64,000 nucleotides of DNA, taken from positions 67,105 to 131,104 of the forward strand of contig CAWAJT010000008.1 in NCBI GenBank assembly GCA_963782415.1, given 5' to 3'. Origin of the DNA: an uncultured Acidimicrobiaceae bacterium (GTDB lineage Bacteria > Actinomycetota > Acidimicrobiia > Acidimicrobiales > RAAP-2). Both the position numbers and the translations under genes were made by a program. Positions 1 through 64,000 of the stretch are shown here, piece by piece; position 1 is the stretch's first letter; every line of letters starts with the position of its first letter. Under the pieces are notes generated by a model that was not told where the DNA came from, ran no database searches, and saw nothing but the letters and a program-made list of their open reading frames with translations.

Positions 1-18
1 TTCCTCGGCCGACGCCCG

Positions 19-1641
19 GTGGACGATCCGCTGGCCGGCCTCCTCTTCGACGACCTGCAGTTCGAGGGTGTGGACAGCGGGGCGATCGCGTGGGGTGACG
101 AGGTTGCCGAGCGCTCCAAGACCGAGGCACCGGTCGTGGTCATCGGCTGCGGCATGGGCGGGATCCTGGCCGGTATCCGCCTCAAGCAGGCGGGGCTGCC
201 CTTCACCATCGTCGACAAGAACAAAGGGCCCGGAGGTACCTGGTGGGAGAACCGGTACCCCGGGGCCAGAGTCGATGTCGGCAGCCACCAGTACTGCTTC
301 TCCTTCGAGCCGGCCGAGCAGTGGAGCGAGTACTACTGCCAGCAGCCGGAGCTCTGCGCCTACTTCGGCTCCATCGTCGAGAAGTTCGATCTGCTGCCGC
401 ACTGCCGCTTCGAGACCGCCGTGACCGAGCTGACCTGGCACGAGGACGAGGCCATGTGGCACGTGGGCGCACACGATGTGCACGGCGCCCAGAGCACGCT
501 TCGGGCGCGCTTCGTCGTCAGTGCGGTGGGCTCGCTGAATCTACCGCGACTGCCGGACATTCCGGGCATGGACACCTTCGCCGGGCCGTCGTTCCACTCG
601 GCGCGCTGGCCCGAGGACCTGGGGATCCGGGGCGTGCGGTTCGCGCTCGTGGGCGCCGGCGCCAGCGGGTTCCAGATCGCCCCGGCCATCGCCGACGAGG
701 TGGAGCAGCTCACGATCTTCCAGCGCACCGCGCAGTGGATCCTCCCCAACCGGCTGTACCACACGCCCGTGCCGGCGGGGGATGCCTGGGCCCTGCGGCA
801 CCTGCCTTTCTACGGGCGGTGGTATCGCTTCGTCATGACCTTCGCCGGTATCGCGGCGGGGATGGAGATGTACCGCATCGATCCGGCGCACGAGGACCCC
901 ACGCACCAGTCGATCAACACGCTCAACGCAAGACGGGCCAAAGGATTGCTGGCCTCCATGCAGTCGATCGTGGGCGACGATCCCGAGTTGCTCGCACGGG
1001 TCGTGCCCGACTACCCGGCCACGGGCAAGCGGATTCTGCAGGACGACGGCACCTGGCTGCGGACCCTGCAGCGGCCCGACGTGGAGCTGGTGCGGACGGG
1101 TATCGAGCGGGTGGTCGCCGACGGCCTCGTCACGACGGACGGGCGGCACTATCCGGCCGACGTCATCTGCTACGCCACGGGGTTCCGCCACAACGAGTTC
1201 CTGGGGTCCATGCGGGTGATCGGCCGCAACGGCGTCTCGCTGCACGACCAGTGGGGTGAGGAGCCCACGGCCTACCTCGGCATGACGATGCCGAACTTCC
1301 CCAATCTGTTCTGCATCTACGGGCCGGGAACGAACCTGGCTTTCGGCGCCAGCCTCTTCTACCACGCCGAGTTCCAGGTCCACTACGCCCTGGAGGCCAT
1401 GCACGAGACGCTGGCGTCGGGCGCGCAGTGGTGCGAGGTGCGGCCCGAGGCACACGATGACTACGCCGAGCGCTATCGGGACGAGATCGGCCAGCTGGTG
1501 TGGTCGCATCCCTCCATCACGCACAGCCACTACAAGAACCGCGACGGCAAGGTCTTCACGCTGTCACCGTGGCCACTCGACCAGTACTGGGCCTGGACCC
1601 GCCACGTCGAGCGCGATCACTACCGCTTCGGTAGCGGGTGA
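19..1641 (+). CDS. FAD-dependent Baeyer-Villiger-type flavin monooxygenase
   Basis: Two Rossmann motifs (VVVIGCGMGGILAG; LVGAGASGFQIAP) and the BVMO fingerprint FAGPSFHSARWP. GTG at 19. The frame stays open to position 1, so the N-terminus may lie upstream of the window. Confidence 0.75.
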   Translation: MDDPLAGLLFDDLQFEGVDSGAIAWGDEVAERSKTEAPVVVIGCGMGGILAGIRLKQAGLPFTIVDKNKGPGGTWWENRYPGARVDVGSHQYCFSFEPAEQWSEYYCQQPELCAYFGSIVEKFDLLPHCRFETAVTELTWHEDEAMWHVGAHDVHGAQSTLRARFVVSAVGSLNLPRLPDIPGMDTFAGPSFHSARWPEDLGIRGVRFALVGAGASGFQIAPAIADEVEQLTIFQRTAQWILPNRLYHTPVPAGDAWALRHLPFYGRWYRFVMTFAGIAAGMEMYRIDPAHEDPTHQSINTLNARRAKGLLASMQSIVGDDPELLARVVPDYPATGKRILQDDGTWLRTLQRPDVELVRTGIERVVADGLVTTDGRHYPADVICYATGFRHNEFLGSMRVIGRNGVSLHDQWGEEPTAYLGMTMPNFPNLFCIYGPGTNLAFGASLFYHAEFQVHYALEAMHETLASGAQWCEVRPEAHDDYAERYRDEIGQLVWSHPSITHSHYKNRDGKVFTLSPWPLDQYWAWTRHVERDHYRFGSG

Positions 1642-1655
1642 GTGCAGGTTCGCGG

Positions 1656-2825
1656 CTACACCTTCTTGGCGAGCGGGATGTCGTAGAGGGCGGACCAGTT
1701 CGCACTGACGATCTTCGCCTTGCTCTCGTCGGTGAGCGGCAGCTTGTCGAACGAGTCGACCGCGTGGGGATACTTCGAGTCCCCGTGTGGGTAGTCGGTG
1801 GAGAAGATGAGCTTGTCGTCGCCGAAGGTGTCGACGAAGTGCGGCACCGTCATCTCGTCCGCTTCCACGGAGACCCAGCAGTTCCGCTTGAAGTACTCCG
1901 AGGGCGGCATGGTGAGCTCCGGTGCCTCATACCAGCCCGTCCACTCCCAGTGCTCGTCGAGCCGGTACATGAACCAGGGTGCCCACGAGCAGTTGCCTTC
2001 GAGCAGGGCCACCTTGAGATCCGGGAAGCGCTCGAGGACGCCGCCACCGCACAGGCACGCCGTCACGAACTGGATGCCGAGCGGTTGGCTGAACGTGTGC
2101 CACAGCATCAGCCGGTCGAGGACCTCCAGCCCGAAGTCCGGCGTCAGGTAGGTCTGGCCGCCCCCGTGGAACGACAGCGGCACGCCGAGGCGCTCGATCT
2201 CGGCCCACAGCGGGTCGTAGGCGCGGTGGTACCAAGGCCGGCGGTTCACCGCGGCCGGCGGCAGGAAGATCGACTTGAAGCCCAGCTCCTCCACGCAGCG
2301 GCGCGCCTCGGCCACGGCGCCGTCGACGTCGTGCGCCGCCACCATGCCGGCGCCGTACATGCGATCCGGCGCGTGGTCGCAGAAGTCACGCAACCAGTCG
2401 TTGTAGGCGCGGGCGATCGCCGTGGCGAACTCGGGCTCGAGCCCGTCGGCGCCGATCTGCTCGGTCGAGTCGAGCCCGAGGACGAAGAGTCCGCGGGAGG
2501 GAAAGAGGACGGCCAGGTCGAGGCCCTCGGCGTCCATGGCGTCGACCTGTGACTGCGCGTCCCAGCCCCGGGCCTCGGACTCGGCGTAGGCGTTGTCGTG
2601 GTGCTCCTGCCAGCCGGTCTTGCGGCCCTCGACGCGCACGGGCCGGGTCGGTCCCATGCGCAGCAGCACGTGATTCTTGACCCGCACCCGCATGTCGCGC
2701 TGGATCTCGGACAGCCCGCGGGGCGCGGCGTGGGCGTAGGCCGGGTCGATGTAGCGCTCCCACAGGTCGGGCGGCTCCATGACGTGGAGGTCGCTGTCGC
2801 AGATGACGTGGTCTCGCAGCCCCAT
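1656..2825 (-). CDS. amidohydrolase-2 family metal-dependent hydrolase
   Basis: Amidohydrolase_2-like motifs (HVMEPPDLWERY...; STDYPHGDS). ATG at 2825 with a purine-rich RBS is preferred over the ORF-track start at 2852. Confidence 0.7.
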   Translation of the reverse strand: MGLRDHVICDSDLHVMEPPDLWERYIDPAYAHAAPRGLSEIQRDMRVRVKNHVLLRMGPTRPVRVEGRKTGWQEHHDNAYAESEARGWDAQSQVDAMDAEGLDLAVLFPSRGLFVLGLDSTEQIGADGLEPEFATAIARAYNDWLRDFCDHAPDRMYGAGMVAAHDVDGAVAEARRCVEELGFKSIFLPPAAVNRRPWYHRAYDPLWAEIERLGVPLSFHGGGQTYLTPDFGLEVLDRLMLWHTFSQPLGIQFVTACLCGGGVLERFPDLKVALLEGNCSWAPWFMYRLDEHWEWTGWYEAPELTMPPSEYFKRNCWVSVEADEMTVPHFVDTFGDDKLIFSTDYPHGDSKYPHAVDSFDKLPLTDESKAKIVSANWSALYDIPLAKKV

Positions 2826-2936
2826 GAGGTGCACCCCCCTGTTTCCTGACACTCGAGTCAGGGATGACTATACGCTCTCGACTCGAGGGCGCTCTGAGGC
2901 GTCCGGACCACGATGTGGAGTCTCCGAGGAGGGACG

Positions 2937-3815
2937 ATGGCCATCGGCGTGATCGGGTTGGGCAACATCGGGCGGGGCATTGCGACCAACCTCGTCGCTG
3001 ACGGCAGCGACGTGGTCGTCTACGACGTCGACGCGGCGGCGATGGCCGCCATCGCGGGAGCAACGGCGGCGCCGGACGTGGCCGGGGTGGCCAAGGCGGC
3101 CGACGTGACACTGCTCTCCCTCCCGACTCCAGACGTCGTGGCGCAGGTGGCGGCGGCATGGGCGGGCGCGGCGGTGCCGGGCGCGGTGCTGGTCGACCTG
3201 TCCACGAACAGCCCCGCCGTCGTGCGCCAGCTGGGGGAGAGGCTGGCCGGCTCCGGGCACCATCTCGTCGAGGCACCGCTGACGGGAGGGGCTATCGGCG
3301 CCGAGAAGCGGATGCTGATGTTCATGGTCGGCGGCGACGACGCGCCGGTCGCAAGGGTCCTGCCCGTGCTCGAGCCGCTCGGGCGGGCCACCTTCCACGT
3401 CGGCCCACTGGGGCTGGGCAACACGATGAAGCTGCTCAACAGCCTCATCGCCTTCACCACCACCTGGGTGAGCCTGGAGGGACTGGCCATGGCCACCAAG
3501 GCCGGCATCGCACTCCCGAAAGCGGTGGAGATCCTGCGCACCGGGGGCGCGTCCAACTTCTTCATCGACCGCCAGGTCGAGACCATCGACGGGCGCAACC
3601 GCCCGACGCAGTTCGCGCTGGAGTTGGCGGCGAAGGACGCCGGTCTGATCGTCGACACCGGCCGCGCCGTCGGGGCGCCGACACCGGTGGGCGCCGCCAT
3701 CAAGGGCGTGCTCGACACCGTGGTGGCCGAAGGCCTGGGTGGCGCCGACTGGAGCGAGCTCGTCACCTTCGCCGAGCGGCAGGCCGACGTGACACTGCGC
3801 TGGAACGCCGAATAG
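2937..3815 (+). CDS. NAD(P)-dependent 3-hydroxyisobutyrate/6-phosphogluconate dehydrogenase family oxidoreductase
   Basis: N-terminal GxGxxG (MAIGVIGLGNIGRGIA) and HIBADH-like architecture. GGAGGAGGG RBS before ATG 2937. Confidence 0.75.
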   Translation: MAIGVIGLGNIGRGIATNLVADGSDVVVYDVDAAAMAAIAGATAAPDVAGVAKAADVTLLSLPTPDVVAQVAAAWAGAAVPGAVLVDLSTNSPAVVRQLGERLAGSGHHLVEAPLTGGAIGAEKRMLMFMVGGDDAPVARVLPVLEPLGRATFHVGPLGLGNTMKLLNSLIAFTTTWVSLEGLAMATKAGIALPKAVEILRTGGASNFFIDRQVETIDGRNRPTQFALELAAKDAGLIVDTGRAVGAPTPVGAAIKGVLDTVVAEGLGGADWSELVTFAERQADVTLRWNAE

Positions 3816-3874
3816 CGATCAGCCCAAGCAGAGACCCAGAGACGGCAGGCCGAGGGCCCGCCCGCCGGCGAGCG

Positions 3875-5104
3875 TCAGTGCTTCGTCGGCAGCGTGCCCG
3901 CCTTCACCAGCGGCGCACAGATGGTGGTGCCCCCGTGCAGGGCCACAAACTTGCCGTCCTTGATGCCCATCTCGAAGAAGCAGCTGTTGTTGGCGGGCTG
4001 ACCCTTCACGAAATGCAGCGGAGGCGACAAGCCGCCGAGCGTCTCGCCTGCGGGCAGCCCGTAGAGGCCCTTGAGGATCTTCGCCGAGGTCAGTGACGTG
4101 GTCGCCGAGGCGCCGGCGGCCTTGACCGCTGCCTGCATGAGCGCTCCGTCCGACCAGGACTGCAGCACGATCTCTCCGAAGTTGGGCCCGCTGGGCACCG
4201 CCGGCGCGTACTTGTCGAGCGCTTTGTACATCGTCGAGGTCGCCGCGTTGTGCAAGAACCACAAGTTGTCCGACTGCGTGTCGATGTTGCCGTTGAAGGC
4301 CGGTATCTTGAGCCACGCCGCGGCGACCGTCCCGTCGCTCGAGAGCTGGCGCGGGGTGTACCCCTGCGCCGCGCAGTCCGTGACGACGTGCTCGACCACC
4401 GAGGAGGCGTCGCCCACCGTCATGGCGGTGGCGCCGGACTGCTTGGCCGCCAGGCACTGGGCCGTGTAGTTCGGGGCGGCGAATCCGATGCTCGACGTGT
4501 AGACGTACTTGATGCCGTAGTGCGCCGCCACCTTCTCCCCCTGGTGGATCGACTCCGCGCAGATGGCGACCTCCACGCAGTAGACGGCGGCCATCTTCTT
4601 CACGCCGGCGTTCTTGGCCACGATGGCACCGACCGAGTTTGTGTAGTTGAAGGTGGCGCCGGCGGGGAAGAAGTCGGCGTTCTGGTAGCCCGAGTCGCTC
4701 TCCTGGCCGCCGAGCACCGGCACGTGGGCCGACGCCACGGTCGATGCGAACGACGGATCCTCGTCGCTGTTGTCGAAGATCGCGACAGCGTGATCCTGGT
4801 GGATGGCGGTCTGGGCGTTGGTCAGCGCCTTGGCCGCGCTGTACCCGTCGTCGAGGATCACCAGGTGCACGTGGTGTCCGGCCAGGCCACCGTGCGCGTT
4901 GACCCACGACGCCCACGCCTGCATGGTGTCGGAGGTCTGGCTAATCGATGAGGCCTCCGGCCCGGTGCAGCTGCACAAGTCGGCGATGGTCACCGTGCCG
5001 TTCGAGCCAGCGGCTCCCGCCGGCGCACTGGACAGCGCGGCGACGCTCAGGACACCTCCGGCGGCGAACGCAGCCATGGCCAGCGCCGCCCCTGTCTTCT
5101 TCAC
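3875..5104 (-). CDS. ABC transporter substrate-binding protein, Leu/Ile/Val-binding (LivK/LivJ) family
   Basis: Periplasmic-binding-protein type I fold and a Sec-type signal (KKTGAALAMAAFAAGGVLSVAALSSAPAGAAG). GTG 5104 is the probable start; the ORF track extends to 5176. Divergent from the liv permease genes. Confidence 0.7.
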   Translation of the reverse strand: MKKTGAALAMAAFAAGGVLSVAALSSAPAGAAGSNGTVTIADLCSCTGPEASSISQTSDTMQAWASWVNAHGGLAGHHVHLVILDDGYSAAKALTNAQTAIHQDHAVAIFDNSDEDPSFASTVASAHVPVLGGQESDSGYQNADFFPAGATFNYTNSVGAIVAKNAGVKKMAAVYCVEVAICAESIHQGEKVAAHYGIKYVYTSSIGFAAPNYTAQCLAAKQSGATAMTVGDASSVVEHVVTDCAAQGYTPRQLSSDGTVAAAWLKIPAFNGNIDTQSDNLWFLHNAATSTMYKALDKYAPAVPSGPNFGEIVLQSWSDGALMQAAVKAAGASATTSLTSAKILKGLYGLPAGETLGGLSPPLHFVKGQPANNSCFFEMGIKDGKFVALHGGTTICAPLVKAGTLPTKH

Positions 5105-5365
5105 GCGTGCCAACACCAGCACTCCCCCCTGGCCGGCCCCCCGGCCCCACCCGACGGCGTCACCCGACGGCGTCACAGCGCGCCGTTCCTACCGTACGAC
5201 CACCCGCTCGGTCACCCGAACAAGCACACATCGATCGCTGTCGGGGACTATACCGACCCCTTAGTGTCGTGTCTCGGCACATCAACCTCGTCATGGAGGA
5301 CGTCACGCATGGCCGTGGGGGCGCGGGCAGGGGTAGGGGTACCGGCAAGGCCGGCGAGCTGAACG

Positions 5366-8203
5366 ATGTCGGACTTCTTGCCGTTCATCGTCATCGGCAT
5401 CGCCACCGGCGCGGTGTACGGGCTCGCCGGCGTCGGCCTCGTGTTGGCCTACAAGACGTCGGGCATCTTCAACCTCGCCTATGGCGCCATTGCGGCGCTC
5501 ACGGTCTTCGTCTTCTACTGGCTGCACGACGAGCACGGCTGGCCGTGGGGCCTGGCCGCCGCGGTGTGTGTCCTCGTCATCGGGCCGGCCGAGGGTCTGC
5601 TCATGGAGCTGCTGGGCCGGGCACTCGAACGGGTGGGTGCCACCTTGAAAGTGGTCGCCACCGTCGGTCTCCTGCTCATCGTCCTCGGCGTCGGCGAGCT
5701 CTGGTACGGGAACAACGAGGTCAACTTCCCGCCGTTCCTGCCCACGTCGACCGTGCCGATCCTCGGTGTGAACATCGGGTGGGACCAGATCACCGTCACG
5801 ATCATTTCGCTCCTGGCGACGGCGGTCCTCTACTGGTTCTTCCGTTCCGTGCGCATGGGGTACGCCATGCGCGGCGTCGTCGACAACCCCGACCTCGTGT
5901 CGATGACGGGCGAGAACCCCATCCGCGTGAGGCGCTGGGCCTGGATCATCTCCATGACCTTCTGCTCCCTGGCCGGCCTCCTACTGGCGCCGGGCCTCAG
6001 CCTGAATGCCGTCATCATCTCGACCCTCGTCGTCTATGCCTTTGGGGCGGCGGCGATCGGCGGGTTCTCGAGCATGCCGCTCACGTTCCTCGGCGGGCTG
6101 CTGGTCGGCATCGCCGGGTCCCTGACGACGAAGTACTCGGGGTCGATCACCTGGCTGGCCGGCTTGCCGCCCGCCATTCCGTTCATCGTGCTCTTCGTGG
6201 CCCTGTGCGTCACGCCGAAGGCGAAGCTGGCCGAGCGCAGGGTGGTGACCACGCTCCCGGTCATGAAGTCGTGGTACGCGCCGTGGCGAGTACGGGGCGT
6301 CACGTTCGCCATCGGGTTCGTGGTCCTGTGCCTGATCCCGACCCTGGTGGGCGACCACCTGGCCATCTGGGCCAGCTTCCTGACCGACGCCATTCTGCTG
6401 CTGTCGCTCGGACTCCTGGTGCGCGTGTCGGGGCAGATATCGCTCTGCCACCTCGCGTTCGCCGCCGTCGGCGCCGCTTCGTTCGCGCACTTCACCGACA
6501 GCTTCCATCTCCCGTGGCTCCTGGCCCTGCTGTGCGCCATGCTCGTCGCCCTGCCCGTGGGCGCGATCGTGGCCATCCCGGCCATCCGGCTGTCGGGTCT
6601 GTTCCTCGCCCTGGCAACGCTGGGGTTCGGGATCTTGCTCCAGTACCTCTTCTACTCGACGAACCTCATGTTCGGACTGACGACGTCGGGGATCCCGGCC
6701 CCCCGGCCGGGCGTCAGCGTCTTCGGCCTGTCGCTCGGCTCGGACAAGGGCTTCTACTACGTGCTGCTGGCGGCGGCGGTCCTGAGCACCGCGGTGATCA
6801 TGGTGATCCAGCGCAGCCGGATGGGTCGCCTGCTGGGGGCGCTGGCCGACTCGCCGCTCGCGCTCGAGACACAGGGCGCCACGACCAATGTGATCAAGGT
6901 CCTCGTGTTCTGCATCTCGGCCGCGTTCGCCAGCCTTGCCGGCGCCCTCATCGCCGTCGAGTTCCACTACGCCGTCGGGGCCAACTACGACCCGTTCCTG
7001 TCGCTCGTTTACGTCGCGCTCGTCGTCATCGCCATCGGAGGGGAGCCGTGGTACGCGCTGCTCGCCGCGCTCGGCGTGTCGATCATTCCCGGCTATTTCA
7101 CCTCCAACAACGTCACCACGTACTTGCAGATCTTCTTCGGCATCACGGCGGCGGCCTACGCCGTCTTCCAGAGCAGGACGGCCACCGTGCCGCTCCACCT
7201 CCGCCAGCTGCTCGACCGCGTCGGTGGTCGCCGGCCCGAGGAGACGGCGAGTGCGGAACAGGTGCGTCGCGCCGTCGTGGACGCCGCCGCGGCCGAGGAG
7301 ACCGCTGCTCGCGTGGACAGCGCCGCAGCGAGGCCCGCCGCAAGCGCCGGCGACGAGCCGGCCGCAGAGACGACCGGACTGCAGGTCCGGCGGCTCTCCG
7401 TCCGTTTCGGGGGCGTCAGTGCCGTGCAGGACGTGAGCCTCACCGCGCCGATGGGATCCATCACGGGCCTCGTCGGGCCCAACGGCGCCGGGAAGACGAC
7501 GACGTTCAACGCGTGCTCCGGGCTGGTGAAGCCGGACGACGGCGAGGTCGTCCTGCACGGCCGGGACGTCACATCGGTGGGTCCGTCCGGACGGTCCCGG
7601 CTGGGCCTCGGCCGGTCCTTCCAGCGGGTCGAGCTGTTCTCCTCGCTCACCGTGCGCGAGAACGTGGCGCTCGGCCGGGAGGCCTCGTTGGCGGGGGCGA
7701 ACCCGGCCCGTCAGTTGGTGAGCACTGCCCCGCAGCGCGCCACGGTGCGGAGGGCGGTCGAGGACGCCATGGAGCTGACGGGGATCGGACCGCTGGCGGA
7801 GCTCCAGGCCGGCCTGCTGCCGACCGGCCAGCGCCGGATGGTCGAGCTGGCGCGCGTGCTGGCCGGTCCGTTCGACCTCCTGTTGCTGGACGAGCCGTCG
7901 TCGGGGCTCGACGCCGGCGAGACGAGGCGCTTCGGCGAGATCCTGACCGGCGCCGTCGCCGAGCGGAGCGTCGGGATCCTCCTGGTCGAGCACGACATGG
8001 CGCTGGTGCGCCAGGTCTGCCGGCACATCTACGTACTCGACTTCGGCCGGCTGGTCTTCGAAGGCACCGCGTCCGAGATGTTGGCGAGCCCCATCGTTCG
8101 CAACGCCTACCTCGGTTCGGAGGTCGGCCCGGTTGCGTCCGCCGCGGTGCGTGGGCCCGCTCCCCGGGCGGCGACCCCTCCTGCGGGAGCGTCCGGTGCT
8201 TGA
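5366..8203 (+). CDS. fused branched-chain-amino-acid-type ABC transporter: LivH permease + LivM permease + LivG ATPase in one polypeptide
   Basis: Residues 1-290 are LivH-like TM, 300-640 are LivM-like TM, then a ~60-aa Ala/Glu-rich linker, then a Walker A ABC ATPase (GPNGAGKTTT) with LSGGQ-like and Walker B motifs. Single continuous 945-aa ORF. Confidence 0.75.
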   Translation: MSDFLPFIVIGIATGAVYGLAGVGLVLAYKTSGIFNLAYGAIAALTVFVFYWLHDEHGWPWGLAAAVCVLVIGPAEGLLMELLGRALERVGATLKVVATVGLLLIVLGVGELWYGNNEVNFPPFLPTSTVPILGVNIGWDQITVTIISLLATAVLYWFFRSVRMGYAMRGVVDNPDLVSMTGENPIRVRRWAWIISMTFCSLAGLLLAPGLSLNAVIISTLVVYAFGAAAIGGFSSMPLTFLGGLLVGIAGSLTTKYSGSITWLAGLPPAIPFIVLFVALCVTPKAKLAERRVVTTLPVMKSWYAPWRVRGVTFAIGFVVLCLIPTLVGDHLAIWASFLTDAILLLSLGLLVRVSGQISLCHLAFAAVGAASFAHFTDSFHLPWLLALLCAMLVALPVGAIVAIPAIRLSGLFLALATLGFGILLQYLFYSTNLMFGLTTSGIPAPRPGVSVFGLSLGSDKGFYYVLLAAAVLSTAVIMVIQRSRMGRLLGALADSPLALETQGATTNVIKVLVFCISAAFASLAGALIAVEFHYAVGANYDPFLSLVYVALVVIAIGGEPWYALLAALGVSIIPGYFTSNNVTTYLQIFFGITAAAYAVFQSRTATVPLHLRQLLDRVGGRRPEETASAEQVRRAVVDAAAAEETAARVDSAAARPAASAGDEPAAETTGLQVRRLSVRFGGVSAVQDVSLTAPMGSITGLVGPNGAGKTTTFNACSGLVKPDDGEVVLHGRDVTSVGPSGRSRLGLGRSFQRVELFSSLTVRENVALGREASLAGANPARQLVSTAPQRATVRRAVEDAMELTGIGPLAELQAGLLPTGQRRMVELARVLAGPFDLLLLDEPSSGLDAGETRRFGEILTGAVAERSVGILLVEHDMALVRQVCRHIYVLDFGRLVFEGTASEMLASPIVRNAYLGSEVGPVASAAVRGPAPRAATPPAGASGA

Positions 8204-8897
8204 GCTCGAGGCCGTCACGGCCGGCTACGGGGAGACGGTGGTGCTGCGCGACGTCTCGCTCTCGGTCCCCGACTCGGGCGTCGTGGCGCTCCTCGGCCCC
8301 AACGGTGCCGGTAAGACGACGACGCTGCGTGCCGCGTCCGGGCTCATCAAGCCGATGCGCGGCCGCGTCCTGCTCGACGGCGAGGACGTCACGGGACGCA
8401 AGCCCTACGTCATGGCCCGGCGCGGCCTCTGTCACCTCCCCGAGGGGCACGGCATCTTCCCCTCGCTCACGGTGAAGGAGAACATCGTCTTGAACTCGCC
8501 CAAAGGCACGGAGAAGGAGAGCCTGGCCAAGGCGGGCGAGCAATTTCCGGTGCTGGCGGCCCGGCTCGGGCAGCAGGCCGGCAGCCTCAGTGGTGGCGAG
8601 CAGCAGATGCTGGCGCTGGTGCGGGCCTCGGTCACCGAGCCGCGCATCGTCGTGGTGGACGAGGCATCGCTCGGGCTCTCGCCACTGCTGGTGGATCAGG
8701 TCTTCGAGGCGCTCAGGCAGATCGTGGCCGGGGGTACGGCGCTGCTGCTGGTGGAGCAGTACGTGACCCGTGCGCTGGAGCTGGCGGACACGGCCTACAT
8801 CATGAACCGCGGCCAGGTCGTCCACTCAGGTCCGGCCGCCGACCTCCAGGGGGAAGAGGTGTTCGAGCGGTATCTCGGCATCGAGGTCGGCCCGTAA
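8196..8897 (+). CDS. livF: branched-chain amino acid ABC transporter ATP-binding protein LivF
   Basis: Walker A (GPNGAGKTTT), signature LSGGEQQ, Walker B VVVDE. GTG 8196 overlaps the stop of the upstream gene (GTGCTTGA), suggesting translational coupling. Confidence 0.8.
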   Translation: MLELEAVTAGYGETVVLRDVSLSVPDSGVVALLGPNGAGKTTTLRAASGLIKPMRGRVLLDGEDVTGRKPYVMARRGLCHLPEGHGIFPSLTVKENIVLNSPKGTEKESLAKAGEQFPVLAARLGQQAGSLSGGEQQMLALVRASVTEPRIVVVDEASLGLSPLLVDQVFEALRQIVAGGTALLLVEQYVTRALELADTAYIMNRGQVVHSGPAADLQGEEVFERYLGIEVGP

Positions 8898-8905
8898 ACG
8901 GTTCT

Positions 8906-8925
8906 GACGGGCCGCCGCGCCCGTC
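8906..8925 (+). terminator. GC-rich hairpin downstream of livF (intrinsic-terminator candidate, no U-tract)
   Basis: GACGGGC-CGCCGC-GCCCGTC perfect 7-bp stem, 9 nt after the livF stop. Confidence 0.35.
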
Positions 8926-9024
8926 GGGCGAGGACCGATTCAGGCGGGGGTCGACCATCGCCGCGTTCGAGGAGGCCCAACGGAGAACGCCGAGCTTGGC
9001 GGGTTTTCGCTGAGGCTGAAGGGT

Positions 9025-9405
9025 TCAGTCGGTGCCGAGCACCTCGGCGGCCACCCGCATGGCCGACCCCGCCGCGGGGACGCCGGCGTAGATCGACGTG
9101 TGCATGAGGACCTCGACGATCTCCTCGCGTGAGATCCCCACGTTCAGCGCGCCGGCGATGTGCGACCGCAGCTCCTCGGGCTGACCCAGCGCGGCCAGGA
9201 GGGCGACGGTGATCATGGAGCGGTCCCGCACCGGCAGGCCCGGGCGCGACCAGATGTCGCCGAACGCGCTCTGCTGCACGTGGTCGAAGTAGTCCGGTGC
9301 CAGCTTGGCGGCTGGGAACTGGCCGCCCGGTCCCTTGAGGATGGCGGGCCAGAGTCGACCCTGTATTTCGCGGCCGGTGGCCCGGCGCTCGTCGCTCGTC
9401 GTCAT
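9025..9405 (-). CDS. carboxymuconolactone decarboxylase (CMD/AhpD-like) family protein
   Basis: CMD-family helix pattern (ITVALLAALGQPEELRSHIAGALNVGISREEIVEVLMHTSIYAGVP). ATG 9405 is preceded by GGAAGGAG; the ORF-track N-terminal extension lacks an RBS. Confidence 0.7.
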   Translation of the reverse strand: MTTSDERRATGREIQGRLWPAILKGPGGQFPAAKLAPDYFDHVQQSAFGDIWSRPGLPVRDRSMITVALLAALGQPEELRSHIAGALNVGISREEIVEVLMHTSIYAGVPAAGSAMRVAAEVLGTD

Positions 9406-9612
9406 GTTCCGACTCCTTCCCACTCCAATGGTTGACTGCTGCCGTGCTCCGCCGCCACCGTGCGCCGGCGTCACTTTGGCGTCGTCGAACCTTGATCCGT
9501 TGACTGCCCGGCCGTGCATCGCTATTGTGCCCGAACTTGGTTGGGGGCGGGTCCGAGGCTTGCGGCTACGACAAGCTGGAAATCAATTCATGGTCCAATC
9601 AAGGGGGTCGTT

Positions 9613-11490
9613 GTGCTGACGTCACGTCGCTCGCTCGCAGGTCTCGCGCATCCTGCACGGACTCGAGCGCCCATGCTGTTGTTCGGCGGTCTCAGCCTCA
9701 TCACGTTGATCGGCTCTGTCGCACTGGGCGGCGGCGCCGCCGCAGAAGCGGCCGGAGCCGCCCCCGACCAGATGGCAGCCCACGTCACCTTTACGCCCGG
9801 TGCGTCTCCGGCCTACGCAGCTGACGCGGCGGACCCGAACGTCGTGTACTCCGGTGGGACGTACTACGCCTTCACCACGGGAACCCCAGCCGGCAACTTC
9901 ATCCAAGCCCTGACCGACACCTCCGGCAGTCCCGCTTCGGGCTGGCAGCCCTATGCCGGTGGGTCGGGATCGAGTGCACTGCCCAACCCGCCGTCCTGGG
10001 AAACGCACAACACGCAGACCTCCCCCGGCGTCTTCAACTACGGGGGGCACTGGGTCATGTTCTACGACGCCTCGCAGTATCCCCATCCGAACGACTCGGG
10101 GTACAGCTGCATTTCCGTGGCCACGGCGGCGACGCTCAGTCCCCCCGTCTTCTCGGACTCTTCGACCCAAGGCCTGGAGTGCGGCACGCCCGGTGTCGGG
10201 GTGCTCGACCCGAGCCCGTTCGTCGACCCCGCCACGGGCATCGCCTACCTCCTCTGGAAATCCAATGACGGTGGGGGCTCGGCGGCGCCCTCGCAGATCT
10301 GGTCGGCGCGCCTGAGCGCCGACGGCACCAGCATCGTCGGCACCCCGACCGTCCTGCTGACCGTCGACCAGCCGTTGCTGCCGTGGGAGACGACCACGGA
10401 CGACCCGCAGATGGTCTTCGCCGCCGGTCAGTACCACTTGTTGTTCTCCGGCGGCGACTTCACCAATTCGAGCTACAACGAGGCGCTCACCACGTGCTCG
10501 GGGCCACTTGGCCCGTGCAGCCAACCGACGGCTCCCTTCCTCACCACGTACGGCACCGCCTACGGACCCGGTGGTGGTGCACTCTTCCAAGACGCCCAGG
10601 GGAACTGGTGGCTCGGCTACGCCGCCTGGTCGCTGCCGTGCACCTCCTACAGCTGTGGCGCCCTCAGGGAGCTGTACACCGCACCCATCGATCTGAGCAA
10701 CGGTCTGTCCGTGCCCTGCAACCCGCCCAGCGGCGCGCCGACGGGCTATCGCTTCACAGCCAGCGACGGCGGCATCTTCACCTACGGCAATCAACCATTC
10801 TGCGGTTCGACGGGCGCCATCCACATCAACCAGCCGGTCGTCGGGATCGCCAACACGGCCGACGACGGCGGCTACTGGACGGTCGCTCGGGACGGCGGCA
10901 TCTTCTCGTTCGGTGATGCGCAGTTCTACGGCTCGGCGGGTTCCATCCACTTGAACCAGCCGATCGTGGGCATGGCCGCCACGCCGAACAGCGGTGGGTA
11001 CTGGCTGGTGGCGTCCGACGGCGGCATCTTCTCCTACGGCAACGCAACGTTCTACGGCTCCACTGGGTCGATCCACCTCAACCGGCCCATCGTGGGCATG
11101 GCATCGACACCCGACGGCGGCGGGTACTGGCTGGTGGCCTCCGACGGCGGGATCTTCTCCTACGGCGATGCCACGTTCTACGGTTCGACCGGTTCGATCC
11201 GGCTCAATCAGCCGATCGTCGGCATGGCCGCCACGCTGAGCGGGCACGGGTACTGGCTGGTGGCCTCGGACGGGGGCATTTTCAACTACGGCGATGCCAC
11301 GTTCTACGGATCGTCCGGCTCGATCCGCCTCAACCGGCCGATCGTCGGCATGGCGGCGACCTCGAGCGGGCACGGGTACTGGCTGGTGGCCTCCGACGGC
11401 GGCATCTTCAGCTACGGAGATGCCCAGTTCTACGGCTCGACGGGGTCCCTCCACCTCAATGCCCCGATCGTGGGTATGAGCGGGCCCTGA
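9613..11490 (+). CDS. secreted protein: N-terminal GH43-like five-bladed beta-propeller glycoside-hydrolase domain + six C-terminal 42-aa tandem repeats (putative beta-propeller)
   Basis: GTG 9613 after an AAGGGGG RBS. Signal with a twin-arginine-like SRRSLAGL, then a hydrophobic stretch and AxA. GH43-like motifs (DPNVVYSGGTYYAF; VLDPSPFVDPATGIAYLLWKSNDG). Six repeats GYWLVASDGGIFSYGDAxFYGSTGSIxLNxPIVGMAAT. Confidence 0.65.
   Translation: MLTSRRSLAGLAHPARTRAPMLLFGGLSLITLIGSVALGGGAAAEAAGAAPDQMAAHVTFTPGASPAYAADAADPNVVYSGGTYYAFTTGTPAGNFIQALTDTSGSPASGWQPYAGGSGSSALPNPPSWETHNTQTSPGVFNYGGHWVMFYDASQYPHPNDSGYSCISVATAATLSPPVFSDSSTQGLECGTPGVGVLDPSPFVDPATGIAYLLWKSNDGGGSAAPSQIWSARLSADGTSIVGTPTVLLTVDQPLLPWETTTDDPQMVFAAGQYHLLFSGGDFTNSSYNEALTTCSGPLGPCSQPTAPFLTTYGTAYGPGGGALFQDAQGNWWLGYAAWSLPCTSYSCGALRELYTAPIDLSNGLSVPCNPPSGAPTGYRFTASDGGIFTYGNQPFCGSTGAIHINQPVVGIANTADDGGYWTVARDGGIFSFGDAQFYGSAGSIHLNQPIVGMAATPNSGGYWLVASDGGIFSYGNATFYGSTGSIHLNRPIVGMASTPDGGGYWLVASDGGIFSYGDATFYGSTGSIRLNQPIVGMAATLSGHGYWLVASDGGIFNYGDATFYGSSGSIRLNRPIVGMAATSSGHGYWLVASDGGIFSYGDAQFYGSTGSLHLNAPIVGMSGP
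10744..11487 (+). repeat. six near-identical 126-bp tandem repeats inside the secreted-protein CDS
   Basis: Repeated DNA such as ctggtggcctccgacggcggcatcttctcctacggcgatgccacgttctacgg with a period of 126 bp; copies 3-5 are roughly 90% identical. Confidence 0.8.
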
Positions 11491-11505
11491 GCCGAGCGCC
11501 CATCG

Positions 11506-12681
11506 CTACGTCCCGACACCCTCCACTCCCAACAGGTTGACCGTGGCGATGCTGCCGCCGCCCACCAGGTGGGCCAGCGCCACCGTTGCCCCGTCGACCT
11601 GGCGCCCCGTGGCCTGGCCGCGCAGCTGCAGCACGGCCTCATGCAGCATGGCGGTCCCGGTCGGGCCGCCCGGGTGCCCGCGGGCGAGCAGGCCGCCGTC
11701 GGTGTTGAACGGGATGCGCCCACCGGGTCCCGTCTCACCTTCGACGACGAGCTTCTCGCCCTCGCCCTCGGCACAGAACCCGAGCAGCTCGTAGTACTCA
11801 AGCTCCTCGTTGACGAAGGCGTCGTGGCAGAAGGCGACGCTCACGTCGTCGGGTCCGAGCCCGGCCGCCTCGTAACATTGAAGAGCCGTGTCGCGCGTCA
11901 TGGTGGCGGGGCCGACCACCGGACCGACGAAGGTGTGGCCCGGCGAGTAGGTCTCCGACATGAGGGCCGAGGCGAGGGCGCGCACGACGGGGCGGTCGGG
12001 CCGGCGGGCGCGCACGAGGTCCTCGCGGGCCACGATGATGCAGGCGGCGCCGTCGTCGGGCGGGCAGCACATCATGGTGGTGAGGGGCTCGGCCACCAGG
12101 CGGGCGGCCAGCACCTCCTCGGCCGTCACCACGTGGTCGGACTGGCGGTGTGCCGTCGGGCAGGTGGCGCCGTAGTTCCAATTCTTCGCCGCGATGGTGG
12201 CGAAGTGCTCGGGCGTCGTGCCGCGGTCGTGCATGCGGCGCTGCGCCCACAGCGCGAAGTAGGCCGCGGGCAGGATCGGCGCGTCGATCTGGTCGCGTCC
12301 CGCCCCGCGTCCACCACCCCCGACCATGTCGGTGAACTTGTCGAAGCACAGGGCCATGGCCACGTCGGCCCGGCCCGAGCTGACGGCCCAGGCCGCCTCG
12401 CGGAACGCCACCAGCCCCGTGGCCGAGGCGTTCTCAATGTGCGTCACCGGGAGCCCCGTCAGCCCGAATTCCTTCATGGCCTTGATGCCGAGCATGGAGG
12501 CGGGCTGGATGTAGCCGACGAAGGCCTCGTCGATGTCGGCGAGGGTCATGCCCGCATCGTGCAGCGCGAGGAGCCCGGCGTCCCGGGCCAGGTGGGCACC
12601 GGGGATGTCCTTGAACATGCCGAAGCGCACCATGCCGATGCCGGCCACGGCGACGCCGTCGAACTTCATGCCGTGGCTCAT
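11506..12681 (-). CDS. SCP-x/Ltp-type thiolase (lipid-transfer-protein-like, non-acetoacetyl thiolase)
   Basis: Thiolase fold, and genetic pairing with an upstream DUF35 OB-fold protein. The ATG follows directly after the stop codon of the upstream DUF35 gene (stop 12678-12680, start 12681). Confidence 0.75.
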   Translation of the reverse strand: MSHGMKFDGVAVAGIGMVRFGMFKDIPGAHLARDAGLLALHDAGMTLADIDEAFVGYIQPASMLGIKAMKEFGLTGLPVTHIENASATGLVAFREAAWAVSSGRADVAMALCFDKFTDMVGGGGRGAGRDQIDAPILPAAYFALWAQRRMHDRGTTPEHFATIAAKNWNYGATCPTAHRQSDHVVTAEEVLAARLVAEPLTTMMCCPPDDGAACIIVAREDLVRARRPDRPVVRALASALMSETYSPGHTFVGPVVGPATMTRDTALQCYEAAGLGPDDVSVAFCHDAFVNEELEYYELLGFCAEGEGEKLVVEGETGPGGRIPFNTDGGLLARGHPGGPTGTAMLHEAVLQLRGQATGRQVDGATVALAHLVGGGSIATVNLLGVEGVGT

Positions 12682-13100
12682 GCGGCGTCCGCGGCGGGGC
12701 GGAAGCGGTAGATCACGACGTCGTTTCCGTCCTTGTCCTGGCGCAGCGTCTCGAGGTCGATCTCGACCTCCATGCCGATGGCGAAGTCGTCGGGGCCGCC
12801 CGAGAGGATCGACTGGACACGCGGTCCCTCGGGCAGGTCGACCTGGGCCACGCCGTAGCCCGCCACGTCGGCGTCCTTCTTCCCGAACATCGGCACGTGG
12901 CAGTAGGTCCAGGTGTGGATGGTGCCCCGCGTCGAGAGGTCCACGTCCTCTGTGCCCTCATGCAGGCACTTGGCGCACACAAGGCGGCGCGGGAAGAAGA
13001 CCTCGTCGCAGGCGGGGCAGCGGCTCCCGAGGAGCCGGGGCGGCGCGGCCGGATCGTCCGGTATCTCGAAGAACCCTTCTTCGATGGGGATTCGGGTCAT
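12678..13100 (-). CDS. DUF35 OB-fold/zinc-ribbon protein (thiolase partner, ChsH2-C/BbsA-like)
   Basis: CPACDEVFFPRRLVCAKC rubredoxin-like zinc ribbon plus an OB fold. ATG 13100 after GAGGAG; the alternative GTG 13154 lies upstream. Confidence 0.7.
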   Translation of the reverse strand: MTRIPIEEGFFEIPDDPAAPPRLLGSRCPACDEVFFPRRLVCAKCLHEGTEDVDLSTRGTIHTWTYCHVPMFGKKDADVAGYGVAQVDLPEGPRVQSILSGGPDDFAIGMEVEIDLETLRQDKDGNDVVIYRFRPAADAA

Positions 13101-13209
13101 GCGCTCCTCGCTCGATTCGTGGGCATCGTCGGTCGACCGCGGGGAGTTTGGCACAGCCCTCCGGCGGCGGCCCAGCCGAACGGGGTGGCCAGTGCGAGCT
13201 CGCGCACGA

Positions 13210-13319
13210 CAATCAGCCCCGGCTCAGCAATCAGTCCAGCTCGGCAATCAGCCTCAGCTCAGCTCGCAGGCTCAGGGTCGGCGGAGTTCGGTCGGCGGAG
13301 TTCGGTCGGGCGGAGTTCG
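13210..13319 (-). repeat. intergenic tandem repeats: 3x ~18 bp (CAATCAGYCC.GCTC.G) followed by 3x 14 bp GTCGGCGGAGTTCG
   Basis: Direct reading: CAATCAG units at 13210, 13228 and 13245; GTCGGCGGAGTTCG at 13277, 13291 and 13305 (the third has one extra G). Lies between the lysR stop and the DUF35/thiolase operon start. Confidence 0.8.
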
Positions 13320-13346
13320 GTTGCCGGCCACGGCGCCCCTCGCACG

Positions 13347-14240
13347 TCAGCCGGGGATGGCGACCGCGGCGGACGGCGCGAAGGCGGCTCGGGTCAGCTG
13401 GACGAAGCGGGCGGTGTCGGCTGAGAGCGCCCGGTCACGACACACGAAACCGACGGGCACCGTCTGCACCGGTGTGAACGGGCGCACTTCGATGCGCTCC
13501 TGATTGGCCACCAGACAGCGGTACGAGAGAAACGAACCCATGCCGGCCTGGGCCGCCGCCAGCCACGAACCGCGGTCCTCGAAGACGACCGTCTCGTGGG
13601 GAGTGGTCCCGGCAGACTGCGTCGCCATTGCGTTGATGAGGGTGCGACGTCCGGAGTCCGGCGGTGGGACGATCAAGGGTTGCAACACCACGTCGTGCCA
13701 TGTCACCGCGGCAGGGAGATCGGTGCCGAGCGGTGAGACGAGCACCACTTCGAGCTCGGCGACGCGTATGTCGGTCAGTCGGCTGGCGCCAACGGAGGGG
13801 GTCAGTTCGCTGAACCCGATGTCGGCCGTTCCGTCCCCGACGATGTGGATCACGTGGTCGGCGTCGTCGGCCCGGCACACCCGGATCACGAGACCGGGCT
13901 CGCATCGACGCAGTTCACCCAAGGCCTCCGTCAGGAGCTGCCCGTTCGTGGGCGTGGTGGCGATGACGAGCTCACGATTTGCCCGCACTGCCTCGGCCGC
14001 CCCTGCCACCGCATCGAAGGCGGCCAGGGACGCGCGTGCGGCACCCACGATGATCTGGGCCTCCTCCTTGACGACGAGGCGTGTGCCGGCGCGTTCGAAC
14101 ACGGCGACCCCTTGCTCGGCTTCGAAGGCGTGGATGGAGCGTGACACCACCGGCTGCGTCACACCCAGCGATCGGGCAGCGGCGCTCACCGATCCGGCGT
14201 CACTCACTGCGACGAGATAGCGCAGCTGCTGGATGTTCAT
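13347..14240 (-). CDS. LysR-family transcriptional regulator
   Basis: N-terminal HTH (MNIQQLRYLVAVSDAGSVSAAARSLGVTQPVVSRSI) and a LysR substrate-binding domain. Confidence 0.85.
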   Translation of the reverse strand: MNIQQLRYLVAVSDAGSVSAAARSLGVTQPVVSRSIHAFEAEQGVAVFERAGTRLVVKEEAQIIVGAARASLAAFDAVAGAAEAVRANRELVIATTPTNGQLLTEALGELRRCEPGLVIRVCRADDADHVIHIVGDGTADIGFSELTPSVGASRLTDIRVAELEVVLVSPLGTDLPAAVTWHDVVLQPLIVPPPDSGRRTLINAMATQSAGTTPHETVVFEDRGSWLAAAQAGMGSFLSYRCLVANQERIEVRPFTPVQTVPVGFVCRDRALSADTARFVQLTRAAFAPSAAVAIPG

Positions 14241-14249
14241 GCTCTCTGA

Positions 14250-14264
14250 GCATAGGTGGTATGC
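14250..14264. promoter_or_regulatory. LysR-type dyad box GCATA-N5-TATGC in the lysR/phosphoesterase divergent promoter
   Basis: Inverted repeat GCATAGGTGGTATGC 10 bp upstream of the lysR start codon; fits the T-N11-A autoregulatory site pattern. Confidence 0.4.
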
Positions 14265-14333
14265 CCGAAATGGGTCTTGTGGCGGGTGGCCGCGGGTGCT
14301 CAGGTTAGGCGGTTCGCAATGGGGAGGTCACGA

Positions 14334-16560
14334 ATGACGGGTCTGAGACGAGCGCTCACGCAGGGTGCGGCCGGAGTGCTCCTGGTGCTCACGGGTGCCA
14401 CCGTCGGTCAGGTTGTCAGCACCTCGGGAGCCGCCGCGGCCCCTGTCGTGCGTGCCGCGCTCGCCCCCGGCACCATCAACAACGTCCTCGTCATTCAGCT
14501 CGAGAACGAGGGCGCCACCGAGACGTTCGGACCCGGTTCCGTGGCCACCTATCTCAACGGGACGCTCGTCCCCAAGGGCGAATTGCTCCAGAACTACTAC
14601 GCCACCGGCCACGTCAGCCTCGACAACTACATCGCCGAGATCTCCGGGCAGGCACCGACGCCGTTGACCGACTCGGACTGCAACCTCACCGGCTACAGCA
14701 ACGTCACGCCGGGAACCGACGATCCCAACACGGCGAAGTACCCCGGACAGGTCGACGGGAACGGTTGCATCTTCCCGGCGCCGACGGCAACGACCACTGG
14801 GGCGCCGACCATTGCCGATCAGCTCGACGCGGCGTCGCCGCCCAACCCGACGACGCACGTGGCGTCCTGGCGGGAATATGCCGAGGACATGGGGAACGAC
14901 CCGACCCGCGACGGCGGTGTGGCCGACCCGCTTGGCGGGACCGATTGCGCCCATCCGACGGTCGGCGGCACGGACGGCGCCGCAGTGGCCGAAGCGTCCG
15001 ATCGGTATGCGACGCGTCACAACCCCTTCATGTATTTCCACTCCGTCATCGACAACACCGCCGAGTGTGACGCCAACGTGGTGCCGCTCGGCAAGGCGAC
15101 CGTGGGCACGCCCAGCACGTTCAACAGTGTGTCGCTGCCCGACACCTTCACGGGCCACTTGGCCAACGACCTCTCGAGCACGTCAACCACGCCGAAGTTC
15201 GGCTTCATCACGCCCAACCTGTGCGACGACGGCCACGATGCGACCTGCGCCGGCACCAACGTGGAGGGCGGCAACACGGGCGGACTCACGGCGGCGGACC
15301 TGTGGCTCAAGCACTGGATGCCACTGATCATGGCGTCCCCCTCGTACCAATCCGGTCAGATGCTGGTCGTGCTCACGTCCGACGAGGCTGATGTCACGGA
15401 CACGAGCGCTTGCTGCAACGAGCAGCCCGGCCCGAACTGGGCTTTCCCCGGTCACAGCCCGCTGCTCGGCGCGGCACCGACGACTCCGGGCGCCGATCCT
15501 GGTGGCGGGAGGATCGGCGCCCTGCTGCTCAACGCCGACTACATCGTGCCCGGGACCGTCGACACGACTGGGTTCTACAACCACTACTCGGCTCTGCGCA
15601 GCTACGAAGACCTGCTCGGGTTGACGACCGGTGGGGTCGATGGCGAGGGTCATCTGGGGTTCGCCGCCGCCACCGGATTGACGCCCTTCGGCCAGGACAT
15701 CTTCCAGCCCAACCAAGCACCGACCATCACCACCAATCCACAGAGCCAGTCCGTCGTCACGGGGGGATCGCTGACCTTCACTGCCGCCGCCGACGTCACG
15801 ACGCCGAGCATCCAGTGGCAGGCCTCCGTCAACGGCGGGGGCAGTTGGTTCAACGTATCCGGGGCGACGAACCCCTCGCTGACGGTGAACAACCTGAACA
15901 GTTTCGTGAACGGCTGGGAGGTCAGGGCCGTCTTCACGAACCACGCCGGCGCCGCGACGTCCAGTGCCGCGACCATTTCGGTGACCGCACCGGCGACCTC
16001 CGTGACCCTGCCGTCGAACAACGCCACGGTGTCGGGGTCGGCCATCCTCGACGCGCTCGGCATCGCCCGGGGTGTCCACGGTGCACTACGAGCTGAGCGG
16101 TGGAAGCCTCACCAACGCCGTGATCGCCACCGCCACCCCGACCATCTACGGCTGGCTGGCGCATTGGAACACCACCACGGTGGCGAACGGGACATACACG
16201 CTGTCGAGCGTGGCGTCTTCGGGCGGCCTCACGGGCACGAGCCCGGGCATCGCAGTGACCGTCAACAACCCACCACCGGTGACCGCCGTCGTCCTGCCGT
16301 CGAACAACGCCACGGTGTCGGGGTCGGCCATCCTCGACGCGCTGGCATCGCCCGGGGTGACCACGGTGCACTACGAGCTGAGCGGTGGAAGCCTCACCAA
16401 CGCCGTGATCGCCATCGCCACGCCGACCATCTACGGCTGGGTGGCGCATTGGAACACCACCACGGTAGCGAACGGGACATACACGCTGCAGAGCGTGGCC
16501 TCCTACGCCGGCGGCGTCAGCGGCACCAGCGCTCCCATCACCATTTCGCTCGGCAATTGA
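14334..16560 (+). CDS. secreted phosphoesterase-family protein (non-haemolytic phospholipase C / AcpA acid phosphatase family) with two tandem ~95-aa C-terminal Ig-like repeats; apparent +1 frameshift near 16058
   Basis: ATG 14334 after GGGGAGG; RR-containing signal peptide. Phosphoesterase motifs (FITPNLCDDGHD; NHYSALRSYEDLLGL). The protein continues in frame 16072..16560 after a 1-nt insertion (gcgctcggcatcg versus gcgctggcatcg in repeat 2). Confidence 0.65.
16000..16557 (+). repeat. two tandem ~285-bp near-identical repeats encoding the duplicated C-terminal domain of the phosphoesterase
   Basis: ctgccgtcgaacaacgccacggtgtcggggtcggccatcctcgacgcgct recurs at 16008 and 16294; the repeats are >90% identical. 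Confidence 0.8.
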
Positions 16561-16589
16561 TGCCGGCCGGCGGTCTGGCCCGGTGGGCG

Positions 16590-18153
16590 CTAGATCTCTG
16601 ACGCGTTCTGTTCCCAGTAGGGATCACGCAGGCGACGCTTGTAGAGCTTCCCGTTGGGGTCGCGGGGCATGGTCCCGGTGAAGTCGATGGACCGCGGGCA
16701 CTTGTACTTGGCCAGCTTGGTGGCGCAGTGGTCGAGTAGCTGCTCGGCCAGTGCTCCGGACGCGGCGTAGCCGGCCGCTGGTTCCACCACCGCCTTGACC
16801 TGCTCGCCCCATTCGTCGTCGGGGATGCCGAAGACGGCGGCGTCGCCGACGGCCGGATGCGAGAGCAGCGCCGCCTCGACCTCGGCCGGGTACACGTTGA
16901 CACCCCCCGAGATGATCATGTCGATCTTGCGGTCGCGCAGGTACAAGAACCCGTCCTCGTCGAGCTCCCCCATGTCCCCGACGGTGAAGAGATCGCCGTG
17001 GCGGTTGGCGGTCGTCTTCTCGGGATCGCCCTTGTAGCGGAAGTCGCCTCCCATGAGCTTCATGTAGACCGTCCCGACGGTGCCGGCGGGCAGCTCGTTG
17101 CCCTCGTCGTCGAGGATCTTGATGTCCGCCCCCTGCCAGGGGCGGCCCACCGTTCCGGGGTGAGCCAGCCAGTCCTGTGGCGTGGCCAGGGTGCCGCCGC
17201 CCTCGGTGGCGCCGTAGAACTCGTAGATCACCGGCCCGAGCCACTCGAACAGGCGCCGCTTGAGTTCGATCGGACACGGTGCCGCGGCGTGGATCACTTG
17301 GCGCAGCGACGAGACGTCGTAGCGGGCGCGCACGTCCTCGGGGAGCTGCATGAGGCGGTGCAGCTGTGTAGGCACCATGGCCGTGTCGGTGACCCGATAG
17401 CGCTCTATCAGGCGCAGCGCCTCTTCGGCGTCCCACTTCTCCATGAGCACGACGGGGTGCTCGAAGTGGGCCGAGAAGTAACCGAAGGACAGCGGGGACA
17501 TGTGGTACATCGGCGACGTCACCAGGTGCACGGCGTCCCCGCCCGGTTCGATCCCGTAGCGCAACAGGTTGCCGCTGAAGACCTGCACCCAGGTCTCGGG
17601 GTCGAAGGAGGGGAGCGTGCGCTGGACCGCCTTCGGGCGTCCGGTCGTCCCCGAGGTGTACTGCATGAATTGCCCGGCGACGCGGTCTTCCGGCGGCCCG
17701 TCGGGCTGGCCGGCCAGCCCGGCGGCGAGCGGGGTGAAGCCTCCGATGTCGCCGCCCACGGCGATGCGGCCGGGCTCGGGCACGCCGGACTCGAGTGCGG
17801 CCGCGCCAGCGACGGCGGCGAAGCGCTCGTCGGCCACGAGGGCCTTTGCTCCGGCGTCGCGGCAAGATGTAGGAGACCTCGTCCACGGTGAGGTTGCTGT
17901 TGAGCGGGACGAAGTTCCATCCGGACTGGAACAGCGCCATGAGCACAATGAGCACCTCGGCCCGGTTGGGCAGGAGCATCGCGACGGGGTCACCCGGCTG
18001 CAGCCCGCGCTGGCGCAGTGCCCGCACGAGCTGGTTCGCCTTGGCGTGGACGTCTCCGGCCGTCCACGCCGTGCCGTCGGGATCGATCACCGCGAGGCGG
18101 TCGGGCTCGACCGTGGCGGCCGCCCAGAAGCCGCGCAGCTGCGGCGGGCTCAC
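16590..18153 (-). CDS. long-chain-fatty-acid-CoA ligase / AMP-dependent synthetase (FadD-like); 1-nt frameshift near 17870
   Basis: AMP-binding motifs (YTSGTTGRPKAV; GYGATE-like; C-terminal PRDPNGKLYKRRL). The GTG start at 18153 overlaps the acyl-CoA dehydrogenase stop (GTGA). The N-terminal 95 aa lie in the 16624..19119 frame and the remainder in the 16590..17993 frame; one extra base in ttgcCgcgacgcc breaks YIL-RDAGAKALV. Confidence 0.7.
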
Positions 18154-19298
18154 CGGGGCAGTCCCAGCACGTGCTCGCCCACGATGTTCTTGTTGATCTC
18201 GGTCGTGCCGCCGGCGATGGAGGCCTGGCGCACCGCCAGGAGGTTCTCGCCCCAGCGGCTCGAACCGGTCAGCGCGTCGAGCCCGATCAGGTCCACCGCG
18301 AGCGCGGCGAGCTCCTGGTCGCAGCGCGCCCACGACAGCTTGGCCAGCGACCCGCCGGCGCCCGCCGCAGCCGGGTCGGAGAGCGAGCGCTCCGTCAGGA
18401 AGCGCATGCAGCGGATGGCGGCGTACATGCCGGCCAGGCGCTGGCGCAGCACCGGGTCGTCGAGGCCGGCACGGGCCCGGGGGTCGGCCACCAGGTCGTC
18501 CAGCCGGTTGGCCAGGGACAGGTGGAGGCGGGCCACGCCGGCGCGTTCGAAGCTCAGGGTCGTCATGGCGACCGACCAGCCGGCGTGGAGCGGTCCGAGC
18601 ATGGCGGAGCGGGGTACCCGGGCATCGCTGAAGAACAGCTCGGCGAAGGCGTGGCCGCCGGTGATGGTGGTCAGCGGGCGCGCCGCAATGCCCGGGGTCC
18701 GCAGGTCGACCAGAAAGCAGGTGATGCCGGCATGCTTCTTCGCCGTAGGGTCCGTGCGCACGTAGAGCTGGCACCAGTCGGCGTAGTGCCCCATGGAGTT
18801 CCATGTCTTCTGCCCGTTGATGACGAAGTCGTCGCCGTCCTCGACGGCGGCGGTGCGCAGCGAGGCCAGGTCGGATCCGGCGTCGGGCTCCGACATGCCC
18901 TGGGACCAGATCTCGTCGCCCCGCAGCATCGGTTGGAGGAACCGCTCTTGTTGCTCGGGCGTGCCGAACTGCATGATCGCCGGTGCGATGTTCGACACGC
19001 CGATCACGTTGACCGGTCCCGGCGCCCGCACGCGGCTCGTCTCTTCCAGGTAGGCCAGCTGCTCGGGGACGCCGGCGCCGCGACCGCCGTACGCAACCGG
19101 CCACGACGGCGCCGCCCACCCACCGTCGGCCAGCGCCCGGTTCCAGGCCCGCAGGACCTCCAGCGAATCGCCTTCACCTTGGTGGCTGCCCGCCGCCACC
19201 ACCTCGGGCGTCAGGTGCTCGGCGAGCCAGGTGCACAGCTCCGCCCGGAACGCGGCGGTTTCCTGCCCCTCGCCCCGCCCCTCCGATGACGACTCCAT
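18150..19298 (-). CDS. acyl-CoA dehydrogenase
   Basis: ACAD N/M/C domains (GQKTWNSMGHYADW; C-terminal GGTTEINKNIVGEHVLGLPR). ATG 19298; the 560-aa ORF-track extension is R/P-rich artefact. Confidence 0.8.
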   Translation of the reverse strand: MESSSEGRGEGQETAAFRAELCTWLAEHLTPEVVAAGSHQGEGDSLEVLRAWNRALADGGWAAPSWPVAYGGRGAGVPEQLAYLEETSRVRAPGPVNVIGVSNIAPAIMQFGTPEQQERFLQPMLRGDEIWSQGMSEPDAGSDLASLRTAAVEDGDDFVINGQKTWNSMGHYADWCQLYVRTDPTAKKHAGITCFLVDLRTPGIAARPLTTITGGHAFAELFFSDARVPRSAMLGPLHAGWSVAMTTLSFERAGVARLHLSLANRLDDLVADPRARAGLDDPVLRQRLAGMYAAIRCMRFLTERSLSDPAAAGAGGSLAKLSWARCDQELAALAVDLIGLDALTGSSRWGENLLAVRQASIAGGTTEINKNIVGEHVLGLPR

Positions 19299-19369
19299 GG
19301 GACCGGATTGTGGTCCAGCAACGACCGGTGACGCCAAAGCCGGCGACCCGCCGCGCCGAGCCCAACCGC

Positions 19370-20215
19370 TCAGGCGGTCGGGCCGACGGGACGGTCCCCG
19401 CTCAGGGTGACGCGGTGCATCACGCGGCGCTCGCCCTCGTAGTCGAAGATCCCGAAGTGCATGGTGGCCCGGTTGTCCCAGAAGGCCAACGTCCCCGGTT
19501 TCCAGTGATAGCGAACGACGAACTGGGGGCTGGCCATGTGCTCGTAGAGAAGCCGCAGCAGGCCGTCGCTCTGACGCTCGGGCATGTCGGTGATGCGCAC
19601 GGTGAACTTCGGGTTCACGAAGAGGTTCTTCCGGCCGGTCTCGGGATGGACGCGGACGACGGGGTGCGTCGCCGGGAGCAGCCGCGTCAGCTTCTTTCCC
19701 TCCCAGACGTTGCCGTGGCCCTCGGCCACCGCCTGGGCATAGAAGGGCTCGAAGTGGAAGGCAGCGAGCTCGTCGCAGAGACGCTGGAGTGGCTCGGCCA
19801 GCGCGTCGTAGGCGGCGCGGGTGTCGGCCCACATGGTGTCGCCGCCCGCCTCGGGCACCTCCACCGAACGCAGCATGGACGCCATGGCCGGTCGCGTCAT
19901 GAACGTGATGTCGGTATGCCAGAAGTCAGTGCGGTCCTTGCCACTCTCAATGGAATGGACCTCCTTGCGATCGAGGACCTGCGGCTCCACGGGGTGGCTC
20001 TCGGTCAACTGGCCGAACCGAGCGGCGAAGGCGATCTGCGTGTCGTCGTCGAGGCGCTGGTCGGGGAAGAAGACGACCAGGCGCTCCAGCCAGACGGCGC
20101 GGATGGCGGCGATGACGTCGTCATGTAGATCTGCCGCGCAGTCGACCCCGTGGATTTCGGCGCCGATGGTCGGGCTGAGGGGGCGGACGTCGAGGTCGAC
20201 CGTGCTCATCGTCAT
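19370..20215 (-). CDS. TauD/TfdA-family Fe(II)/2-oxoglutarate-dependent dioxygenase
   Basis: TauD-like HxD...H motifs (FWHTDITF; RATMHFG); about 280 aa. Confidence 0.75.
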   Translation of the reverse strand: MTMSTVDLDVRPLSPTIGAEIHGVDCAADLHDDVIAAIRAVWLERLVVFFPDQRLDDDTQIAFAARFGQLTESHPVEPQVLDRKEVHSIESGKDRTDFWHTDITFMTRPAMASMLRSVEVPEAGGDTMWADTRAAYDALAEPLQRLCDELAAFHFEPFYAQAVAEGHGNVWEGKKLTRLLPATHPVVRVHPETGRKNLFVNPKFTVRITDMPERQSDGLLRLLYEHMASPQFVVRYHWKPGTLAFWDNRATMHFGIFDYEGERRVMHRVTLSGDRPVGPTA

Positions 20216-20291
20216 GGATGCATGGTGCCACGCCGCGTTCGCCCGGCACCCCGCGGTCAAGTGGTGGGTCGGTTCGGATCCCGTCCCGTCC

Positions 20292-20879
20292 TCATTCGGG
20301 CAGGTTCAAGAAGCTGCTGGCGAGGCGCAAGAGCTGCGTCCGGAGCGTCTCGTCGTCGAGATCCGCCACCAGCGGGTGCATGACCGCACCGCCGATGGCG
20401 GCGGTCAGCATGGCCGCCGTCACACGGGCATCGGACCCGGGGTCGTCGCCGAGAAGGACGGCAGAGAGGCGATCCATGACACGCCGGAAGGGTTCGTGGT
20501 GCGCGAAGAACCGGACGATCACCGGGTCGCCCAGGAGCGTGCTCTCCACGCGGCGCCGTTCCACGGCCAAGTCGACCATGCGCGTGATGAGGACCACACG
20601 GGCTCGGGTGGGGCTGGGCTCGGCCTCGGCGAGTTCGACGGCCGCCTCGACGTTGGCCAGTTCTGCCTCGGCGGCGGCCAGGACGATCTCTTCCTTGGTC
20701 CGGTACTGGTGGTATACCGCGGCCTTGGAGACCCCGATGGCGTCGGCGATCATCTGCAGCGAGGTACCCCCGACACCGTGGATGGCGAACAGGTCACGGG
20801 CGGCATCGACGATGCGTGTCTGTGCCGCGCTCCTCGGCCCGGTCCGGTCCTCCTCCAGGGCATGCCCGCTCGGCGTCAC
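20292..20879 (-). CDS. TetR-family transcriptional regulator
   Basis: TetR HTH (TSLQMIADAIGVSKAAVYHQYRTKEEIV). Confidence 0.85.
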   Translation of the reverse strand: MTPSGHALEEDRTGPRSAAQTRIVDAARDLFAIHGVGGTSLQMIADAIGVSKAAVYHQYRTKEEIVLAAAEAELANVEAAVELAEAEPSPTRARVVLITRMVDLAVERRRVESTLLGDPVIVRFFAHHEPFRRVMDRLSAVLLGDDPGSDARVTAAMLTAAIGGAVMHPLVADLDDETLRTQLLRLASSFLNLPE

Positions 20880-20908
20880 CCGAAGAGGGTAGCGAGGGTT
20901 GTCGGGCC

Positions 20909-20945
20909 CTAGCCGATCGGCTAGGTTGAGTAGTCGATCGGCTAG
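20909..20945. promoter_or_regulatory. two adjacent TetR-operator-like palindromes in the tetR / 21016 divergent region
   Basis: Perfect 16-bp palindrome CTAGCCGATCGGCTAG at 20909-20924 and a near-copy TAGTCGATCGGCTAG at 20931-20945. Confidence 0.5.
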
Positions 20946-21015
20946 TCACCTGCGGCTATCCCCTCAGGACGTCGCGATCCAGCCCACGGGCCGATCCGCA
21001 CAGAGGAGGATCACG

Positions 21016-22143
21016 TTGCCCGAACCCACGACAGACGAGCAGCTCGAAGAGTTCCTCGAGATCCGCAAGCCCGGCGCCCACCTGGAGGACGGGGTCGTGG
21101 CCGACGAGTTCGTGCTGATGCTCGGGGTCGATCTCGAGAACTACCCGAAGTTCGCGGTGGTCGACGACGCCATCACGTACCCCAAGGCGGCGCTCGACAT
21201 CCGCCAGCAGCTGGACGTCGATTCAGGGGCGGATCTCGCCGACTACAGCGGCCCGTATCGGGCCGATCTGCGCCTCACCGACTTCTCGCGAGAGGCTCTG
21301 GCCACCAGACTTGTGCCGTGGAGCGAGCGGTACATGCAACTCTGCGTCGACGGGTGGGCCGACGAGGTCGCGAAACGCTACGGCGCCGACATCATGGCGG
21401 AGATCGAGTGGGCCGCCTGGACCGAGCAGATCGCCCCCGAGCTGGCGCGCATGCGCAACGAATTCCTGCCTGACGACGTCGTCTACGAGGACCCGAATCA
21501 GCGCGTGCGCCAAGAGGACCGCGGCTCCACGCGTGTCGTGTACACCGGTCTGTTCTCACCGCGACCGGACCTGCGCCAGCGGAGCAAGGAAGAGCTTGTC
21601 ACATGGTTCCTCGGCAGCCACGAGTACCTGCTCCAGTGCATTGAGGGTTGGGCGGCGCAGATCGTGGTTCGCTACGGGCTCGACGAGATGTTCGACATGC
21701 AGTACGCCCTCTGGGGCGACACGGTCCTGCCAGGGGTGAAGAAGCTCAAGGCCGAGATGCTCGGCATTACGGGGAACACGGTGGCGGACTGGATGAAGGA
21801 CCTCCAGCTCGATGCCACGGCCCTGCCGGGCAAGGCCTTCGACCTGACCTTCGAGATGCCCGAACCCGATGTCGGCATCATGACGTTCAATCGCTGCGTC
21901 GCCGTCGATCAGTGGGAGACCATGGGTCGGCCCGACATCCTCGAGAAGAACTGCCATTCCACGTGTCCGAAGTCGATGATCGTGACGACGAAGATGTACA
22001 ACCCGAACATGAAGGTCGACATTCTGGCGATTCCACCTCGCCGCGACCCCGGGGACGTGTGCTGCAAGTGGAAGTTCAGCATGCGCACCGAGGAAGACCC
22101 CGAGTACGTGCCGGTGGAGATCTCGAAGAAACCGCCGCGCTGA
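21016..22143 (+). CDS. hypothetical protein with an internal ~45-aa duplication and a Cys-rich C-terminus, divergently paired with tetR
   Basis: TTG 21016 after GAGGAGGA. Repeat pair CVDGWADEVAKRYGADIMAEIEWAAW / CIEGWAAQIVVRYGLDEMFDMQYALW. C-terminal CHSTCP...DVCCKWKF. No family recognised from sequence alone. Confidence 0.5.
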   Translation: MPEPTTDEQLEEFLEIRKPGAHLEDGVVADEFVLMLGVDLENYPKFAVVDDAITYPKAALDIRQQLDVDSGADLADYSGPYRADLRLTDFSREALATRLVPWSERYMQLCVDGWADEVAKRYGADIMAEIEWAAWTEQIAPELARMRNEFLPDDVVYEDPNQRVRQEDRGSTRVVYTGLFSPRPDLRQRSKEELVTWFLGSHEYLLQCIEGWAAQIVVRYGLDEMFDMQYALWGDTVLPGVKKLKAEMLGITGNTVADWMKDLQLDATALPGKAFDLTFEMPEPDVGIMTFNRCVAVDQWETMGRPDILEKNCHSTCPKSMIVTTKMYNPNMKVDILAIPPRRDPGDVCCKWKFSMRTEEDPEYVPVEISKKPPR

Positions 22144-22170
22144 GGGCGTTGCAGCGTTCCTCGGCGGGCG

Positions 22171-23679
22171 TCAGAGGACGAGGTGCTCCATCGCCTCGGG
22201 ATTCTGCATGTTCTCGGCAATATGCCGGCGTTCGTCCTCGGGCGTCTCGTGTGTCCGGAGGAGGATCGGGGCCAGGATGAGGCCGAGCAGGACGCTGGCG
22301 GCCGCCAGGACCAGCGCCAGTTGATACCCCGCGGTGAGGGAGCCGAGCGCCGCGTGGCCGTCGGACAGCAGCGCGTGCGTGCGGGTGGTGGCGATGGAGC
22401 TGAGGACGGCCAGGCCCACGGCGGCGGCCATCTGCTGGGACACGTTGACGATCCCGGAGCCGAGCCCGGCGTCGTCCTTGGGGATCTCGGACATGCCGAT
22501 CTGGAGCAGCGGCATGAACGATGCACCGCCGCCCACGCCGAGGAGGAGGAAGGCGAAGCAGATGGTAGGGAAGTAGCTGGCGCCCTCGCCGGCGGAGGCG
22601 AGCAGGAGAAGCCCGGCCGCGGCCGCCACCATGGCCGGGTACATCACCACCTTGCCGAAGCGGTTCACCAGCCACGCCGTCGGTCCCGCCGACATGGCGG
22701 CCATGCCGATCGTCGCCGGCATGAAGGCCAGGCCGGTCTTGACGGGGCTGTAGCCGAGGACGTGCTCGAGGTAGAGCGCGCCGATGAAGAAGGTGGAGAA
22801 CATGCCGGTCGCCAGCAAACCACGGATGGCACTCGAGGCGGTCAGGGTGCGGATGCGCAGAATCCGTAACGGCATGATCGGGTTGTCCAGCTTCGACTCC
22901 AACACGATGAACCCCCCGAACAGCACGACCGCGGCGGCGAGGATGCCGAGCGTGTGCACCGAGGCCCAGCCGTCACTCGACGCCGTGACGATGCCGTAAA
23001 TGCCCACCATGAGCGACACGGTGACCAGCACCGACCCGAACCAGTCCACGCCCTGTTTGATGCCCAGGCCGACGTTCTCCACAATGAGGAAGCGTCCGAG
23101 GAGGAGCGTGGCGATGCCGATCGGCACGTTCACGAAGAAGATCCAGTGCCAGCTCAGGAACTGCGTCAACACGCCGCCGGCCAGGAGGCCGATGGAGCCG
23201 CCGCCGACGGCCACGAACACATAGGCGCTCATGGCCTTGGCCCGTTCGGCGGGCTTCGGGAACTCCGTGACGATGATGGCCACGATCACCGAGGACGACA
23301 GTGCGCCACCGATGCCCTGCACGAAGCGGGCCGCCACCAACATGCCCTGGTTGCCGGCCGATCCGCAGGCAATGGAGGCCAGCATGAAGAGACCGACGCC
23401 GGCGAGGAACACCTTCTTGCGTCCGATCAAGTCGCCCAGGCGCCCGGCCATGAGCAGGAAGCTGCCGAATGAGATCAGGTAGGCGTCGACCACCCAGGTC
23501 AGGCCGGACTGGCTGAAGTGCAGGCTCTTTTGGATGTCCGGGAGGGCCACGTTGACGATGGAGCCGTCGAGCGCGTTCATGAACATGGCCAGGCAGACGA
23601 CGACGAGGGCGATCCAGCGCCGGCGGTCGCTGGTGTCGCTCTCGTTCTGCGGAATGATCCCAGCATCTTGGATAGTCAT
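22171..23679 (-). CDS. MFS transporter, DHA2 (14-TMS EmrB/QacA-like) drug:H+ antiporter family
   Basis: 14 predicted TM helices and MFS signature motifs (GRLGDLIGRKKVF). Confidence 0.8.
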   Translation of the reverse strand: MTIQDAGIIPQNESDTSDRRRWIALVVVCLAMFMNALDGSIVNVALPDIQKSLHFSQSGLTWVVDAYLISFGSFLLMAGRLGDLIGRKKVFLAGVGLFMLASIACGSAGNQGMLVAARFVQGIGGALSSSVIVAIIVTEFPKPAERAKAMSAYVFVAVGGGSIGLLAGGVLTQFLSWHWIFFVNVPIGIATLLLGRFLIVENVGLGIKQGVDWFGSVLVTVSLMVGIYGIVTASSDGWASVHTLGILAAAVVLFGGFIVLESKLDNPIMPLRILRIRTLTASSAIRGLLATGMFSTFFIGALYLEHVLGYSPVKTGLAFMPATIGMAAMSAGPTAWLVNRFGKVVMYPAMVAAAAGLLLLASAGEGASYFPTICFAFLLLGVGGGASFMPLLQIGMSEIPKDDAGLGSGIVNVSQQMAAAVGLAVLSSIATTRTHALLSDGHAALGSLTAGYQLALVLAAASVLLGLILAPILLRTHETPEDERRHIAENMQNPEAMEHLVL

Positions 23680-23737
23680 GATTTCGGGATTATCCTACAG
23701 GGGTGATCGATGGGGCCGTGCGGGTAGGCTGGGTGCC

Positions 23738-24217
23738 GTGAGCCCACGAGCGGCCGCCCGACCGGCCACCGGGACGATTGTGCTCCTGACCAGGCTGGCC
23801 AGGGCTGTCTACCTGCGCAGCTCGGTCGACCTGGTGGGCATGAACCTCCGGAACATGGTGGTGCTCGCCTACCTGCGCGACCACCCGGGCTCCTCGCAGC
23901 AGGTCATGACCGAGATGCTGTCCATGGACTCCAACACCGGGGTCCTCGTCCTCAATGACCTCGAGGACCTCGAGTACGTGGAGCGGCGGCGCGATCCGGC
24001 CGACCGGCGCCGGCATCTCGTCGACATCACCGACGCGGGGCGCGAGGCGCTCGAGGCGGCCGAGCTGGCGCAGGGAAGCATCGAGGACGAGATCCTCGGC
24101 GGCCTGAGCACGGCCGAACGCGCCGAGTTCCGGAGGTTGTTGGTCAAGGCGCTCGAGGACCACCCCCCGCTGTCGGAGATGCCCTCGCCCTCGCCCTCGC
24201 CCTCGCCGTCGCCGTAG
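23738..24217 (+). CDS. MarR-family transcriptional regulator with a C-terminal Pro-Ser repeat tail
   Basis: MarR winged HTH (MVVLAYLRDHPGSSQQVMTEMLSMDSNTGVLVLNDLEDLEYVERRRDPADRRRHLVDITDAGREAL). GTG 23738 is the only in-frame start downstream of the MFS gene. Ends with ...MPSPSPSPSPSP, encoded by a (GCCCTC)4 microsatellite. Confidence 0.7.
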   Translation: MSPRAAARPATGTIVLLTRLARAVYLRSSVDLVGMNLRNMVVLAYLRDHPGSSQQVMTEMLSMDSNTGVLVLNDLEDLEYVERRRDPADRRRHLVDITDAGREALEAAELAQGSIEDEILGGLSTAERAEFRRLLVKALEDHPPLSEMPSPSPSPSPSP

Positions 24218-24257
24218 CCGTAGCCGTCGGCGCTCGGGCCTGGCGCGCCCAGGCGGC

Positions 24258-25638
24258 TCAGCCCTGGGGTTTGATCACCGAGCCGGTGGCGTATTTCGTG
24301 GCGTATCCCTGCGCGTTGAGTGTGGTGCCGATGACCGATCCTGAGTTCGCCACGACGTACTTCGGCGAGCAGTCGAACGTGCCCAGCTTCTTCGGGTAGT
24401 ACTGCACCCACTTGGTGTTCTTGAGCTTCATGAGGATCCCGCAGGGGGCGGGCCGGTTCTTGGCCGGGTCGGACGGCGCGTTGAGCCCGCCGCCGGTCCA
24501 GCTCGTCACCTTGGAGAGGTGGTTGATCATGCACTGACGGGTGAGCGTGGAGCCACAAGCCTTGGCCTCGGTGGCCCACAGGAGAAACGACGACGCCGCC
24601 TGCTCACCCAGCGATGACGTCAACCCCCCCGACTTCTTGACCACGGAGAGGTACTGGGCGACGGCTGGCACGACCTTGGCCGCCTCCAGGGGCTCCATGC
24701 CGATGCGGACATAGACGTTGTTACCCAGCCCGCTGGTGTTCCACTTGGCGAAGCCTGCCGTGTACTCGGCGGCGTCGAGCAGCCAGATCGGGTTGTAGCC
24801 GATCTGATTCGCCGCCTGCAGCGCGCCGTAGAGCGTGGGACCCGGGGTGGCGTCGTCGAAGACGATCTTGGCCCCGCAGCTCTGCAGCTTCTGCACGAAC
24901 GGCGTGTAGCTGGCCTCGCCGTTGTAGTTGACGTTGACCGCGCAGCCGCTCCACTTCCAGCCGGCCTCGCCGTACGCCTGCACGGCCTTGGCCATCGACG
25001 ATTCCTGAGTCGAGAGGGTGGAGTCGTACTGGCCCACGTGCTGCGTCTTGGAACCGAAGAGCTTCTCGCCCTGGTAGGCAATTGAGACGGGGCTGGCGTT
25101 CGAAGGATTGGGCGCGGCCTGGTACATCTCGTAGGCATCGGCCACCTCGGCGGACACCGTGAAGCCCGGGACGGCGGCCAGGTTGCAACCCAAGCGGGTC
25201 TGCTCCGCCAGCCCGTCAAGAGCGAATCCTTCGCCGACCAACATGAAATCCGTCTTGCAGGCCTGGGTCATGACCGAGCCGACGTTGGTCACCGCGGCGT
25301 CGTAGTAGTCGCCCACGATCTTGCGCCCGTTGATGCCACCCTGCCGCGTCGCACCAGGCGATCATCGCCTTGACGGCGTCGCCCATCTCCTGGTCGAGTC
25401 CCGGGCTGCCGGCGAAGCCCCGGTCGTCGCCATAGGCGATGTTGATGGTGGAGTTGGTGATGCCATGATCGGTGGCGCCGGTGGCATGTCCCTTCCCGCA
25501 CGGAGACGGCAACGTGCCGAACGTCGAGGGCGGCGACGACGCACCGGTCACCCCCGAGCTGAGCGCCACTCCCGACGCCGTGAGGGCGGTCAGGAGCAGT
25601 GCTGCTCCCACGGCCCGCATTCCCGTGACTCGTGTCAT
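24258..25638 (-). CDS. ABC transporter substrate-binding protein, LivK family (orphan); 1-nt frameshift near 25338
   Basis: Signal peptide MTRVTGMRAVGAALLLTALTASG plus the N-terminal domain lie in frame 25216..25878; the rest (INGRKIVGDYYD...) lies in frame 24258..25316. Removing one base from gcagggTggcatc gives AGGINGRKIV. Confidence 0.65.
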
Positions 25639-25892
25639 GGCCGAACCCCCGGTCTGCACCACGCGGTTGCTGCGCCCTGCCATCCCCCAGCGCCCAGTAC
25701 CGGTGTCTGTGCGTGGGGACACTACCAACAACAGGTGCACAAATCTCAGCGCCTTTTGGCGCGGGCGAGACGGCAGCGAGGTCGTGTGACGTGCCGCTCG
25801 CCTTCCATCTGATCGCCCGACATCCCAGTGGGCCTGCCGTTCCGAAGAAGGGGCGTGTCGCATCAGGGTTTGCGCCATGCCCGGGATCGTTG

Positions 25893-27200
25893 ATGCGCGC
25901 CCTGGCGGATCGCGCCATGACGGGCTTGGCCCGGCTCCTGGTCCGGACCTTCTTCCGAAGCATCGAGCTCGACGGCGGCGAGCGACTTCCGGCGTCGGGA
26001 CCGGTGATCCTGGTGGCCAATCACACGAACGGGTTAGTAGACGGGCTCCTCCTCATGGCGACGCTGCGTCGCTACCCGCGCTTCTTCGGCAAGTCCACGC
26101 TCTTCGGGATTCCGCCGCTCTGGCCATTTCTGAAGCTCGGCGGTGTCATTCCCGTGTACCGGACCGCCGACGCCGTTCCGGGCGATCACAATGTGTCGGC
26201 GTTCGCGACGAGCCACCGCCTGTTGCACGAGGGCGCCATGGTGGCCGTGTTTCCCGAAGGGGTCAGCCATGACGAGCCGTCGCTGCAGCCGCTCAAGACC
26301 GGGGCAGCCCGCATCGCACTCGACGCGGCGAACGACGGCGCGGCGGCGGTGACCGTTGCCGTGGGACTGGTCTATGACGCCAAGACACGGTTCCGGTCGC
26401 GCGCGCTCGTCCGCGTCGGTGACCCGGTGCGAGTGGACCGCTGGTCCGGTCGCGAGGCGGACGACGAGCGAGCGGTGGTGCGCGCCCTGACCGAGGATCT
26501 GGCGGCCCGGCTGTCGCGCGTCGCTCCGACGTTCGCCTCGTTGGCGGAGGCGGCGGAGCTCTCGAGCATCGCCGCGGTGCTGGTGCGCACGTCCGGCGCC
26601 GGACTGGCCGTCGATGTCGCCATGGGTGTCCAGGTCGAGGTCGCAGCCCGCCTGGCGGTACTGGAGCAGGCCTTCCCGGGATCTCTGCAACAGCTCCGCG
26701 CCGCCGCCGCGACTTACACACGCGGCCTCGACCTGCTCGGCGTGAACGACGCCCAGCTCATGACCGGACTGCGCTGCCGGCGCCTGACCATCGCGTGGGC
26801 CGCGGCCAGAGTCGTGGCGGCTGCCCCCTTGGCGGTCGTCGGCGTGCTGGTGCACCTCGTGCCGTTCCAGTTCGTCAAGGCACTGGCGAAGCGACCGACC
26901 AACGAGAGCATCAAGGCGACGGTCAAGTTGCTCGGCTGCTTCGTGCTGTTCGCCCTGACCTATACGGTGGTGGGCGTGATCGTCGGGCGCGTCTTCGGTC
27001 CGTGGGCCGGGCTCCTGGCTGGCGTAGGCGCACCGATCTGCGGCCTGCTGGCGGTGCGCGCCCTCGAGCGCGTGCAGCGGATCGGTGGCTTGGTCGAAGG
27101 CCTTCGGCTGGTCAGGACGCAGCGGGACATGCTCGAGTCGGTGCTCGCACAGCGCGCGGCTGTCGTCCACGAGGCGCGCGTGCTCCTTTGCCTTACGTGA
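25893..27200 (+). CDS. 1-acyl-sn-glycerol-3-phosphate acyltransferase (PlsC-like) with a C-terminal membrane extension
   Basis: HX4D motif (VANHTNGLVDGLLL) and FPEG motif; C-terminal TM helices. Confidence 0.75.
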   Translation: MRALADRAMTGLARLLVRTFFRSIELDGGERLPASGPVILVANHTNGLVDGLLLMATLRRYPRFFGKSTLFGIPPLWPFLKLGGVIPVYRTADAVPGDHNVSAFATSHRLLHEGAMVAVFPEGVSHDEPSLQPLKTGAARIALDAANDGAAAVTVAVGLVYDAKTRFRSRALVRVGDPVRVDRWSGREADDERAVVRALTEDLAARLSRVAPTFASLAEAAELSSIAAVLVRTSGAGLAVDVAMGVQVEVAARLAVLEQAFPGSLQQLRAAAATYTRGLDLLGVNDAQLMTGLRCRRLTIAWAAARVVAAAPLAVVGVLVHLVPFQFVKALAKRPTNESIKATVKLLGCFVLFALTYTVVGVIVGRVFGPWAGLLAGVGAPICGLLAVRALERVQRIGGLVEGLRLVRTQRDMLESVLAQRAAVVHEARVLLCLT

Positions 27201-27970
27201 GGCCCGACACCATCACTTACGGCACCGACCGCTCCCAGCGGGCGGAGGTGTGGCGCCCCGGAGGCGCCGACGCGCCACGGCCCGTGGTCGTGCTGATCCA
27301 CGGGGGGTTCTGGCGGCAGCGCTACGGCAAGCGCCTGATGCACCCGCTGGCCCGGGCCATGACCGCACGCGGCTGGATCGCCTACAACATTGAATACCGG
27401 CGCGTCGGAACCTCCGGTCGGGGCGGCTGGCCGCAGACGTTCGAGGACGTGTCGGACGCCATCGACGCGCTGGCCGACGTGGCCGGCGTGGACCGCCGAC
27501 GGGTGGCGACCTGTGGCCACTCGGCGGGTGGCCACCTGGCGCTGTGGGCGGCCGCGTCCCGCTCGACCGGCAGTCCCCGACGGAAAGGACCGGCGATCGC
27601 CGTATGCGCCGCCGTCTCGTTGGCGGGGGTCGTCGACCTCGACGCGGCGGCGCGCCAGGCCGTCGGGGCGGGGGCGGTCGACGCGCTCATGGGCGGCAGC
27701 CCCGACGAGGTGCCGGACCGTTACCGACTAGGTTCTCCGGCCGCGCTGGTGCCGATGGGGAAACCGCAGATCCTGCTGCATGGGCTCGAGGACGAGTCCG
27801 TGCCCCCCTCGCTCAGTGAGCACTACGTCGAGGCGGCCCGGGCGCTGGGCGACCCTGCCGTCTACGTGCCGTTCGCCGGCGTGTCCCACATGGAGGTGAT
27901 CCGCGCCAAGGGCGCCGTCTTCGCCGAGCTCGCCGGCCGCTTGGAGGCGGTGTTCCGGCCGCCCCGCTGA
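27197..27970 (+). CDS. alpha/beta-hydrolase (esterase/lipase, S9/HSL-like)
   Basis: GHSAGG nucleophile elbow and HGGF oxyanion motif (VVLIHGGFW). GTG overlaps the plsC stop (GTGA). Confidence 0.75.
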   Translation: MRPDTITYGTDRSQRAEVWRPGGADAPRPVVVLIHGGFWRQRYGKRLMHPLARAMTARGWIAYNIEYRRVGTSGRGGWPQTFEDVSDAIDALADVAGVDRRRVATCGHSAGGHLALWAAASRSTGSPRRKGPAIAVCAAVSLAGVVDLDAAARQAVGAGAVDALMGGSPDEVPDRYRLGSPAALVPMGKPQILLHGLEDESVPPSLSEHYVEAARALGDPAVYVPFAGVSHMEVIRAKGAVFAELAGRLEAVFRPPR

Positions 27971-28149
27971 GCGACCCGCCTGGCCGCCGGGCCGTGAGCG
28001 TTGTCCGCCGAGTTCTGAGGCGCGTCGTCCCAGTTCAGTGCCAATATCTGTCGGCACCGTCGGTCGGTTCCGGGCGCACTGGCGCTGATCAAGTAGCCCC
28101 CCCGAAATGTCGATACAGAGAGCTGAGCTCATCGAACAAAGAGGGGTAC

Positions 28150-30582
28150 ATGGCGGAGGCTTCTCAGGATGCCGTGGTGACACCTGCCCAAGGCGCCATG
28201 CCCGAACCGCCGGTTCGAGCGGCGTCGACGCGGCACCAGCGGATGGATCCGACCAAGCTGGCCTATCTGATCGGCCCGGTGGCGTTCGCCATCGTCCTCG
28301 TCCTCATGCATTTTGGCTACGCGGCACGCGTCTCGCCGTGGGCCTGGCTCGGTATCTTCGTCGCCATCGCCGCTGTCAACGCGTGCGTGGACCACCTCTA
28401 CGCGCTCCGCCCGAGCGAGGCCACCTTCACCCTCCGCCTCGTCAGCCAGGTCGCCGCCGTCACCGTCGCCATCTATCTGACGGGGTGGGGCCCCGTGCTG
28501 TGGGCGGCGTACGCGTTCGTCGCCTTGGAGAACCTGGCCCGGGTGGGGTCGCGCGTCTGGCGTCCGATCGTGCTCTGCAGCTTGCTCGGGATGGCGATCG
28601 GGCAATTTTGCCTCTCGCAGGGCTGGTTCCCGTCGGAGTTGTCGTTCGGTGAGGCCGACTCCCTGGCGGTGATGGGCGCCTTCGTCCTCTTTTTCGTCAT
28701 CCGAATGGCCGGCGCCATCCTGGAGCAGAACGAAACGGCCATGGCGCAGAAAGAAGAGGCGGAGACGACGTTGCGCCTCAGCGAGGACCGGTTCCGCTCG
28801 CTGATTCAGAACTCGTCCGACGTGACGATGATCCTCGGCGAGGAAGGTGTCTTCCGCTACGTGTCCCCGGCGATCACCGACCTGTTGCAGTACGAGCCGG
28901 CCGAGCTGGTGGGTCGGGCGTCGACGGACTTCGTTCACCCAGAGGACCTCGACACGGTCAGGAGCGTGCTGGGCGGCGAGTTCCAAACCGGTGGCGGGAC
29001 GGCGATGCTCGGGTTCCGCCTGCTCCGCAAGGACGGCACGAGCCGCGACGTGGAGGCGGTCGTCTCCAACCAGATGGACCGCCCCTCGGTGGCCGGATAC
29101 GTCGCCAACATCCGCGACGTCACTGAGCGCAAGAAGTTCGAGGCGCTGCTGGCGCACCGCGCCCTGCACGATCCTTTGACGGGATTGGCCAACCGCCAGC
29201 TCATCCTCGACCGGGCGGAGCAGATGCTGGTGCGGGCGCGACGGTCCGGTACGCCCATGGCGGTGCTGTTCATCGACCTCGACAACTTCAAGGATTCCAA
29301 TGACTCGCTCGGTCACGGGGCGGGCGACCAGTTGCTGCAGATGGTGGCCGGTCGCCTCCTCGGCATTCTGCGCTCGGGCGACACGGTCGGGCGCCTCGGT
29401 GGCGACGAGTTCGTCATTCTGGCCGAAGGGGTCTCCTTCGCCCACGGACCCGAGACGATCGCGGAGCGGGTCCACGAGGTGCTCAGGCCGGCCTTCCACA
29501 TTCAGGGAATCGATGACATGTCGATCGCGGTGACGGCGAGCATCGGGATCGCGGTCGGGGATCGCCCCTCGGCCGAGGACCTGCTGCGCGACGCCGACAT
29601 CGCCCTGTACCGAGCCAAGGGGGGCGGCCGCGACCGGTCCGTCCTCTTCGAGCACTCCATGCAGTCGGCGGCCAAGGAGCGGCTCGTCCTCAAGTCCGAT
29701 TTGGAGTCGGCGCTCGAGCACGACGAGTTCACGCTTCTCTTCCACCCGATCTTCGACCTGGAGGAAATCCAGATCCATGGCGCCGAGGCACTGATCCGGT
29801 GGCAGCATCCGTCCCGGGGCGAGATCGCCCCCGACGCCTTCATCCCGGTACTCGAAGAGCGCGGACTCATCGTCGACGTCGGCCGGTGGGTGCTCAACGA
29901 GTCCTGCCGGGAGGCTGCCACCTGGCACCGCATGGGGCACCGGGTGAGCGTCTCGGTCAACGTGTCGATGCGTCAGCTGGACTCGGACCAGCTCGTCGAC
30001 GACGTCCGCAACGCGCTGAACGTCCACGGTCTGCCCTCCGACATGCTCATCCTGGAGGTCACCGAGACGACACTGATGCGGGACTCGGTGGCCACTGTGG
30101 CCCGGCTGAACAGCCTCAAGGCACTGGGCGTCAAGGTCGCCATCGACGACTTCGGGACGGGGTACTCGTCGCTCGCCTACCTGCGCCAGTTCCCGGTCGA
30201 CGTGCTCAAGATCGACCGGTCCTTCGTGGCCGACATGTGCCGCTCGGCCGATGCCGCCGCGCTGATCCACACGCTCATTGAGCTGGGTCGCACCCTCGGA
30301 CTCGTGACCCTGGCCGAGGGCATCGAAACTCACGAGCAGCTCGAAGGGCTCCGACGGGAGCACTGCGATCATGGCCAAGGTTTTCTCTTCTCGGGCCCGG
30401 TCGATGCAGCGGAGATCACCGCGCTGCTCGAGACCACCCGCGTCGCACAATCGCTGCCGGCGTTGGGCCCGGGCCTGTCCGGTGCCGCCGCCTCGCACTC
30501 GACGCTCGAGGCCCGCCCGCCCGTGCCGTCCGTCAGCGAGGCCGTGCCGTCCGTCAGCCAGACCGCCAGCCCGCACGCCTAA
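28150..30582 (+). CDS. membrane sensor c-di-GMP turnover protein: 5-6 TM + PAS + GGDEF + EAL
   Basis: ATG 28150 after AGAGGGG. Intact GGDEF (RLGGDEF) and EAL (EALIRW, DDFGTGYSSL) motifs; PAS segment with a PAC-like region. Confidence 0.85.
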   Translation: MAEASQDAVVTPAQGAMPEPPVRAASTRHQRMDPTKLAYLIGPVAFAIVLVLMHFGYAARVSPWAWLGIFVAIAAVNACVDHLYALRPSEATFTLRLVSQVAAVTVAIYLTGWGPVLWAAYAFVALENLARVGSRVWRPIVLCSLLGMAIGQFCLSQGWFPSELSFGEADSLAVMGAFVLFFVIRMAGAILEQNETAMAQKEEAETTLRLSEDRFRSLIQNSSDVTMILGEEGVFRYVSPAITDLLQYEPAELVGRASTDFVHPEDLDTVRSVLGGEFQTGGGTAMLGFRLLRKDGTSRDVEAVVSNQMDRPSVAGYVANIRDVTERKKFEALLAHRALHDPLTGLANRQLILDRAEQMLVRARRSGTPMAVLFIDLDNFKDSNDSLGHGAGDQLLQMVAGRLLGILRSGDTVGRLGGDEFVILAEGVSFAHGPETIAERVHEVLRPAFHIQGIDDMSIAVTASIGIAVGDRPSAEDLLRDADIALYRAKGGGRDRSVLFEHSMQSAAKERLVLKSDLESALEHDEFTLLFHPIFDLEEIQIHGAEALIRWQHPSRGEIAPDAFIPVLEERGLIVDVGRWVLNESCREAATWHRMGHRVSVSVNVSMRQLDSDQLVDDVRNALNVHGLPSDMLILEVTETTLMRDSVATVARLNSLKALGVKVAIDDFGTGYSSLAYLRQFPVDVLKIDRSFVADMCRSADAAALIHTLIELGRTLGLVTLAEGIETHEQLEGLRREHCDHGQGFLFSGPVDAAEITALLETTRVAQSLPALGPGLSGAAASHSTLEARPPVPSVSEAVPSVSQTASPHA

Positions 30583-30585
30583 GGT

Positions 30586-30605
30586 CTCGCGCAGACGGCC
30601 GCGAG
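30586..30605 (+). terminator. hairpin immediately after the GGDEF-EAL stop codon
   Basis: CTCGCG-cagacggc-CGCGAG stem-loop 4 nt downstream of the TAA stop. Confidence 0.3.
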
Positions 30606-30667
30606 CCGCCGGCGCAGAGGCCGGCGCAGCGGCGGTGGGGGGACTGGTGCCGGAACCGGCGCCCGGC

Positions 30668-31474
30668 TTATGTCCCGAGGTGGAGGGCGACGGCAGCGTC
30701 GGGTTCGAGCACCCGGAAGTTGAAACTCTCCTCGATGTAGAGGCGCACGGCGTCGGCGTCGTGATCGAGGTAGCCGATGGAGAGATCCTGCCCACACTCC
30801 ATCTGGAAGTCGCCGCCGCGCAGGCTCAGCACGACACCGCCCTCGAGCCCGGGCGCCCACACCAGGGGGCCACCGAGGATCTTACGGAGGTGGTCCAACA
30901 AGAGGTGCCCGCCGAACTCCGCGGTCTCGACGATCCGGGTGTACATGTCCGGGCAGATGGCGAGGCCGTAGGGGCCGTCGATGCCGGCCTGACGAAGGAG
31001 ATTGACGCCGCGAGCCACGCCGTCGGGTGCCGTGGCGATGTCGCCGCCGAGTGTGATGGGTTCGTGCGACGTGCTGTCGGTGATGCCGCGCTGGCCGGCC
31101 GCCTCGTAACCGTGGAAGACCATCACGTTCTCGCCCAGAGCGATCTGGCGCACGGCCTCGTCGAGCTCGGCCAGGTCCGGGTTGTTCGTCCCGCGGTCGA
31201 CGTCGTCGAGCTCGACCCGCGAGACCTTGAACTCGGTGCGCAGTTCCACCAGGGGGAGGACCACCCGCTGGGCGGCGGCCACGCCCTCGGAAGGGCCGGT
31301 GATGGACGTGATGCGGCCGAGGTCGGTGGCCGAGTGCGTCCAGCCGTGCGGACCGCCGAAGTCCACCAGCTTGCGGGCGGCGAGATAGGTCGGGAGCCGG
31401 GACTTGGCCTCGTCGTCGATGGCGTCCCAGCCGGCATCCGAAATCGGGGCCAGTTCGCGTTGGAGGTGGTTCAT
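30668..31474 (-). CDS. family 1 encapsulin nanocompartment shell protein (Linocin_M18 / HK97-fold)
   Basis: 268 aa; end-to-end similarity to the T. maritima/M. xanthus encapsulin pattern (MNHLQRELAPISDAGWDAIDDEA...; IDGPYGLAI; RGGDFQMECGQDLSIGYLDHDADAVRLYIEESFNFRV). ATG 31474 after an AAGGGAA RBS, overlapping the upstream stop (TGATG). Confidence 0.9.
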   Translation of the reverse strand: MNHLQRELAPISDAGWDAIDDEAKSRLPTYLAARKLVDFGGPHGWTHSATDLGRITSITGPSEGVAAAQRVVLPLVELRTEFKVSRVELDDVDRGTNNPDLAELDEAVRQIALGENVMVFHGYEAAGQRGITDSTSHEPITLGGDIATAPDGVARGVNLLRQAGIDGPYGLAICPDMYTRIVETAEFGGHLLLDHLRKILGGPLVWAPGLEGGVVLSLRGGDFQMECGQDLSIGYLDHDADAVRLYIEESFNFRVLEPDAAVALHLGT

Positions 31475-31851
31475 CAGGCTGTTCCCTTCAGACTCCCGAT
31501 GCCGAGCGACCCCGAGTCGCCGGCGCTCGATGTGGATCCGCCCTCGGGCTCCTGGCCGCCGTCGCCGACCTCGGTGATGGGGCCGGACGAGAACAAGAAC
31601 TTGCGCAGCTGGGCGTCGAGGGCGGCGTCGCGCCGGCGTAGCCACTCGAGGGCCATGGCGGCGTGCTCTTTCTCGTCGTCTCGGTTGTAGGCGAGGACGG
31701 CGGCCAGGCTCTCGTCCGAGGTCGCCTTCACGCGCTGGTCGTACCAGTCGATCGCCTCGAGCTCCTCGCCCAGCGACGTCATGGCGCGGTGGTAGTCGAT
31801 GCTGGCTTCGTCGAGCAGATTGAGCGGCTCGTGCAATCCCTCGCTGGCCAA
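31474..31851 (-). CDS. encapsulated ferritin-like protein (EncFtn) cargo with C-terminal encapsulin targeting peptide
   Basis: EncFtn core (EELEAIDWYDQRVKATSDESLAAVLAYNRDDEKEHAAMALEWLRRRD) and C-terminal targeting peptide ...DSGSLGIGSLKGTA. TTG 31851 after a strong GAGGAGG RBS; the longer GTG 31947 extension lacks an RBS. Confidence 0.85.
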   Translation of the reverse strand: MASEGLHEPLNLLDEASIDYHRAMTSLGEELEAIDWYDQRVKATSDESLAAVLAYNRDDEKEHAAMALEWLRRRDAALDAQLRKFLFSSGPITEVGDGGQEPEGGSTSSAGDSGSLGIGSLKGTA

Positions 31852-31863
31852 GGTTGCCTCCTC

Positions 31864-31906
31864 GCGTGTAGTTCCGTGTGTTCCGGCGTGTGCTTCGGTC
31901 GTGTGG
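31864..31906 (-). promoter_or_regulatory. four phased direct repeats CACACG (period 12-13 nt) immediately upstream of the EncFtn RBS
   Basis: Minus-strand read CACACGaccgaagCACACGccggaaCACACGgaactaCACGCG, directly 5' of GAGGAGG-TTG. Confidence 0.35.
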
Positions 31907-32133
31907 TTCTCGACAACCGGGGATGGAACGCCCCGAGCGACGCCCACAGTGAAGCACCTGCGGGTCCCCCGAGTCTACGGGACGTCCCCCGGCCCCGGTC
32001 GTGGGCCCTCCGGTGACGGTGCCGGTGTGTCGCCGGTCGCACTCTGGGAGGTGCGCGCCGGGTGCCGGCCGCGCAGGCTCCGGGGGTGGATCGGCGCCGT
32101 GGCGGCGTGCTCGGGTCGCTCCGGGTGTAACCG

Positions 32134-33334
32134 GCCCGTCCGCGCGCCGTAGCGGGCCGCAAGCGGTGACGCGCTCGACGCCGTGCAAAAGCACGCTCAA
32201 CGCGACCGTCAAGGTGACCGTCCCCAGCACGACGGTGGACTCGGCCGGTGCCAGCGTGTCGACCGCGATGAGCCCGAACACCACCGACGCCAACCCGCGC
32301 GGCCCGAACCAGCCGACGAAGCCGACCGTGGCCCGGTCGAGGCCGCTCCCGAGGAGCGCCACCGCGACGGGCACCATCCGCACGACGGTCAAGGCGAGCA
32401 GTGCGAACACGACGGTGCGCCACCCCACGTCGGCCAGCCCGGGTCCGAGCATGACGGCGCCGAACACGAACCAAACCAGGAGGGTGAGGAGCGTGCCGCC
32501 CTCCTCGGCGAAGCGCAGGTCGGCCACGTCCTCGCTCCGGTCGAGGGCGCCGAAGGCCATGCCGGCCACGAAGGCGGCGATGAAGCCGTTGGTGCCGGCG
32601 GCGACCGAGCCCGAATAGGCGAGGAGCGCAAGGGCCAGGACGGCGATCGGACGGAAGCCGGCTGCGCTCCATCCGTGGCGGGCCGCCAGCGCCAGGAGAG
32701 TGGCGCCGACCACACCCACGCCGATCCCCAGGCTGGCCCCCCCGACGAGGTCGACGACGGCGGCGGCGGGCCGGGCGCCGTGCACGGCCTCGGCACTGAC
32801 CGCTCCTGCGAGGAAGAGGTTCACGAAGGGCGTGACGATGCCGTCGTTGAGACCGCTCTCCACGTTCAAGAGGCGGCGCACCGCCGGCGGGATGCGCGTG
32901 TCGCCCATAACGGTGGCGCCCAGCGCAGCGTCGGTCGGCGCCACGATCGCGCCGATGGCGGCGGCCACCCACAGGCCGCTGCCGCCAAAGAGCAGCGCGG
33001 CCACACCGGCACCGGCACCGATGGTGAGCGGGAGCCCGATGCCCAAGAGGCGGGCGGGGAGTGCGGCATCGGCGCGCAGGGCCGCGAGGTGGACGCGGGA
33101 GGCGTCGGCGAACAACACGAGGGCGAGCGTCACCTCGGCCAACGTGAGGATCGTCGACGAGTGCAGGCTGACGTGGATCACCGCCGTCGGGCCGTGCGTC
33201 GTCGCCAGACCGAGGAGGACGAAAGCGATCGGGCCCGACACGTCCGAGCGCTCCAGCCGTGCCGAGACGAGACCCCATGCGAGGACGCAGGCCGAAAGCA
33301 CGACCAGCGAGGTGACGTTGGGCTCGTGCGTCAC
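32134..33334 (-). CDS. NhaP-type (CPA1) Na+/H+ antiporter; 3' end unresolved
   Basis: About 400 aa with 11-13 TM helices and CPA1 motifs (VRRLLNVESGLNDGIVTPFVNLFLAG). The frame has no stop and runs through ~220 aa of R/P-rich junk into the encapsulin frame, so a frameshift or an alternative end near 32140 (frame-2 stop at 31975) is likely. Confidence 0.65.
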
Positions 33335-33590
33335 GAGTGGGATCGGGCCCGAGGCGGGGCCGGCGGGGGTTCCATAGTGGCTGCCGCCAATCTTTCCTGG
33401 TCAGAGGAGAAGGATGCGCCATGGTGGCGGCCCGGGCCGCGGGCCTCGGCGGGCGGTCCGGCGCGGAGGCGAGGTGGCCTCGCCGGAAGGCGCAACCCGA
33501 GCGGCGCCATCCCTGCATTGTTTTTGGCGCGGGACTAAACATGGCAGGTCGCGTACTCGCCGACCACAGACGACAAGGAGAGCCGTTCCG

Positions 33591-33992
33591 ATGCTTGCGA
33601 CCAACTACCCGATCCTCGATGCCTTTTTGACGATGCTGTACTTCTTCCTCTTCATCATCTGGATCTGGTTGCTGATCATGGTCTTCATGGACGTCTTCCG
33701 CAGCCACGACATCGGCGGCTTGGCCAAGGCGCTGTGGGTGATCTTCATCATCGTCCTGCCGTTCCTCGGCGTCTTCGTCTACCTCATCGCCCGGGGAGGA
33801 AAGATGCACGAGCGGGCGGCGGCGCAGGCGGCGCAACAGCAAAAGGCCTTTGACCAGTACGTCAAGCAGGCGGCGGGCACGCCAGGCGCCGACTCGGCCT
33901 CCCAGCTCTCGAAGCTGGCCGACCTCAAATCCCAGGGCGTGCTCACCGACGCCGAGTTCGAGGCCCAGAAGGCCAAGATCCTGGCCAGTTAG
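33591..33992 (+). CDS. small membrane protein with PLDc_N (cardiolipin-synthase N-terminal-like) domain + C-terminal SHOCT domain
   Basis: Two TM helices with WIWLLIMVFMDVFRS...LWVIFIIVLPFLGVFVYLIARGG, and a SHOCT motif LADLKSQGVLTDAEFEAQKAKIL. ATG 33591. Confidence 0.75.
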   Translation: MLATNYPILDAFLTMLYFFLFIIWIWLLIMVFMDVFRSHDIGGLAKALWVIFIIVLPFLGVFVYLIARGGKMHERAAAQAAQQQKAFDQYVKQAAGTPGADSASQLSKLADLKSQGVLTDAEFEAQKAKILAS

Positions 33993-34025
33993 GCAGGACG
34001 GCCCGTCACCGGGAGTAACTCGCCG

Positions 34026-35219
34026 GTGGCGGGGCAGGACGACCGAGAGCCCGAAGAGCCGCGCCCCGTCGAAGCGGAGGTGAGCGGCGCCGGCAGCACA
34101 GCTGGCAGCGACGCGATGTCGCAGCGCATCGCCACGCGTATCGAACAAGATGTCGAGTCACCCCTGCCGTGGCGGTCGATCGCGAAGAAGACCGTCTTGG
34201 TGGTGGTTGCCGGTATCACCATCTACCTGGTCTTCCCCAGCTTGGCCGAGGTCTTCGACTCCTTCCCGAAGCTGACGTCGCTCGACCCGATCTGGTTCTC
34301 CATCGCCGTCGCACTGCAGATCGCGCATTTCACCTGCACCATCGCCCTGCAGCGGATCGCGCTACGGACGACGGCCTGGTTTTCCGTCACGACGTCGCAG
34401 CTGTCGGGCAACGCCATCAGCTTGATCGTGCCCGGGGGGGCCGCCTTCGGGGCGGCGACCCAGTTCCGCATGCTGGCCGCAGCAGGGAACGATCCGGCTA
34501 CGGCGGTGGCGGGACTGACGGCCTTCTCGCTGCTCGGCATCGCCGGGTTGCTCGCCCTCCCGATCTTCGTCCTGCCGGCCATCATCGCCGGGACGCCGAT
34601 TGAGAACGGCCTCTTGCACGCGGCGCTGCTCGGGCTGGCCGCCTTCGTGCTCTTCGCCGGCTTCGGGGCGCTCGTCCTCACCCTGGACGCCCCGCTGCGC
34701 TGGGCCGGCAACGTGGTGCAGACGGTGCGCAACCGCCTGAAGCGCAAGGCTGAGCCCCTGACTGGTCTGCAGGACCGGCTCGTCTTCGAGCGCAACCGCA
34801 TCCGCAAGGTGTTGGGCCGGCGCTGGAAGGCCGCCATGCTGCTGAGCAGCGGTCGGCTCGCCTTCGACTTCGGGACGCTGCTGGCCACCATCCGGGCGAC
34901 CGGAATCAAGCCCAATCCGTCCCTTGTGCTGCTGGCCTACGCGGTGGCCGGGCTCCTCGCCCTCGTTCCCATCACGCCGGGCGGCCTCGGCATCGTCGAG
35001 GCGGGGTTGAGCGCGCTGCTCATCCTGGCCGGTATTCCCGGAGGCGACGCGGTGGTCGCCACGCTCGCCTACCGGATCATTTCGTACTGGCTGCCCATTT
35101 TCGCAGGGCCGTTCGCCTACCTCGCCTTCCGGTTGCGCTTCGGGAAGCCGGGTGGCGGCAGGCCCGATCCCGGCGACGGCGCCGGCGGTGCAGGGGGCGT
35201 CACCCTGGCGCCGGGCTGA
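34026..35219 (+). CDS. lysylphosphatidylglycerol-synthase TM-domain (flippase-like, UPF0104) membrane protein
   Basis: Eight predicted TM helices and an LPG_synthase_TM-like pattern. Starts at GTG 34026 or ATG 34116. Confidence 0.6.
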   Translation: MAGQDDREPEEPRPVEAEVSGAGSTAGSDAMSQRIATRIEQDVESPLPWRSIAKKTVLVVVAGITIYLVFPSLAEVFDSFPKLTSLDPIWFSIAVALQIAHFTCTIALQRIALRTTAWFSVTTSQLSGNAISLIVPGGAAFGAATQFRMLAAAGNDPATAVAGLTAFSLLGIAGLLALPIFVLPAIIAGTPIENGLLHAALLGLAAFVLFAGFGALVLTLDAPLRWAGNVVQTVRNRLKRKAEPLTGLQDRLVFERNRIRKVLGRRWKAAMLLSSGRLAFDFGTLLATIRATGIKPNPSLVLLAYAVAGLLALVPITPGGLGIVEAGLSALLILAGIPGGDAVVATLAYRIISYWLPIFAGPFAYLAFRLRFGKPGGGRPDPGDGAGGAGGVTLAPG

Positions 35220-35307
35220 GCGGAGAGGCGCCGGCTGGTCCTCGGCTGGCCTCGGGCGTTCGCAGGCCGGCGCAGCGTGGGCCGCCACATGCGAGACTCC
35301 ATTCCTC

Positions 35308-36789
35308 ATGTATGAGGGGACGTGGGAATCTCTGCGGACCCACCGGGTTCCCGTCTGGTTCGACGACGCGAAGCTGGGGGTCTTCATCCACTGGGGGCTC
35401 TACTCGGTTCCCGGCTGGGCGCCCCGGGTGCCCGACATTCAGCGGTTGCTCATTGAGGACGGACCGAGGCGGATGTTGCGGGAGAACCCCTACGCCGAGT
35501 GGTACCTGAACTCCATGCAGATTCGGGGCGGGCCGACGCAGCAGTATCACGCTCAGACCTACGGGGAGGACTATCCCTACGACAACTTCGTCCGCACCTT
35601 CGACGCCGCGACGGCCGGCGCCAACCTCGAGGACATCGCCGACCTGTGTCATAACGCCGGCGCGCGCTACGTGGTGCTCACCACGAAGCACCACGACGGC
35701 TTCGCGCTCTGGCCCTCGGCCATCCCGCACCCGACCAAGGGCGCGTACCACGCCCGTCGGGACCTCGTTGGCGATCTGACCGAGGCGGTGCGCGATCGGC
35801 GCATGCGCATGGGTCTGTACTACTCCGGCGGCTACGACTGGCCGTACAACAACGCGCTCCTCACGAAGGCGGCCGACGCCGTGCTGGCTGCTCCTCACGA
35901 CGAGCGCTACGTGGCCTACGTCACGGCGCACTGGCGCGAGCTCATCGACCGTTACCAACCGTCGGTGCTCTGGAACGACATCGGGTGGCCGACGGATCCC
36001 CGGCTGCCGGAGCTCTTCGCGTACTTCTACAACACCGTCAAAGAGGGCGTCATCAACGACCGGTGGAAGGAGCCGGGCCTACCGCGCAACCGACTGACGG
36101 ACGCGATCGTGCGCGGTGCCGGTGCCGCCGCCCAGGCGATGTGGCGCTTCATCCCCGAGAGTCAGAAGCACCTGACCTTCGCCGCGCCGAAGCACTACGA
36201 CTTCCGGACGCCCGAGTACGACGTCCTGCGCACGGTCACGCCACGAAAATGGGAGCTGGCGCGCGGCGTGGGCCATTCATTCGGAGCCAACCGTCACGAG
36301 CGGCCCGAGGACATCATTTCAGAGACCGAGCTGATCGAGATGTTCTGCGACGTCGTGTCGAAGAACGGCAACCTTCTCATCGGCGTCGGGCCGCGACCCG
36401 ACGGGACCATCCCCGACTCGCAGCAGGCACCGCTGCGCGGTCTCGGCGCGTGGTTGGCGGTCAACGGCGAGGCGATCTACGGGAGCCGTCCGTGGGTCGT
36501 GACCGAGTCGTCGACCGTCGATGGGACGCCCCTGCGCTTCACGAAGAGCGGCGAGGGCGTCTACGTGATGGTGATGGGGATGCCGCATTCGCGCCGCATC
36601 ACCATGCGGGCCATCGACGGCACACAGGTGCGGCGGGTGCGGTTGGTGGGGGCGGACGCGCGGCTCGAGTGGTCGGTCGAGCCCGGCGGCCACCTGACGG
36701 TCACGCTGCCCGAGCAGTTGCCCATGGCGGCCGTCACCGTGCTGGACCTGGGGCCCGACGTCCGGGCCCGGGTCGGCCAGGGGCCCTAG
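35308..36789 (+). CDS. alpha-L-fucosidase, glycoside hydrolase family 29
   Basis: GH29 motifs (FIHWGLYSVPGW; LTTKHHDGFALWPS; YYSGGYDW); no signal peptide. Confidence 0.8.
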   Translation: MYEGTWESLRTHRVPVWFDDAKLGVFIHWGLYSVPGWAPRVPDIQRLLIEDGPRRMLRENPYAEWYLNSMQIRGGPTQQYHAQTYGEDYPYDNFVRTFDAATAGANLEDIADLCHNAGARYVVLTTKHHDGFALWPSAIPHPTKGAYHARRDLVGDLTEAVRDRRMRMGLYYSGGYDWPYNNALLTKAADAVLAAPHDERYVAYVTAHWRELIDRYQPSVLWNDIGWPTDPRLPELFAYFYNTVKEGVINDRWKEPGLPRNRLTDAIVRGAGAAAQAMWRFIPESQKHLTFAAPKHYDFRTPEYDVLRTVTPRKWELARGVGHSFGANRHERPEDIISETELIEMFCDVVSKNGNLLIGVGPRPDGTIPDSQQAPLRGLGAWLAVNGEAIYGSRPWVVTESSTVDGTPLRFTKSGEGVYVMVMGMPHSRRITMRAIDGTQVRRVRLVGADARLEWSVEPGGHLTVTLPEQLPMAAVTVLDLGPDVRARVGQGP

Positions 36790-37108
36790 CACCTAGCGCC
36801 CGCGCCCTGTCGGTCGGTCGGGCCAACCGAGACCATCGCCGTGCCAACCGTGACAATGTCGTGCCGGCGGAGGTGATGAAGGGCTTTTCGAAGCAGTCCC
36901 GACATGACCATTGGCCCTAGTGGTCCGGCGCCGTGGGGACCAAGATCCCACACATGGACGAGGGTCGCCGGCGCTGCAGCGCACCTTCATCAGATCCGGC
37001 ACGATCTCGAACCGAGAAGGGCCGTTTCTTTGGTGGAACGGGGTCCCGAGCCCCCGGCGGCTCCTCGTCCAGAACGTTTCTGCCTGCATCGGCGGCGCCC
37101 GAGTCGGT

Positions 37109-37170
37109 GTCCGTGTCCCGGCGTCCGTGTCCCGGCGTCCGTGTCCCGGCGTCAGTGTCCCGGTGTCCCG
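37109..37170 (+). repeat. 4.5 copies of a 14-bp tandem repeat GTCCGTGTCCCGGC upstream of the GAP-family gene
   Basis: Perfect copies at 37109, 37123 and 37137, with degenerate copies following. Confidence 0.8.
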
Positions 37171-37227
37171 CGCCCCACCGGCTGTGACGTGTAGGTTCGG
37201 CGTGGCGTAACCAACCGGGGGTGCACA

Positions 37228-37893
37228 GTGCTGCTCGACCTGTTTCTCATCGGGCTCGTGGTCACCCTCGAGCCGATCCCGATCACCGCAATGATCCTGC
37301 TGTTGGCGGCCGAGGGCGGCCTTCTGAAGGGACTGGGATACGTCATCGGTTGGCTGGTCACGCTCGTCGCGATCGTGGCGCTGACGATCGTGGTCACTGG
37401 CGGGAAACCGCTCATTCCGAACAGCAACCCGTCGACCGGCGCGCTGGCGCTGAAGCTGGCCATCGGCGTGGTCCTGGTGGTCATCGCCTACCACCGCTGG
37501 GGTAGCCGGGAGTCGGCGCAGCCGAAGAAGCCGAAGAATCAGCCCAAGTGGATGACAGGCCTCGACCGGGTCAACCCGCTGACGGCAGCGGGGCTTGGAT
37601 TTTTGCTGCAGCCCTGGGTCCTGGTCACCGCCGGCGTGGCCGACATCACCACGGCCAAGGTCTCGTCGACAATCGAATACATCGCCGTATTCGCGTTCTG
37701 CCTCCTGTGCTCCGCGTCCCTGCTCACCATGGAGACGTACGCCGCGTTGCGACCGGCCAAGGTGCAGGGCGCGCTCGACGCCCTGCTGCAGTGGATCACC
37801 TCGCACCGGGACCAGGTCATTGTGTTCCTGTCGCTCGGACTGGGCCTCTACCTCATGGCGAAGAGCATCTACGGTCTCGTGAACGGGCAATAG
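37228..37893 (+). CDS. GAP-family (Sap/DUF2910) membrane protein
   Basis: MLLDLFLIGLVVTLEPIPITAMILLL... N-terminus typical of the actinobacterial GAP family; six TM helices. GTG 37228. Confidence 0.65.
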   Translation: MLLDLFLIGLVVTLEPIPITAMILLLAAEGGLLKGLGYVIGWLVTLVAIVALTIVVTGGKPLIPNSNPSTGALALKLAIGVVLVVIAYHRWGSRESAQPKKPKNQPKWMTGLDRVNPLTAAGLGFLLQPWVLVTAGVADITTAKVSSTIEYIAVFAFCLLCSASLLTMETYAALRPAKVQGALDALLQWITSHRDQVIVFLSLGLGLYLMAKSIYGLVNGQ

Positions 37894-38012
37894 CCGGCCG
37901 GTCGGATAGAACCGAGCGCGATGTGGGCGCGCCCCGTCGGCCTGTCCCGCGGTGCGGCATCCACCCGGCTCCCGGCGTCGGCCATTAGCGTTACTCGGCG
38001 GAGGTGCAGCCA

Positions 38013-38243
38013 ATGTTCGCGTACACGTGGCCGCTGCTGAGCCTGTTCTGGACATTCCTGATGTTCGCCGGGATCTTCTTGTTGGTCTTCTTCGTCATCT
38101 GGTGCTTCATCGACAACTTCCGCCGGCGCGACCATCACGGCCTCGCCAAGGGCGGGTGGACCGTCCTGATTCTTCTGGTGCCCTTCGTCGGCGCGTTGAT
38201 CTACATCATCGCCCGGCCACCGGACGCCCGACTGGCTGCCTGA
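38013..38243 (+). CDS. small PLDc_N-domain membrane protein (76 aa)
   Basis: Two TM helices with WCFIDNFRRRDHHGLAKGGWTVLILLVPFVGALIYIIARP; GGAGGTG RBS before ATG 38013. Confidence 0.65.
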   Translation: MFAYTWPLLSLFWTFLMFAGIFLLVFFVIWCFIDNFRRRDHHGLAKGGWTVLILLVPFVGALIYIIARPPDARLAA

Positions 38244-38399
38244 GGGGCGCCTCGGAACTCGCCCCGCTCCAACCGCCCCTACGATCGTTTGGGCAACCCA
38301 GGGGTGTCGCATCCCGGCTGTGGGAGGGCGGAAACGAGAGTTTCGCAATTGCCGCACAATCGCTATGGTTTTCGTTCTCAAGGACTCGCAGGAGCCGGC

Positions 38400-38591
38400 A
38401 TGCAGAACCACTTTCCGAAAATCGCGCAGTGTCCTGACCGGACATGGGTGGTCGAGTGCGTGCAATGCCGCAACGACCGGGCGTCGACGGTTCCGATCGG
38501 CATCGGCATGCCGCTCAAAGACCGCGAGACGGCAGAGCGCCTCCGCGACAACCACGCGGCGCGGCCGGTGCGGGCCGCTGCCGCGTCGTAG
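38400..38591 (+). CDS. small hypothetical protein (63 aa) with a C-x8-C-x2-C motif
   Basis: ATG 38400 after GGAG, immediately upstream of the DUF302 gene; no family recognised. Confidence 0.25.
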   Translation: MQNHFPKIAQCPDRTWVVECVQCRNDRASTVPIGIGMPLKDRETAERLRDNHAARPVRAAAAS

Positions 38592-38637
38592 ATCGATTCC
38601 CGCCGCCGACGCCGGTCACGGCGCCCGCGCCGCCGGC

Positions 38638-39012
38638 GTGACGACCAAGACGAGCGCCCGCTCCGTGACGGACACGGTGGGCCGGCTGTTGGAGATGCTC
38701 GACACCAAGGGCCTCAAAGTGTTCGCGGTGATCGACCAACAGGCCGAAGCGCGTGCCGTCGGGCTCGAGCTCCGGGAGACGACGCTGGTCGTCTTCGGAA
38801 ACCCGACCGCCGGCACCGGCGTCATGGCCGCCGCACCGCTTGCCGCGCTCGACCTGCCCCTCAAGGTGCTCGTCTGGTCGGGAGCAGGCCAGGGCACCCA
38901 GGTCAGCTACACCGATCCGGCCGCGCTGGGCGCCCGCTACGGCTTGAGCCCCGAGTTGCTGCCGGCACTTGAAGCGATCAACGGGTTGACGGACGCGCTC
39001 GTGGGGGCCTGA
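38638..39012 (+). CDS. DUF302 domain protein
   Basis: DUF302 pattern (LKVFAVIDQQAEARAVGLELRETTLVVFGNPTAGTGVMAAAPLAALDLPLKVLVW). GTG 38638; the ORF-track N-terminal extension is junk. Confidence 0.65.
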   Translation: MTTKTSARSVTDTVGRLLEMLDTKGLKVFAVIDQQAEARAVGLELRETTLVVFGNPTAGTGVMAAAPLAALDLPLKVLVWSGAGQGTQVSYTDPAALGARYGLSPELLPALEAINGLTDALVGA

Positions 39013-39274
39013 GGCGCTGTAATACGTCTGGTCTGTGCGGTCAGCGGAGCAGTGGAACCCGAGAGACGCACGCCAGCTCGAGGTGTTCGCTCGGCCGCCC
39101 CGGACGCAGCCGTTGCACCTGCTCGGGCAGGAAGTCGACTGAGGAGTCCTGGAACGGCTCGCCGTCGAAACTGGGCCGTCGGCCGAGCGCCAGCAGGGTG
39201 ACGTCGGGTCGCAGGCCGTCGAAGATGCCGCGCCGGTAGCCGGAGCTCCCGTGCTCAGGACCGAGCCGCCGTCG

Positions 39275-40264
39275 TCACGGGCAGAGAGGCACCCTTCGCC
39301 ACGACGCCTTCATCGCGTCTGCTGTTCGGCCATCTCGGACGGGTGCCCCACGAGCTTGGCGGAGAACTTGACCGCCTTGACCGCACTCGTCGCTCCGGTC
39401 TGCAGGGTCACTCCGATGATGATGAAGACCACGCCGAGCCAGAAGACGTAGGGCCACCCCAGCATCAAGATCCCGAGCCGGCCCAACATGTAGGGCGGGG
39501 AGCAAACCACGGCACCGAGGGCGCCACCGACCGCGGTCGCGGCCAGCGCATCGCGGCGCGACTGCTTCTTCTTTTCGACGCCGACGATGCGCGCCGGGAC
39601 GGCGAGGTAGCACAGCATCATGATGCCGACGACGATGCTCTGACTGATGACGAACGGCCAATGGCCCCGAGCGCGTCGCGATCAGCGCCGAGAACGCGAG
39701 GGTGAGGCCGATGGCGCATCCCCAGGACAAGATGACACGCAGGTGCTGGTTGGCCCGGCCGAAGGCAGGGTGGATCTGGGGCTTCCCCGGCACCGAGATG
39801 GCGAACGCGAACACGCCATTCAGGTAGAAGCTGGCCGCGGTGAGCGCAGTCACTCCGAGCACGCACGGGATCAGCAGCGGGCCCCGGATGACATGGAACT
39901 GTCGGCCGTGCAGGACGTGGACCTTGATGTCGAGCATGGCCACCCAGATCCACATGGCCGGCACGATCTGGACCAGGGTGAGCCGCCAATTCGTGTAGAG
40001 CAACTTGACGCCCTGGAACAGCATGAGAAAGGCACCGACGATCAGGCCCAACGGGGCGAGCCAACGCCGGCGCGCGCTCAGCTGGAGCACCGCATTCTCC
40101 ACGGCGGAGTCGTCACCGCGCCGGATGGCGTCGATCAGCCGGCCGATGGAGGCCGTGACGCGGTCGCGGCGTCGGAGAGCGGTGTGGGTGGCAACATCCG
40201 GTCCGGTGGACGCCGACGAGCCGGAGGCGTCTGCTGCTCCCCGTTCGTCATTGTCCGCGGTCAC
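39275..40264 (-). CDS. hypothetical polytopic membrane protein; 1-nt frameshift near 39662
   Basis: N-terminal 200 aa in frame 39275..40264 (TM helices) and the C-terminus in frame 39310..39621 (MMLCYLAVPARIV...); the junction is ctcggggccattggccgttcgtc. Confidence 0.5.
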   Translation of the reverse strand: MTADNDERGAADASGSSASTGPDVATHTALRRRDRVTASIGRLIDAIRRGDDSAVENAVLQLSARRRWLAPLGLIVGAFLMLFQGVKLLYTNWRLTLVQIVPAMWIWVAMLDIKVHVLHGRQFHVIRGPLLIPCVLGVTALTAASFYLNGVFAFAISVPGKPQIHPAFGRANQHLRVILSWGCAIGLTLAFSALIATRSGPLAVRHQSEHRRRHHDAVLPRRPGAHRRRRKEEAVAPRCAGRDRGRWRPRCRGLLPALHVGPARDLDAGVALRLLARRGLHHHRSDPADRSDECGQGGQVLRQARGAPVRDGRTADAMKASWRRVPLCP

Positions 40265-40528
40265 GTGTTGCCCTTCGTCTGGCCCACCTCACCGGCCGCG
40301 CCTCGTGGGTGCTGGCGCAGTCTGCCTGCGGCGGCACCACGGGTCGTATTGGTCATTGTGACGCCGGACCGAAGGTGTGGGAAGGAGCAGAGGCTATCTG
40401 GCCGGATTGCGAGGCCCGGCTCGCCGTCGCCCAAAGGGCCGATGAGGCCGGTGAGCCACTGGCCTCCGAGTCGTCGTAGCCTCGGGCCGGGATGATGACG
40501 CCGCAGCGCGTCGGAGGAGGTGGCCGAA

Positions 40529-41989
40529 ATGGTTGAAGAAGAGGGGATCAAGTTGGCAGAGCGCCCCGTCTCGATCGTCCCGCACATGACCGAAGCGGAG
40601 TGCAGGGCGAAGGGCAAGGCGGCCCGGGCCCGGGTGCCCCGGAACAGTCATGCCGTCTTCGCGGCCTCATCGGATCGACCAGACCCCGTCTCGCTTCTGG
40701 AGGAGCAGGCCACCTCGAGGGTGCAGGAACTGGTGCCGATCCGCTACGGCCGCATGCTCGCCTCGCCGTTCGCATTCTTCCGCGGGGCGGCACTGATCAT
40801 GGCGTCGGACCTCTCCACGACCCCCGACTGCGGGCTCACCGCACAGCTCTGCGGCGACGCGCACCTGTCCAACTTCGGCGTGTTCGGGTCACCCGAGCGA
40901 CAGCTCGTCTTCGATTGCAACGACTTCGACGAGACGCTTCCCGGGCCTTGGGAATGGGACGTCAAGCGCCTGGCTGCGAGCGTCGTGATCGCCGGGCGGC
41001 ACCGTGGCCACTCCAAGTCGCTGCGCGCCGACGCCATCGTGGCCCTGGGCAAGGCCTACCGCGAGTCGATGCGCATGATGGCCAGCATGTCGAACCTGGA
41101 CGTCTGGTATCTCCATGTCGGTGTCCAGGATGTCGTGGCCGGGCTGGAGGCCCAAGCGGCAGCGTCTGGGTCGAAGACGGAGGCGCGCATGGCGGCCAGA
41201 GCGACGAGGCTCGTTGAGAAGGCGCGGACCAAGGACAGCATGAAGGCACTCGACAAGTTGACCCACGTGGTCGACGGAGAACGCGTCATCATCAGCGACC
41301 CCCCGCTCCTCGTCCCCGTCGACGAACTGTTCCCCGAGGTCGTGTTCGAACAGGTCGAGGAGATGTTCCGCGACATCCTGCGTCGCTACCGCCAGAGCCT
41401 CTCGACCGATCGGCGGCATCTGCTGGAGCAATACCGCTTCAGCCAGATGGCCCGCAAGGTGGTTGGCGTCGGCAGTGTCGGGACGCGGGCCTGGGTGCTG
41501 CTGCTCCACGGGGCGAGCCAAGAAGACGTCTTGTTCTTGCAGGCCAAAGAAGCGCAGGCATCCGTGCTGGAACGGTTCACGAAAAAGAGCCACTACGGCA
41601 ACCATGGGGCACGGGTGGTCGCCGGGCAGCGCGTGATGCAGGCCAGCAGCGACATCTTCCTCGGCTGGCAGCGCGCCGATGGTATCGACGGGGTCGCCCG
41701 CGATTACTACGTACGCCAGCTGCAGGACTGGAAGGGATCCCTCGACATCGAGACCATGGTGCCGCGGGGCCTGGAGGCATACGGCAAGCTCTGCGCCCTC
41801 ACCTTGGCGCGGGCGCACGCCCGTTCGGGCGATCGCTTCGCCATGGCGGCCTACCTCGGCGCCAGCACCACCTTCGAAAAGGCGCTGGCCAAGTTCGCCG
41901 AGTCCTATGCGGACCAGAACGAACGGGATTACGAGGCGTTCGCCGCAGCGTGTGCGAGTGGCCGGCTGCACGCCGAAGTGGGCCTCTGA
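40529..41989 (+). CDS. DUF2252 domain protein
   Basis: LVPIRYGRMLASPFAFFRGAALIMASDL...; about 487 aa. GGAGGAGG RBS 9 nt before ATG 40529. Confidence 0.6.
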   Translation: MVEEEGIKLAERPVSIVPHMTEAECRAKGKAARARVPRNSHAVFAASSDRPDPVSLLEEQATSRVQELVPIRYGRMLASPFAFFRGAALIMASDLSTTPDCGLTAQLCGDAHLSNFGVFGSPERQLVFDCNDFDETLPGPWEWDVKRLAASVVIAGRHRGHSKSLRADAIVALGKAYRESMRMMASMSNLDVWYLHVGVQDVVAGLEAQAAASGSKTEARMAARATRLVEKARTKDSMKALDKLTHVVDGERVIISDPPLLVPVDELFPEVVFEQVEEMFRDILRRYRQSLSTDRRHLLEQYRFSQMARKVVGVGSVGTRAWVLLLHGASQEDVLFLQAKEAQASVLERFTKKSHYGNHGARVVAGQRVMQASSDIFLGWQRADGIDGVARDYYVRQLQDWKGSLDIETMVPRGLEAYGKLCALTLARAHARSGDRFAMAAYLGASTTFEKALAKFAESYADQNERDYEAFAAACASGRLHAEVGL

Positions 41990-42191
41990 GCTGGCGGCTG
42001 GCCGGGACCTGATCACGGGAGTGTCATGAGCCCGTGCCCTTGGGTGTTCCCGGTGCCGGGTCGGGGCCGATCCATCGACTCCCTTGCCCGTACCCCAGTT
42101 GCGCAAAGTGTGCGATGCTGGGACGCCACATGAACCAGGCCCGGCGCGTGCGGGCGATTACCATCGAGACGTAAGGACGTAAGGAGTCCCC

Positions 42192-42599
42192 ATGCTTGCT
42201 GCGACGTATCAATACCCGATCCTGGATTTCTTCTTGACGATGCTGTACTTCTTCCTCTTCGTCATCTGGATCTGGTTGCTGATCACGGTGTTCATCGACA
42301 TCTTCCGCAGCCACGACCTGGGCGGCTGGGCCAAGGCGCTCTGGGTGATCTTCATCATCATCCTGCCCTTCCTCGGCGTCTTCGTGTACCTCATCGCCCG
42401 TGGCGGCAAGATGCACGAGCGGGCGGCGCAGCAGGCGGCACAGCAGCAGAAGGCCTTCGACGACTACGTCAAGCAGGCGGCCGGCAGCGCATCGGACACC
42501 ACGGCCGACCAGCTCTCGAGGCTGGCCGACCTCAAGTCCCAGGGCGTGCTGACCGATGCCGAGTTCGAGGCGCAGAAATCCAAGATCCTGGCCAGCTGA
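42192..42599 (+). CDS. PLDc_N + SHOCT small membrane protein (paralog of 33591..33992)
   Basis: About 75% aa and 88-90% nt identity to the 33591 gene; AAGGAG RBS. Confidence 0.8.
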   Translation: MLAATYQYPILDFFLTMLYFFLFVIWIWLLITVFIDIFRSHDLGGWAKALWVIFIIILPFLGVFVYLIARGGKMHERAAQQAAQQQKAFDDYVKQAAGSASDTTADQLSRLADLKSQGVLTDAEFEAQKSKILAS

Positions 42600-42664
42600 T
42601 TGCCACCGGCCGCGCGCCGGCGCAATGAGCCGCAGTCCATCGGCAGAGCAGAAGAGGAGACTCC

Positions 42665-43093
42665 ATGACCATCGGACCAGTCAGCTACACGGTCATTGCC
42701 TTCCCGGGCAACCGCTTCAACGGCAACATCGCGCCGGAGGTGGCGAAGCTGGTGGCGAACGGCACTGTCCGGATCCTCGACCTGGTCTTCGTGGCCAAGG
42801 ACGAGCAGGGTGAAACCATCAGCCTCGAGTTCGATCAGATGGACGAACTGACAGCGTTCGGCGACATCGAAGGCGAGGTCGGTGGGCTCGTGAACATGGA
42901 GGACCTGGACCATGTGGCGGCCAACTTGCCCGAGGGCAATTCCGCTCTGGTGATCCTGTGGGAGGACCTGTGGGCGGTGCCGCTCGTCGAGGCGATGCGC
43001 GAGTCCGGTGGCGTGTTGATCGACAGCGCGCGGATCCCGAACGACCTGATTGAGACGGCACTCGACGACCTGGCTCAGGCCCTCCAGAGTTGA
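42665..43093 (+). CDS. conserved hypothetical protein (DUF6325/DUF1269-like, SHOCT-neighbourhood family)
   Basis: MTIGPVSYTVIAFPGNRFNGNIAPEVAKLVANGTVRILDLVFV...; GAGGAG RBS. Confidence 0.5.
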   Translation: MTIGPVSYTVIAFPGNRFNGNIAPEVAKLVANGTVRILDLVFVAKDEQGETISLEFDQMDELTAFGDIEGEVGGLVNMEDLDHVAANLPEGNSALVILWEDLWAVPLVEAMRESGGVLIDSARIPNDLIETALDDLAQALQS

Positions 43094-43127
43094 GTACAAC
43101 GAGAGCGCAGAGAAAAGGAGCACGATC

Positions 43128-43427
43128 ATGCCCATGATGCGACGACGTCCAGTGATGCGAACGGTGGGGAGGACGGCGGTGATCGCCGGCACCGCCAGCG
43201 TCGTGGCCGGCGGGGTCAACCGGCATCAACAGCAGAAGTACGCGCAGCAAGACGCAGCGTCGCAACAGCAGGCCGCGCCGCCGCCCGCCCCGGCCGGCGT
43301 CGAGGCGCCGAGTTCGGACGATCTCATCAGCAAGCTGAAGGAGCTCGCCAACCTCAAGGACCAGGGCATCCTGACGCAGGCCGAATTCGACGACCAGAAG
43401 GCCAAGATCCTGGCCGAGATGTCCTGA
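43128..43427 (+). CDS. SHOCT-domain protein with one TM helix
   Basis: AAAGGAG RBS. TM helix RTAVIAGTASVVAGGV, a Gln/Ala-rich linker, and the SHOCT motif LANLKDQGILTQAEFDDQKAKILAEM. Confidence 0.7.
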   Translation: MPMMRRRPVMRTVGRTAVIAGTASVVAGGVNRHQQQKYAQQDAASQQQAAPPPAPAGVEAPSSDDLISKLKELANLKDQGILTQAEFDDQKAKILAEMS

Positions 43428-43599
43428 ATCCAGCGGCCCGCGCGGGGCCCGGGCCGCTGCATCGCTGCCGCGCTTTCTTCGGCTCAAAGATGGGTTAGGA
43501 ACGCCCCATTCCCTGAGCTCCCTTTCGAGCCGTACGCCTACAGTCGTGATCGTGCCCTGATCCCGCCGGGGAAGGACGGGCCGGTAACGTAAGCCCGAT

Positions 43600-46218
43600 G
43601 TGGCCGAACGATGCGGCGAAATGTGCTGCCTCTCGCCGCGTTGGCTCGCACCCCGGTTGCGCGTGACTGAAGTATCCGGGCCCGAGGCCACGTCCCGTCC
43701 GCGACACGCGAAGGTCGAACCGGATACCCCTGCGCCAGACCCCGCGAGTTCGTCGCGTGGTCGTTGGTGGTGGGTCCCGGGCGCCATCACGGTCATCACG
43801 ATTGCCAGTGTCATTGCGGTCACGCTGTCGCAGCTCCATCCGGGCATGCTCCTGACCGACACGACGACCACCGGGGGCGATACCGGCGCGCACATCGCAA
43901 TGCCCAAGTTCCTCGAGACATTGATCAGCCACGGTCACCTCACGGGCTGGGACCCCGGCTGGTATGACGGCTTCCCCCTCTACACCTTCTACTTCACGAT
44001 TCCCGATCTCTTCATCGCCATTGGCGGATGGATCATCCCCTATGGCGTCGCCTTCAAAATGGGAACGATCCTTGGCTCGGTGCTGCTCCCCATCTGCGCC
44101 TGGGCTTGTGGCCGGTTCTTCCGATTGCGGGCTCCGCTTCCGACCATCCTGGCGGCCGCCACCCTCCCGTTCCTGTTCGATTACACGTTCACCATTTACG
44201 GCGGGAACCTGTTCTCCACGTTGGCTGGCGAGTACGCGTATTCATTCAGCCTCTCGCTGGCCGTGCTCTTCCTCGGACTCTTCGCCTGCGCAATCAGGGA
44301 GCATCGATACCGCGGATGGACGGCCATCGTGCTCGCCGTCTGCGTGCTGTCGCACATCGTCCCCGGCATGTACGCCCTTGGCGGCGCTGTCATCCTCACG
44401 CTCGTCGAGTTGCTCCCGGCCCGGTGGGGGATCACCGACTCGGGACTGCACGTGTGGCGCGGCGACGCCGCACGGGAGCCCGTGCCCCGGCTGCGCACGC
44501 TGTGGTGGGCCGGTTCCACGGTCGCGATCGGGCTGCTGCTCTCCGGCTGGTGGCTGGCGCCCTTCGGGTTGGAGCACGCGTATTCGTCGTCGATGGGCTA
44601 CACCAACGTCGAGGGCTGGGCGCAGTACTTCCGGGAGGCCGACGCTTGGGCTCTGGTGCTGGCGGGAATCGGCGCCATCACCGCTGTCGTGGTGCGCAGT
44701 CGGTTCGGCATCACCGTCACACTGCTCGGCATCGCATCGGCGGTCGCCACCGCCGTCGATCCGCAGGGGAGCCTCTACAACGTCCGCCTCCTTCCTCTGT
44801 GGTACATCTCCGTGTACTTCATGGCGGCCTGGGGGTTCGGGGCGGTCTGCATCGTCGTGGCGAAAGCCTGGCGCCGGGCCCAGGACAGGCGGTGGGAGGC
44901 CTCCGTCGCGGCGGATCCAGGTCCCTTGGCGCAGGAGTGGCCGCACCCGTTCTCGGAGGAGCCCCGTACAGCCGACCTCGCAGCCGACGACCTCGCAGCC
45001 GACCCCGGCAATGTGATGACGGCGAGGCGCGCGCCGACCCGGCGCTGGAGCCCGGCGGCGGTGAGTGGCGCGATCCTCGGCCTGCTGGCTGCCATGGTTG
45101 TCGTCGTCCCGCCGTTCATCGTCCCTGCGTCAATGCTGCCGGTCACCATCGGGCCTAACGAGGTGACGAACTGGTCGAACTTCAACTACGAGGGTTACGA
45201 GGGGCAGGCGTCCTATCCGGAGTTCAAGACACTCATGCAGACGATGGACTCGGTGGGCAAGCGCTACGGCTGCGGTCGCGCCATGTGGGAATACAGCGCC
45301 AGTGAGAACCGCTTTGGCACCCCCGAGGCGCTGATGCTCTTGCCCTATGAGACCAACGGGTGCGTCGCTTCGATGGAGGGCCTTCTCTTCGAGTCGTCCG
45401 CCACCACCCCGTACCACTTCCTCAACCAGGCTGAGTTGTCAGCGGGCCCGTCAGAGCCCGAGGTCGGGCTCCCCTACGGGTCCCTCGATGTCACGCTCGG
45501 AGTGCAGCATCTGCAGCTTCTCGGCGTGAAGTACTTCATGGCGGAGACGCCGCAGGTCGAGCAGGAGGCCAACGCGGATCCGTCGCTCCAGCTCGTCGCC
45601 AAGACGGGTCCTTGGACGTACAACTACGACGGGACCGACTCGAACACCACGTGGAACATCTACCTCATCAAGGATTCACCACTGGTGACCCCTCTCGTCA
45701 ACGATCCTGTCGTCGTGTCCGGGGTGCAGCCCGACCCGGCGAGCTGGCTCGGGAATGCGACGAAGGAGGGTCCGGCCCTGAGCTGGTACGGCGATCCGGC
45801 CAAGTGGAACGTCGAGCTCGCGCAGGACGGACCGCCGGATTGGCCCCGCACCTCTATCGACCGTCTTGCGCCGACGGTCAAACGCGCCGGGACGACCCAG
45901 GTCAGCGGGGTGACGCACACCGACTCGTCCATCAGCTTCCACGTGTCGAAGGTGGGGACGCCGGTGCTGGTCAAGGTCTCGTACTTCCCCAACTGGCAGG
46001 CCGACGGAGCGAACGGGCCGTGGCGTGTCACCCCGAACCTCATGGTCGTTGTCCCGACCAGCCACGACGTGACGCTGACCTACGGGTCTTCGAGTGCGGA
46101 CTACCTCGGGTTGTTCGCCACGCTGCTCGGTGTCGGCGGCCTCGTGTGGCTGTGCGTCGTGCCGGCGTTCCGCCGGCGCTTTCGGGACGCCCCCCGGAGC
46201 GGGCCCGACCCGCGCTGA
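43600..46218 (+). CDS. large polytopic membrane protein with a C-terminal extracytoplasmic domain (GT-C-like glycosyltransferase fold; YfhO/DUF2298/PTPS-related-like)
   Basis: About 12 N-terminal TM helices, then a ~350-aa soluble domain and a C-terminal TM anchor. The start is uncertain (43600, or a later ATG/GTG). Confidence 0.5.
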   Translation: MAERCGEMCCLSPRWLAPRLRVTEVSGPEATSRPRHAKVEPDTPAPDPASSSRGRWWWVPGAITVITIASVIAVTLSQLHPGMLLTDTTTTGGDTGAHIAMPKFLETLISHGHLTGWDPGWYDGFPLYTFYFTIPDLFIAIGGWIIPYGVAFKMGTILGSVLLPICAWACGRFFRLRAPLPTILAAATLPFLFDYTFTIYGGNLFSTLAGEYAYSFSLSLAVLFLGLFACAIREHRYRGWTAIVLAVCVLSHIVPGMYALGGAVILTLVELLPARWGITDSGLHVWRGDAAREPVPRLRTLWWAGSTVAIGLLLSGWWLAPFGLEHAYSSSMGYTNVEGWAQYFREADAWALVLAGIGAITAVVVRSRFGITVTLLGIASAVATAVDPQGSLYNVRLLPLWYISVYFMAAWGFGAVCIVVAKAWRRAQDRRWEASVAADPGPLAQEWPHPFSEEPRTADLAADDLAADPGNVMTARRAPTRRWSPAAVSGAILGLLAAMVVVVPPFIVPASMLPVTIGPNEVTNWSNFNYEGYEGQASYPEFKTLMQTMDSVGKRYGCGRAMWEYSASENRFGTPEALMLLPYETNGCVASMEGLLFESSATTPYHFLNQAELSAGPSEPEVGLPYGSLDVTLGVQHLQLLGVKYFMAETPQVEQEANADPSLQLVAKTGPWTYNYDGTDSNTTWNIYLIKDSPLVTPLVNDPVVVSGVQPDPASWLGNATKEGPALSWYGDPAKWNVELAQDGPPDWPRTSIDRLAPTVKRAGTTQVSGVTHTDSSISFHVSKVGTPVLVKVSYFPNWQADGANGPWRVTPNLMVVVPTSHDVTLTYGSSSADYLGLFATLLGVGGLVWLCVVPAFRRRFRDAPRSGPDPR

Positions 46219-46341
46219 GCCCGAGGACGCGGCAACACCCCACGGTCCGAGACGTGGCGCGCCCGAGCCCATGGGCGAGGGCGGATCGGTCGAGCACTGA
46301 CCAGAGCACGCGCCCTCAGGCGCCGCCTCGGTAGACAGAAA

Positions 46342-46365
46342 GGACAGAAAGTGTCTAAAATGTCC
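46342..46365. promoter_or_regulatory. imperfect palindrome GGACAgaaagtgtctaaaaTGTCC in the AT-richer promoter of the tetR-P450 operon
   Basis: GACA/TGTC arms and direct GACAGAAAG repeats 6-30 bp upstream of the tetR ATG. Confidence 0.35.
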
Positions 46366-46370
46366 GTTGG

Positions 46371-46994
46371 ATGACGGCGACGTTGCAGGACATCGACTCC
46401 GGTTCCGCCCACCGCGCCAGTCCCACCAGCTCCTTCGGTCCGACCGAGGAACGGATCCTGGTCGCAGGTCTCGGCCTCATCGGACGCCGTGGGGTGCGTC
46501 GCCTCGGCATGCGCGAGATCGCCGAGAGCGCCGGCGTGTCGAGGGGGACCCTGTACCGCTACTTCCCCAGCAAGGAGCACGTCCTCGCTGCGGCAGCCGC
46601 CTACGACTCGCAGCGCTTCTCCGACGGGCTCGACCTGGTCCTGACCGCAGCGCGGTCGCCCGAAGACAGGATCACCGCCTTCATGGCCTACGCCTTCGAC
46701 TTCATCCGGACCCATCCGTGCCGTCCCCTCTTCGAGTCGGAGTCCGGGTTCGTCTTGAGCTACCTGCTCGACCACCTGCCGGCGCTGCACGGCGAGTTGG
46801 TCGAGCGGCTGGGGGATGCACTCGACGCGGTACCTGCCGTCGCGGCCGGCACGTTGAGCCGGGATCAACTGGCCGACGTCATCGTTCGCCTCTTCGCCTC
46901 GAGCTGGATCATTCCCGAGACCGACGATGCCTCACTCGTGCAAGCAGTCAACCGCATCCTGCAGATCAATTCGGAGGAATCAAATGGCAAGTGA
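46371..46994 (+). CDS. TetR-family transcriptional regulator
   Basis: HTH (MREIAESAGVSRGTLYRYFPSKEHVL). Confidence 0.85.
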   Translation: MTATLQDIDSGSAHRASPTSSFGPTEERILVAGLGLIGRRGVRRLGMREIAESAGVSRGTLYRYFPSKEHVLAAAAAYDSQRFSDGLDLVLTAARSPEDRITAFMAYAFDFIRTHPCRPLFESESGFVLSYLLDHLPALHGELVERLGDALDAVPAVAAGTLSRDQLADVIVRLFASSWIIPETDDASLVQAVNRILQINSEESNGK

Positions 46995-48228
46995 AACCGA
47001 GATCCAGGCCGAGACCGAGACCGGCAGCACCGGCTACGGCGAGAGCCCGGGGCTGGCCATGGGCCCCGAGATGGCCGCCAACCCGCAGCCCACGTTCAAG
47101 ATGTTGCGTGACGAAATGCCGGTGCTCTCACTCGACATGGGCACCGGACCCGGGGTCCTGTTGTCGCGCAAGGAGGACATCGATTTCGCCCTCCGCCACA
47201 CCGAGATCTTCTCCTCCAACGTGGACGCCGTGGACCTCAAGAACAAGCGGCCCATGATCCCGCTCCAGATCGACCCGCCGGAGCACAAGAAGTTCCGCAA
47301 GCTGCTCGACCCGATCTTCGCGCCGCGCAAGATGGCGGCGATGGACCAGGAGGTCTCGGACCTCGTCAACCATCTCATCGACGGGTTCATCGACCGGGGC
47401 GAGGTCGACTTCGCAAAGGAGTTCTCGGTCCCCTTCCCATCCGAGGTCTTCCTGACGCTTCTTGGCCTGCCGATGGACGAACTCGACACCTTCTTGACCA
47501 TGAAGGACGGGATCATCCGCCCCGAGCACGTGACCGGGACCGCCCAGGGTTCGGCGGAGGCCCAGGCCTACCAGCAGAAGATCGCCGACTCTGTCTACGA
47601 CTACTTCGAGAAGGTGCTCGACGAGCGCGAGAAGGAGCCCCGCGACGATCTCCTCTCGCACTTCCTCGGGGCCGAGGTGGACGGCGACCGTCTCTCCCGT
47701 GAGGACATCCTCGACATCTGCTTCCTCTTTCTCATCGCCGGGCTCGACACGGTCACGGCCACCCTTGACTGCATGTTCGCCTTCCTGTCGGAGCATTCCG
47801 AGCACCGCCGCCAGATCGTCGAGAACCCGGACATCATCCCGAACGCCATCGAGGAGCTTCTCCGCTGGGAGACCCCTGTCATGATGGTGTCGCGCATCGT
47901 CGTCGAAGACACCGAACTGGCCGGGTGCCCGGTGCACAAGGGCGACCACGCCATCGTCATCATCGGATCCGCCAATACCGACGAGGCGGAGTTCCCCGAC
48001 GCCGACGAAGTGCGCTTCGACCGCGAGGTCAACCGTCACATCGCCTTCGGGGGCGGCGTCCACCGCTGCCTGGGCTCGCATCTGGCCCGCTTGGAGCTGC
48101 GGGTGGCCCTGCGCGAGTGGCACAGGCGGATCACCGACTACGAGGTCGAGCCCGATCACACGCTCGTCTACACGACGGGCATCCGCTCCATCGACCACTT
48201 CCCGATGCGGTTCACGGCGAAGACGTAG
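46984..48228 (+). CDS. cytochrome P450
   Basis: Heme-binding loop FGGGVHRCLGSHLA, EXXR (ELLRWE), and I-helix AGLDTVTATL. ATG 46984 after GGAGGAA, overlapping the tetR 3' end by 11 nt. Confidence 0.85.
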   Translation: MASETEIQAETETGSTGYGESPGLAMGPEMAANPQPTFKMLRDEMPVLSLDMGTGPGVLLSRKEDIDFALRHTEIFSSNVDAVDLKNKRPMIPLQIDPPEHKKFRKLLDPIFAPRKMAAMDQEVSDLVNHLIDGFIDRGEVDFAKEFSVPFPSEVFLTLLGLPMDELDTFLTMKDGIIRPEHVTGTAQGSAEAQAYQQKIADSVYDYFEKVLDEREKEPRDDLLSHFLGAEVDGDRLSREDILDICFLFLIAGLDTVTATLDCMFAFLSEHSEHRRQIVENPDIIPNAIEELLRWETPVMMVSRIVVEDTELAGCPVHKGDHAIVIIGSANTDEAEFPDADEVRFDREVNRHIAFGGGVHRCLGSHLARLELRVALREWHRRITDYEVEPDHTLVYTTGIRSIDHFPMRFTAKT

Positions 48229-49699
48229 GCGAAGGCGTCGGCTCGTCTGCACCGCGCCTCCCGCCGTTGGCGACGTGCTCGGTCCAGCGGCCTTCGTGCC
48301 AGTAGCGCAACTCATGGCGCCCGCCGGGGTCCGGGTACCAACCTGACGGTGCGGCGTTGGTTGCCGAAGGTGGGGGACCGGGACGGGCGTGCACCCGAGC
48401 CGAACGGCTCAGTTCGGTCAGGTCGGCGACGAGCTGGTCTGCTTCGTCCACCTGGCGATCACGGAATTCGGCTCGCGCCCGCTTCCCCGCCACGTCCACA
48501 TGGACGGTGGCCAGCCCGAGTGGCCGCTGCAGCGGGCCCTGCACCCGGCGGATGCTCTGGGACTTCTCCAGGGGAACCCACGTGGTCGTCCGGTTCAGGC
48601 GGCCCGTCACGCAGACTGCATGGGCGGCGTCGTGGCCGGCCGACAGGAAGTGAAAGCTCAGTGGCGCCTTGAAGCGGGCCCGGCTCGGGGGCGCAGAGCG
48701 CGCCGGATCGGGTGCGCCCAGCAGGCGCGCGATGAGATGCCACGAGTCCTGCTGCGAACCAACCGGGAGCAGCGCCTTGCGGACGACACCCGTGCCCTCG
48801 CTGCGCTGGTTGCGGGCCGTCGCCCCGGCGACGTCGACCTCGAGGCGCACCCAGCCGAAGGGTCGCCAGAGGAGAGGCTCCACCTGACGGACCGCCTGTA
48901 TCCGCGGGTAGGGGACGGTCTCGGAGATCGTCTGCAGGAGCCCGCGCCGGATGCGCACCCCCTCGGGCGCCTCGACGGCGATGAAGGCGTACTGGCCGGA
49001 CAGGCGCCGCCAGATCACACCGGCGGCACTGAGGAGATAGACGGCGAGTAGCCCCGCCAAGGCGGCCGCCGTCTTCGGCTCGAACTGGTCGAGGACGGCC
49101 AGAGCAGCGATGGTGCCGGCGACGACGATGGTGATGAGCGACAGGAAGGTCGAGGCGAGCAGGCGACCGGTGTCGACACTCGCCATCGGGAGGCCCGTGT
49201 TGCTTGACACGGCGACCTCCGCGTCGATGTGCCCGGCGAGAAGGGCGACGCGAAGCTCGGCCGCCTGAGACTCGGAGAGGTAGGCCAGCTTGCCGTCGGT
49301 GGACCCCGATCCGGCCAAACGCACGCGCAGCTCGGACACGCCGAGGAGGCGCGCCAGGAGCGGCCGGACGATGTCCACCGCCTGAATCCGAGCCAGCGGC
49401 AGCCGGCGGGAATCCTTGCGAATCAGTCCGGTCTCAATGCGCAAGGTGTCTCCCTCGAAGCGCCAGCGGGTCACCATCCAGTGGACGTAGCCGTAGACGA
49501 CCGATGCCAGGGTGAACACGACCAGGTAGGCGGTCTCGGCGCGGCCGTTCTCCACCTTCGAATGGATCGTGGACACGACGAAGAGGAGGACGAGGGCCGG
49601 CACGATCCGTCCGACGCGGGCCACTGGCGTGAGCGGGTGGAGCCTGCACCAGCCGTCATCGGCCTCGGGCGGCAACAGAGCCGGCCCGGCGTCGCTCAC
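48212..49699 (-). CDS. YdbT-like membrane protein with three bPH_2 (bacterial PH) domains and a C-terminal DUF2510 domain
   Basis: Two N-terminal TM helices and repeated bPH_2 segments; C-terminal SGWYPDPGGRHELRYWHEGRWTEHV. GTG 49699 overlaps the ydbS stop (GTGA). Confidence 0.65.
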   Translation of the reverse strand: MSDAGPALLPPEADDGWCRLHPLTPVARVGRIVPALVLLFVVSTIHSKVENGRAETAYLVVFTLASVVYGYVHWMVTRWRFEGDTLRIETGLIRKDSRRLPLARIQAVDIVRPLLARLLGVSELRVRLAGSGSTDGKLAYLSESQAAELRVALLAGHIDAEVAVSSNTGLPMASVDTGRLLASTFLSLITIVVAGTIAALAVLDQFEPKTAAALAGLLAVYLLSAAGVIWRRLSGQYAFIAVEAPEGVRIRRGLLQTISETVPYPRIQAVRQVEPLLWRPFGWVRLEVDVAGATARNQRSEGTGVVRKALLPVGSQQDSWHLIARLLGAPDPARSAPPSRARFKAPLSFHFLSAGHDAAHAVCVTGRLNRTTTWVPLEKSQSIRRVQGPLQRPLGLATVHVDVAGKRARAEFRDRQVDEADQLVADLTELSRSARVHARPGPPPSATNAAPSGWYPDPGGRHELRYWHEGRWTEHVANGGRRGADEPTPSPTSSP

Positions 49700-50175
49700 A
49701 TTCCCGCCGCCATCGACTCGCCCAACTCGGTCAACCGGTCCCGCAAGCGCGCCGCCTCGGTGCGCTCGAGCCCGGGAATGCGGGCATCGCTGGCCGCGGC
49801 CGCCGTATGGAGCTTGACGGTCGACAGCTGGAAGAGGCGTTCGATCGGCCCCGCCGTCACCTCGACGAACTGCATGCGTCCGTAGGGAACAACGGAAAGC
49901 CGTCGGACCATGACACCGCGGGCGACGATCAGGTCCTCATGGCGTTCCTGATAACGCCAGGCCCCGAACCGTCGTCGGAGGAACCACGAGAGCAGTCCGC
50001 CGAGCAGCAACACGACGGCGGCGCTGACGATGCCCGGCAGCGGGCCACCCGCCGCGAAGAACATGATTCCGAACAACGCGGCGAGCATCACCGAGATCAC
50101 GGCGGCCTCCATCCGGCGCATCCGCCACAGACCCCGCGAAGGACGGAGCCAGGGTTGTTCGTTCTCCATCGTCAT
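49696..50175 (-). CDS. YdbS-like bPH_2 domain membrane protein
   Basis: Two TM helices plus a PH-like domain; operon partner of the ydbT-like gene. Confidence 0.65.
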   Translation of the reverse strand: MTMENEQPWLRPSRGLWRMRRMEAAVISVMLAALFGIMFFAAGGPLPGIVSAAVVLLLGGLLSWFLRRRFGAWRYQERHEDLIVARGVMVRRLSVVPYGRMQFVEVTAGPIERLFQLSTVKLHTAAAASDARIPGLERTEAARLRDRLTELGESMAAGM

Positions 50176-50216
50176 GCGTCTGACGTTAAAGGCGTCATGC
50201 GTCTGACGTTAAAGGC
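50171..50216. repeat. perfect 23-bp tandem duplication GTCATGCGTCTGACGTTAAAGGC x2 spanning the ydbS start codon and 5' region
   Basis: Direct reading of 50171-50193 and 50194-50216; contains alternating CGTCA/TGACG inverted repeats. Confidence 0.85.
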
Positions 50217-50298
50217 AAGGTCTCGATCCAGGGCTGCAATTGTGAACCAGTTGGCGGTTCGTCGACAAGAGCGGGTGCCGTTGGCACTGCAGCCGGTC

Positions 50299-50317
50299 CG
50301 GCCGGCTCACCCGGCCG
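50299..50317 (-). terminator. hairpin CGGCCGG-ctcac-CCGGCCG downstream of the 50380..51090 gene
   Basis: 7-bp perfect stem about 60 nt after the stop codon on the minus strand. Confidence 0.3.
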
Positions 50318-50379
50318 ACACGCGGCCGACCCCGGACAGGCAGTTGACCGGCTGCCGCTGGTACCGGCTCTTTGGCGAC

Positions 50380-51090
50380 TCAGGAGAGCGGCGACCAACT
50401 TGCGCTGCGCAGCAGCCGGCTCTCCCAGCGATCGCGCACCTCGAGCGCGTCGTGCAACCAGGTCCCCGGTGCGGATGCCTCGGGCGGGAGGTCGTGCCCG
50501 AGCATCCACATGACCGCCTTCGTGTTGACGACGCGCTGCCACAGGATCACCTCTGTCGTCTGGTGCGTGCCGAAGACCGGTTGGAAGGCGGCCTCCAATT
50601 CGATCATGCCGACGCCTTCTTCCTTCTGGCTGCTCAGCGTGTGGTCGTAGAGCGTGCCCGCCTTGGCCAGGTAGGCCTGGAGCCCGCCGGCGAAGGGCCA
50701 AGCCGTGTCCTCCATGAAGAGCGAGTTCTTGTGGGTCTCGCCGTCCACCGGCACGGTGGTGAAGTCGATCTCCTGGAGAGGCGACCAGGGCACGGGCTGC
50801 ACCACCTTGGCCGTGGTCGAGTGCCGCATGGCGTCGACCTTGGCCGACCAGGCGGCGAGGTCGCCGCCGCGGACGCGCTCGGCCAGCGTCGCCCACGCCG
50901 CCGCGTCACGGCAGCCCGTGATGGTGACCACCGTGTAGGCCTGCCCGCTCCCGTGGGCCAGGCGCAGGTACCACAGCAACCGGGAGCCGTCGGATGTGGC
51001 CAGCGCCGGCATGTACTCCTCGCGGAAGGCGTCGTCGAAGGCGTCCTCCTGGGCGCCCGCGACCTGATGGACTTGGTGAAGCAGATACAC
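50380..51090 (-). CDS. hypothetical protein, possibly tandem dimeric alpha/beta-barrel (NIPSNAP/Dabb-like) domains
   Basis: Two ~110-aa halves with alternating beta/alpha patterns; no confident family assignment. Confidence 0.4.
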   Translation of the reverse strand: MYLLHQVHQVAGAQEDAFDDAFREEYMPALATSDGSRLLWYLRLAHGSGQAYTVVTITGCRDAAAWATLAERVRGGDLAAWSAKVDAMRHSTTAKVVQPVPWSPLQEIDFTTVPVDGETHKNSLFMEDTAWPFAGGLQAYLAKAGTLYDHTLSSQKEEGVGMIELEAAFQPVFGTHQTTEVILWQRVVNTKAVMWMLGHDLPPEASAPGTWLHDALEVRDRWESRLLRSASWSPLS

Positions 51091-51145
51091 GGTCTGTACC
51101 CCCCTGGTCGTGGCTGTGTGCAGCGAACTCGCGATGGACGACGGC

Positions 51146-51919
51146 TCAGCGTGTGGTGGCGATTCCCCCGTCCACCGCGATGATGGCGCCGGTCAGGTAG
51201 GCCCCCGCTCGCGAGGACAGGTAGATCGCCGCCCCGGCCATGTCGTCGGGCCGGCCGATGCGCTTGAGCGGCGCGCTCGAGGCGATCTGTTCCCCGAAGG
51301 CCTCCAGTGTGGCGGCCATCATCTTGGACTCGAAGGGCCCCGGGGCGATGGCGTTCACGGTCACCAGCGGCGCCAAGCGCTTGGCCAGGTGGCGCGTGAG
51401 CTGGTGCACGGCGGCCTTCGACGCGCTGTAGGAGTAGGTCTCCAGCGCCGGCACCCCGATGCCGTCGATGGAACCGATGTTGATGACCCGGGCCGGGGAT
51501 TCCACCGTCCCTGCCGACTCCAGCAGCGGGACGAGGAACTTGGTCAGGTGGAAGACGCCCTTGACATTGAGGGCGAGCACACGCTCGAACGCGGCCTCGT
51601 CGAAGTCGGCGAGGGGTGCGCCCCATGTGGCGCCGGCGTTGTTCACGAGAATGTCGAGCGAGGACTCCCGCGCCCCGATCTCCTCGGCCAGGCGGCGGCA
51701 CTCCGCCTCGGTGGACAGGTCGGCCGGGACGGCGATGCAGGTGCCCTTCTGCGACAGCGCGGCGGCGACCTCCTCACAGACCTCAGCCTTGCGGGACGAG
51801 ATGTAGACCTTCACACCGGCGTCCACGAAGCCCTCGGCGATCATCTTGCCGATGCCGCGGCTCCCGCCGGTGACCAGGGCCGTCTTCCCGGCGATGTCGA
51901 AGAGGTCCGAGGCCGTCAT
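51146..51919 (-). CDS. SDR-family short-chain dehydrogenase/reductase
   Basis: TGGSRGIG cofactor motif, NNAG, and YxxxK (YSASK). ATG 51919. Confidence 0.85.
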   Translation of the reverse strand: MTASDLFDIAGKTALVTGGSRGIGKMIAEGFVDAGVKVYISSRKAEVCEEVAAALSQKGTCIAVPADLSTEAECRRLAEEIGARESSLDILVNNAGATWGAPLADFDEAAFERVLALNVKGVFHLTKFLVPLLESAGTVESPARVINIGSIDGIGVPALETYSYSASKAAVHQLTRHLAKRLAPLVTVNAIAPGPFESKMMAATLEAFGEQIASSAPLKRIGRPDDMAGAAIYLSSRAGAYLTGAIIAVDGGIATTR

Positions 51920-51941
51920 CGGCCCATTGTGGCCGCTGGGC

Positions 51942-53120
51942 TCATGGTGCGGCCAGTGCCAGGGCACTGCGGGCCAGCACGCTCGCCCCGACCCGCAGGG
52001 ACTCGTCCTCGACGAGGAAGGTCGGGCTGTGGTGCATGCCGCTCGAGCCGTCCGCGGCGCCGCCTCCCACGAAGAAGTAGCAGCCCGGCAGATGGCGGAG
52101 GAACTCGCTCACGTCGTCGCTCGGCGACACCGGCGGCATGCGGAACACCTGGTCCGGCCCCAACACCACGCTTGCCTCGGCTTCGACCACCGCCGTGGCC
52201 TCAGCGTCGTTCACCACGGCCCGCGTGTGCTCGGGGAGCTCCAACTCCACGTGGACGCCCTGGCCGTCGGCGACGTCGTCGCACAGCTGCTGCAGGCGGA
52301 CGAGCGCTTCCTCGTGCTGGGCCTCGGTGAAGGTGCGCAGGGTGCCGGTCACCCGGGCCGAGGTCGGCACCACGTTCACCGCGGTGCCGGCATGGATGGT
52401 GCCGGCGCTGCACACGCAATCGGCCTCCTCGTAGCGCAGGCCCGACGCCACCTCGCCCAGCCGGCTCACGAGCTCGGCCGTGGCCCGGATGACGTCGCCC
52501 TGGGCCGACGGCATGGCACCGTGCCCACCCGGCCCGCTCAGCGTGATGCGCAACGAGTTCGCCTCCGACATGGCGATGCCGGCGCGCAGGGCGACGAACC
52601 CCGAGGGGAACTGGGAGGTGACATGGAAGCCGACGAGGAGCGCTCCCTCCATGGCGGTGAGCGCCCCGCGCTCGAGCATCCGCTTGGCGCCGCACAAGGC
52701 CTCCTCGGCGGGCTGGAAGAGGAAGACGTAGCGCCCCGGGAGGTCCTCGCGCCGGGCGGCCAACAACGATGCGGCACCGAGCATGGAGGCGACGTGCACG
52801 TCGTGGCCGCAGGCGTGCATGATGCCCTCGACCTCCGAGTGGACCGAGCGCGCCGCGTCCTCGTGCACCGGCAACCCGTCGATGTCGCCCCGCAGGACGA
52901 CGCTCTGTCCCGGCCTCCCTCCCTCCATGGTGAAGATGCCGCCGGTCTCCGTCGTGCGCAGCGTCTCGGCGATGCCGAGAGCCGCCATGTGCTCGCGGAT
53001 GAGCGCCGTCGTCTCGTGCTCCTCGAAGGCCAGTTCGGGCCGGCGGTGCAGCGCTCGCCGCCGGTCGACCATATCGTCGAACACGGCGTCGGCAGGAGCC
53101 GGCCCCAACAGGTCGGTCAC
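51942..53120 (-). CDS. M20D-family amidohydrolase (N-acyl-L-amino-acid amidohydrolase / hippurate hydrolase-like)
   Basis: HACGHDVH metal-binding motif and an M20 dimerisation domain. Confidence 0.8.
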   Translation of the reverse strand: MTDLLGPAPADAVFDDMVDRRRALHRRPELAFEEHETTALIREHMAALGIAETLRTTETGGIFTMEGGRPGQSVVLRGDIDGLPVHEDAARSVHSEVEGIMHACGHDVHVASMLGAASLLAARREDLPGRYVFLFQPAEEALCGAKRMLERGALTAMEGALLVGFHVTSQFPSGFVALRAGIAMSEANSLRITLSGPGGHGAMPSAQGDVIRATAELVSRLGEVASGLRYEEADCVCSAGTIHAGTAVNVVPTSARVTGTLRTFTEAQHEEALVRLQQLCDDVADGQGVHVELELPEHTRAVVNDAEATAVVEAEASVVLGPDQVFRMPPVSPSDDVSEFLRHLPGCYFFVGGGAADGSSGMHHSPTFLVEDESLRVGASVLARSALALAAP

Positions 53121-53121
53121 G

Positions 53122-54357
53122 TCACCGGCTCAACAGGTCCCGCGCAATGTGGGTCACCTGAATTTCGTCGGTGCCCGCGTAAATCTGGAAGACCTTGGCG
53201 TCGCGGGCGAGCTGCTCGACCCGGAACTCGGACATGTAGCCATTCCCGCCGAAGAGCTGCACCGCCTCCATCGCCACCTCGGAGGCCGCCTCCGCGGAGT
53301 AGAGCTTCATGGCTGACGCCTCGGCCAACGTCAGGCTCTTGCCGGCGGCCGCCATCTCAATGTGGCGGAACACGAGGTTCTCAACGTTGAGCCGAGCGAT
53401 CTCCATTTTCGCCAACTTGAGCTGAATGAGCTGGAACTCCGAGATCGGCCGCTCCCAGAGCATGCGGTCCTTGGCGTACTGGACGGACAGCTTGAGGCAC
53501 TCTTCAATGAGTCCGAGCGACATGGCGGCCACCCCGGCGCGCTCGGTGACGAAGTTGCCTTTGGCGCTCTCGCGCCCTTCGTTGCCTCCGGGCGTTCCCT
53601 CCGTCTCGCCGAGGAGCCGATCCGTCCCGGCGCGCACATCGGTGAGGAAGAGCTCACCGGTCGGTGAGGAGTGCAGCCCCATTTTGCGGAAGGGCTTGGA
53701 CTGTTGCAGCCCGGCCATCCCGCTGTCGAGGATGAAGGTCAGGACCGGCCGCTGGCGCAGCGGCGTGCCGCTGCCGTCGTCGAGCTTCGCGTAGAAGACG
53801 ATGGTGTCGGCGTATGGGCCGTTCGTGATGAACGTCTTGTTGCCGTTCAGTAGGTACTCGTCGCCGTCGCGCACCGCGGTCGACTTCATGCCGCCGAGGG
53901 CGTCGGATCCCGAGTCGGGCTCGGTGATGGCCCAGGCACCCACCTTGTCGAGCGTCATGAGATCGAGGCCCCAGCGCTCCATCTGTGCCGGTGTGCCGCC
54001 CTTCATGATGGTGCCGCCCGCCAATCCGGTGCTCACTCCGAGAGCGGTGACGATGCCGGGGCAGTAGTGGCACAGCTCAATGATCGGGATCATGGTCATG
54101 GCCGCGTTGGACCCGCCCTCGGCCCTCTCCGCGGACGTGCCTTGGGCGTCGCCGCCCGCGGCCTTCCGTTCGATGGCCCGCTTGGCCGAGTCCCGGGCCA
54201 GGGCGTCGAGACCGAAGGTCCGGTACAGCTTGCGGATCACCTCGTAGGGCGGCGTCTCGCCGTGCTCGAGCTCCTCGACGTTGGGCTTGACCTCTTCGTC
54301 GACGAAACGTCGCACCGCGTCGCGGATCGCCAGCTGCTCTTCGGACCACTCGAACAT
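53122..54357 (-). CDS. acyl-CoA dehydrogenase
   Basis: ACAD motifs (GSDALGGMKSTAVRDGDEYLLNGNKTFITNG; C-terminal QIYAGTDEIQ). Confidence 0.85.
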   Translation of the reverse strand: MFEWSEEQLAIRDAVRRFVDEEVKPNVEELEHGETPPYEVIRKLYRTFGLDALARDSAKRAIERKAAGGDAQGTSAERAEGGSNAAMTMIPIIELCHYCPGIVTALGVSTGLAGGTIMKGGTPAQMERWGLDLMTLDKVGAWAITEPDSGSDALGGMKSTAVRDGDEYLLNGNKTFITNGPYADTIVFYAKLDDGSGTPLRQRPVLTFILDSGMAGLQQSKPFRKMGLHSSPTGELFLTDVRAGTDRLLGETEGTPGGNEGRESAKGNFVTERAGVAAMSLGLIEECLKLSVQYAKDRMLWERPISEFQLIQLKLAKMEIARLNVENLVFRHIEMAAAGKSLTLAEASAMKLYSAEAASEVAMEAVQLFGGNGYMSEFRVEQLARDAKVFQIYAGTDEIQVTHIARDLLSR

Positions 54358-54420
54358 GTCGTGCCTTCCTGGTTGCCCCCCCGCTGCCCCGCTCCCGCCG
54401 GGCGACCCTACCGGTCGCCT

Positions 54421-54987
54421 CTAGGCTTCGGCGATCTTGCGCAGGGTGTTCAGATCGGTGTGGACGACCTCTTCGGGCAATCGGGCGTGCTTGATCACCG
54501 TCGTCTCCGTGTAGGAGAACTCGTCCTCCACGCTGGTGTCGATCGTGACTTCGTAGCGAATGGCCTGGGCGTTCTTGTCCAGCCAGTTGTTCGACAGGAT
54601 CCCGTAGGTCCGGCTGCCGACGCTGGCGTGCAGCGTGAACTTGGTGTCGTCGGCTGCGACCACGGCGCCGGCGACGATCGCCGAGCCCCGGGGGATCAAG
54701 AAGCAACGGACGACCTCGCTGTCGCGGGCGTCCCACATCCAATAGCCCACCTCGGTATGGAAGGGATTGTCCTCCCCGCCTCGCCAGGCCGCCATGCGGT
54801 AGTCGAGGCCGTAGAGGACCTGGCTCCCGTTCTCCACCGGCCCGAACGGCTTGAAGTCGATGTGCTCGCGGTAGGGGGTGAGGCCGATCTCCCCCTTCTC
54901 GTTGGCGTAGGCGACGTCCTCGCCCTTCTCGCCCTCCCAGATACCTGCCAGCCGGGCCAACGGCCCCCACTCAGGTCCTGCGCTCAA
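54421..54987 (-). CDS. nitrobindin/FABP-like beta-barrel (DUF1794-like) protein
   Basis: LARLAGIWEGEKGE...YPT-like N-terminal motif and an 8-10 strand beta pattern; moderate similarity only. Confidence 0.45.
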   Translation of the reverse strand: MSAGPEWGPLARLAGIWEGEKGEDVAYANEKGEIGLTPYREHIDFKPFGPVENGSQVLYGLDYRMAAWRGGEDNPFHTEVGYWMWDARDSEVVRCFLIPRGSAIVAGAVVAADDTKFTLHASVGSRTYGILSNNWLDKNAQAIRYEVTIDTSVEDEFSYTETTVIKHARLPEEVVHTDLNTLRKIAEA

Positions 54988-55104
54988 GTCTCCTCCTCAC
55001 GGTTATCACGGCACGGTTCTCGGCCGCGTTTTGCGCTCCTGTCCGTGGTGACACGCCACGTCCCGCGTTCACCGCCAGCTTAGGTCCTGGCGCCGGTCGC
55101 TCTC

Positions 55105-55125
55105 CGACCCGCCGCTCGAGCGGGT
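55105..55125 (-). terminator. hairpin GACCCG-ccgctcgag-CGGGTC immediately after the pstA stop
   Basis: 6-bp perfect stem starting 1 nt downstream of the pstA stop codon. Confidence 0.35.
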
Positions 55126-56082
55126 CTACCGCGGGGGGATCCCCTCTGCGAGGCCGAGCAGCGGCTCGTCGGCCTGGCGGCGCCCTCGACGCCGTCCAGA
55201 GGACCGTGCGCCCTCCGCATGGCGCTGGGTCCTCGCCACGATGACCCGGCTCGCCACCAGCAACAAGAGGACGAGGACCACGAGGATGAGCGCGGCGTCA
55301 TAGGAGAGATAGTGGTAGTTCTGTTGGGGCGCGTTGTAGTACGAGAAGACGACGTAGGTCAGGTATGGGAACGACCCATGCGTCAGGGAGTGCGGCAGGG
55401 TGGGCGCGAAGTTGGCCGTGTAGATGAGTGGGGCCGTCTCGCCCGCCGCGATAGCCAAGGCGAGCAGGAGGCCCGTGACGATGCCCGGCAGGGCGCTCTT
55501 GAGGACCACCTTGCGAAGTCCGTAACCGACGGACATCCCGAGGGCCTCCGCCCCCTCGCGGTACGCCGTGGGTACCTGGCGCAACGAGTTCTCCGTGGTC
55601 TTGGCGATGTAGGGGATCACCATGATGGAGAGGATGATCAGGGCGGCCAGCAGTGAAAAGCCCCAGCCCAGCCCGACGACCAACGCCACGTAGCCCACGT
55701 AGCCCAGCACGATGGAGGGAAAACCCGTAAGGATGTCCGACGCCGTGCGCAGCGGTCCGCTCAGTTTGCCGCTGCGCTTGTCCGGCCGGGCCATCTCCGA
55801 CAAGTGGATGCCGGCCAGTACGCCGACGGTGCCGGCGATGAGCAAGACCCCGAGCATGAGGACCAGCGTGCCCAGGATTTGGTCGCGCAGTCCGCCCCCC
55901 GCTGGGGTCAGCTTGGTCCACAGCACGTCCCAGTGCCAGTGCGGGAGCGCTTTTGTCAGGACGCCGACGAGGAGCCAGGCGGCGGGCGCCATGATGAAGA
56001 ACAGGGCCACGTACGTGAGCACGCGCCAGATTTCCGTGGAGACCCGACGCCGCCGCGTGGCGGTCCCGGCGGCCAGCGACAT
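55126..56082 (-). CDS. pstA: phosphate ABC transporter permease PstA
   Basis: PstA TM pattern and EAA loop (AYREGAEALGMSVGYGLRKVVL). ATG 56082 after GGGAGGGG. Confidence 0.85.
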   Translation of the reverse strand: MSLAAGTATRRRRVSTEIWRVLTYVALFFIMAPAAWLLVGVLTKALPHWHWDVLWTKLTPAGGGLRDQILGTLVLMLGVLLIAGTVGVLAGIHLSEMARPDKRSGKLSGPLRTASDILTGFPSIVLGYVGYVALVVGLGWGFSLLAALIILSIMVIPYIAKTTENSLRQVPTAYREGAEALGMSVGYGLRKVVLKSALPGIVTGLLLALAIAAGETAPLIYTANFAPTLPHSLTHGSFPYLTYVVFSYYNAPQQNYHYLSYDAALILVVLVLLLLVASRVIVARTQRHAEGARSSGRRRGRRQADEPLLGLAEGIPPR

Positions 56083-56128
56083 CAGGCCCCTCCCACCGGA
56101 GCGTGCACCCGGCCGGTGCGGTTGACGA

Positions 56129-57172
56129 TCAGCCACGCGCGACCAGGTTGACGGCGACGGAGATGACGGCGAGCACCAGTGCAAGTTCGGCCAGCGTGGC
56201 CACGGCGAAGCCCGTCCCGTCGGTCAACGCCCCGTCGAGTTGCTGAAGGATGGTGGCAGCCACCGTCGTGAACGGGAGGTAGACGGTATGGGGGATCTGC
56301 AGCGATGTGCCGCCGATCATGGCGATGGCGATGGTCTCGCCGAGCGCCCTGCCGAGGCCGAGGACGGTGGCGCCGATGATGCCCGAGCGCACCCAGGGGA
56401 GGGTCACCTTGTTGGATACCTCCCAGTCGGTCATGCCCAGGGCAAGCGCCCCCTCTTTGGGGAGCGGCGGTACCTGCATGAAGAGATCGCGGGTGGTTGA
56501 GGTGATGATGGGTACGATCATCAGGGCCAGGACGAGGGCGGCTGACAAGAGCCCCTCCCCGTGGCCCACCGGGTTGCGAAAGTACCTGAGCACCGGTACG
56601 TCGGGCATATGGTCGGCGATGACCGGGTAGACGTGCTGGGCCAACCAGGGGCCGAATGTGAGGATGCCCCAGAGGCCGAGCACAACACTTGGGATGCCAG
56701 CCAGGATTTCGACGGTGACGCCCAGCGGCCGCGAGACCCAGGTCGGCATCCGCTCGGTCAGGGCGAAGGCGGCACCGACCGAGAGGGGCACCGCGATGAT
56801 GATCGCGATGATCGACGAGACGACGGTGCCCCAGATGATCGCCCAGGCCCCGAACTGGGCACCCATCTGGTGCGCCACCCCGTGGCTATGGACGACGGAG
56901 CCGTAGCCGTTGCCGTAGGTCCAGTTGCGCCCGTACAAGAAGTACCAGCCGTTGACTCGAATGGCCGGCCACGCCTTGACCGCCAGAACCGAGACCGCGA
57001 AGACCAGCGCGGCCAGGGGCATGACCACGGCCACCCACGCGGCGCCCCGCCACGCATGCTCTTCGTTCCGCCGGGCGAAGCTGCCGACCCGGCGCGGTAA
57101 CGGCGGCCTTCCGGTCGACTCCGCCTGCGGCGTGGCAGGGACTCGCCCCGCCACGCCGCCGACGGACGCCAT
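56129..57172 (-). CDS. pstC: phosphate ABC transporter permease PstC
   Basis: PstC pattern (EGALALGMTDWEVSNKVTLPWVRSGIIGATVLGLGRALGETIA). The ATG overlaps the pstS TAA (TAATG). Confidence 0.85.
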   Translation of the reverse strand: MASVGGVAGRVPATPQAESTGRPPLPRRVGSFARRNEEHAWRGAAWVAVVMPLAALVFAVSVLAVKAWPAIRVNGWYFLYGRNWTYGNGYGSVVHSHGVAHQMGAQFGAWAIIWGTVVSSIIAIIIAVPLSVGAAFALTERMPTWVSRPLGVTVEILAGIPSVVLGLWGILTFGPWLAQHVYPVIADHMPDVPVLRYFRNPVGHGEGLLSAALVLALMIVPIITSTTRDLFMQVPPLPKEGALALGMTDWEVSNKVTLPWVRSGIIGATVLGLGRALGETIAIAMIGGTSLQIPHTVYLPFTTVAATILQQLDGALTDGTGFAVATLAELALVLAVISVAVNLVARG

Positions 57173-58296
57173 TACTTGATGCCCAGGATCTGCTTGTCCG
57201 ACTGCGCCACGACCTTGGAGGGCAGCGCCAGGAAGTTGACCTGGGAGAGGTACGAGGAGCTCGCACCGTACTTCTTGTTGAGTGCCCACTCGAGCACGGA
57301 GCGGATGTTCTTGGCCGTCGACGACGACGACTGCTGGTTCGAGACGATGGCGTACTCGTAGTTGACGATCGGGTACCCGTTCTTGATGTTGCCGTAGATC
57401 AGCGAGATCGTCCCATTGGCCGGAGTCTTCTTCACGAAGCCGGCGGCCTCGGCTGCGATGGCGTCTTGGGTCGGCAGCACGTATTGCTTGTGGCCGTTTC
57501 CGAGCGAGGCGTATCCCTGGCCGTTCTGCAGCACCTGCTGGAGGTAGGAGATGCCGACGTAGGCGATGCAGCCGACCGTGGCCTTGCAGCCGCTCACCAT
57601 GCCCGAGTTGCCGTTCTCGCCGAGAGCGCCCGGCGCGGCCGGCCACGGCACGGTGGTGTTGTAGCCGACCTTGGCGCCCCAGCCCGAAGGATCGGCCTTG
57701 GACAGGTAGCTGGTCCACAGGAAGGTGTCACCCGAACTGTCCGAACGGTGCAGCGTGACGATCGGCGTGGCGGGCAGGGTCACGCCGGGGTTGGTGCTGG
57801 CGATGGCCGAGTCGTTCCACTTGGTGATCGTGCCCTGGTAGATCTCGGAGAGCACCTTGCCGCTCAACTTGAGGTGGGCCGTGACACCGGGGACGTTGTA
57901 CTCAGCGATCTGCGCCGAGATGACCAGCGGGATGTTCTTGAGGTGAGGGTTGGCTTGGACCACGCTCGGGGCGAGATACGCATCGGAGGCCCCGATGTCG
58001 ATGGTGCCGTTCTCGGCCTCGGAGATCCCTGTCCCCGACCCCGTCGACGCCGTCTGGACCGTCGTGCCCGGGTACTTCTCGGCGTAGCCGCCCGCCCACA
58101 GGTTGAACAGCGGGTAGAGCAAGCTGGACCCGGTCTCAGTGACAGTGCCGCCGGAGGGTGTCTCCACGCCGCTCTTGGGCAGCTTCGTGCTCGCCGATGC
58201 GGCCGTGCTGAGGACGACGGAACTCAGGACGAAGCCTGCCGCGGCAACAGCGAGCGCCCCTCGCTTCAGTCGCGTCGTTCTCATCAAATTTGTCAC
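57172..58296 (-). CDS. pstS: phosphate ABC transporter substrate-binding protein PstS
   Basis: PstS fold with an N-terminal signal; GTG 58296 after AAGGAGAG. Confidence 0.85.
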   Translation of the reverse strand: MTNLMRTTRLKRGALAVAAAGFVLSSVVLSTAASASTKLPKSGVETPSGGTVTETGSSLLYPLFNLWAGGYAEKYPGTTVQTASTGSGTGISEAENGTIDIGASDAYLAPSVVQANPHLKNIPLVISAQIAEYNVPGVTAHLKLSGKVLSEIYQGTITKWNDSAIASTNPGVTLPATPIVTLHRSDSSGDTFLWTSYLSKADPSGWGAKVGYNTTVPWPAAPGALGENGNSGMVSGCKATVGCIAYVGISYLQQVLQNGQGYASLGNGHKQYVLPTQDAIAAEAAGFVKKTPANGTISLIYGNIKNGYPIVNYEYAIVSNQQSSSSTAKNIRSVLEWALNKKYGASSSYLSQVNFLALPSKVVAQSDKQILGIK

Positions 58297-58311
58297 AGAT
58301 TCTCTCCTTGT

Positions 58312-58346
58312 GATGTGGGTTTGGTTGGTGAAGCTCTGGTGATTCG
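58312..58346 (-). promoter_or_regulatory. PHO-box-like phased 11-nt direct repeats (TCACC cores) upstream of pstS
   Basis: Minus-strand read AATCACCAGAG|CTTCACCAACC|AAACCCACATC, immediately 5' of the pstS RBS. Confidence 0.4.
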
Positions 58347-58405
58347 CTGATGCGGCCGTCGTTGTCGATGGACTCGGCGTTGTCGAGTCGCGCCAGTCCT
58401 GCCGC

Positions 58406-59206
58406 CTAGCCCATCCGTCCCGTGACGTAACGCTCGGTGTCCCGATGCGTCGGCCTGTTGAACAGGTCGTCGGTCGCTCCGTACTCGACGAGCGCCCCCT
58501 GATAGAAGAACATCGTTTGATGCGAGACCCGCATCGCCTGGCCCAGGTTGTGCGTCACGACGATCAAGGTGAGCGCAGGGGTCAGGGTCTTGAGAAGTGC
58601 CTCAATCGACTCCGTGGTGACGGGGTCGAGCGACGAGGTCGGCTCGTCGAGCAGCAGCACCTCTGGTCCGACCGCAAGGGCGCGTGCCAAGCAGAGCAGT
58701 TGTTGCTGTCCGCCCGAAAGGCGAAACGGCGAATCGTGCAGACGGTCCTTGACGGCGTCCCACAAGCCGACCTCAGTGAGCCGGCGCTCGCACACGACGT
58801 CGAGCTGCTTGCCCTTAGCGATCCGGTGTGCCTTGACCCCTGCGACCACGTTGTCCCTGATCGACATCGGGAAGGGGTTCGGCCGCTGGAACAACATGCC
58901 CACCCGTCTGCGCAATGTCAACAAGTCCACGTGCTGCGCCCACAGGCTCTCGTCGTCGAGAGTGATGTCGCCGCCGCGCATGAAACCCGGTACACGGTCG
59001 TTCATCCGGTTCAGTGTCCGCAGGAACGTCGACTTACCCGATCCCGTTGGCCCGATGAGCGCCGTGATCGAACCACGCTTGAGGTCCACGTTGATGTCAT
59101 TGAGCACGGTGCGGCCCGAGAATCCCAGACTCGAAATTGACGGATCGCATGACGCATTCCGGGCGGGACGCGTCAGGATCGAGAGCCTGAAGCGCCCTGT
59201 CGACAT
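58406..59206 (-). CDS. pstB: phosphate import ATP-binding protein PstB
   Basis: Walker A GPTGSGKST, LSGGQQQ, and Walker B LLLDEPTS. Located upstream of pstS, as in the mycobacterial pstB-pstS-pstC-pstA order. Confidence 0.85.
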   Translation of the reverse strand: MSTGRFRLSILTRPARNASCDPSISSLGFSGRTVLNDINVDLKRGSITALIGPTGSGKSTFLRTLNRMNDRVPGFMRGGDITLDDESLWAQHVDLLTLRRRVGMLFQRPNPFPMSIRDNVVAGVKAHRIAKGKQLDVVCERRLTEVGLWDAVKDRLHDSPFRLSGGQQQLLCLARALAVGPEVLLLDEPTSSLDPVTTESIEALLKTLTPALTLIVVTHNLGQAMRVSHQTMFFYQGALVEYGATDDLFNRPTHRDTERYVTGRMG

Positions 59207-59290
59207 CGGACTGCGCTCCGGTCGTAACGGGATTGAGACTTGCTTGGGTGATGTCTGCTTCGGTCACTACCAGGGAAGGTAGCCAGGCAA

Positions 59291-59340
59291 GGTGAACGCC
59301 ACGCAACAACAGCGCTATCTCGAGGTGAACAGTTGGTAAG
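59291..59340 (-). promoter_or_regulatory. PHO-box-like GTTCACC direct repeats exactly 33 nt (3 x 11) apart, upstream of pstB
   Basis: ggtgaac occurs at 59291 and 59324 on the + strand (GTTCACC on the coding strand), 85-134 nt 5' of the pstB start. Confidence 0.4.
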
Positions 59341-59386
59341 TTCGAGTTATCTCTGCAAAGTGCTGAGAATCAACGGGATCCGATTG

Positions 59387-60293
59387 TCAGCCTTGGAGGA
59401 CGCCAGACCGCTCCGTGGGGTGCGTCATGGCCTCTTCGTGTGCGGCGGCGATGCCCGACACCACGCCGGGCGCCCAGGCGATGACGGCGAGAGACGCCAG
59501 GGCGGCGGGGATGGAGAGAATGAGCGCCGGACCCGTCGAGACCAGTGCCGTGATGGAGGCCGCCAGCGTGAGGAAGCCGGCACAGAGCAAAGCGATCCAC
59601 CACTGCAATACCCGCTGACGGTTGGGGTGGTCGGGAGGGAGGCAGTCACGCACGGCCAGGTACGGCATCCAGAGGTTGACGACCGGCACGAACCACGACC
59701 CGACGCCCCACGCCGGCGACGAGCCCGACGGGATGTCGAGTCGCGCGCGCCGCCGATGCCGCCCGGTGCTGCCAGATGCAGGCGAAGACGATGGCGACAA
59801 CGGTGAGCACGCCGACGAGGAGGCCCACCGGCGTCAGGGCGCTCCCTGGTTGGTGGTAGGGCGGCGGCGTGATCCCGTTCTGCGCGTCGTGCCAGTCGAT
59901 CCGCAACTGGTGGCCCGCAGAACGCAGCTGGTCCGCGTTGACTCGTTGGAGGAGCAGGACGACGATGAAGTACACCGCCGGCGCCGCGACCGCGACGCGC
60001 GCCAACGGCACGATGCTGCGCTCGACATCGAGCAATAGCGCCGCGTTGTGAGTGCTGAGCCGTTCCGATGCCACGGCCCAAGGCGCCACGTCCGACGGCG
60101 GTCCGACCGGTGCGGGAGCGCCGGCCCACGGCGGCGGGGGTGGCGGCGGTGCCGATTGCGGCAGCACGGTCGCCTCCGTCCAGGCGTAGCCGTCCCACCA
60201 GCGCTGACCCGGGCCCCCTGCCGGGTCCTGGTACCACCCCGGGGGTGCACCCGGGTAGCCGGTGTGCTCGCTCACCCGTCCATCCTGCCCCAT
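59387..60293 (-). CDS. DUF2510 + Pro-rich linker + DUF4328 membrane protein; 1-nt frameshift near 59750
   Basis: N-terminal PPGWYQDPAGGPGQRWWDGYAWTE; C-terminal part in frame 59387..59800 carries the DUF4328 motif GSWFVPVVNLWMPY. The junction lies in the gcggcgcgcgcg run. Confidence 0.55.
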
Positions 60294-60361
60294 CGACGAC
60301 CGCGGCCGGCACGACCGTTCGGACCCTCCGTGGCCCGCCACGCTCAACAATCGACGGAGGC

Positions 60362-60709
60362 TCAGGTATCGATCGCCGCTCGGAGCTCGGCGAGACGATC
60401 ACGGTTCAGTGAGTACCAGACCCACTTGCCTCGACGATCGCCCCGGACAAGACCGGCATCACTGAGGACCTTGAGGTGGTGCGACACCGTGGGCTGGCTC
60501 TTGGCCAAAGGCTCGACAAACTCACAGACACAGACCTCGCCATCGGGTGCCGCCGCCAGAATGCTGAGTACCCGAAGTCGGACGGGGTCAGCCAGCGCAG
60601 CGAAACCGCCTGCCAGCTCGGCGGCACCGGCGGCGTCGAGCGGTGCGGCCAGGACGGATGCACAGCACTCTGGCGGCCGGGTCTTGGTCGCAACTGCCTG
60701 CTTGCTCAT
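60362..60709 (-). CDS. arsR: ArsR/SmtB-family metalloregulator
   Basis: HTH with ELCVCEF-like metal site (GEVCVCEFVEPLAKSQPTVSHHLKVL). ATG 60709 after AAGGTGGG. Confidence 0.85.
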   Translation of the reverse strand: MSKQAVATKTRPPECCASVLAAPLDAAGAAELAGGFAALADPVRLRVLSILAAAPDGEVCVCEFVEPLAKSQPTVSHHLKVLSDAGLVRGDRRGKWVWYSLNRDRLAELRAAIDT

Positions 60710-60731
60710 GGGGCCACCCACCTTTACATTG

Positions 60732-60781
60732 ACATCTATAGATATATCCGCCAGACTCGATACATCGACTGAGATCGATAC
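60732..60781. promoter_or_regulatory. AT-rich divergent promoter with palindrome ATCTATAGAT and TCGAT/ATCGA inverted repeats (ArsR operator candidate)
   Basis: ATCTATAGAT (60734-60743) is a perfect palindrome. TCGATACATCGA...ATCGATAC repeats follow, in the only low-GC 70-bp stretch of the region. Confidence 0.4.
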
Positions 60782-60795
60782 TACAGGAGGTCACC

Positions 60796-61278
60796 ATGTC
60801 GAGGGTCCAACTCGCACTCAACGTCAGCGACATCGACGAAGCCGTTGCGTTCTACACCAAGCTCTTCGGGACCGGGCCGGCCAAGCGCCAGCCGGGCTAC
60901 GCCAACTTCGCCGTGGCCGATCCACCGCTGAAGCTGGTGCTGATGGAGGACCCGAGTGCTCGCGGGCACGGGACGATGAGCGCCCTCAATCATCTCGGTG
61001 TCGAGGTCGAGACGCCCGCCGAGGTGGCAAAGGCTACGGGACGCCTGAACAGCACGGGCATCGAGACCGAGGTCCAAGAGCAGACCACCTGTTGCTATGC
61101 GGTGCAGGACAAGGTGTGGGTGAACGACCCCGACGGCGCTCCTTGGGAGGTCTACACCGTCCTCGCTGATGCTCCGGCCGAGACCGGCATCGCCGGAGAC
61201 GGGACATGTTGCGTTCCCGAGGCGGTCGGTGAGCCCGTAAACGTGGGAGCCATGAAAGCCGGCTCGTCCTGCTGTTGA
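60796..61278 (+). CDS. VOC/glyoxalase-family protein with vicinal cysteine pairs (ArsI C-As lyase-like / CadI-like)
   Basis: Glyoxalase fold; vicinal CC at residues 98-99 (TTCCYAV) as in ArsI Cys96-Cys97, plus C-terminal GTCC...SSCC; first gene of the ars operon. Confidence 0.6.
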   Translation: MSRVQLALNVSDIDEAVAFYTKLFGTGPAKRQPGYANFAVADPPLKLVLMEDPSARGHGTMSALNHLGVEVETPAEVAKATGRLNSTGIETEVQEQTTCCYAVQDKVWVNDPDGAPWEVYTVLADAPAETGIAGDGTCCVPEAVGEPVNVGAMKAGSSCC

Positions 61279-61308
61279 GGTCGTAAGGGCATCGGGGGAT
61301 CGGGTGTC

Positions 61309-62043
61309 GTGAGGGACACCGTGCTGTGGCGGCGCCTGCTCGCGGAGTTCTCGGGCAGCGCCTTCTTGGCCGCCATCGTCATCGGCTCGGGCATTGCCGC
61401 GGAGAATTTCTCGCCCGGCGATGTCGGCCTGCAGCTCTTCGAGAACGCAGCGGCAACAGCGGCCGGCCTCTTCGCCATCATCTTGATGTTCGGGCCGATC
61501 TCGGGCGGCCACTTCAATCCGATCGTCTCCTTCGTCGATGCCGGCTTCGGGGGGCTCAAGTGGAAGGACGCCGCCGCCTACCTCCCGTTCCAGACGCTGG
61601 GATGCATCTGCGGCGCCGTTCTCGCCAATGCGATGTTCTCTGAGGCCGCCATCTCCATCTCGACCAAACACCGTGCCTCGGGCCCCCACTGGCTTTCCGA
61701 GGTCGTGGCCACGGTGGGTCTGCTGCTGGTGATCTTCGCCCTGGCCCGCTCGGGGCGCTCCCACCTCGCCCCGGCCGCGGTGGGCGCCTTCATCGGTGCT
61801 GCCTACTTCTTCACGAGTTCGACGAGCTTTGCCAATCCGGCCATCACGGTAGGGCGCATGTTCTCCAACACCTTCGCCGGCATCGCCCCGTCGTCGGTCC
61901 CGAGCTTCATCTCTGCCCAGATCGTCGGTGGCGCGTTGGCGTTCGGCCTCATCAGGGGCCTGTATCCCGGCATGACCAAGGCTGAAGCGGCGGACGTCAT
62001 CGAACCGCACCTGCGCGGCAAGAACGATCTCGAGACCCGCTGA
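61309..62043 (+). CDS. MIP-family aquaglyceroporin (AqpS/GlpF-like putative arsenite channel)
   Basis: Two NPA-type boxes (GHFNPIVSF = NPI; NPAITVGR = NPA) and six TM helices; GTG 61309. Confidence 0.8.
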   Translation: MRDTVLWRRLLAEFSGSAFLAAIVIGSGIAAENFSPGDVGLQLFENAAATAAGLFAIILMFGPISGGHFNPIVSFVDAGFGGLKWKDAAAYLPFQTLGCICGAVLANAMFSEAAISISTKHRASGPHWLSEVVATVGLLLVIFALARSGRSHLAPAAVGAFIGAAYFFTSSTSFANPAITVGRMFSNTFAGIAPSSVPSFISAQIVGGALAFGLIRGLYPGMTKAEAADVIEPHLRGKNDLETR

Positions 62044-62067
62044 TCTCGAAACATCGAAAGGACACAT

Positions 62068-62396
62068 ATGCACCTCGTAGCCATCGGAGGCAGTGACGCC
62101 GGCATCAGCGCGGCGTTGCGGGCGCGCGAGCTCGATCCCACCACCGAGGTGACCGTCGTCGTGGCCGACGCCTACCCCAACTTCTCCATTTGCGGCATCC
62201 CGTATTACGTCTCGGGCGAGGTCACCCAGTGGCGAAGCGCATCGACATCGCGGCCGCAGCCATCTTCAACGAGATGACCATCGATGCCGTGAGCGAGCTC
62301 GATCTCTCCTACACGCCCCCGCTCGGCAGCCCCTGGGACGCGGTCCAAATGGGGGCCCAGGTTTGGGTTCGAGAACAGAGATCAAGCGACAACTGA
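62068..62396 (+). pseudogene. remnant of a pyridine nucleotide-disulfide oxidoreductase (CoA-disulfide reductase/NADH oxidase-like) with a large internal deletion
   Basis: ORF 62068..62277 encodes only the N-terminal FAD motif (MHLVAIGGSDAGISAALRAR). ORF 62190..62396 encodes only the C-terminal dimerisation tail (IDAVSELDLSYTPPLGSPWDAVQMGAQ). About 350 aa of the middle are missing. Confidence 0.6.
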
Positions 62397-62453
62397 CGAG
62401 CAGCAAGCGCCGGTCTCGGGATGTGAGGGGCCGCTGGAGCGAAAGGGGAAAAC

Positions 62454-63095
62454 ATGCGTGAAACCGAGCTCATGACACCGGAGCAGAGAACGCAGCTGAA
62501 CCACGTGATCAAGCAGCTCCACACGAAGTTCCACGGAGTCTTCAACTTCGAGTCCGTCGAGGCCTTCGTGTTCGAGAGCTACGACGAAATCGCCAGGAGG
62601 GCGACCGTCACGACGTGGCTGGTCGCGACGGCGGAAAAGTATGCCCTGCAACGTCTCGAGGCGCTGGCCCACTCAAGGGACGACGCCGAAAAGAGCGTGC
62701 CGGCCGTGCTCTTCCTCTGCGTCCACAATGCCGGGCGCTCCCAGATGGCGCTCGGTTGGTTCAACTACCTGGCGGCCGGCCGTGCGGTCGCCTGGTCCGG
62801 TGGGTCGGAGCCAGGATCTGAGCTCAACCCCGACGTGGTCAAGGCGATGGCGGAGGTCGGGATCGACATATCTCGGGAATTCCCGAAGCCCTGGACCGAT
62901 GAGTTTCTCGAGGCAGCCGATGTCGTGGTGACCATGGGCTGCGGTGACTCCTGCCCGCTGGTGCCTGGCAAGCGCTACGAAGACTGGGAACTCGAAGATC
63001 CGACCGAGCAGACGCTCCAGGAGATCCGGCCCATTCGAGATGCAGTCAGGGATCGCGTCGAGTCGCTGCTCTTGGAAATCCTCCCAACGAACTGA
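62454..63095 (+). CDS. arsC: LMW-PTP-family arsenate reductase ArsC with an ~85-aa unrecognised N-terminal extension
   Basis: CX5R P-loop LFLCVHNAGRSQMA plus downstream Cys/Asp (TMGCGDSCP); N-terminal helical domain MRETELMTPEQRTQLNHVIKQLHTKFHGVFNFESVEAFVFESYDEIARRA of unknown family. Confidence 0.75.
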   Translation: MRETELMTPEQRTQLNHVIKQLHTKFHGVFNFESVEAFVFESYDEIARRATVTTWLVATAEKYALQRLEALAHSRDDAEKSVPAVLFLCVHNAGRSQMALGWFNYLAAGRAVAWSGGSEPGSELNPDVVKAMAEVGIDISREFPKPWTDEFLEAADVVVTMGCGDSCPLVPGKRYEDWELEDPTEQTLQEIRPIRDAVRDRVESLLLEILPTN

Positions 63096-63189
63096 AGGGT
63101 CTCTTCTCCCTGCGCTTCTTCGGAGCGACAGGGAGCGGAGGCAGCACAGGTATCGCGAACATCCGAGGTGGCGTTCCGGACGACCTCGT

Positions 63190-64000
63190 CTACAGGAGCA
63201 TCGCCGCCATCTCCTCGAGCGCCGCAATGTGCGCGTCGGTATCGGGGAGGTCGGAGTGCATGGTGTTGAGCGACAGGTGGCTCGCGCCGGCCGTCCGCCA
63301 GCGGCGGGCGTGCTCGGCGATGGTGTCGTGGTCCCGCACCGAGTACTCCAGGCGGCCCTCGAATTCCAAGTTCGACACGTCGCGTCCCACCTCCGCCGCA
63401 CCCTCGCGAATGAGCTCGAGCGCAGCGTCGAGCCCGCCTCCCGGTCGGACCATTGGGAACCAGCCATCGGCGATGCGCCCCACCCGCCGCAGCGCGGCCG
63501 GGGCGTGGCCTCCGATCCAGATCGGAATGGGGCGCTGGACCGGCAACGGGGCCAATCCGGACGCCCGGATGTGGTGATAGCGGCCATCCAGGGTGACGCT
63601 GCGCTCGGTCCACAACGCGCGCAGCACCGCCACCTGTTCTTCGAGTATGTCGGCGCGCTCGTCGAAGGGCATGCCGAGGGCGTCGTACTCGAGCTTGTTC
63701 CAGCCGATGCCCAGTCCGAGGCGGAAGCGCCCGCCGCACAGCATGTCGACCTCCGCCGCCTGCTTGGCCAGCAGGGCCGTCTGGCGCTGGGGTCCGATGA
63801 GGATGGATGTGGCGAACGCGAGGTCGGTGCACCCGGCCAGGTAGGCGAACATCGTCAGCGGCTCACGGAACGTACTGTCGATCGTGTAAGGGCCGCCGAG
63901 CTCACCGAGCACTGCGGTGTCGCCGCCGAGGACGTGGTCGTAGGCGGCTAGGTGCGTGTAGCCCAGGTCGGCCACCGCCTGCCCGAGCGCGCGCACCGCA
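63190..64000 (-). CDS. LLM-class F420/flavin-dependent oxidoreductase (luciferase-like), 5'-partial at the window edge
   Basis: Luciferase-like TIM-barrel motifs; the N-terminus of typical family members (~30-60 aa) is missing, and the frame is open to the window end. Confidence 0.7.
   Translation of the reverse strand, partial: AVRALGQAVADLGYTHLAAYDHVLGGDTAVLGELGGPYTIDSTFREPLTMFAYLAGCTDLAFATSILIGPQRQTALLAKQAAEVDMLCGGRFRLGLGIGWNKLEYDALGMPFDERADILEEQVAVLRALWTERSVTLDGRYHHIRASGLAPLPVQRPIPIWIGGHAPAALRRVGRIADGWFPMVRPGGGLDAALELIREGAAEVGRDVSNLEFEGRLEYSVRDHDTIAEHARRWRTAGASHLSLNTMHSDLPDTDAHIAALEEMAAMLL

Follow-up and report, generated by a model that had tools for sequence, protein, structure and literature searches.

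The question raised by this locus is what a tandem array of six closely similar repeats does at the C-terminus of a predicted GH43 enzyme. The gene belongs to a soil Acidimicrobiaceae and lies in a 64,000-nt stretch of DNA (referred to here as the window), where its open reading frame runs on the + strand from a GTG at 9613 to a stop at 11490. The gene and its leading signals are as follows:

9500–9528, + strand: sigma70-like promoter (TTGACT, 17-nt spacer, TATTGT), a consensus match only
9601–9607, + strand: Shine-Dalgarno AAGGGGG, 5 nt upstream of GTG 9613, read directly from the sequence
9613–11490, + strand: coding sequence of 625 aa plus stop (signal peptide, GH43 domain, linker and predicted six-bladed propeller)
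9613–9750, + strand, boundary approximate: probable Sec-type signal peptide, with an n-region containing four Arg, the h-region LLFGGLSLITLIGSVALGGG, and AEA followed by a putative cleavage site

The sigma70-like site is the sole promoter-like site in 9300–11800 (shuffled sequences gave a mean of 0.2), and because it overlaps GTG 9514, this alternative start was rejected. Inspection of the sequence upstream of ATG 9673 found no Shine-Dalgarno motif. GC content at the three codon positions of the coding sequence is 0.57/0.59/0.86, and the GC3 of 0.86, compared with 0.57 in the antisense frame, therefore supports the + strand reading; an antisense ORF of 610 aa (9622–11454; 0.86/0.59/0.57) was discarded. 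An exact-sequence look-up of the 625-aa protein returned no record, and 80 orthologous loci were found at 56–88% identity. The genes around it (CMD, thiolase/DUF35, LysR, and a Liv-type ABC transporter) keep their synteny in the four to five closest genomes only and are unrelated to it, so that a conserved operon was rejected; no conserved neighbourhood points to any pathway.

All orthologues begin with a charged n-region and a hydrophobic stretch of about 20 aa, followed by an AxA-type site before a conserved mature N-terminus, from which we infer Sec-type export, with the cleavage site placed by the sequence pattern. The initial annotation had instead read SRRSLAGL as Tat-like. This reading is not supported: the RR is placed 14 residues ahead of the h-region, charged residues intervene, and the pair is not conserved, as the orthologue signals often lack it and include plain Sec-type examples such as MRSTLRVKVL... 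and MQTRKVLLAA.... No twin-arginine motif of the S/T-R-R-x-F-L-K type, directly preceding the hydrophobic core and conserved among the orthologues, was found, and Tat-like motifs occur in 3 of 307 proteins of the repeat-module family. A Kyte-Doolittle signal-peptide heuristic was dropped and is not used as evidence, because cytoplasmic controls passed it too and were not separated from the family proteins.

The exported part starts with the putative enzyme, which a linker joins to the repeats (residue numbers are counted from GTG 9613):

9808–10698, + strand: GH43 catalytic domain, Pfam PF04616 (E=8.9e-21, 74.9 bits, profile positions 4–283 of 288)
9832–9834, + strand: Asp74, GH43 general-base position, in A-D-P, by alignment to the GH43 N-terminal DP motif
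10207–10209, + strand: Asp199, GH43 pKa-modulator position, in L-D-P-S-P-F, aligned to 'iDtSlF' of 3kst and 'iDvdvF' of 3qz4
10399–10401, + strand: Asp263, aligned with the GH43 general-acid Glu (E-G-P in 3kst)
10699–10743, + strand: short Pro-rich linker, ...LSVPCNPPSGAPT, between the GH43 domain and the repeats

The Pfam score is far above the curated cutoff of 32.2 bits, and a profile search with the domain matched 12 GH43 chains in PDB, including 3kst (3.4e-13), 4qqs, 3qz4, and several endo-arabinanases. Sequence comparison thus shows the N-terminal domain to be GH43, as had been proposed. Asp occupies the general-base position in 73 of 81 orthologues (five of the other eight are alignment gaps) and the pKa-modulator position in 79 of 81. 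At the general-acid position, 44 of the 81 have Asp and 36 have Glu; the next residue is Asp or Asn and the one after it an invariant Pro, and an invariant Glu259 lies four residues upstream of Asp263. Like the modular GH43 enzymes of clan GH-F, the protein conserves the Asp base and the Asp pKa modulator, is predicted to be secreted, and carries an appended module that is apparently non-catalytic. It differs from them in that its clade is divergent (the best PDB relatives are at E 1e-13 to 1e-3, the nearest of them uncharacterised), in having Asp rather than Glu at the general-acid position, and in that the appended module is no catalogued CBM. The divergent GH43 domain is probably active.

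The remainder of the protein (residues 378–625, nt 10744–11487) consists of the repeats, each of which matches the repeat HMM (E 1e-27 to 1e-30):

10744–10869, + strand: repeat 1, GYRFTASDGGIFTYGNQPFCGSTGAIHINQPVVGIANTADDG, the most divergent blade (E=7.6e-27)
10870–10995, + strand: repeat 2 (E=7.9e-29)
10996–11121, + strand: repeat 3, one of the central blades homogenised within the protein (E=9.7e-30)
11122–11247, + strand: repeat 4 (E=7.3e-30)
11248–11373, + strand: repeat 5 (E=6.7e-29)
11374–11487, + strand: repeat 6, 38 aa, with PIVGM as its last strand (E=1.7e-27)

These in-register units agree with the six 42-aa repeats first described, and Tandem Repeats Finder gives a period of 126, 5.5 copies, and a score of 719. 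The repeat HMM finds no further copy elsewhere in the 64,000-nt window. At the DNA level the units had been called near-identical, with copies 3–5 at about 90%; both descriptions proved too high, since pairwise DNA identity is only 65–87%, and 82–87% among copies 3–5, with a synonymous difference in one third of conserved codons. Amino acid identity between blades (76–92%) is higher than DNA identity, as in repeats 4 and 5 (92 and 87% respectively), and among codons that conserve the amino acid between copies, 29–56% differ synonymously. Because high amino acid identity coexists with this synonymous divergence, each blade appears to be under the same constraint. Gene conversion is part of the reason for the high similarity of the blades, beside selection on their putative binding sites. 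Blade 1 is distinct across the orthologues, with an identity of 0.70 between orthologues versus 0.61–0.66 to the other blades. The variable positions of the unit (18, 20, 23, 25–27, and 30) fall within a 16-residue inter-strand loop, and the rest of the frame is invariant. The loop includes the stretch G15-D16-A17-x-F19-x-G21-S22...L28-N29-x-P31, and the conserved residues of the unit include Asp, Asn, and aromatic ones.

The repeats had been suggested to form a second, six-bladed propeller, to be checked with an AlphaFold model, and the prediction agrees. With an alignment of 66 sequences, AF2 produced a model of the repeat module with a pLDDT of 96.9 and a pTM of 0.91, in which the six units form a high-confidence six-bladed beta-propeller with a regular strand pattern, three strands per unit by DSSP; a single-sequence model (pLDDT 44.6) was discarded. 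The first six residues of the model, including the last six of the linker (10726–10743), are non-strand, and the lowest pLDDT (86) is found in the first 10-residue block. The final strand comprises residues 248–252, after which the chain ends, and the first unit has no preceding PIVGM strand. From this strand order, the PIVGM strand of repeat 6 probably joins up with blade 1, so that the ring is closed.

Structural neighbours of the model include the six-bladed lectins RSL and AAL, TolB, the YVTN S-layer propellers, and the YWTD, NHL, and WD40 propellers. The six-bladed YWTD (LDL-receptor class B) propellers of LRP4, nidogen, and LDLR are only 9–13% identical to the module and, unlike it, are eukaryotic, flanked by EGF domains, and protein-binding; Ldl_recept_b (PF00058) has no match at E up to 10 in the module sequences, and a profile search of PDB sequences with the module found no YWTD propeller. 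The NHL propellers share the six-bladed fold, but NHL (PF01436) has no match at E up to 10 in the repeat modules of 13 family members and the window protein. In protein P0394 the NHL model matches a separate N-terminal domain only, not the repeat module, and when the module profile was aligned to that domain with hhalign, the probability was 0.1%. The sensor propeller of Mycobacterium tuberculosis PknD is joined to a kinase, whereas the repeat module is joined to secreted enzymes. Similarly, hhalign gives 0.1% against the PD40 domain of P0409 and 0.4% against PQQ_2 of P0385, the same as for a GH43 negative control. Homology to the NHL, PD40/TolB-type, and PQQ_2/BamB-type propellers was rejected on these probabilities of 0.4% or less, which were obtained with single-sequence templates that limit the sensitivity of all three comparisons.

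Some likeness to RCC1/BLIP-II is seen in the motif, '...V.IA..G..h.LAL...G.VYSWG....G.LG' compared with 'PIVGMA..p.G.GYWLVASDGGIFSFGDA.FYGS' in the module. BLIP-II is actinobacterial and has three-stranded blades. However, the RCC1 propeller is seven-bladed and the array has six units; RCC1_2 (PF13540) matches 1 of 13 members at E=0.001, PF00415 matches none of the 13, and HERC2 is matched at E=0.17. The fucose lectins RSL and AAL, and UmbA4, have no sequence similarity to the module, and RSL is assembled from two-blade subunits whereas all six blades of the module are in one chain. UmbA4, a lectin of the Streptomyces umbrella toxins, is a six-bladed propeller that binds wall teichuronic acid (bioRxiv 10.1101/2025.04.24.650519), and this lectin analogy was the sole yield of a literature search, which found no description of the repeat under its motif or as a concept. 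A PDB match to IMP dehydrogenase (E=8e-4) was rejected as composition-driven, as it pairs a Gly/Ala-rich stretch with a TIM-barrel and the model is all-beta.

Searches of Pfam, NCBIfam, and PDB by sequence or profile assigned the repeat to no known family, and the earlier view that it is not a WD40, Kelch, NHL, or RCC1 repeat is supported by the HMM comparisons. On sequence comparison and the predicted model, it is a new sequence family of a known fold. The family is large: 19,555 representatives of 50%-identity clusters match the repeat, 9,571 of them at E<=1e-30. All organism names given at source (about 20, together with the 80 loci of one orthologue group) are Acidimicrobiia/Acidimicrobiales or Micromonosporaceae, all within Actinomycetota. 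Paralogues are also numerous: about 0.9 Mb of flanking DNA contains 13 further arrays, and up to three such genes occur within 14 kb.

The partners fused to the module give the best indication of its role. We surveyed them by size class, among homologues of up to 434, 567, and 745 aa (about 1.75 times the query length). Among homologues of up to 434 aa, a genuine Pfam partner is present in 58, and in 45 of these it acts on peptidoglycan (NlpC/P60 30, YkuD 4, CHAP 3, M23 3, 3D 2, transglycosylase-like 2, and VanY 1). Other samples added SpoIID, subtilases, CAP, GH43, and GH99, further glycosidase-type domains (GHL15 and Spherulin4, besides GH99), and fn3, Big, TIG, cadherin-like, SdrD_B, and beta-helix domains. 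GH43 itself is the partner in 4 of 120 (up to 434 aa) and 5 of 119 (up to 745 aa) of the matches listed. Longer proteins most often pair the module with a further propeller, PQQ_2 (25 of 119 listed), and for roughly half of the partner regions there is no Pfam family. Some long members hold two or more modules, in a sample of the best 150 representatives of the 19,555 that favours multi-module proteins. The module may be N- or C-terminal to its partner, and its blade sequence is near-constant across partners (55–80% identity). Other anchors are rare: of 307 module proteins, 3 have an LPXTG-like motif and none a C-terminal TM segment. No kinase or signalling partner occurs in any census. In these size-restricted censuses, the module recurs within one lineage in many secreted enzymes, peptidoglycan hydrolases among them, and surface proteins that are otherwise unrelated.

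This distribution modifies the initial proposal of a lectin-like module that targets the hydrolase to a glycan. A lectin-like role is plausible, but the module is a general extracellular one rather than an accessory of GH43. It is joined mainly to enzymes acting on peptidoglycan, to proteases, and to Ig-like surface domains, so its likelier target is the envelope of the producing cell itself rather than the substrate of the hydrolase. In this respect the module resembles the SLH, CWB2, LysM, choline-binding, and LGFP repeats, whose partners are likewise peptidoglycan hydrolases, proteases, glycosidases, and Ig-like adhesin domains, and which as Gram-positive wall-anchoring modules are also repeated, located at either protein end, lineage-restricted, and present as many paralogues per genome. 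SLH-, CWB2-, and choline-binding-anchored proteins show a parallel range of partners, and a range of this kind is not expected of a CBM for nutrient polysaccharides. Those modules have an entirely different fold and sequence from the present one, whose wall binding is a proposal; SLH PF00395, CWB2 PF04122, LysM PF01476, choline-binding PF01473, and LGFP PF08310 have no match at E up to 10 in the window protein and 13 modules.

We put at about 0.5 the probability that the repeat propeller works as a lectin-like module with multivalent binding and so holds secreted proteins to the producer's cell wall. A precedent is UmbA4, a six-bladed propeller with a wall polymer as its ligand, and the GH43 clade is itself modular: some of its members lack the propeller and have an N-terminal bulb lectin or a C-terminal DUF4214 region instead. 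In this reading the gene encodes a Sec-exported two-propeller enzyme, with the GH43 propeller followed by the closed six-bladed repeat propeller. We infer that the C-terminal propeller is probably non-catalytic, that the same putative binding site is most likely repeated on every one of its six nearly identical blades, and that the ligand may be a repetitive polymer of the cell's own envelope, either peptidoglycan or a wall-attached glycopolymer. The module would thereby keep the GH43 enzyme, and many other module-bearing secreted enzymes and surface proteins, at the cell surface, as a functional counterpart of the SLH, CWB2, LysM, and choline-binding repeats of other Gram-positive lineages. 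More tentatively, and here we would lean against rather than for it, the module could be the main non-covalent wall-anchoring device of the Acidimicrobiia, also used in Micromonosporaceae, as a lineage-specific counterpart of SLH, CWB2, and choline-binding modules that recognises a wall glycopolymer or a feature of peptidoglycan.

One alternative, in line with the initial proposal, is a substrate-targeting CBM: the propeller would bind the polysaccharide cut by GH43, for example an arabinan, xylan, or galactan of plant, fungal, or microbial origin, and would concentrate the enzyme locally on its substrate. GH43 enzymes often carry CBMs, RSL and AAL are among the structural neighbours, glycosidase-type partners (GH99, GHL15, Spherulin4) exist, and some members of the same GH43 clade have a bulb-type lectin (PF01453) and no propeller. 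We nevertheless consider this explanation unlikely, since most identifiable partners are peptidoglycan endopeptidases or amidases, L,D-transpeptidases, SpoIID, proteases, CAP, and Ig-like repeats, GH43 is rare among them, and no sugar-uptake or glycan-utilisation genes adjoin the gene. Further, the blades remain alike whatever the partner, which favours one common ligand over partner-specific substrates. The propeller may otherwise contact protein, docking onto a proteinaceous surface layer or partner, or oligomerising, as in the archaeal S-layer YVTN and TolB-Pal systems. TolB, YVTN S-layer, and the protein-binding YWTD, NHL, and WD40 propellers among the structural neighbours are consistent with such a scaffold, as are the long, sometimes multi-module, members with Ig-like, fn3, cadherin-like, and beta-helix domains typical of surface-layer and adhesin proteins. 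Protein-binding propellers, however, usually have diverged blades and one asymmetric interface, and no conserved partner gene lies nearby; as the blades here are 76–92% identical and kept alike, multivalent binding of a repetitive polymer fits better, and a scaffold seems distinctly improbable.

It is more doubtful still that the propeller is a ligand sensor or regulator modulating the fused catalytic domain, in the manner of the PknD sensor or of the beta-lactamase inhibitor BLIP-II. The weak motif resemblance to RCC1/BLIP-II-type propellers (the HERC2 and single RCC1_2 matches above) would suit such a role, but the RCC1 signal is not significant, the censuses hold no kinase or signalling partner, and specific regulation is hard to reconcile with a module found on either side of dozens of catalytic and non-catalytic domains that are unrelated to one another. 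Finally, the six-copy array could be an expanded or collapsed tandem repeat produced in assembly. Some orthologues in short-read (k141) MAGs do have three to four mutually identical units, which suggests collapse there. In the window, by contrast, the copies differ at 13–35% of bases, the longest exact run common to any copies is 30 nt, the array keeps an open reading frame, and its first and last blades can be told apart. Exactly six units are found in 66 of 81 orthologues, including many MFD-series MAG contigs of 0.1–5.5 Mb, which we take to be long-read assemblies; six is also the commonest count among homologues (69 of 120), and it is six units that yield the closed, high-confidence AF2 propeller. 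We therefore give an artefact hardly any credence.

Acidimicrobiia are abundant in soil and water, almost uncultured, and little known in their envelope. If wall retention by the repeat propeller is correct, one HMM would suffice to pick out the exported, wall-associated proteins of thousands of MAGs, the module would point to a conserved wall ligand, and the GH43 enzyme would process glycan at the cell surface rather than diffuse freely. Were the module also the main anchoring device, it would define a surface proteome of autolysins, L,D-transpeptidases, proteases, glycosidases, and adhesin-like proteins. Such a compact, highly symmetric propeller might further be usable as a wall-targeting tag or lectin scaffold. 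Because Actinoplanes friuliensis and Catellatospora methionotrophica, which both contain family members, are cultured, wall retention is directly testable; the A. friuliensis members include P0390, a protein with M23 and the module that is annotated 'Esterase'. For annotation, the family represents about 20,000 clusters (at 50% identity) for which we found no Pfam or NCBIfam model, solved structure, or literature mention. The repeat also gives rise to false annotations, such as 'ribosomal protein L24E'; the labels Ribosomal_L24e, SH3_YKFC_2nd, CSD_RNase_II, and SH3_Myosin-XVIIIa, precomputed for homologues, were rejected in our analysis as sub-threshold matches of 15–20 residues inside the repeat.

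The open reading frame (ORF) of the GH43-propeller gene lies on the + strand of the window, ends at 11490 and could begin as far upstream as GTG 9514. The start chosen in the initial annotation, GTG 9613, is favored by the positions of a Shine-Dalgarno sequence and of a sigma70-like promoter that overlaps GTG 9514. These signals and the repeats of the propeller module are:

9500-9528, + strand, sigma70-like promoter, the sole such site in 2.5 kb (mean in shuffles, 0.2)
9601-9607, + strand, Shine-Dalgarno AAGGGGG, upstream of GTG 9613
10744, 10870, 10996, 11122, 11248 and 11374, + strand, starts of six in-register 42-aa units

The GC contents of the three codon positions in this frame are 0.57/0.59/0.86. 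An antisense ORF (9622-11454, - strand, 610 aa) spans the whole gene with the mirror pattern (0.86/0.59/0.57), and was therefore rejected as a non-coding shadow ORF typical of high-GC DNA.

The N-terminus of the protein reads MLTSRRSLAGLAHPARTRAP-MLLFGGLSLITLIGSVALGGG-AAAEA/AG. In all orthologues (80 orthologous genome loci plus the window protein), a positively charged n-region is followed by a ~20-residue hydrophobic stretch and then an AxA-type site, just ahead of a conserved mature N-terminus (…HVxFxPSxSPAY..DAxDPD), and the many conserved cysteines of these proteins fit an extracytoplasmic protein. We interpret the N-terminus as a standard Sec signal, by which the protein would be exported. 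The Tat-like signal proposed earlier was not borne out, as its RR pair is unconserved among orthologues and lies 14 residues ahead of the h-region in the window protein, and Tat-like motifs occur in only 3 of 307 repeat-family proteins.

The enzyme part of the protein is ordinary. The match to Pfam PF04616 spans nt 9808-10698, residues 99-395 as counted in the long ORF (74.9 bits, E=8.9e-21), and a profile of the clade matches GH43 chains in PDB only distantly, namely 3kst (3.4e-13), followed by 4qqs and 3qz4, a group titled “endo-1,4-beta-xylanase” or plain “glycoside hydrolase family 43,” and then endo-alpha-1,5-L-arabinanases (1e-7 to 1e-3). We take 3kst and 3qz4 to be uncharacterized Bacteroides structural-genomics entries. 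The general base Asp74 (numbered from GTG 9613) is kept in 73 of the 81 orthologues, five of the other eight being gaps, and the pKa modulator Asp199 in 79. These matches and conserved catalytic positions identify a bona fide GH43 domain, which is divergent and probably active, judging from its sequence. Asp263 (10399-10401) aligns with the general acid, for which Glu is the rule in GH43; it is Asp in 44 and Glu in 36 of the 81 orthologues, followed by an invariant Pro, with an invariant Glu259 close by. Such Asp/Glu alternation among close orthologues is unusual for GH43. Close relatives carry generic source names (“family 43 glycosylhydrolase”), and every named organism belongs to the Acidimicrobiales. 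Some homologous proteins of the same GH43 clade have no propeller, and carry an N-terminal bulb-type lectin domain (PF01453) or C-terminal DUF4214 repeats (P0306, P0307, P0321, P0346; P0302, P0310).

The gene is flanked by a Liv-type ABC transporter, a CMD-family protein, thiolase/DUF35 and a LysR regulator, with synteny limited to the 4-5 closest genomes, and the genomic context is of no help for its function. The following genes and ORF lie nearby:

3875-5176, - strand, Peripla_BP_6 binding protein
5366-8203, + strand, branched-chain amino-acid ABC permease-ATPase fusion (945 aa, GC3 0.93), a real gene
8133-8897, + strand, second ATPase gene, after the fusion gene
14256-16601, + strand, 781-aa ORF with coding-like GC3 (0.81) and no Pfam family; weak relatives (~38% identity) in 5 of the orthologous loci

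A 1175-aa ORF at 4948-8475 (+ strand), with no Pfam family and a GC3 of 0.53, is an artefact.

Tandem Repeats Finder reported the array with a period of 126, 5.5 copies and a score of 719, and an HMM made from the units matched each of them (E 1e-27 to 1e-30) and found no further copies in the 64-kb window. Together with the ORF and the in-register units, these results establish that the array and the gene are real. DNA identity between units is 65-87%, and 82-87% among copies 3-5, so that the earlier figure of ~90% for these copies was overstated. Amino-acid identity is higher, reaching 92%, and 29-56% of the codons that keep their amino acid differ synonymously between units. As the longest exact run common to two copies is 30 nt, collapse of the array by the assembler is unlikely in the window; exactly six units are present in 66 of the 81 orthologues, and most other counts are explained by frameshifts or contig ends, as in locus L076, where the array runs on in another frame. 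Three short-read k141 MAGs (loci L060, L067, and L072) have 3-4 repeats in arrays starting near position 7000, and their identical central units (in amino acids) suggest that these arrays probably collapsed in assembly, real deletion being the alternative. That the six copies in the window are themselves an assembly artefact is scarcely credible. Among homologues, the 42-aa period is nearly invariant (354 of 380 spacings), and six is the most frequent unit count (69 of 120).

Blades 3-5 within one protein are more alike (0.84-0.87) than same-index blades across orthologues (0.76-0.80), whereas blade 1 remains distinct (0.70 across orthologues vs. 0.61-0.66 to other blades). This pattern shows that, besides strong purifying selection, gene conversion or unequal exchange has homogenized the array interior. 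Near-invariant unit positions are G1, Y2, D8, G9, G10, F12, G15, F19, G21, S22, G24, L28, N29, P31, V33, and G34, and variable ones concentrate at 13, 18, 20, 23, 25-27, 30, and 37-42.

A single-sequence AF2 model of the module was unusable (pLDDT 44.6), but with a 66-sequence alignment the pLDDT rose to 96.9 and the pTM to 0.91, all five models being at or above 96.5. The second, six-bladed propeller suspected from the sequence is thus confirmed as a confident prediction. DSSP assigns three regular strands to each unit (GYWLVA, GIFSY, and PIVGMA), with a conserved 16-residue excursion (GDAxFYGSTGSIxLNx) separating the last two. A PIVGM strand is the last in the chain and the first unit begins with GYRFTA, a strand order from which the C-terminal strand most likely completes the first blade (“velcro” closure). 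Foldseek against PDB returned generic propellers only (TM 0.5-0.65).

Within this known fold, the repeat constitutes a new sequence family. No Pfam or NCBIfam model matches it, precomputed annotations (with a Pfam version reaching at least PF27111) hold no family common to the homologues, and we found no literature description of the motif. A scan of 13 diverse modules, with E values allowed up to 10, returned one RCC1_2 match (E=0.001) and nothing for NHL, Ldl_recept_b, Kelch, WD40, PQQ, or PD40; a module profile against all PDB sequences gave only marginal WD40 (E=0.0012) and HERC2 RCC1-like (E=0.17) matches. Genuine NHL, PD40, and PQQ_2 domains in some family proteins are separate N-terminal domains, whose models do not overlap the module; homology to them was rejected at hhalign probabilities of 0.1-0.4%, the level of the GH43 negative control. 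The labels Ribosomal_L24e, SH3_YKFC_2nd, and CSD_RNase_II on homologues reflect sub-threshold matches of 15-20 residues inside the repeat, the first falling on the GYWLVASDGGIF hairpin in 11 of the 13 modules. The JGI label “ribosomal protein L24E” (on P0038, P0043, P0045, P0055, P0098, and P0488) looks like systematic misannotation.

This unmodelled family is very large. At E<=1e-3, a phmmer search with the module matched 19,555 of 1.84 billion cluster representatives (50% identity); 15,887 match at 1e-10 and 9,571 at 1e-30, with protein lengths up to 2,537 aa. The GH43-plus-propeller architecture occurs in at least 80 genome loci (56-88% identity), all from uncultured soil Acidimicrobiaceae or Acidimicrobiales MAGs, some genomes having two copies. 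The few organism names on homologues are all Acidimicrobiia/Acidimicrobiales, Actinoplanes friuliensis, or Catellatospora methionotrophica. Two or more complete modules are present in some members of the family (P0216, of 660 aa, has a second one at residues 121-359, with an hhalign probability of 100%), and many of the top representatives (P0121-P0264) have 3-6 matched stretches.

Fusion partners, lying on either side of the module, were counted in three censuses, each with a sampling bias. Homology listings reach only ~1.75 times the query length, and the top 150 representatives favor proteins with several modules. Up to 434 aa, 58 of 120 proteins have a genuine Pfam partner, which acts on peptidoglycan in 45 (NlpC/P60 30, YkuD 4, CHAP 3, M23 3, 3D 2, transglycosylase-like 2, VanY 1), the remainder being CAP (4), GH43 (4), subtilase, M10, Spherulin4, TIG, and one Ig-like domain. 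Up to 745 aa, the partners are PQQ_2 (25), CHAP (5), GH43 (5), M23 (4), Big_3_5 (4), subtilase (3), TIG (3), DUF4397 (3), PD40 (3), YkuD (2), and SpoIID (1). A random 63 of the top 150 representatives carry fn3, Big_3_5, Big_1, SdrD_B, TIG, cadherin-like, and beta-helix domains, as well as subtilase, GH99, GHL15, Spherulin4, and GSDH. No Pfam family is assigned to roughly half of the partner regions. Within ~0.9 Mb around the 80 orthologues there are 13 further arrays in other genes; at L022 (10197-13203) and L028 (5616-9098, minus strand), two extra six-bladed-module genes, with partner regions lacking a Pfam family, lie directly downstream of the orthologue, placing three module genes inside 14 kb. 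LPXTG-like motifs occur in 3 and C-terminal TM segments in none of 307 module proteins.

We propose, at roughly even odds (about 0.5), that the propeller is a wall-retention module, a multivalent binder of a repetitive envelope polymer; the GH43 enzyme would be held at the cell surface, processing nearby glycan or acting on envelope polysaccharide. This role fits best because the blades are symmetric, the partners are broad, mostly non-glycosidase and strong in peptidoglycan enzymes, paralogues are many, other anchors are rare, and the family appears restricted to Actinomycetota. The main rival, a substrate-targeting CBM, is possible though doubtful: GH43-clade proteins with a lectin domain or DUF4214 repeats in place of the propeller are in its favor, while the partner range of the module speaks against it. 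A protein-docking or self-assembly device is unlikely, and a sensor or regulator very improbable. As a retention module, the propeller may function similarly to SLH, CWB2, LysM, and choline-binding modules. Propeller lectins offer a structural precedent, among them actinobacterial UmbA4, which binds wall teichuronic acid. The likely role as a wall anchor, in a poorly known lineage, would be new.

One member comes from a cultured organism and would be convenient for experiments: P0390 of Actinoplanes friuliensis DSM 7358 (425 aa), labelled “Esterase,” consists of the module (32-259) followed by Peptidase_M23 (302-391).

Follow-up and report, generated by a model that had tools for sequence, protein, structure and literature searches.

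Flp cargos constitute the second-largest cargo group of the family 1 encapsulins, catalogued in 23 bacterial phyla, and both crystal and cryo-EM structures of Flp/EncFtn cargos are already available. In EncFtn from R. rubrum, crystallography and mutagenesis have defined a di-iron centre formed by Glu32, Glu62, His65 and Tyr39, and a second metal site at Glu31 and Glu34 (PMC5012862). Metal-dependent decamer assembly and ferroxidase activity are known for the proteins from R. rubrum and H. ochraceum (PMC5012862, PMC8791618), and the number of EncFtn decamers packed within the shell is four in H. ochraceum and five in T. maritima (PMC8791618). EncFtn is by itself unable to store mineral, and the shell is required.

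The locus described here lies on the minus strand of a 64-kb stretch of DNA (the window, which is the whole stretch that was analysed), and is very probably a functional family 1 encapsulin operon, made up of two genes and belonging to an Acidimicrobiaceae-like actinobacterium; nothing was found that contradicts a reading as an encapsulin/EncFtn operon. As for the R. rubrum Enc/EncFtn system (cargo Rru_A0973; PDB code 5DA5, and the 33bf/9rzu-type complexes), the gene pair is ordered cargo first, then shell. The two EncFtn proteins are 59.8% identical over the ferritin domain (92 aa), with identical ferroxidase and entry-site residues and the same GSLGIGSLKG tail, and the shell deposited in the same PDB entries as the R. 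rubrum cargo matches the window shell at E 1.5e-69. Unlike R. rubrum, which belongs to the Alphaproteobacteria, the host of the window is a member of the Actinomycetota. The linker sequence also differs, the cargo start codon in the window is TTG, and the shell protein is shorter, 268 aa compared with 280 aa.

The Enc:EncFtn system of H. ochraceum (PDB codes 7OE2/7ODW and 5N5F), for which a four-decamer packaging model exists, is likewise similar, with the shell aligning end to end (E 2e-63) and EncFtn matching at E 1.2e-31 including the targeting tail. Here, however, sequence identity is lower, and the window proteins are known from sequence alone. The T. maritima encapsulin/Flp system (PDB code 3DKT) also combines a family 1 shell (E 1.4e-52) with a decameric ferritin-like cargo that is packaged by means of a C-terminal peptide, but it is more distant, and its shell binds flavin and contains five decamers.

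Among the closest solved shells are two that load dye-decolorising peroxidase (DyP), i.e., the T=1 shells of K. pneumoniae (PDB code 8U50; E 1.2e-72) and M. tuberculosis (Cfp29, PDB code 7P1T; E approximately 3e-64). These belong to the same size class as the window shell, but the K. pneumoniae and M. tuberculosis cargo is the peroxidase and not EncFtn. M. xanthus EncA, with its EncB, EncC and EncD, and 6NJ8 are iron-mineralising family 1 encapsulins, and EncC matches the window cargo weakly (E 5.7e-6). In contrast to the window system, those shells are larger and their cargo families different; the EncA shells of M. xanthus are described in the literature as T=3.

The gene pair and its products

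The features of the locus, all on the minus strand and numbered by window position, are as follows:

30668..31474, minus strand: family 1 encapsulin shell gene (268 aa plus stop; ATG start at 31474..31472)
31474..31851, minus strand: EncFtn/Flp encapsulated ferritin cargo gene (125 aa plus stop; TTG start at 31851..31849)
31483..31512, minus strand: coding region of the C-terminal targeting peptide GSLGIGSLKG (in a six-frame search of all 64 kb, no other motif of this kind lies close to a stop codon)
31857..31863, minus strand: ribosome-binding site GAGGAGG, read from the sequence, 5 nt 5' of the cargo TTG
31918..31935, minus strand: GC-rich hairpin or palindrome CGGGG-N8-CCCCG in what is presumably the 5' leader, likewise placed in the closest relatives
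31948..31977, minus strand: putative promoter, proposed from conservation, with TAGACT (-35), an 18-nt spacer and TGcTTCACT (extended -10)

The translation of 31474..30668 runs from MNHLQRELAP to ALHLGT before the stop, and that of 31851..31474 gives the cargo protein (TTG)ASEGLHEPL...GSLGIGSLKGTA, also ending in a stop. At the junction, gccTGATGaac, the TGA stop of the cargo gene and the ATG start of the shell gene have base 31474 in common. No frame error is present in either ORF, and third-position G+C content (GC3) is 0.90 for the shell and 0.91 for EncFtn. An earlier note on this DNA had proposed a 268-aa shell ORF containing three quoted peptide strings, preceded by a 125-aa cargo gene with a quoted ferroxidase core and the GSLGIGSLKG ending, a TGATG overlap between the two, and a TTG start with a GAGGAGG ribosome-binding site. 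All of these elements were recovered at the positions listed above, with the overlap amounting to one shared base, and the frame error that the note had named as grounds for doubt was absent from both genes. The note's assignments to the two protein families, and its description of the tail as a canonical targeting peptide, also hold, as detailed below. Each ground for refutation that the note listed was checked directly or by a more stringent test, none spoke against the assignments, and the profile and structure matches lie far beyond chance.

The shell protein scores 292.9 bits against NF041155, the NCBIfam equivalog for the family 1 encapsulin nanocompartment shell protein, which is about three times the cutoff of 100 bits and covers the whole model (positions 1–261 of 261). 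The match to Pfam Linocin_M18 (PF04454) has an E value of 2.5e-81. Residues 1–264 align with the solved K. pneumoniae shell 8U50 with 46.6% identity over 264 positions and one single-residue gap, and because of this level of identity to a solved shell, an HK97 fold is strongly implied for the window protein. An AlphaFold2 model computed from a shallow alignment of 28 sequences (73–93% identity) reached a mean pLDDT of 37 and a pTM of 0.28, too low to be of use, and the fold and T number are accordingly deduced from homology to solved shells. Full-length alignments were obtained with the solved T=1 shells 8u50, 7odw, 3dkt and Cfp29, while E values no better than 1e-5 to 1e-7 were reached with the approximately 280-aa DyP-encapsulating 6nj8, the P. 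furiosus particle and M. xanthus EncA. The K. pneumoniae shell is an HK97-fold, T=1 particle with 60 subunits and a diameter of 24 nm (PMC10960027), and since this is the closest solved homologue, a T=1 particle of 60 subunits and about 24 nm would be the best assumption for the window shell as well.

As for the cargo, the match to PF22277 (EncFtn-like) is well above the cutoff of 27 bits (123.5 bits, E 3e-36), that to TIGR04535 (encapsulin-associated ferritin-like) is marginal, at 126.1 bits only 1 bit over a cutoff of 125, and R. rubrum EncFtn is matched at E 8.7e-39 with the tail included. Scores for the EncB-family models NF058679 and NF058678 fall below their cutoffs (76.3 bits with a cutoff of 90, and 25.1 bits with a cutoff of 210, respectively), and the protein was not assigned to that family. 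The ferroxidase residues Glu30, Glu60, His63 and Tyr37 are the counterparts of Glu32, Glu62, His65 and Tyr39 in R. rubrum EncFtn, and Glu29, Glu32 and Trp36 correspond to the entry-site residues Glu31, Glu34 and Trp38. The ferroxidase residues, Glu29 and Glu32 are conserved in 38–40 of 40 homologues, and Trp36 is likewise near-invariant, which disposes of the concern, raised in the earlier note, that the ferroxidase Glu and His residues might be missing on alignment. R. rubrum EncFtn ends in the very same GSLGIGSLKG, and the core of this tail, L-G-I-G-S-L-K, is near-invariant in the same 40 homologues. The shell gene is thereby accompanied by a dedicated, adjacent cargo gene that encodes a C-terminal targeting peptide (GSLGIGSLKGTA), the arrangement expected of family 1. 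A six-frame search of the 64-kb window returned no second cargo with a targeting-peptide-like C-terminus.

Proposed function and putative regulation

By analogy with the characterised homologues, the 268-aa HK97-fold protein would self-assemble into an icosahedral T=1 shell of 60 subunits, about 24 nm across, and the 125-aa EncFtn would form ring-shaped decamers with metal-dependent di-iron ferroxidase centres at the dimer interfaces, built from Glu30, Glu60, His63 and Tyr37. The GSLGIGSLKG peptide at the end of a flexible linker of about 25 residues is predicted to dock into a luminal pocket of the shell protomers, such that a few EncFtn decamers would be packaged during assembly, as are four to five in the solved homologues. 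Fe2+ could then pass through the shell pores and be oxidised by EncFtn, with the ferric mineral retained in the shell, and the likely outcome would be iron storage together with protection from Fenton chemistry. At the level of expression, the 1-nt overlap may couple translation of the cargo and shell genes, and transcription would probably start from the conserved promoter-like block approximately 100 nt upstream of the cargo gene.

The same machinery might alternatively serve chiefly in Fe2+ detoxification and protection from oxidative stress instead of providing a retrievable iron store. We regard this emphasis as possible, if somewhat unlikely. Genes for iron uptake, iron regulation or iron release (ferredoxin, reductase) are absent from the neighbourhood, and neither iron-responsive regulator sites nor other iron genes were detected in the approximately 30 kb scanned around the operon, which would be in line with a detoxifying role. 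However, the analysis covers 64 kb of the genome, too little to judge whether other ferritins or regulators are absent, and Enc:EncFtn complexes mineralise and hold iron in vitro (PMC5012862). Storage and detoxification are, moreover, not mutually exclusive.

Upstream of the cargo gene, a block with the pattern cgT(G/A)GACT-N18-(T/G)GcTT(C/T)ACTGTGG is kept in most of 23 aligned loci, and the flanking sequence otherwise diverges. A strict sigma-70 scan of 30400..33700 gave no match and did not call the promoter-like block, and a terminator scan of the same interval found a single terminator-like site, inside the exchanger gene and at chance level. For the leader hairpin, covariation is weak, with a covariation term of -0.22 kcal/mol and compensatory changes in 2 of 8 pairs, and for this reason we make no claim for a structured RNA at this position. 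A tRNA scan and an Rfam scan at gathering thresholds, both covering the whole window, detected no RNA genes. At 31868..31905 (minus strand), after the leader hairpin and before the ribosome-binding site, about 35 nt rich in CACACG (ccACACGaccgaagCACACGccggaaCACACGgaactaCACG) have no counterpart in any of the 22 aligned relatives.

The gene downstream of the operon, at 27994..30582 on the plus strand, encodes a PAS-GGDEF-EAL protein (c-di-GMP turnover) and is convergent with the shell gene across an 85-nt gap, an arrangement conserved in many Acidimicrobiaceae relatives. The conserved leader of this lineage (promoter-like block, GC-rich hairpin and TTG start, followed by strict overlap with an ATG-started shell gene) allows the speculation that it is a dedicated device that fixes a sub-stoichiometric ratio of cargo to shell, or adds a novel regulatory input, and the PAS-GGDEF-EAL gene might tie the operon to c-di-GMP signalling. 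We consider such a specialised arrangement doubtful.

Conservation, reading frames and surrounding genes

At E ≤ 1e-20 the shell has matches in more than 5,700 database clusters, the closest of them 93% identical, and neither the shell nor either version of the cargo has an exact match in the sequence collection. A genome scan yielded 40 loci, the nearest of which (76–89% identity) are Acidimicrobiaceae/Acidimicrobiales metagenome-assembled genomes (MAGs) from soil, peat and bog projects. Of 43 loci that were fetched, 40 have an EncFtn gene directly upstream of the shell gene. Among 40 tabulated loci, the stop and start codons share 1 or 4 nt in 34, and the genes abut within 5 nt in four more. 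In about 19 close relatives the homologous cargo start codon is TTG, in the rest GTG or ATG, and an AGGAG motif always precedes it. Both genes are under purifying selection, with dN/dS values against the relatives of 0.07–0.12 for the shell and 0.07–0.30 for the cargo.

The earlier note also described the operon as hidden, with the shell buried in an 888-aa ORF and the cargo in a 157-aa ORF, such that automated annotation could easily miss or merge the two genes. The burial is real, since the mechanical ORF list places the shell inside an 888-aa ORF (33334..30668) and the cargo inside a GTG-started ORF of 157 aa (31947..31474). The wider description, however, is overstated. In the three relatives for which gene calls were read, both genes are called separately, with the same boundaries and with products of 122–124 and 267–268 aa. 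Two of the listed relatives bear the NCBI name 'family 1 encapsulin nanocompartment shell protein [Acidimicrobiales bacterium]', and many shell relatives are named 'linocin/CFP29 family protein' by JGI. The operon type is thus neither hidden nor unannotated, although a 322-aa shell cluster indicates that the shell start is occasionally over-extended.

The GTG start of the 157-aa ORF was rejected, because this codon (31947) lies inside the conserved promoter-like block, and because three relatives start at the codon equivalent to the TTG. The comparative data confirm TTG as the true cargo start.

The 888-aa ORF, and with it the concern about merged genes, has a concrete cause that is local to this window. 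Its first 386 codons represent a real Na+/H+ exchanger (PF00999, residues 14–385), and PF04454 is found at residues 621–871. Compared with four related MAGs, the exchanger gene (31975..33334, minus strand) carries a 1-nt insertion at approximately 32176, where the window reads GGCGTCGAGCGC and the relatives GGCGTC-AGTGC. In those four relatives the exchanger continues as LLHG(V/I)SASPLA.RYG (...LLHGVSASPLAARYG...) to a stop of its own, and without the extra base the window exchanger would stop at TAG 31977..31975. As a consequence of the insertion this stop is lost, and the frame stays open until the stop codon of the shell gene, generating an 888-aa ORF that is specific to the window. Off-frame stops are rare because the window has a G+C content of 68%. 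GC3 is 0.92 in the exchanger frame, and drops to 0.47 where the run-on frame crosses EncFtn. The insertion could reflect a real pseudogene or an assembly error. The TAG stop of the repaired exchanger falls inside the -35-like hexamer of the promoter-like block. In three of the relatives (L001–L003), the exchanger gene is absent between EncFtn and the SHOCT gene.

A second disrupted gene lies on the other side of the operon, at 25893..27967 (plus strand), where a homologue of a 695-aa acyltransferase and alpha/beta-hydrolase gene in L001 is split between two frames. The break, at 27027–27118, spans 92 nt where 31 codons are expected, and this corresponds to a 1-nt deletion. Two frameshifts within 6 kb of the operon, and none inside it, suggest either that the assembly has indel errors or that gene decay is under way. 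In a further Acidimicrobiaceae MAG (MFD05841.bin.2.49; L036:5628-7229), the frame encoding EncFtn stays open over 533 codons, and the match to the shell does not begin until residue 138. This assembly has a frame break within its own encapsulin operon, and such indels thus do occur in these MAG assemblies.

If gene erosion had extended to the operon itself, the genes could be decaying or silent, and the insertion in the adjacent exchanger and the deletion found 4 kb away, in the acyltransferase/hydrolase gene, would be its traces. This is very improbable in view of the two intact ORFs, the retained ribosome-binding site, promoter-like block and catalytic residues, and dN/dS values of around 0.1 against the relatives. 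Isolated 1-nt indels also resemble assembly errors, as exemplified by the frame break in MFD05841.bin.2.49.

That the 888-aa ORF might be genuine and encode an exchanger–encapsulin fusion is suggested by the uninterrupted frame from 33334 to 30668 with both PF00999 and PF04454, but the run-on GC3 across EncFtn (0.47) is far from the 0.90–0.92 of the real frames, four relatives lack the base at approximately 32176 and have an exchanger that stops separately, and the shell gene starts at a conserved ATG of its own, which is coupled to the stop codon of EncFtn. The fusion was rejected on these grounds, and we give it almost no credence.

Beyond the operon, the genes on the upstream side are the exchanger (in some relatives only), a divergent PLDc_N/SHOCT membrane protein, an LPG-synthase-like protein, an alpha-L-fucosidase and SfLAP. 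The window encodes three small SHOCT-domain proteins, at 33414..33992, 42192..42599 and 43050..43427 (all plus strand), two of which have an N-terminal PLDc_N membrane domain, and one of the three is conserved in relatives as the divergent gene next to the encapsulin operon. At E ≤ 1e-4, Pfam gave no match for three long ORFs of high GC3, at 43600..46218 (plus strand, 872 aa), 20899..22143 (plus strand, 414 aa) and 24258..25316 (minus strand, 352 aa). When the genes neighbouring the operon were scanned with Pfam, the result was cellular genes only, with no phage morphogenesis genes among them. Encapsulins and phage capsids have the HK97 fold in common and are often confused (PMC8346489), but a prophage HK97-type major capsid protein is excluded as the identity of the 268-aa protein, with negligible residual probability, by the family 1 equivalog score at three times the cutoff over the whole model, the targeting-peptide cargo gene adjoining upstream, the cellular neighbours without terminase, portal or protease genes, and the same chromosomal context retained in many MAGs.

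Place of the locus among family 1 encapsulins

The operon type is well characterised and routinely annotated, and the importance of the locus beyond correct annotation is small. In that respect, a single-base indel in the exchanger gene, within a window of high G+C content, has produced an 888-aa ORF that could mislead annotation based on the longest ORF. With the encapsulin operon read in its own frames, the locus represents one more Flp/EncFtn-type family 1 encapsulin, from the Acidimicrobiia of soil and peat.

Follow-up and report, generated by a model that had tools for sequence, protein, structure and literature searches.

A predicted channel-based arsenic detoxification operon with a deleted flavoprotein gene in an uncultured soil Acidimicrobiaceae bacterium

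We analysed a 64,000-nucleotide stretch of DNA (referred to below as the window) from the metagenome-assembled genome of an uncultured Acidimicrobiaceae bacterium. Genes were assigned to families using Pfam and NCBIfam profile scores above the curated cutoffs, and the features of the ars locus are listed in Table 1. The arsR gene lies on the minus strand, and diverges from a series of genes in the order arsI, AqpS-type MIP channel, broken flavoprotein gene and arsC. A preliminary description of this DNA had proposed five elements (ArsR, a VOC protein, a MIP channel, a decayed oxidoreductase and ArsC), and all five were found at the coordinates shown. It had also proposed that the operon contains no ArsB/Acr3 pump, which agrees with our results: none of the 10 largest membrane-protein ORFs in the window matched Acr3 or ArsB, nor did anything in the 10 kb downstream, as read on a matching contig.

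Table 1. Features of the ars locus, in coordinates of the window.
Feature	Position	Strand	Description
arsR	60362..60721	-	ArsR/SmtB metalloregulator; HTH_5 55 bits, NF033788 96.8 bits (cutoff 55)
Divergent promoter/operator region	60722..60795	.	intergenic arsR/arsI; presumed ArsR operator
-35 box	60729-60734		TTGACA, then 17-nt spacer
Inverted repeat bracketing -10 box, left arm	60739-60748		TAGATATATC
-10 box	60752-60757		CAGACT
Direct repeat	60757-60763 and 60775-60781		TCGATAC
Inverted repeat, right arm	60759-60768		GATACATCGA
Ribosome-binding site	60785-60790		AGGAGG
arsI	60796..61278	+	160 aa; ArsI/CadI-family VOC fold, predicted Fe(II)-dependent C-As lyase
AqpS-type MIP channel	61309..62043	+	presumed As(OH)3 conduit; PF00230 89 bits
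Flavoprotein 5' stub	62068..62277	+	53 genuine N-terminal residues, 16 frameshifted, stop
Deletion junction	62227..62234	+	CAGTGGCG; 1,075 bp absent relative to locus L022
Flavoprotein 3' remnant	62229..62396	+	other frame; about residues 413-467 of intact protein, stop included
arsC	62454..63095	+	213 aa; LMW-PTP type, C. glutamicum ArsC1' kind; PF21234 61 bits, LMWPc 59 bits

ArsR is 119 residues long if read from a GTG at 60721 and 115 residues long if read from an ATG at 60709. The ATG is the likelier start because it is preceded by a ribosome-binding site (AAGGTGG), and relatives of the protein begin at the position of Met5. The residues Cys19, Cys20, Cys64 and Cys66 are kept in 75 of 76 homologues encoded next to ArsI. 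The score against the equivalog model for Rv2640c-family ArsR proteins (NF041413) is 93.6 bits, below the cutoff of 155, and the protein was therefore not filed in that family. Assignment as a MAs(III)-selective ArsR was also rejected: such regulators have a C-terminal pair, Cys101-Cys102 (PMC6514093), which is absent here, there being no CC in the last 35 residues of this protein or of any of the 76 homologues.

The boxes of the divergent promoter were compared with those of related intergenic regions. TTGACA is present in 70 of 78 of these and the 17-nt spacing in all 78, while the -10 box is NATACT or NATAAT in 52. Most relatives have CATACT in place of the CAGACT found here; the box is a weak one, which explains why a generic sigma-70 scan of the intergenic region gave no promoter call. 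Of the 10 positions in the arms of the inverted repeat, 8 are complementary in this locus, and 43 of 77 loci have at least 7 such positions (mean over the 77 loci 6.10, compared to 5.59 ± 0.10 with shuffled partners), and the left arm carries two changes from the consensus.

The first gene of the operon had been described as a glyoxalase-fold protein resembling ArsI, and the profile scores bear this out. It scores 184 bits against the ArsI_CadI_VOC model (NF041414, equivalog cutoff 116), far above any glyoxalase model and with the next-best family at 27 bits or less, and is 60% identical to the crystallised and biochemically characterised ArsI of Thermomonospora curvata (TcArsI) over 127 residues (PDB 5c4p/5d4f, E 1e-43). 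The Fe(II) ligands of TcArsI are Gln8, His65 and Glu117, and its vicinal pair is Cys98/Cys99 (PMC6138428); these align with Gln5, His66 and Glu118 and with Cys99-Cys100 of the present protein, and all five residues are invariant in an alignment of six sequences. The metal ligands are kept, but as a Gln-His-Glu set and not as the His-x-Glu...His triad that had been anticipated. The vicinal Cys pair is likewise present, although its earlier numbering of 98-99 was one too low, and the C-terminal CC motifs mentioned in the same description were located at residues 138-139 and 159-160. The Fe(II) site, the vicinal pair and a Cys-rich C-terminal tail are common to this protein and the ArsI proteins of T. 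curvata and Bacillus sp. MD1, from which it differs in that the loop at residues 53-60 is longer by an insertion of four residues. We regard the VOC protein as a credible organoarsenical lyase, predicted to cleave C-As bonds.

The channel is 244 residues long from a GTG at 61309, or 240 from position 61321, and has the NPI (residues 70-72) and NPA (176-178) boxes that had been recognised previously. A rhizobial arsR-arsC-MIP-arsC-arsH operon contains a MIP of the same family, consistent with the earlier label of the channel as AqpS-type: it is 45.5% identical to a MIP from pSymA of Sinorhizobium meliloti over 81% of the query (tblastn, E 4e-31; 42% in a global alignment), where the pSymA protein is the one flanked by arsR, arsC, arsC and arsH, and not SMc02648 itself. 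The two share a FANPA(I/V)xxxR box and Thr/Tyr/Ser pore positions. Identity to MIPs from ars clusters on actinobacterial plasmids is 56-57%, and homologues of the channel are encoded within the ars operons carried by S. meliloti, Mycolicibacterium and Arthrobacter plasmids. NPA is followed by Ile, compared to Arg in GlpF and AqpZ, and an Arg sits five residues past NPA; both features are common to all the AqpS-type relatives that were aligned. The filter positions are Thr/Tyr/Ser/Ile, as against Trp/Gly/Phe/Arg in GlpF. Since the canonical pore Arg is absent, the selectivity of the channel is not readable from GlpF or AqpZ. Assignment as GlpF-type was rejected, the identity to E. coli GlpF being 23% and the 23-residue loop insertion of GlpF being absent. 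The term aquaglyceroporin therefore stands as a name used in the literature, but does not describe a GlpF-like sequence. Among the PDB structures matched at E <= 1e-3, the best is plant NIP2;1 (3e-10), and GlpF does not occur. The family of AqpS channels in ars operons is large, numbering over 8,000 clusters when grouped at 90% identity; by sequence it is not GlpF-like, and it lacks the canonical pore Arg.

The identification of the last gene as arsC was confirmed by its two domain matches and by its three catalytic cysteines. The protein matches ArsC1' of Corynebacterium glutamicum (Cg_ArsC1', PDB 3t38) over residues 14-206 with E 5e-50, and PF21234 covers the N-terminal three-helix bundle at residues 15-72. 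Cys89 (in the CX5R motif CVHNAGR95), Cys163 and Cys167 align with Cys88, Cys162 and Cys166 of Cg_ArsC1', which are named as catalytic (PMC6514093). The two proteins are alike in length, three-helix bundle, CX5R loop and cysteines; however, in C. glutamicum arsC1' lies next to Acr3 and is served by a constitutive promoter of its own (PMC6514093), whereas here arsC is the last gene of a channel operon. We infer that ArsC is a thioredoxin-coupled three-cysteine arsenate reductase.

The decayed oxidoreductase of the preliminary description proved to be a gene of the CoA-disulfide-reductase/NADH-oxidase family cut by an out-of-frame deletion of 1,075 bp. Two ORFs remain (62068-62277 and 62190-62396), which overlap but are read in different frames; they match positions 2-54 and 396-437 of TIGR03385 (model length 439). 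Both the GGSDAG motif for FAD binding and the redox Cys42 (in SICGIPY) survive in the 5' stub, which shares 91-98% identity with residues 1-57 of intact 467-residue orthologues in the closest related loci (L004-L025), while the 3' remnant is 87% identical to the corresponding residues of the L004 protein. When the DNA was aligned and its coordinates mapped, the flanks of the deletion fell at 6932 (CACTGGCG) and 8007 (CAGTGGCC) of L022, and the breakpoints lie in 8-nt imperfect direct repeats. Because 1,075 leaves a remainder of 1 on division by 3, the deletion shifts the reading frame. The surviving codons number 53 at the N-terminus and about 55 at the C-terminus, so that the FAD, NAD(P)H and dimerisation domains are not complete. 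Intact orthologues carry Pyr_redox_2, Pyr_redox and Pyr_redox_dim. CoA-disulfide reductase proper (the TIGR03385 equivalog) was rejected for the intact orthologue, whose score of 310 bits falls short of the 579-bit cutoff, and its best solved match is the NADH oxidase 6ruz. The deleted gene, which stood fourth in the ancestral operon, encoded a single-cysteine flavoprotein of the CoA-disulfide reductase/NADH oxidase family.

We compared the locus with 80 related species-level loci. ArsI is encoded directly upstream of the channel in 65 of the 80. The channel is followed by an intact flavoprotein gene in 56 loci, and in a further five by one that is full-length but frameshifted. A short ArsC directly follows the channel in 18 loci, and the two reading frames overlap in at least one of these (L043). 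The layout, which had been called atypical, is indeed so in comparison to textbook ars operons; among soil Acidimicrobiales it is standard. The long form of ArsC occurs only behind a flavoprotein gene (36 of 36 cases), and loci without the flavoprotein carry the short form; for this association Fisher's test over the 80 loci gives p = 9e-13, a value not corrected for phylogeny. In the related loci the flavoprotein is tightly tied to one ArsC subtype. Its intact orthologues are 65-69% identical to proteins in Streptomyces and Mycolicibacterium ars clusters, 54-55% to the FAD-dependent oxidoreductase after arsA on A. caldus plasmids, and 50% to a member in the ars operon of L. plantarum pWCFS103. 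Reports of the gene in ars operons go back to TnAtcArs, and in the literature searched we found no published function for any member. It is conceivable, though doubtful, that this family (the 'ORF7' family of TnAtcArs) is a dedicated NAD(P)H-driven redox partner of the long, ArsC1'-type reductase with its helical bundle, or else the long-sought reductase of pentavalent organoarsenicals that feeds ArsI. If so, the window would be a natural flavoprotein knock-out which retains the long ArsC, and a ready comparator for the role of the flavoprotein. Arsenate reduction could be impaired here if ArsC needed the lost protein. The clean deletion in the present strain is a natural control for flavoprotein studies.

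The source being a metagenome-assembled genome, the broken gene might be an artefact of assembly, with an intact copy in the true genome; related long-read loci do contain error-like frameshifts (in 5 of 61 flavoprotein genes, and as indels in L002). We regard this as very unlikely. The window shares the identical junction with an ENA contig of a different arsI haplotype and with the Logan assembly of run ERR11571143; the repeats at the breakpoints are typical of deletion by slippage or microhomology; and assemblers rarely lose 1 kb of unique sequence. The entire operon could also be falling out of use, as the frameshift, the altered -10 box and the two operator-arm positions off consensus might suggest. 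This is improbable: ArsR, ArsI, the MIP and ArsC are full-length, with intact catalytic residues and 84-96% identity to their closest orthologues, and CAGACT is found as the -10 box in two other loci. Moreover, the two remnants are 96% and 94% identical to L022, compared to 94% for the MIP gene. Remnants as conserved as the intact flanking genes point to a single recent event rather than long-term decay.

Two further alternatives concern the functions of intact genes. The VOC protein could be a metal binder like CadI, responsive to Cd or other heavy metals, which sequesters metal(loid)s by its Cys pairs and has no C-As lyase activity. The NF041414 model does not separate ArsI from CadI, no proven lyase activity is known for M. 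tuberculosis CadI, there are the two additional Cys pairs at the C-terminus, a homologue in M. crocinum and the cadI of M. tuberculosis both adjoin a regulator of the Rv2640c family, and such genes are named cadI in the Frankia literature (PMC4531530). Nevertheless, the identity to TcArsI and the five invariant catalytic and substrate residues make this reading unlikely, as do the operon partners, which are ArsC and an arsenite channel and not Cd transporters. The Cys-rich tail also counts for little in favour of CadI, being dispensable for the activity of ArsI; the solved TcArsI chains end at about residue 122, and the crystallised construct lacks the tail. The channel, in turn, might serve chiefly for uptake, or for another solute such as water, glycerol, boric or silicic acid, or MAs(III) imported to feed ArsI. 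MIP channels conduct in both directions (PMC1440775), the canonical Arg is missing from the pore, and NIP2;1, the best solved match of the channel, is a silicic-acid channel. This too seems improbable, given that the channel gene lies inside ars clusters in all 80 loci, in several phyla and also on plasmids, that the homologue in the S. meliloti ars layout is an experimentally defined exit for arsenite (PMC6205960), and that there is no pump to provide another basis for resistance.

We consider it probable, at roughly 80%, that positions 60362-63095 hold a functional operon with which an uncultured soil Acidimicrobiaceae bacterium detoxifies arsenic under the control of ArsR, and in which the exit is a passive channel and there is no efflux pump. 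The identities of the genes, their catalytic residues, the deletion and the shared synteny come directly from the sequences; the substrates, direction of flux, regulatory logic and thioredoxin coupling that we propose are as follows. When arsenic is absent, ArsR would occupy the inverted repeat overlapping the arsI -10 box, and As(III) binding to the thiols of Cys19/Cys20 and Cys64/Cys66 would release it from the DNA. Arsenate, entering by way of phosphate uptake systems, would be reduced to As(III) by ArsC in a disulfide cascade from Cys89 to Cys163 to Cys167, which would be recycled by thioredoxin. ArsI, with Fe(II) and O2, would cleave the C-As bond of methylarsenite or aromatic trivalent arsenicals held at Cys99-Cys100, again yielding As(III), and As(OH)3 would leave down its own gradient through the AqpS-type channel. 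Such an operon is expected to protect against arsenate and trivalent organoarsenicals, and not against external arsenite. The recent deletion has left the flavoprotein gene inactive. On this reading, abundant uncultured soil Acidimicrobiaceae hold a channel-based ars operon with a credible organoarsenical lyase, which bears on arsenic cycling in soil, including the fate of methylated arsenic. The value of the locus is mostly as annotation.

The logic of efflux through AqpS has been described previously (PMC6205960, PMC1440775), for the arsR-aqpS-arsC-arsH operon of S. meliloti (Yang et al. 2005, as summarised in these two articles). Both operons have a MIP in place of ArsB/Acr3, control by ArsR and an arsenate reductase. 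However, the partners in S. meliloti are a glutaredoxin-type ArsC and ArsH, whereas the present operon has ArsI and an ArsC1'-like reductase of the thioredoxin type, and its host is an actinobacterium. Closer still are the arsR/aqpS/arsC2/cadI neighbourhoods of Frankia (Furnholm and Tisa 2014, PMC4531530), which contain the same four functional genes in the same phylum and are linked to arsenate resistance together with arsenite sensitivity (PMC4531530). The gene set is therefore already known, and the locus adds one more operon of this kind. It differs in that Frankia cadI was read as a glyoxalase (PMC4531530) while the present sequence is predicted to be an ArsI-type lyase, and in that the Acidimicrobiales version normally has the additional flavoprotein gene, deleted here. 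Fusions of an aquaglyceroporin to ArsC are reported from Frankia alni and Salinispora tropica (Wu, Song and Beitz 2010, as cited in PMC6205960). They resemble the present locus in joining an actinobacterial arsenite channel with an LMW-PTP-type ArsC; here the two genes are not fused but lie 410 bp apart, on either side of the flavoprotein remnant.

ORF calls and profile searches identified five reading frames in 60362–63095, with the identities proposed in the preliminary description (see the table). The upstream neighbours of the ars locus are a gene for a DUF2510 protein and pst phosphate-transport genes, and downstream lie F420-dependent luciferase-like oxidoreductases. The earlier observation is confirmed and its interpretation supported, with small corrections.

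Coordinates of the ars locus genes and of other features of the window discussed in the text
Feature	Position	Strand	Description
888-aa ORF	30668–33334	−	Uninterrupted; Na+/H+ exchanger and Linocin_M18 encapsulin shell in one frame
876-aa ORF	43588–46218	+	Coding-like GC3; about nine hydrophobic segments
Phosphate ABC transporter (pstS, permeases, ATPase)	55126–59206	−	Directly upstream of the ars locus
ArsR	60362–60721	−	HTH_5 and ArsR/SmtB subfamily model above cutoff
−35 box TTGACA	60729–60734		Perfect; followed by a 17-nt spacer
−10 box CAGACT	60752–60757		
VOC protein, 160 aa	60796–61278	+	NF041414 "ArsI/CadI", 184 bits (cutoff 116)
MIP channel, 244 aa	61309–62043	+	MIP family match
Flavoprotein remnants	62068–62277 and 62190–62396	+	Overlapping ORFs in different frames; ends of the CoA-disulfide reductase model
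Deletion junction CAGTGGCG	62227–62234		Frame shifted
ArsC, 213 aa	62454–63095	+	"phosphatase-like N-terminal" bundle and LMW-phosphatase/ArsC domain

No dioxygenase, glyoxalase or FosB model gives the VOC protein more than 27 bits, compared with 184 bits on NF041414. The protein is 60% identical (76/127 residues) to Thermomonospora curvata ArsI, for which crystal structures are available (5c4p, 5d4f and others). A figure legend in a review (PMC6138428) gives Gln8, His65 and Glu117 as the Fe(II) ligands of the T. curvata enzyme, and Cys98-Cys99 as its organoarsenical site. Aligned with it, the window protein has Gln5, His66 and Glu118 at the ligand positions and Cys99-Cys100 at the arsenical site, and all five residues are invariant across the window protein, the T. 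curvata enzyme, a Mycolicibacterium homologue and three MAG relatives. The vicinal cysteine pair described earlier therefore exists, but its assignment to residues 98–99 was off by one. The C-terminal CC motifs are also present, as two further pairs at 138–139 and 159–160. A plain glyoxalase I lacking the metal-binding triad does not describe this protein: the ligands are kept and the glyoxalase models match more weakly, and the ArsI identity stands.

The channel has the two expected MIP boxes, NPI at residues 70–72 and NPA at 176–178. It shares 56–57% identity by global alignment (57–58% by tblastn) with MIP proteins encoded in the ars clusters of plasmids from Mycolicibacterium crocinum and Arthrobacter, and is 45.5% identical by tblastn (E 4e-31), or 42% by global alignment, to the MIP of Sinorhizobium meliloti pSymA, where the gene order arsR, arsC, MIP, arsC, arsH is the AqpS operon layout. 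By contrast, identity is just 23% to Escherichia coli GlpF, whose 23-residue loop insertion is missing from the channel, and 27% to AqpZ. The top match among solved structures is rice NIP2;1 (E 3e-10), and neither GlpF nor AqpZ structures reach E 1e-3. At the selectivity-filter positions, which in AqpZ are Phe43, His174, Thr183 and Arg189, the alignment with AqpZ places Thr, Tyr, Ser and Ile. In all AqpS-type sequences aligned, the usual Arg after the NPA box gives way to Ile or Val, and five residues past the box there is an Arg. On these alignments the displaced pore Arg is a family trait, shared by the rhizobial channel and not specific to the window.

The channel family is large, with at least 8,000 clusters at 90% identity in the protein search, all at E ≤ 1e-5. 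One match (P0111, 414 aa) carries MIP and Glyoxalase Pfam domains in one protein, suggesting that a relative encodes an ArsI–MIP fusion or that its gene call has read through. The label "arsenate reductase" is given to MIP-only proteins in many JGI records (noted together with the search match P0002, 357 aa), a name probably carried over from annotations of channel–ArsC fusions.

The top match of ArsC is Corynebacterium glutamicum ArsC1' (3t38, E 5e-50), which aligns over residues 14–206 including the N-terminal bundle. Cys89 (within CVHNAGR), Cys163 and Cys167 align with Cys88, Cys162 and Cys166, the catalytic cysteines of this thioredoxin-dependent enzyme (PMC6514093). The proposal that a channel takes the place of a pump fits the gene content, in that no Acr3 or ArsB is found among the 10 largest membrane-protein ORFs of the 64-kb window or in the 10 kb downstream. 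In the mechanism that we propose, ArsC would reduce arsenate to As(III), ArsI would convert methylarsenite or aromatic trivalent arsenicals to As(III), and As(OH)3 would then leave through the channel, down its gradient. By analogy, this would follow the exit logic that statements in PMC6205960 and PMC1440775 present as established for S. meliloti AqpS, and that has been proposed for Frankia, whose aqpS neighbourhoods contain arsR, arsC2 and cadI (PMC4531530).

With the channel as anchor, we surveyed synteny in 80 species-representative loci. ArsI is directly upstream of the channel in 65 of these. In 61 loci the gene after the channel encodes the flavoprotein (56 continuous matches and 5 split by frameshifts); the other 19 lack it. 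The layout was previously described as atypical; the survey shows that it is typical of the lineage, and the locus is a further example of a known system. Of the 61 loci with the flavoprotein, 36 have a long ArsC as the following gene, 2 have a truncated ArsC match and 23 have no ArsC. In 18 of the 19 loci without the flavoprotein, the channel is directly followed by a short ArsC that lacks the N-terminal bundle. A long ArsC without the flavoprotein occurs in none of the 80 (Fisher p = 9e-13 for the association, with shared ancestry ignored). The ars-linked flavoprotein is thus strictly associated with the long ArsC; only the window breaks this rule, because of its deletion.

Closely related syntenic loci vary in content: L022 has an intact flavoprotein but lacks ArsC ahead of the LLM gene, both genes are present in L007 and L010, and the window has ArsC with a deleted flavoprotein. 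The complete 5.56-Mb Acidimicrobiaceae chromosome OY970336.1 contains two loci in which ArsR is divergent from ArsI and MIP (L010 and L074), one with the flavoprotein and long ArsC and the other with a short ArsC directly after the channel.

Orthologues of the flavoprotein beyond the lineage, with 50–69% identity, are also located in ars clusters: in M. crocinum (ArsR divergent from ArsI, ArsR, MIP, flavoprotein), Streptomyces pFRL5 (ArsC, trxB, trxA, flavoprotein), Acidithiobacillus caldus pTcM1 (arsR, arsC, arsD, arsA, flavoprotein) and Lactiplantibacillus plantarum pWCFS103 (arsR, arsD, arsA, arsB, a hypothetical gene, an arsD-family gene, flavoprotein). The "FAD-dependent oxidoreductase" beside a long ArsC on the Arthrobacter plasmid was rejected as an orthologue, since at 21% identity it belongs to a different family. 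On the M. crocinum plasmid (NZ_CP092363.2, 136–162 kb), the ars island includes arsA and arsD; the annotation of the 26 kb examined lists neither ArsB nor Acr3, and the AqpS-type MIP is the sole arsenite conduit there. ArsA is normally thought to depend on ArsB or Acr3. On this plasmid pstS abuts arsA/arsD, as the phosphate transporter genes adjoin the ars locus in the window. Given that arsenate is taken up via phosphate systems, the pst–ars adjacency may not be accidental.

In relatives, the intact gene between the channel and ArsC encodes a 467-residue protein with Pyr_redox_2, Pyr_redox and dimerisation domains. Its score against the CoA-disulfide reductase model is 310 bits, below the cutoff of 579, and its top solved match is NADH oxidase 6ruz. 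In orthologues from five taxa the sole conserved cysteine is Cys42, in the motif PN(F/Y/L)SICG(I/L)P; a single redox cysteine is typical of the CoA-disulfide reductase/NADH-oxidase family. The same orthologues have no CxxC motif, and the protein is therefore not a thioredoxin reductase. Public databases name it no more precisely than "FAD-dependent oxidoreductase" or the like, and our literature search found no published function for the ars-linked protein.

The window remnants match the CoA-disulfide reductase model at just its first 54 and last 42 positions. Relative to L022, 1,075 bp are missing, with breakpoints inside the imperfect 8-nt direct repeats CACTGGCG and CAGTGGCC. The remnants are 96% and 94% identical to L022, and the adjoining intact channel gene 94%; because the remnants are as conserved as their neighbour, the comparison points to a recent deletion. 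It occurs in none of the 80 related species loci, and the window strain is a natural knock-out of the ars-linked flavoprotein. The identical junction is also found on an ENA contig and a short Logan contig. The ENA haplotype (ERZ25039538 contig_46752) shows no differences from the window across the segment that runs from the remnant to the LLM gene, ArsC included. Compared with window 60362–61320, it has clustered substitutions in the 5' end of arsR, in the promoter and in arsI, a pattern suggestive of recombination upstream of a deletion allele that both haplotypes share. The same stretch contains single-base indels resembling long-read errors.

The exact ArsI, ArsC and 69-residue stub sequences occur only on one ENA contig, short Logan contigs and the presumed source contig, and an exact-sequence look-up of the MIP gave no match. 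The closest relatives of the channel all come from MAGs of uncultured Acidimicrobiaceae/Acidimicrobiales, mostly of the "MFD" soil series, at no more than 95% protein identity. The GC content of the window is about 65%.

The arsR–arsI intergenic region is 74–86 bp long. Among 78 related intergenic regions, TTGACA is present in 70, the same spacing in all 78, and NATACT or NATAAT in 52. CAGACT is found in 4 (the window, its own Logan contig and two other loci), and promoter decay, as might be read from this weak −10 box, is not relied on here. A generic promoter scan called no promoter, and a terminator scan gave one terminator-like hairpin, inside arsC and below chance expectation. Around the −10 box lies a 10-nt inverted repeat, TAGATATATC / GATACATCGA, with 8 of 10 positions complementary in the window and at least 7 of 10 in 43 of 77 loci. 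Arm pairing is slightly better for real partners than for shuffled ones (6.10 vs. 5.59 ± 0.10, maximum 5.95 in 2,000 shuffles), and we consider the repeat a putative ArsR operator.

Two cysteine pairs occur in ArsR: Cys19-Cys20, close to the N-terminus, and Cys64-Val-Cys66, in the DNA-binding region. All four cysteines are kept in 75 of 76 homologues. The N-terminal pair resembles the C. glutamicum ArsR site, and the CVC motif that of R773 ArsR. The C-terminal pair that characterises methylarsenite-selective ArsR (PMC6514093) is missing from the window protein. The four conserved cysteines, together with this absence, therefore suggest an As(III) sensor. A Rv2640c-family equivalog label was rejected, its score being below cutoff.

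Elsewhere in the window, the 876-aa ORF has no Pfam match at E ≤ 1e-4. The 888-aa ORF combines a Na+/H+ exchanger domain (residues 36–407 of the stop-to-stop frame) with a Linocin_M18 domain (residues 643–893, 269 bits), a combination seen in none of 135 database homologues; the antiporter homologues listed are mostly about 490–650 residues long, without the encapsulin domain. A lost stop codon or an assembly indel may account for the ORF, or it may be a genuine fusion.
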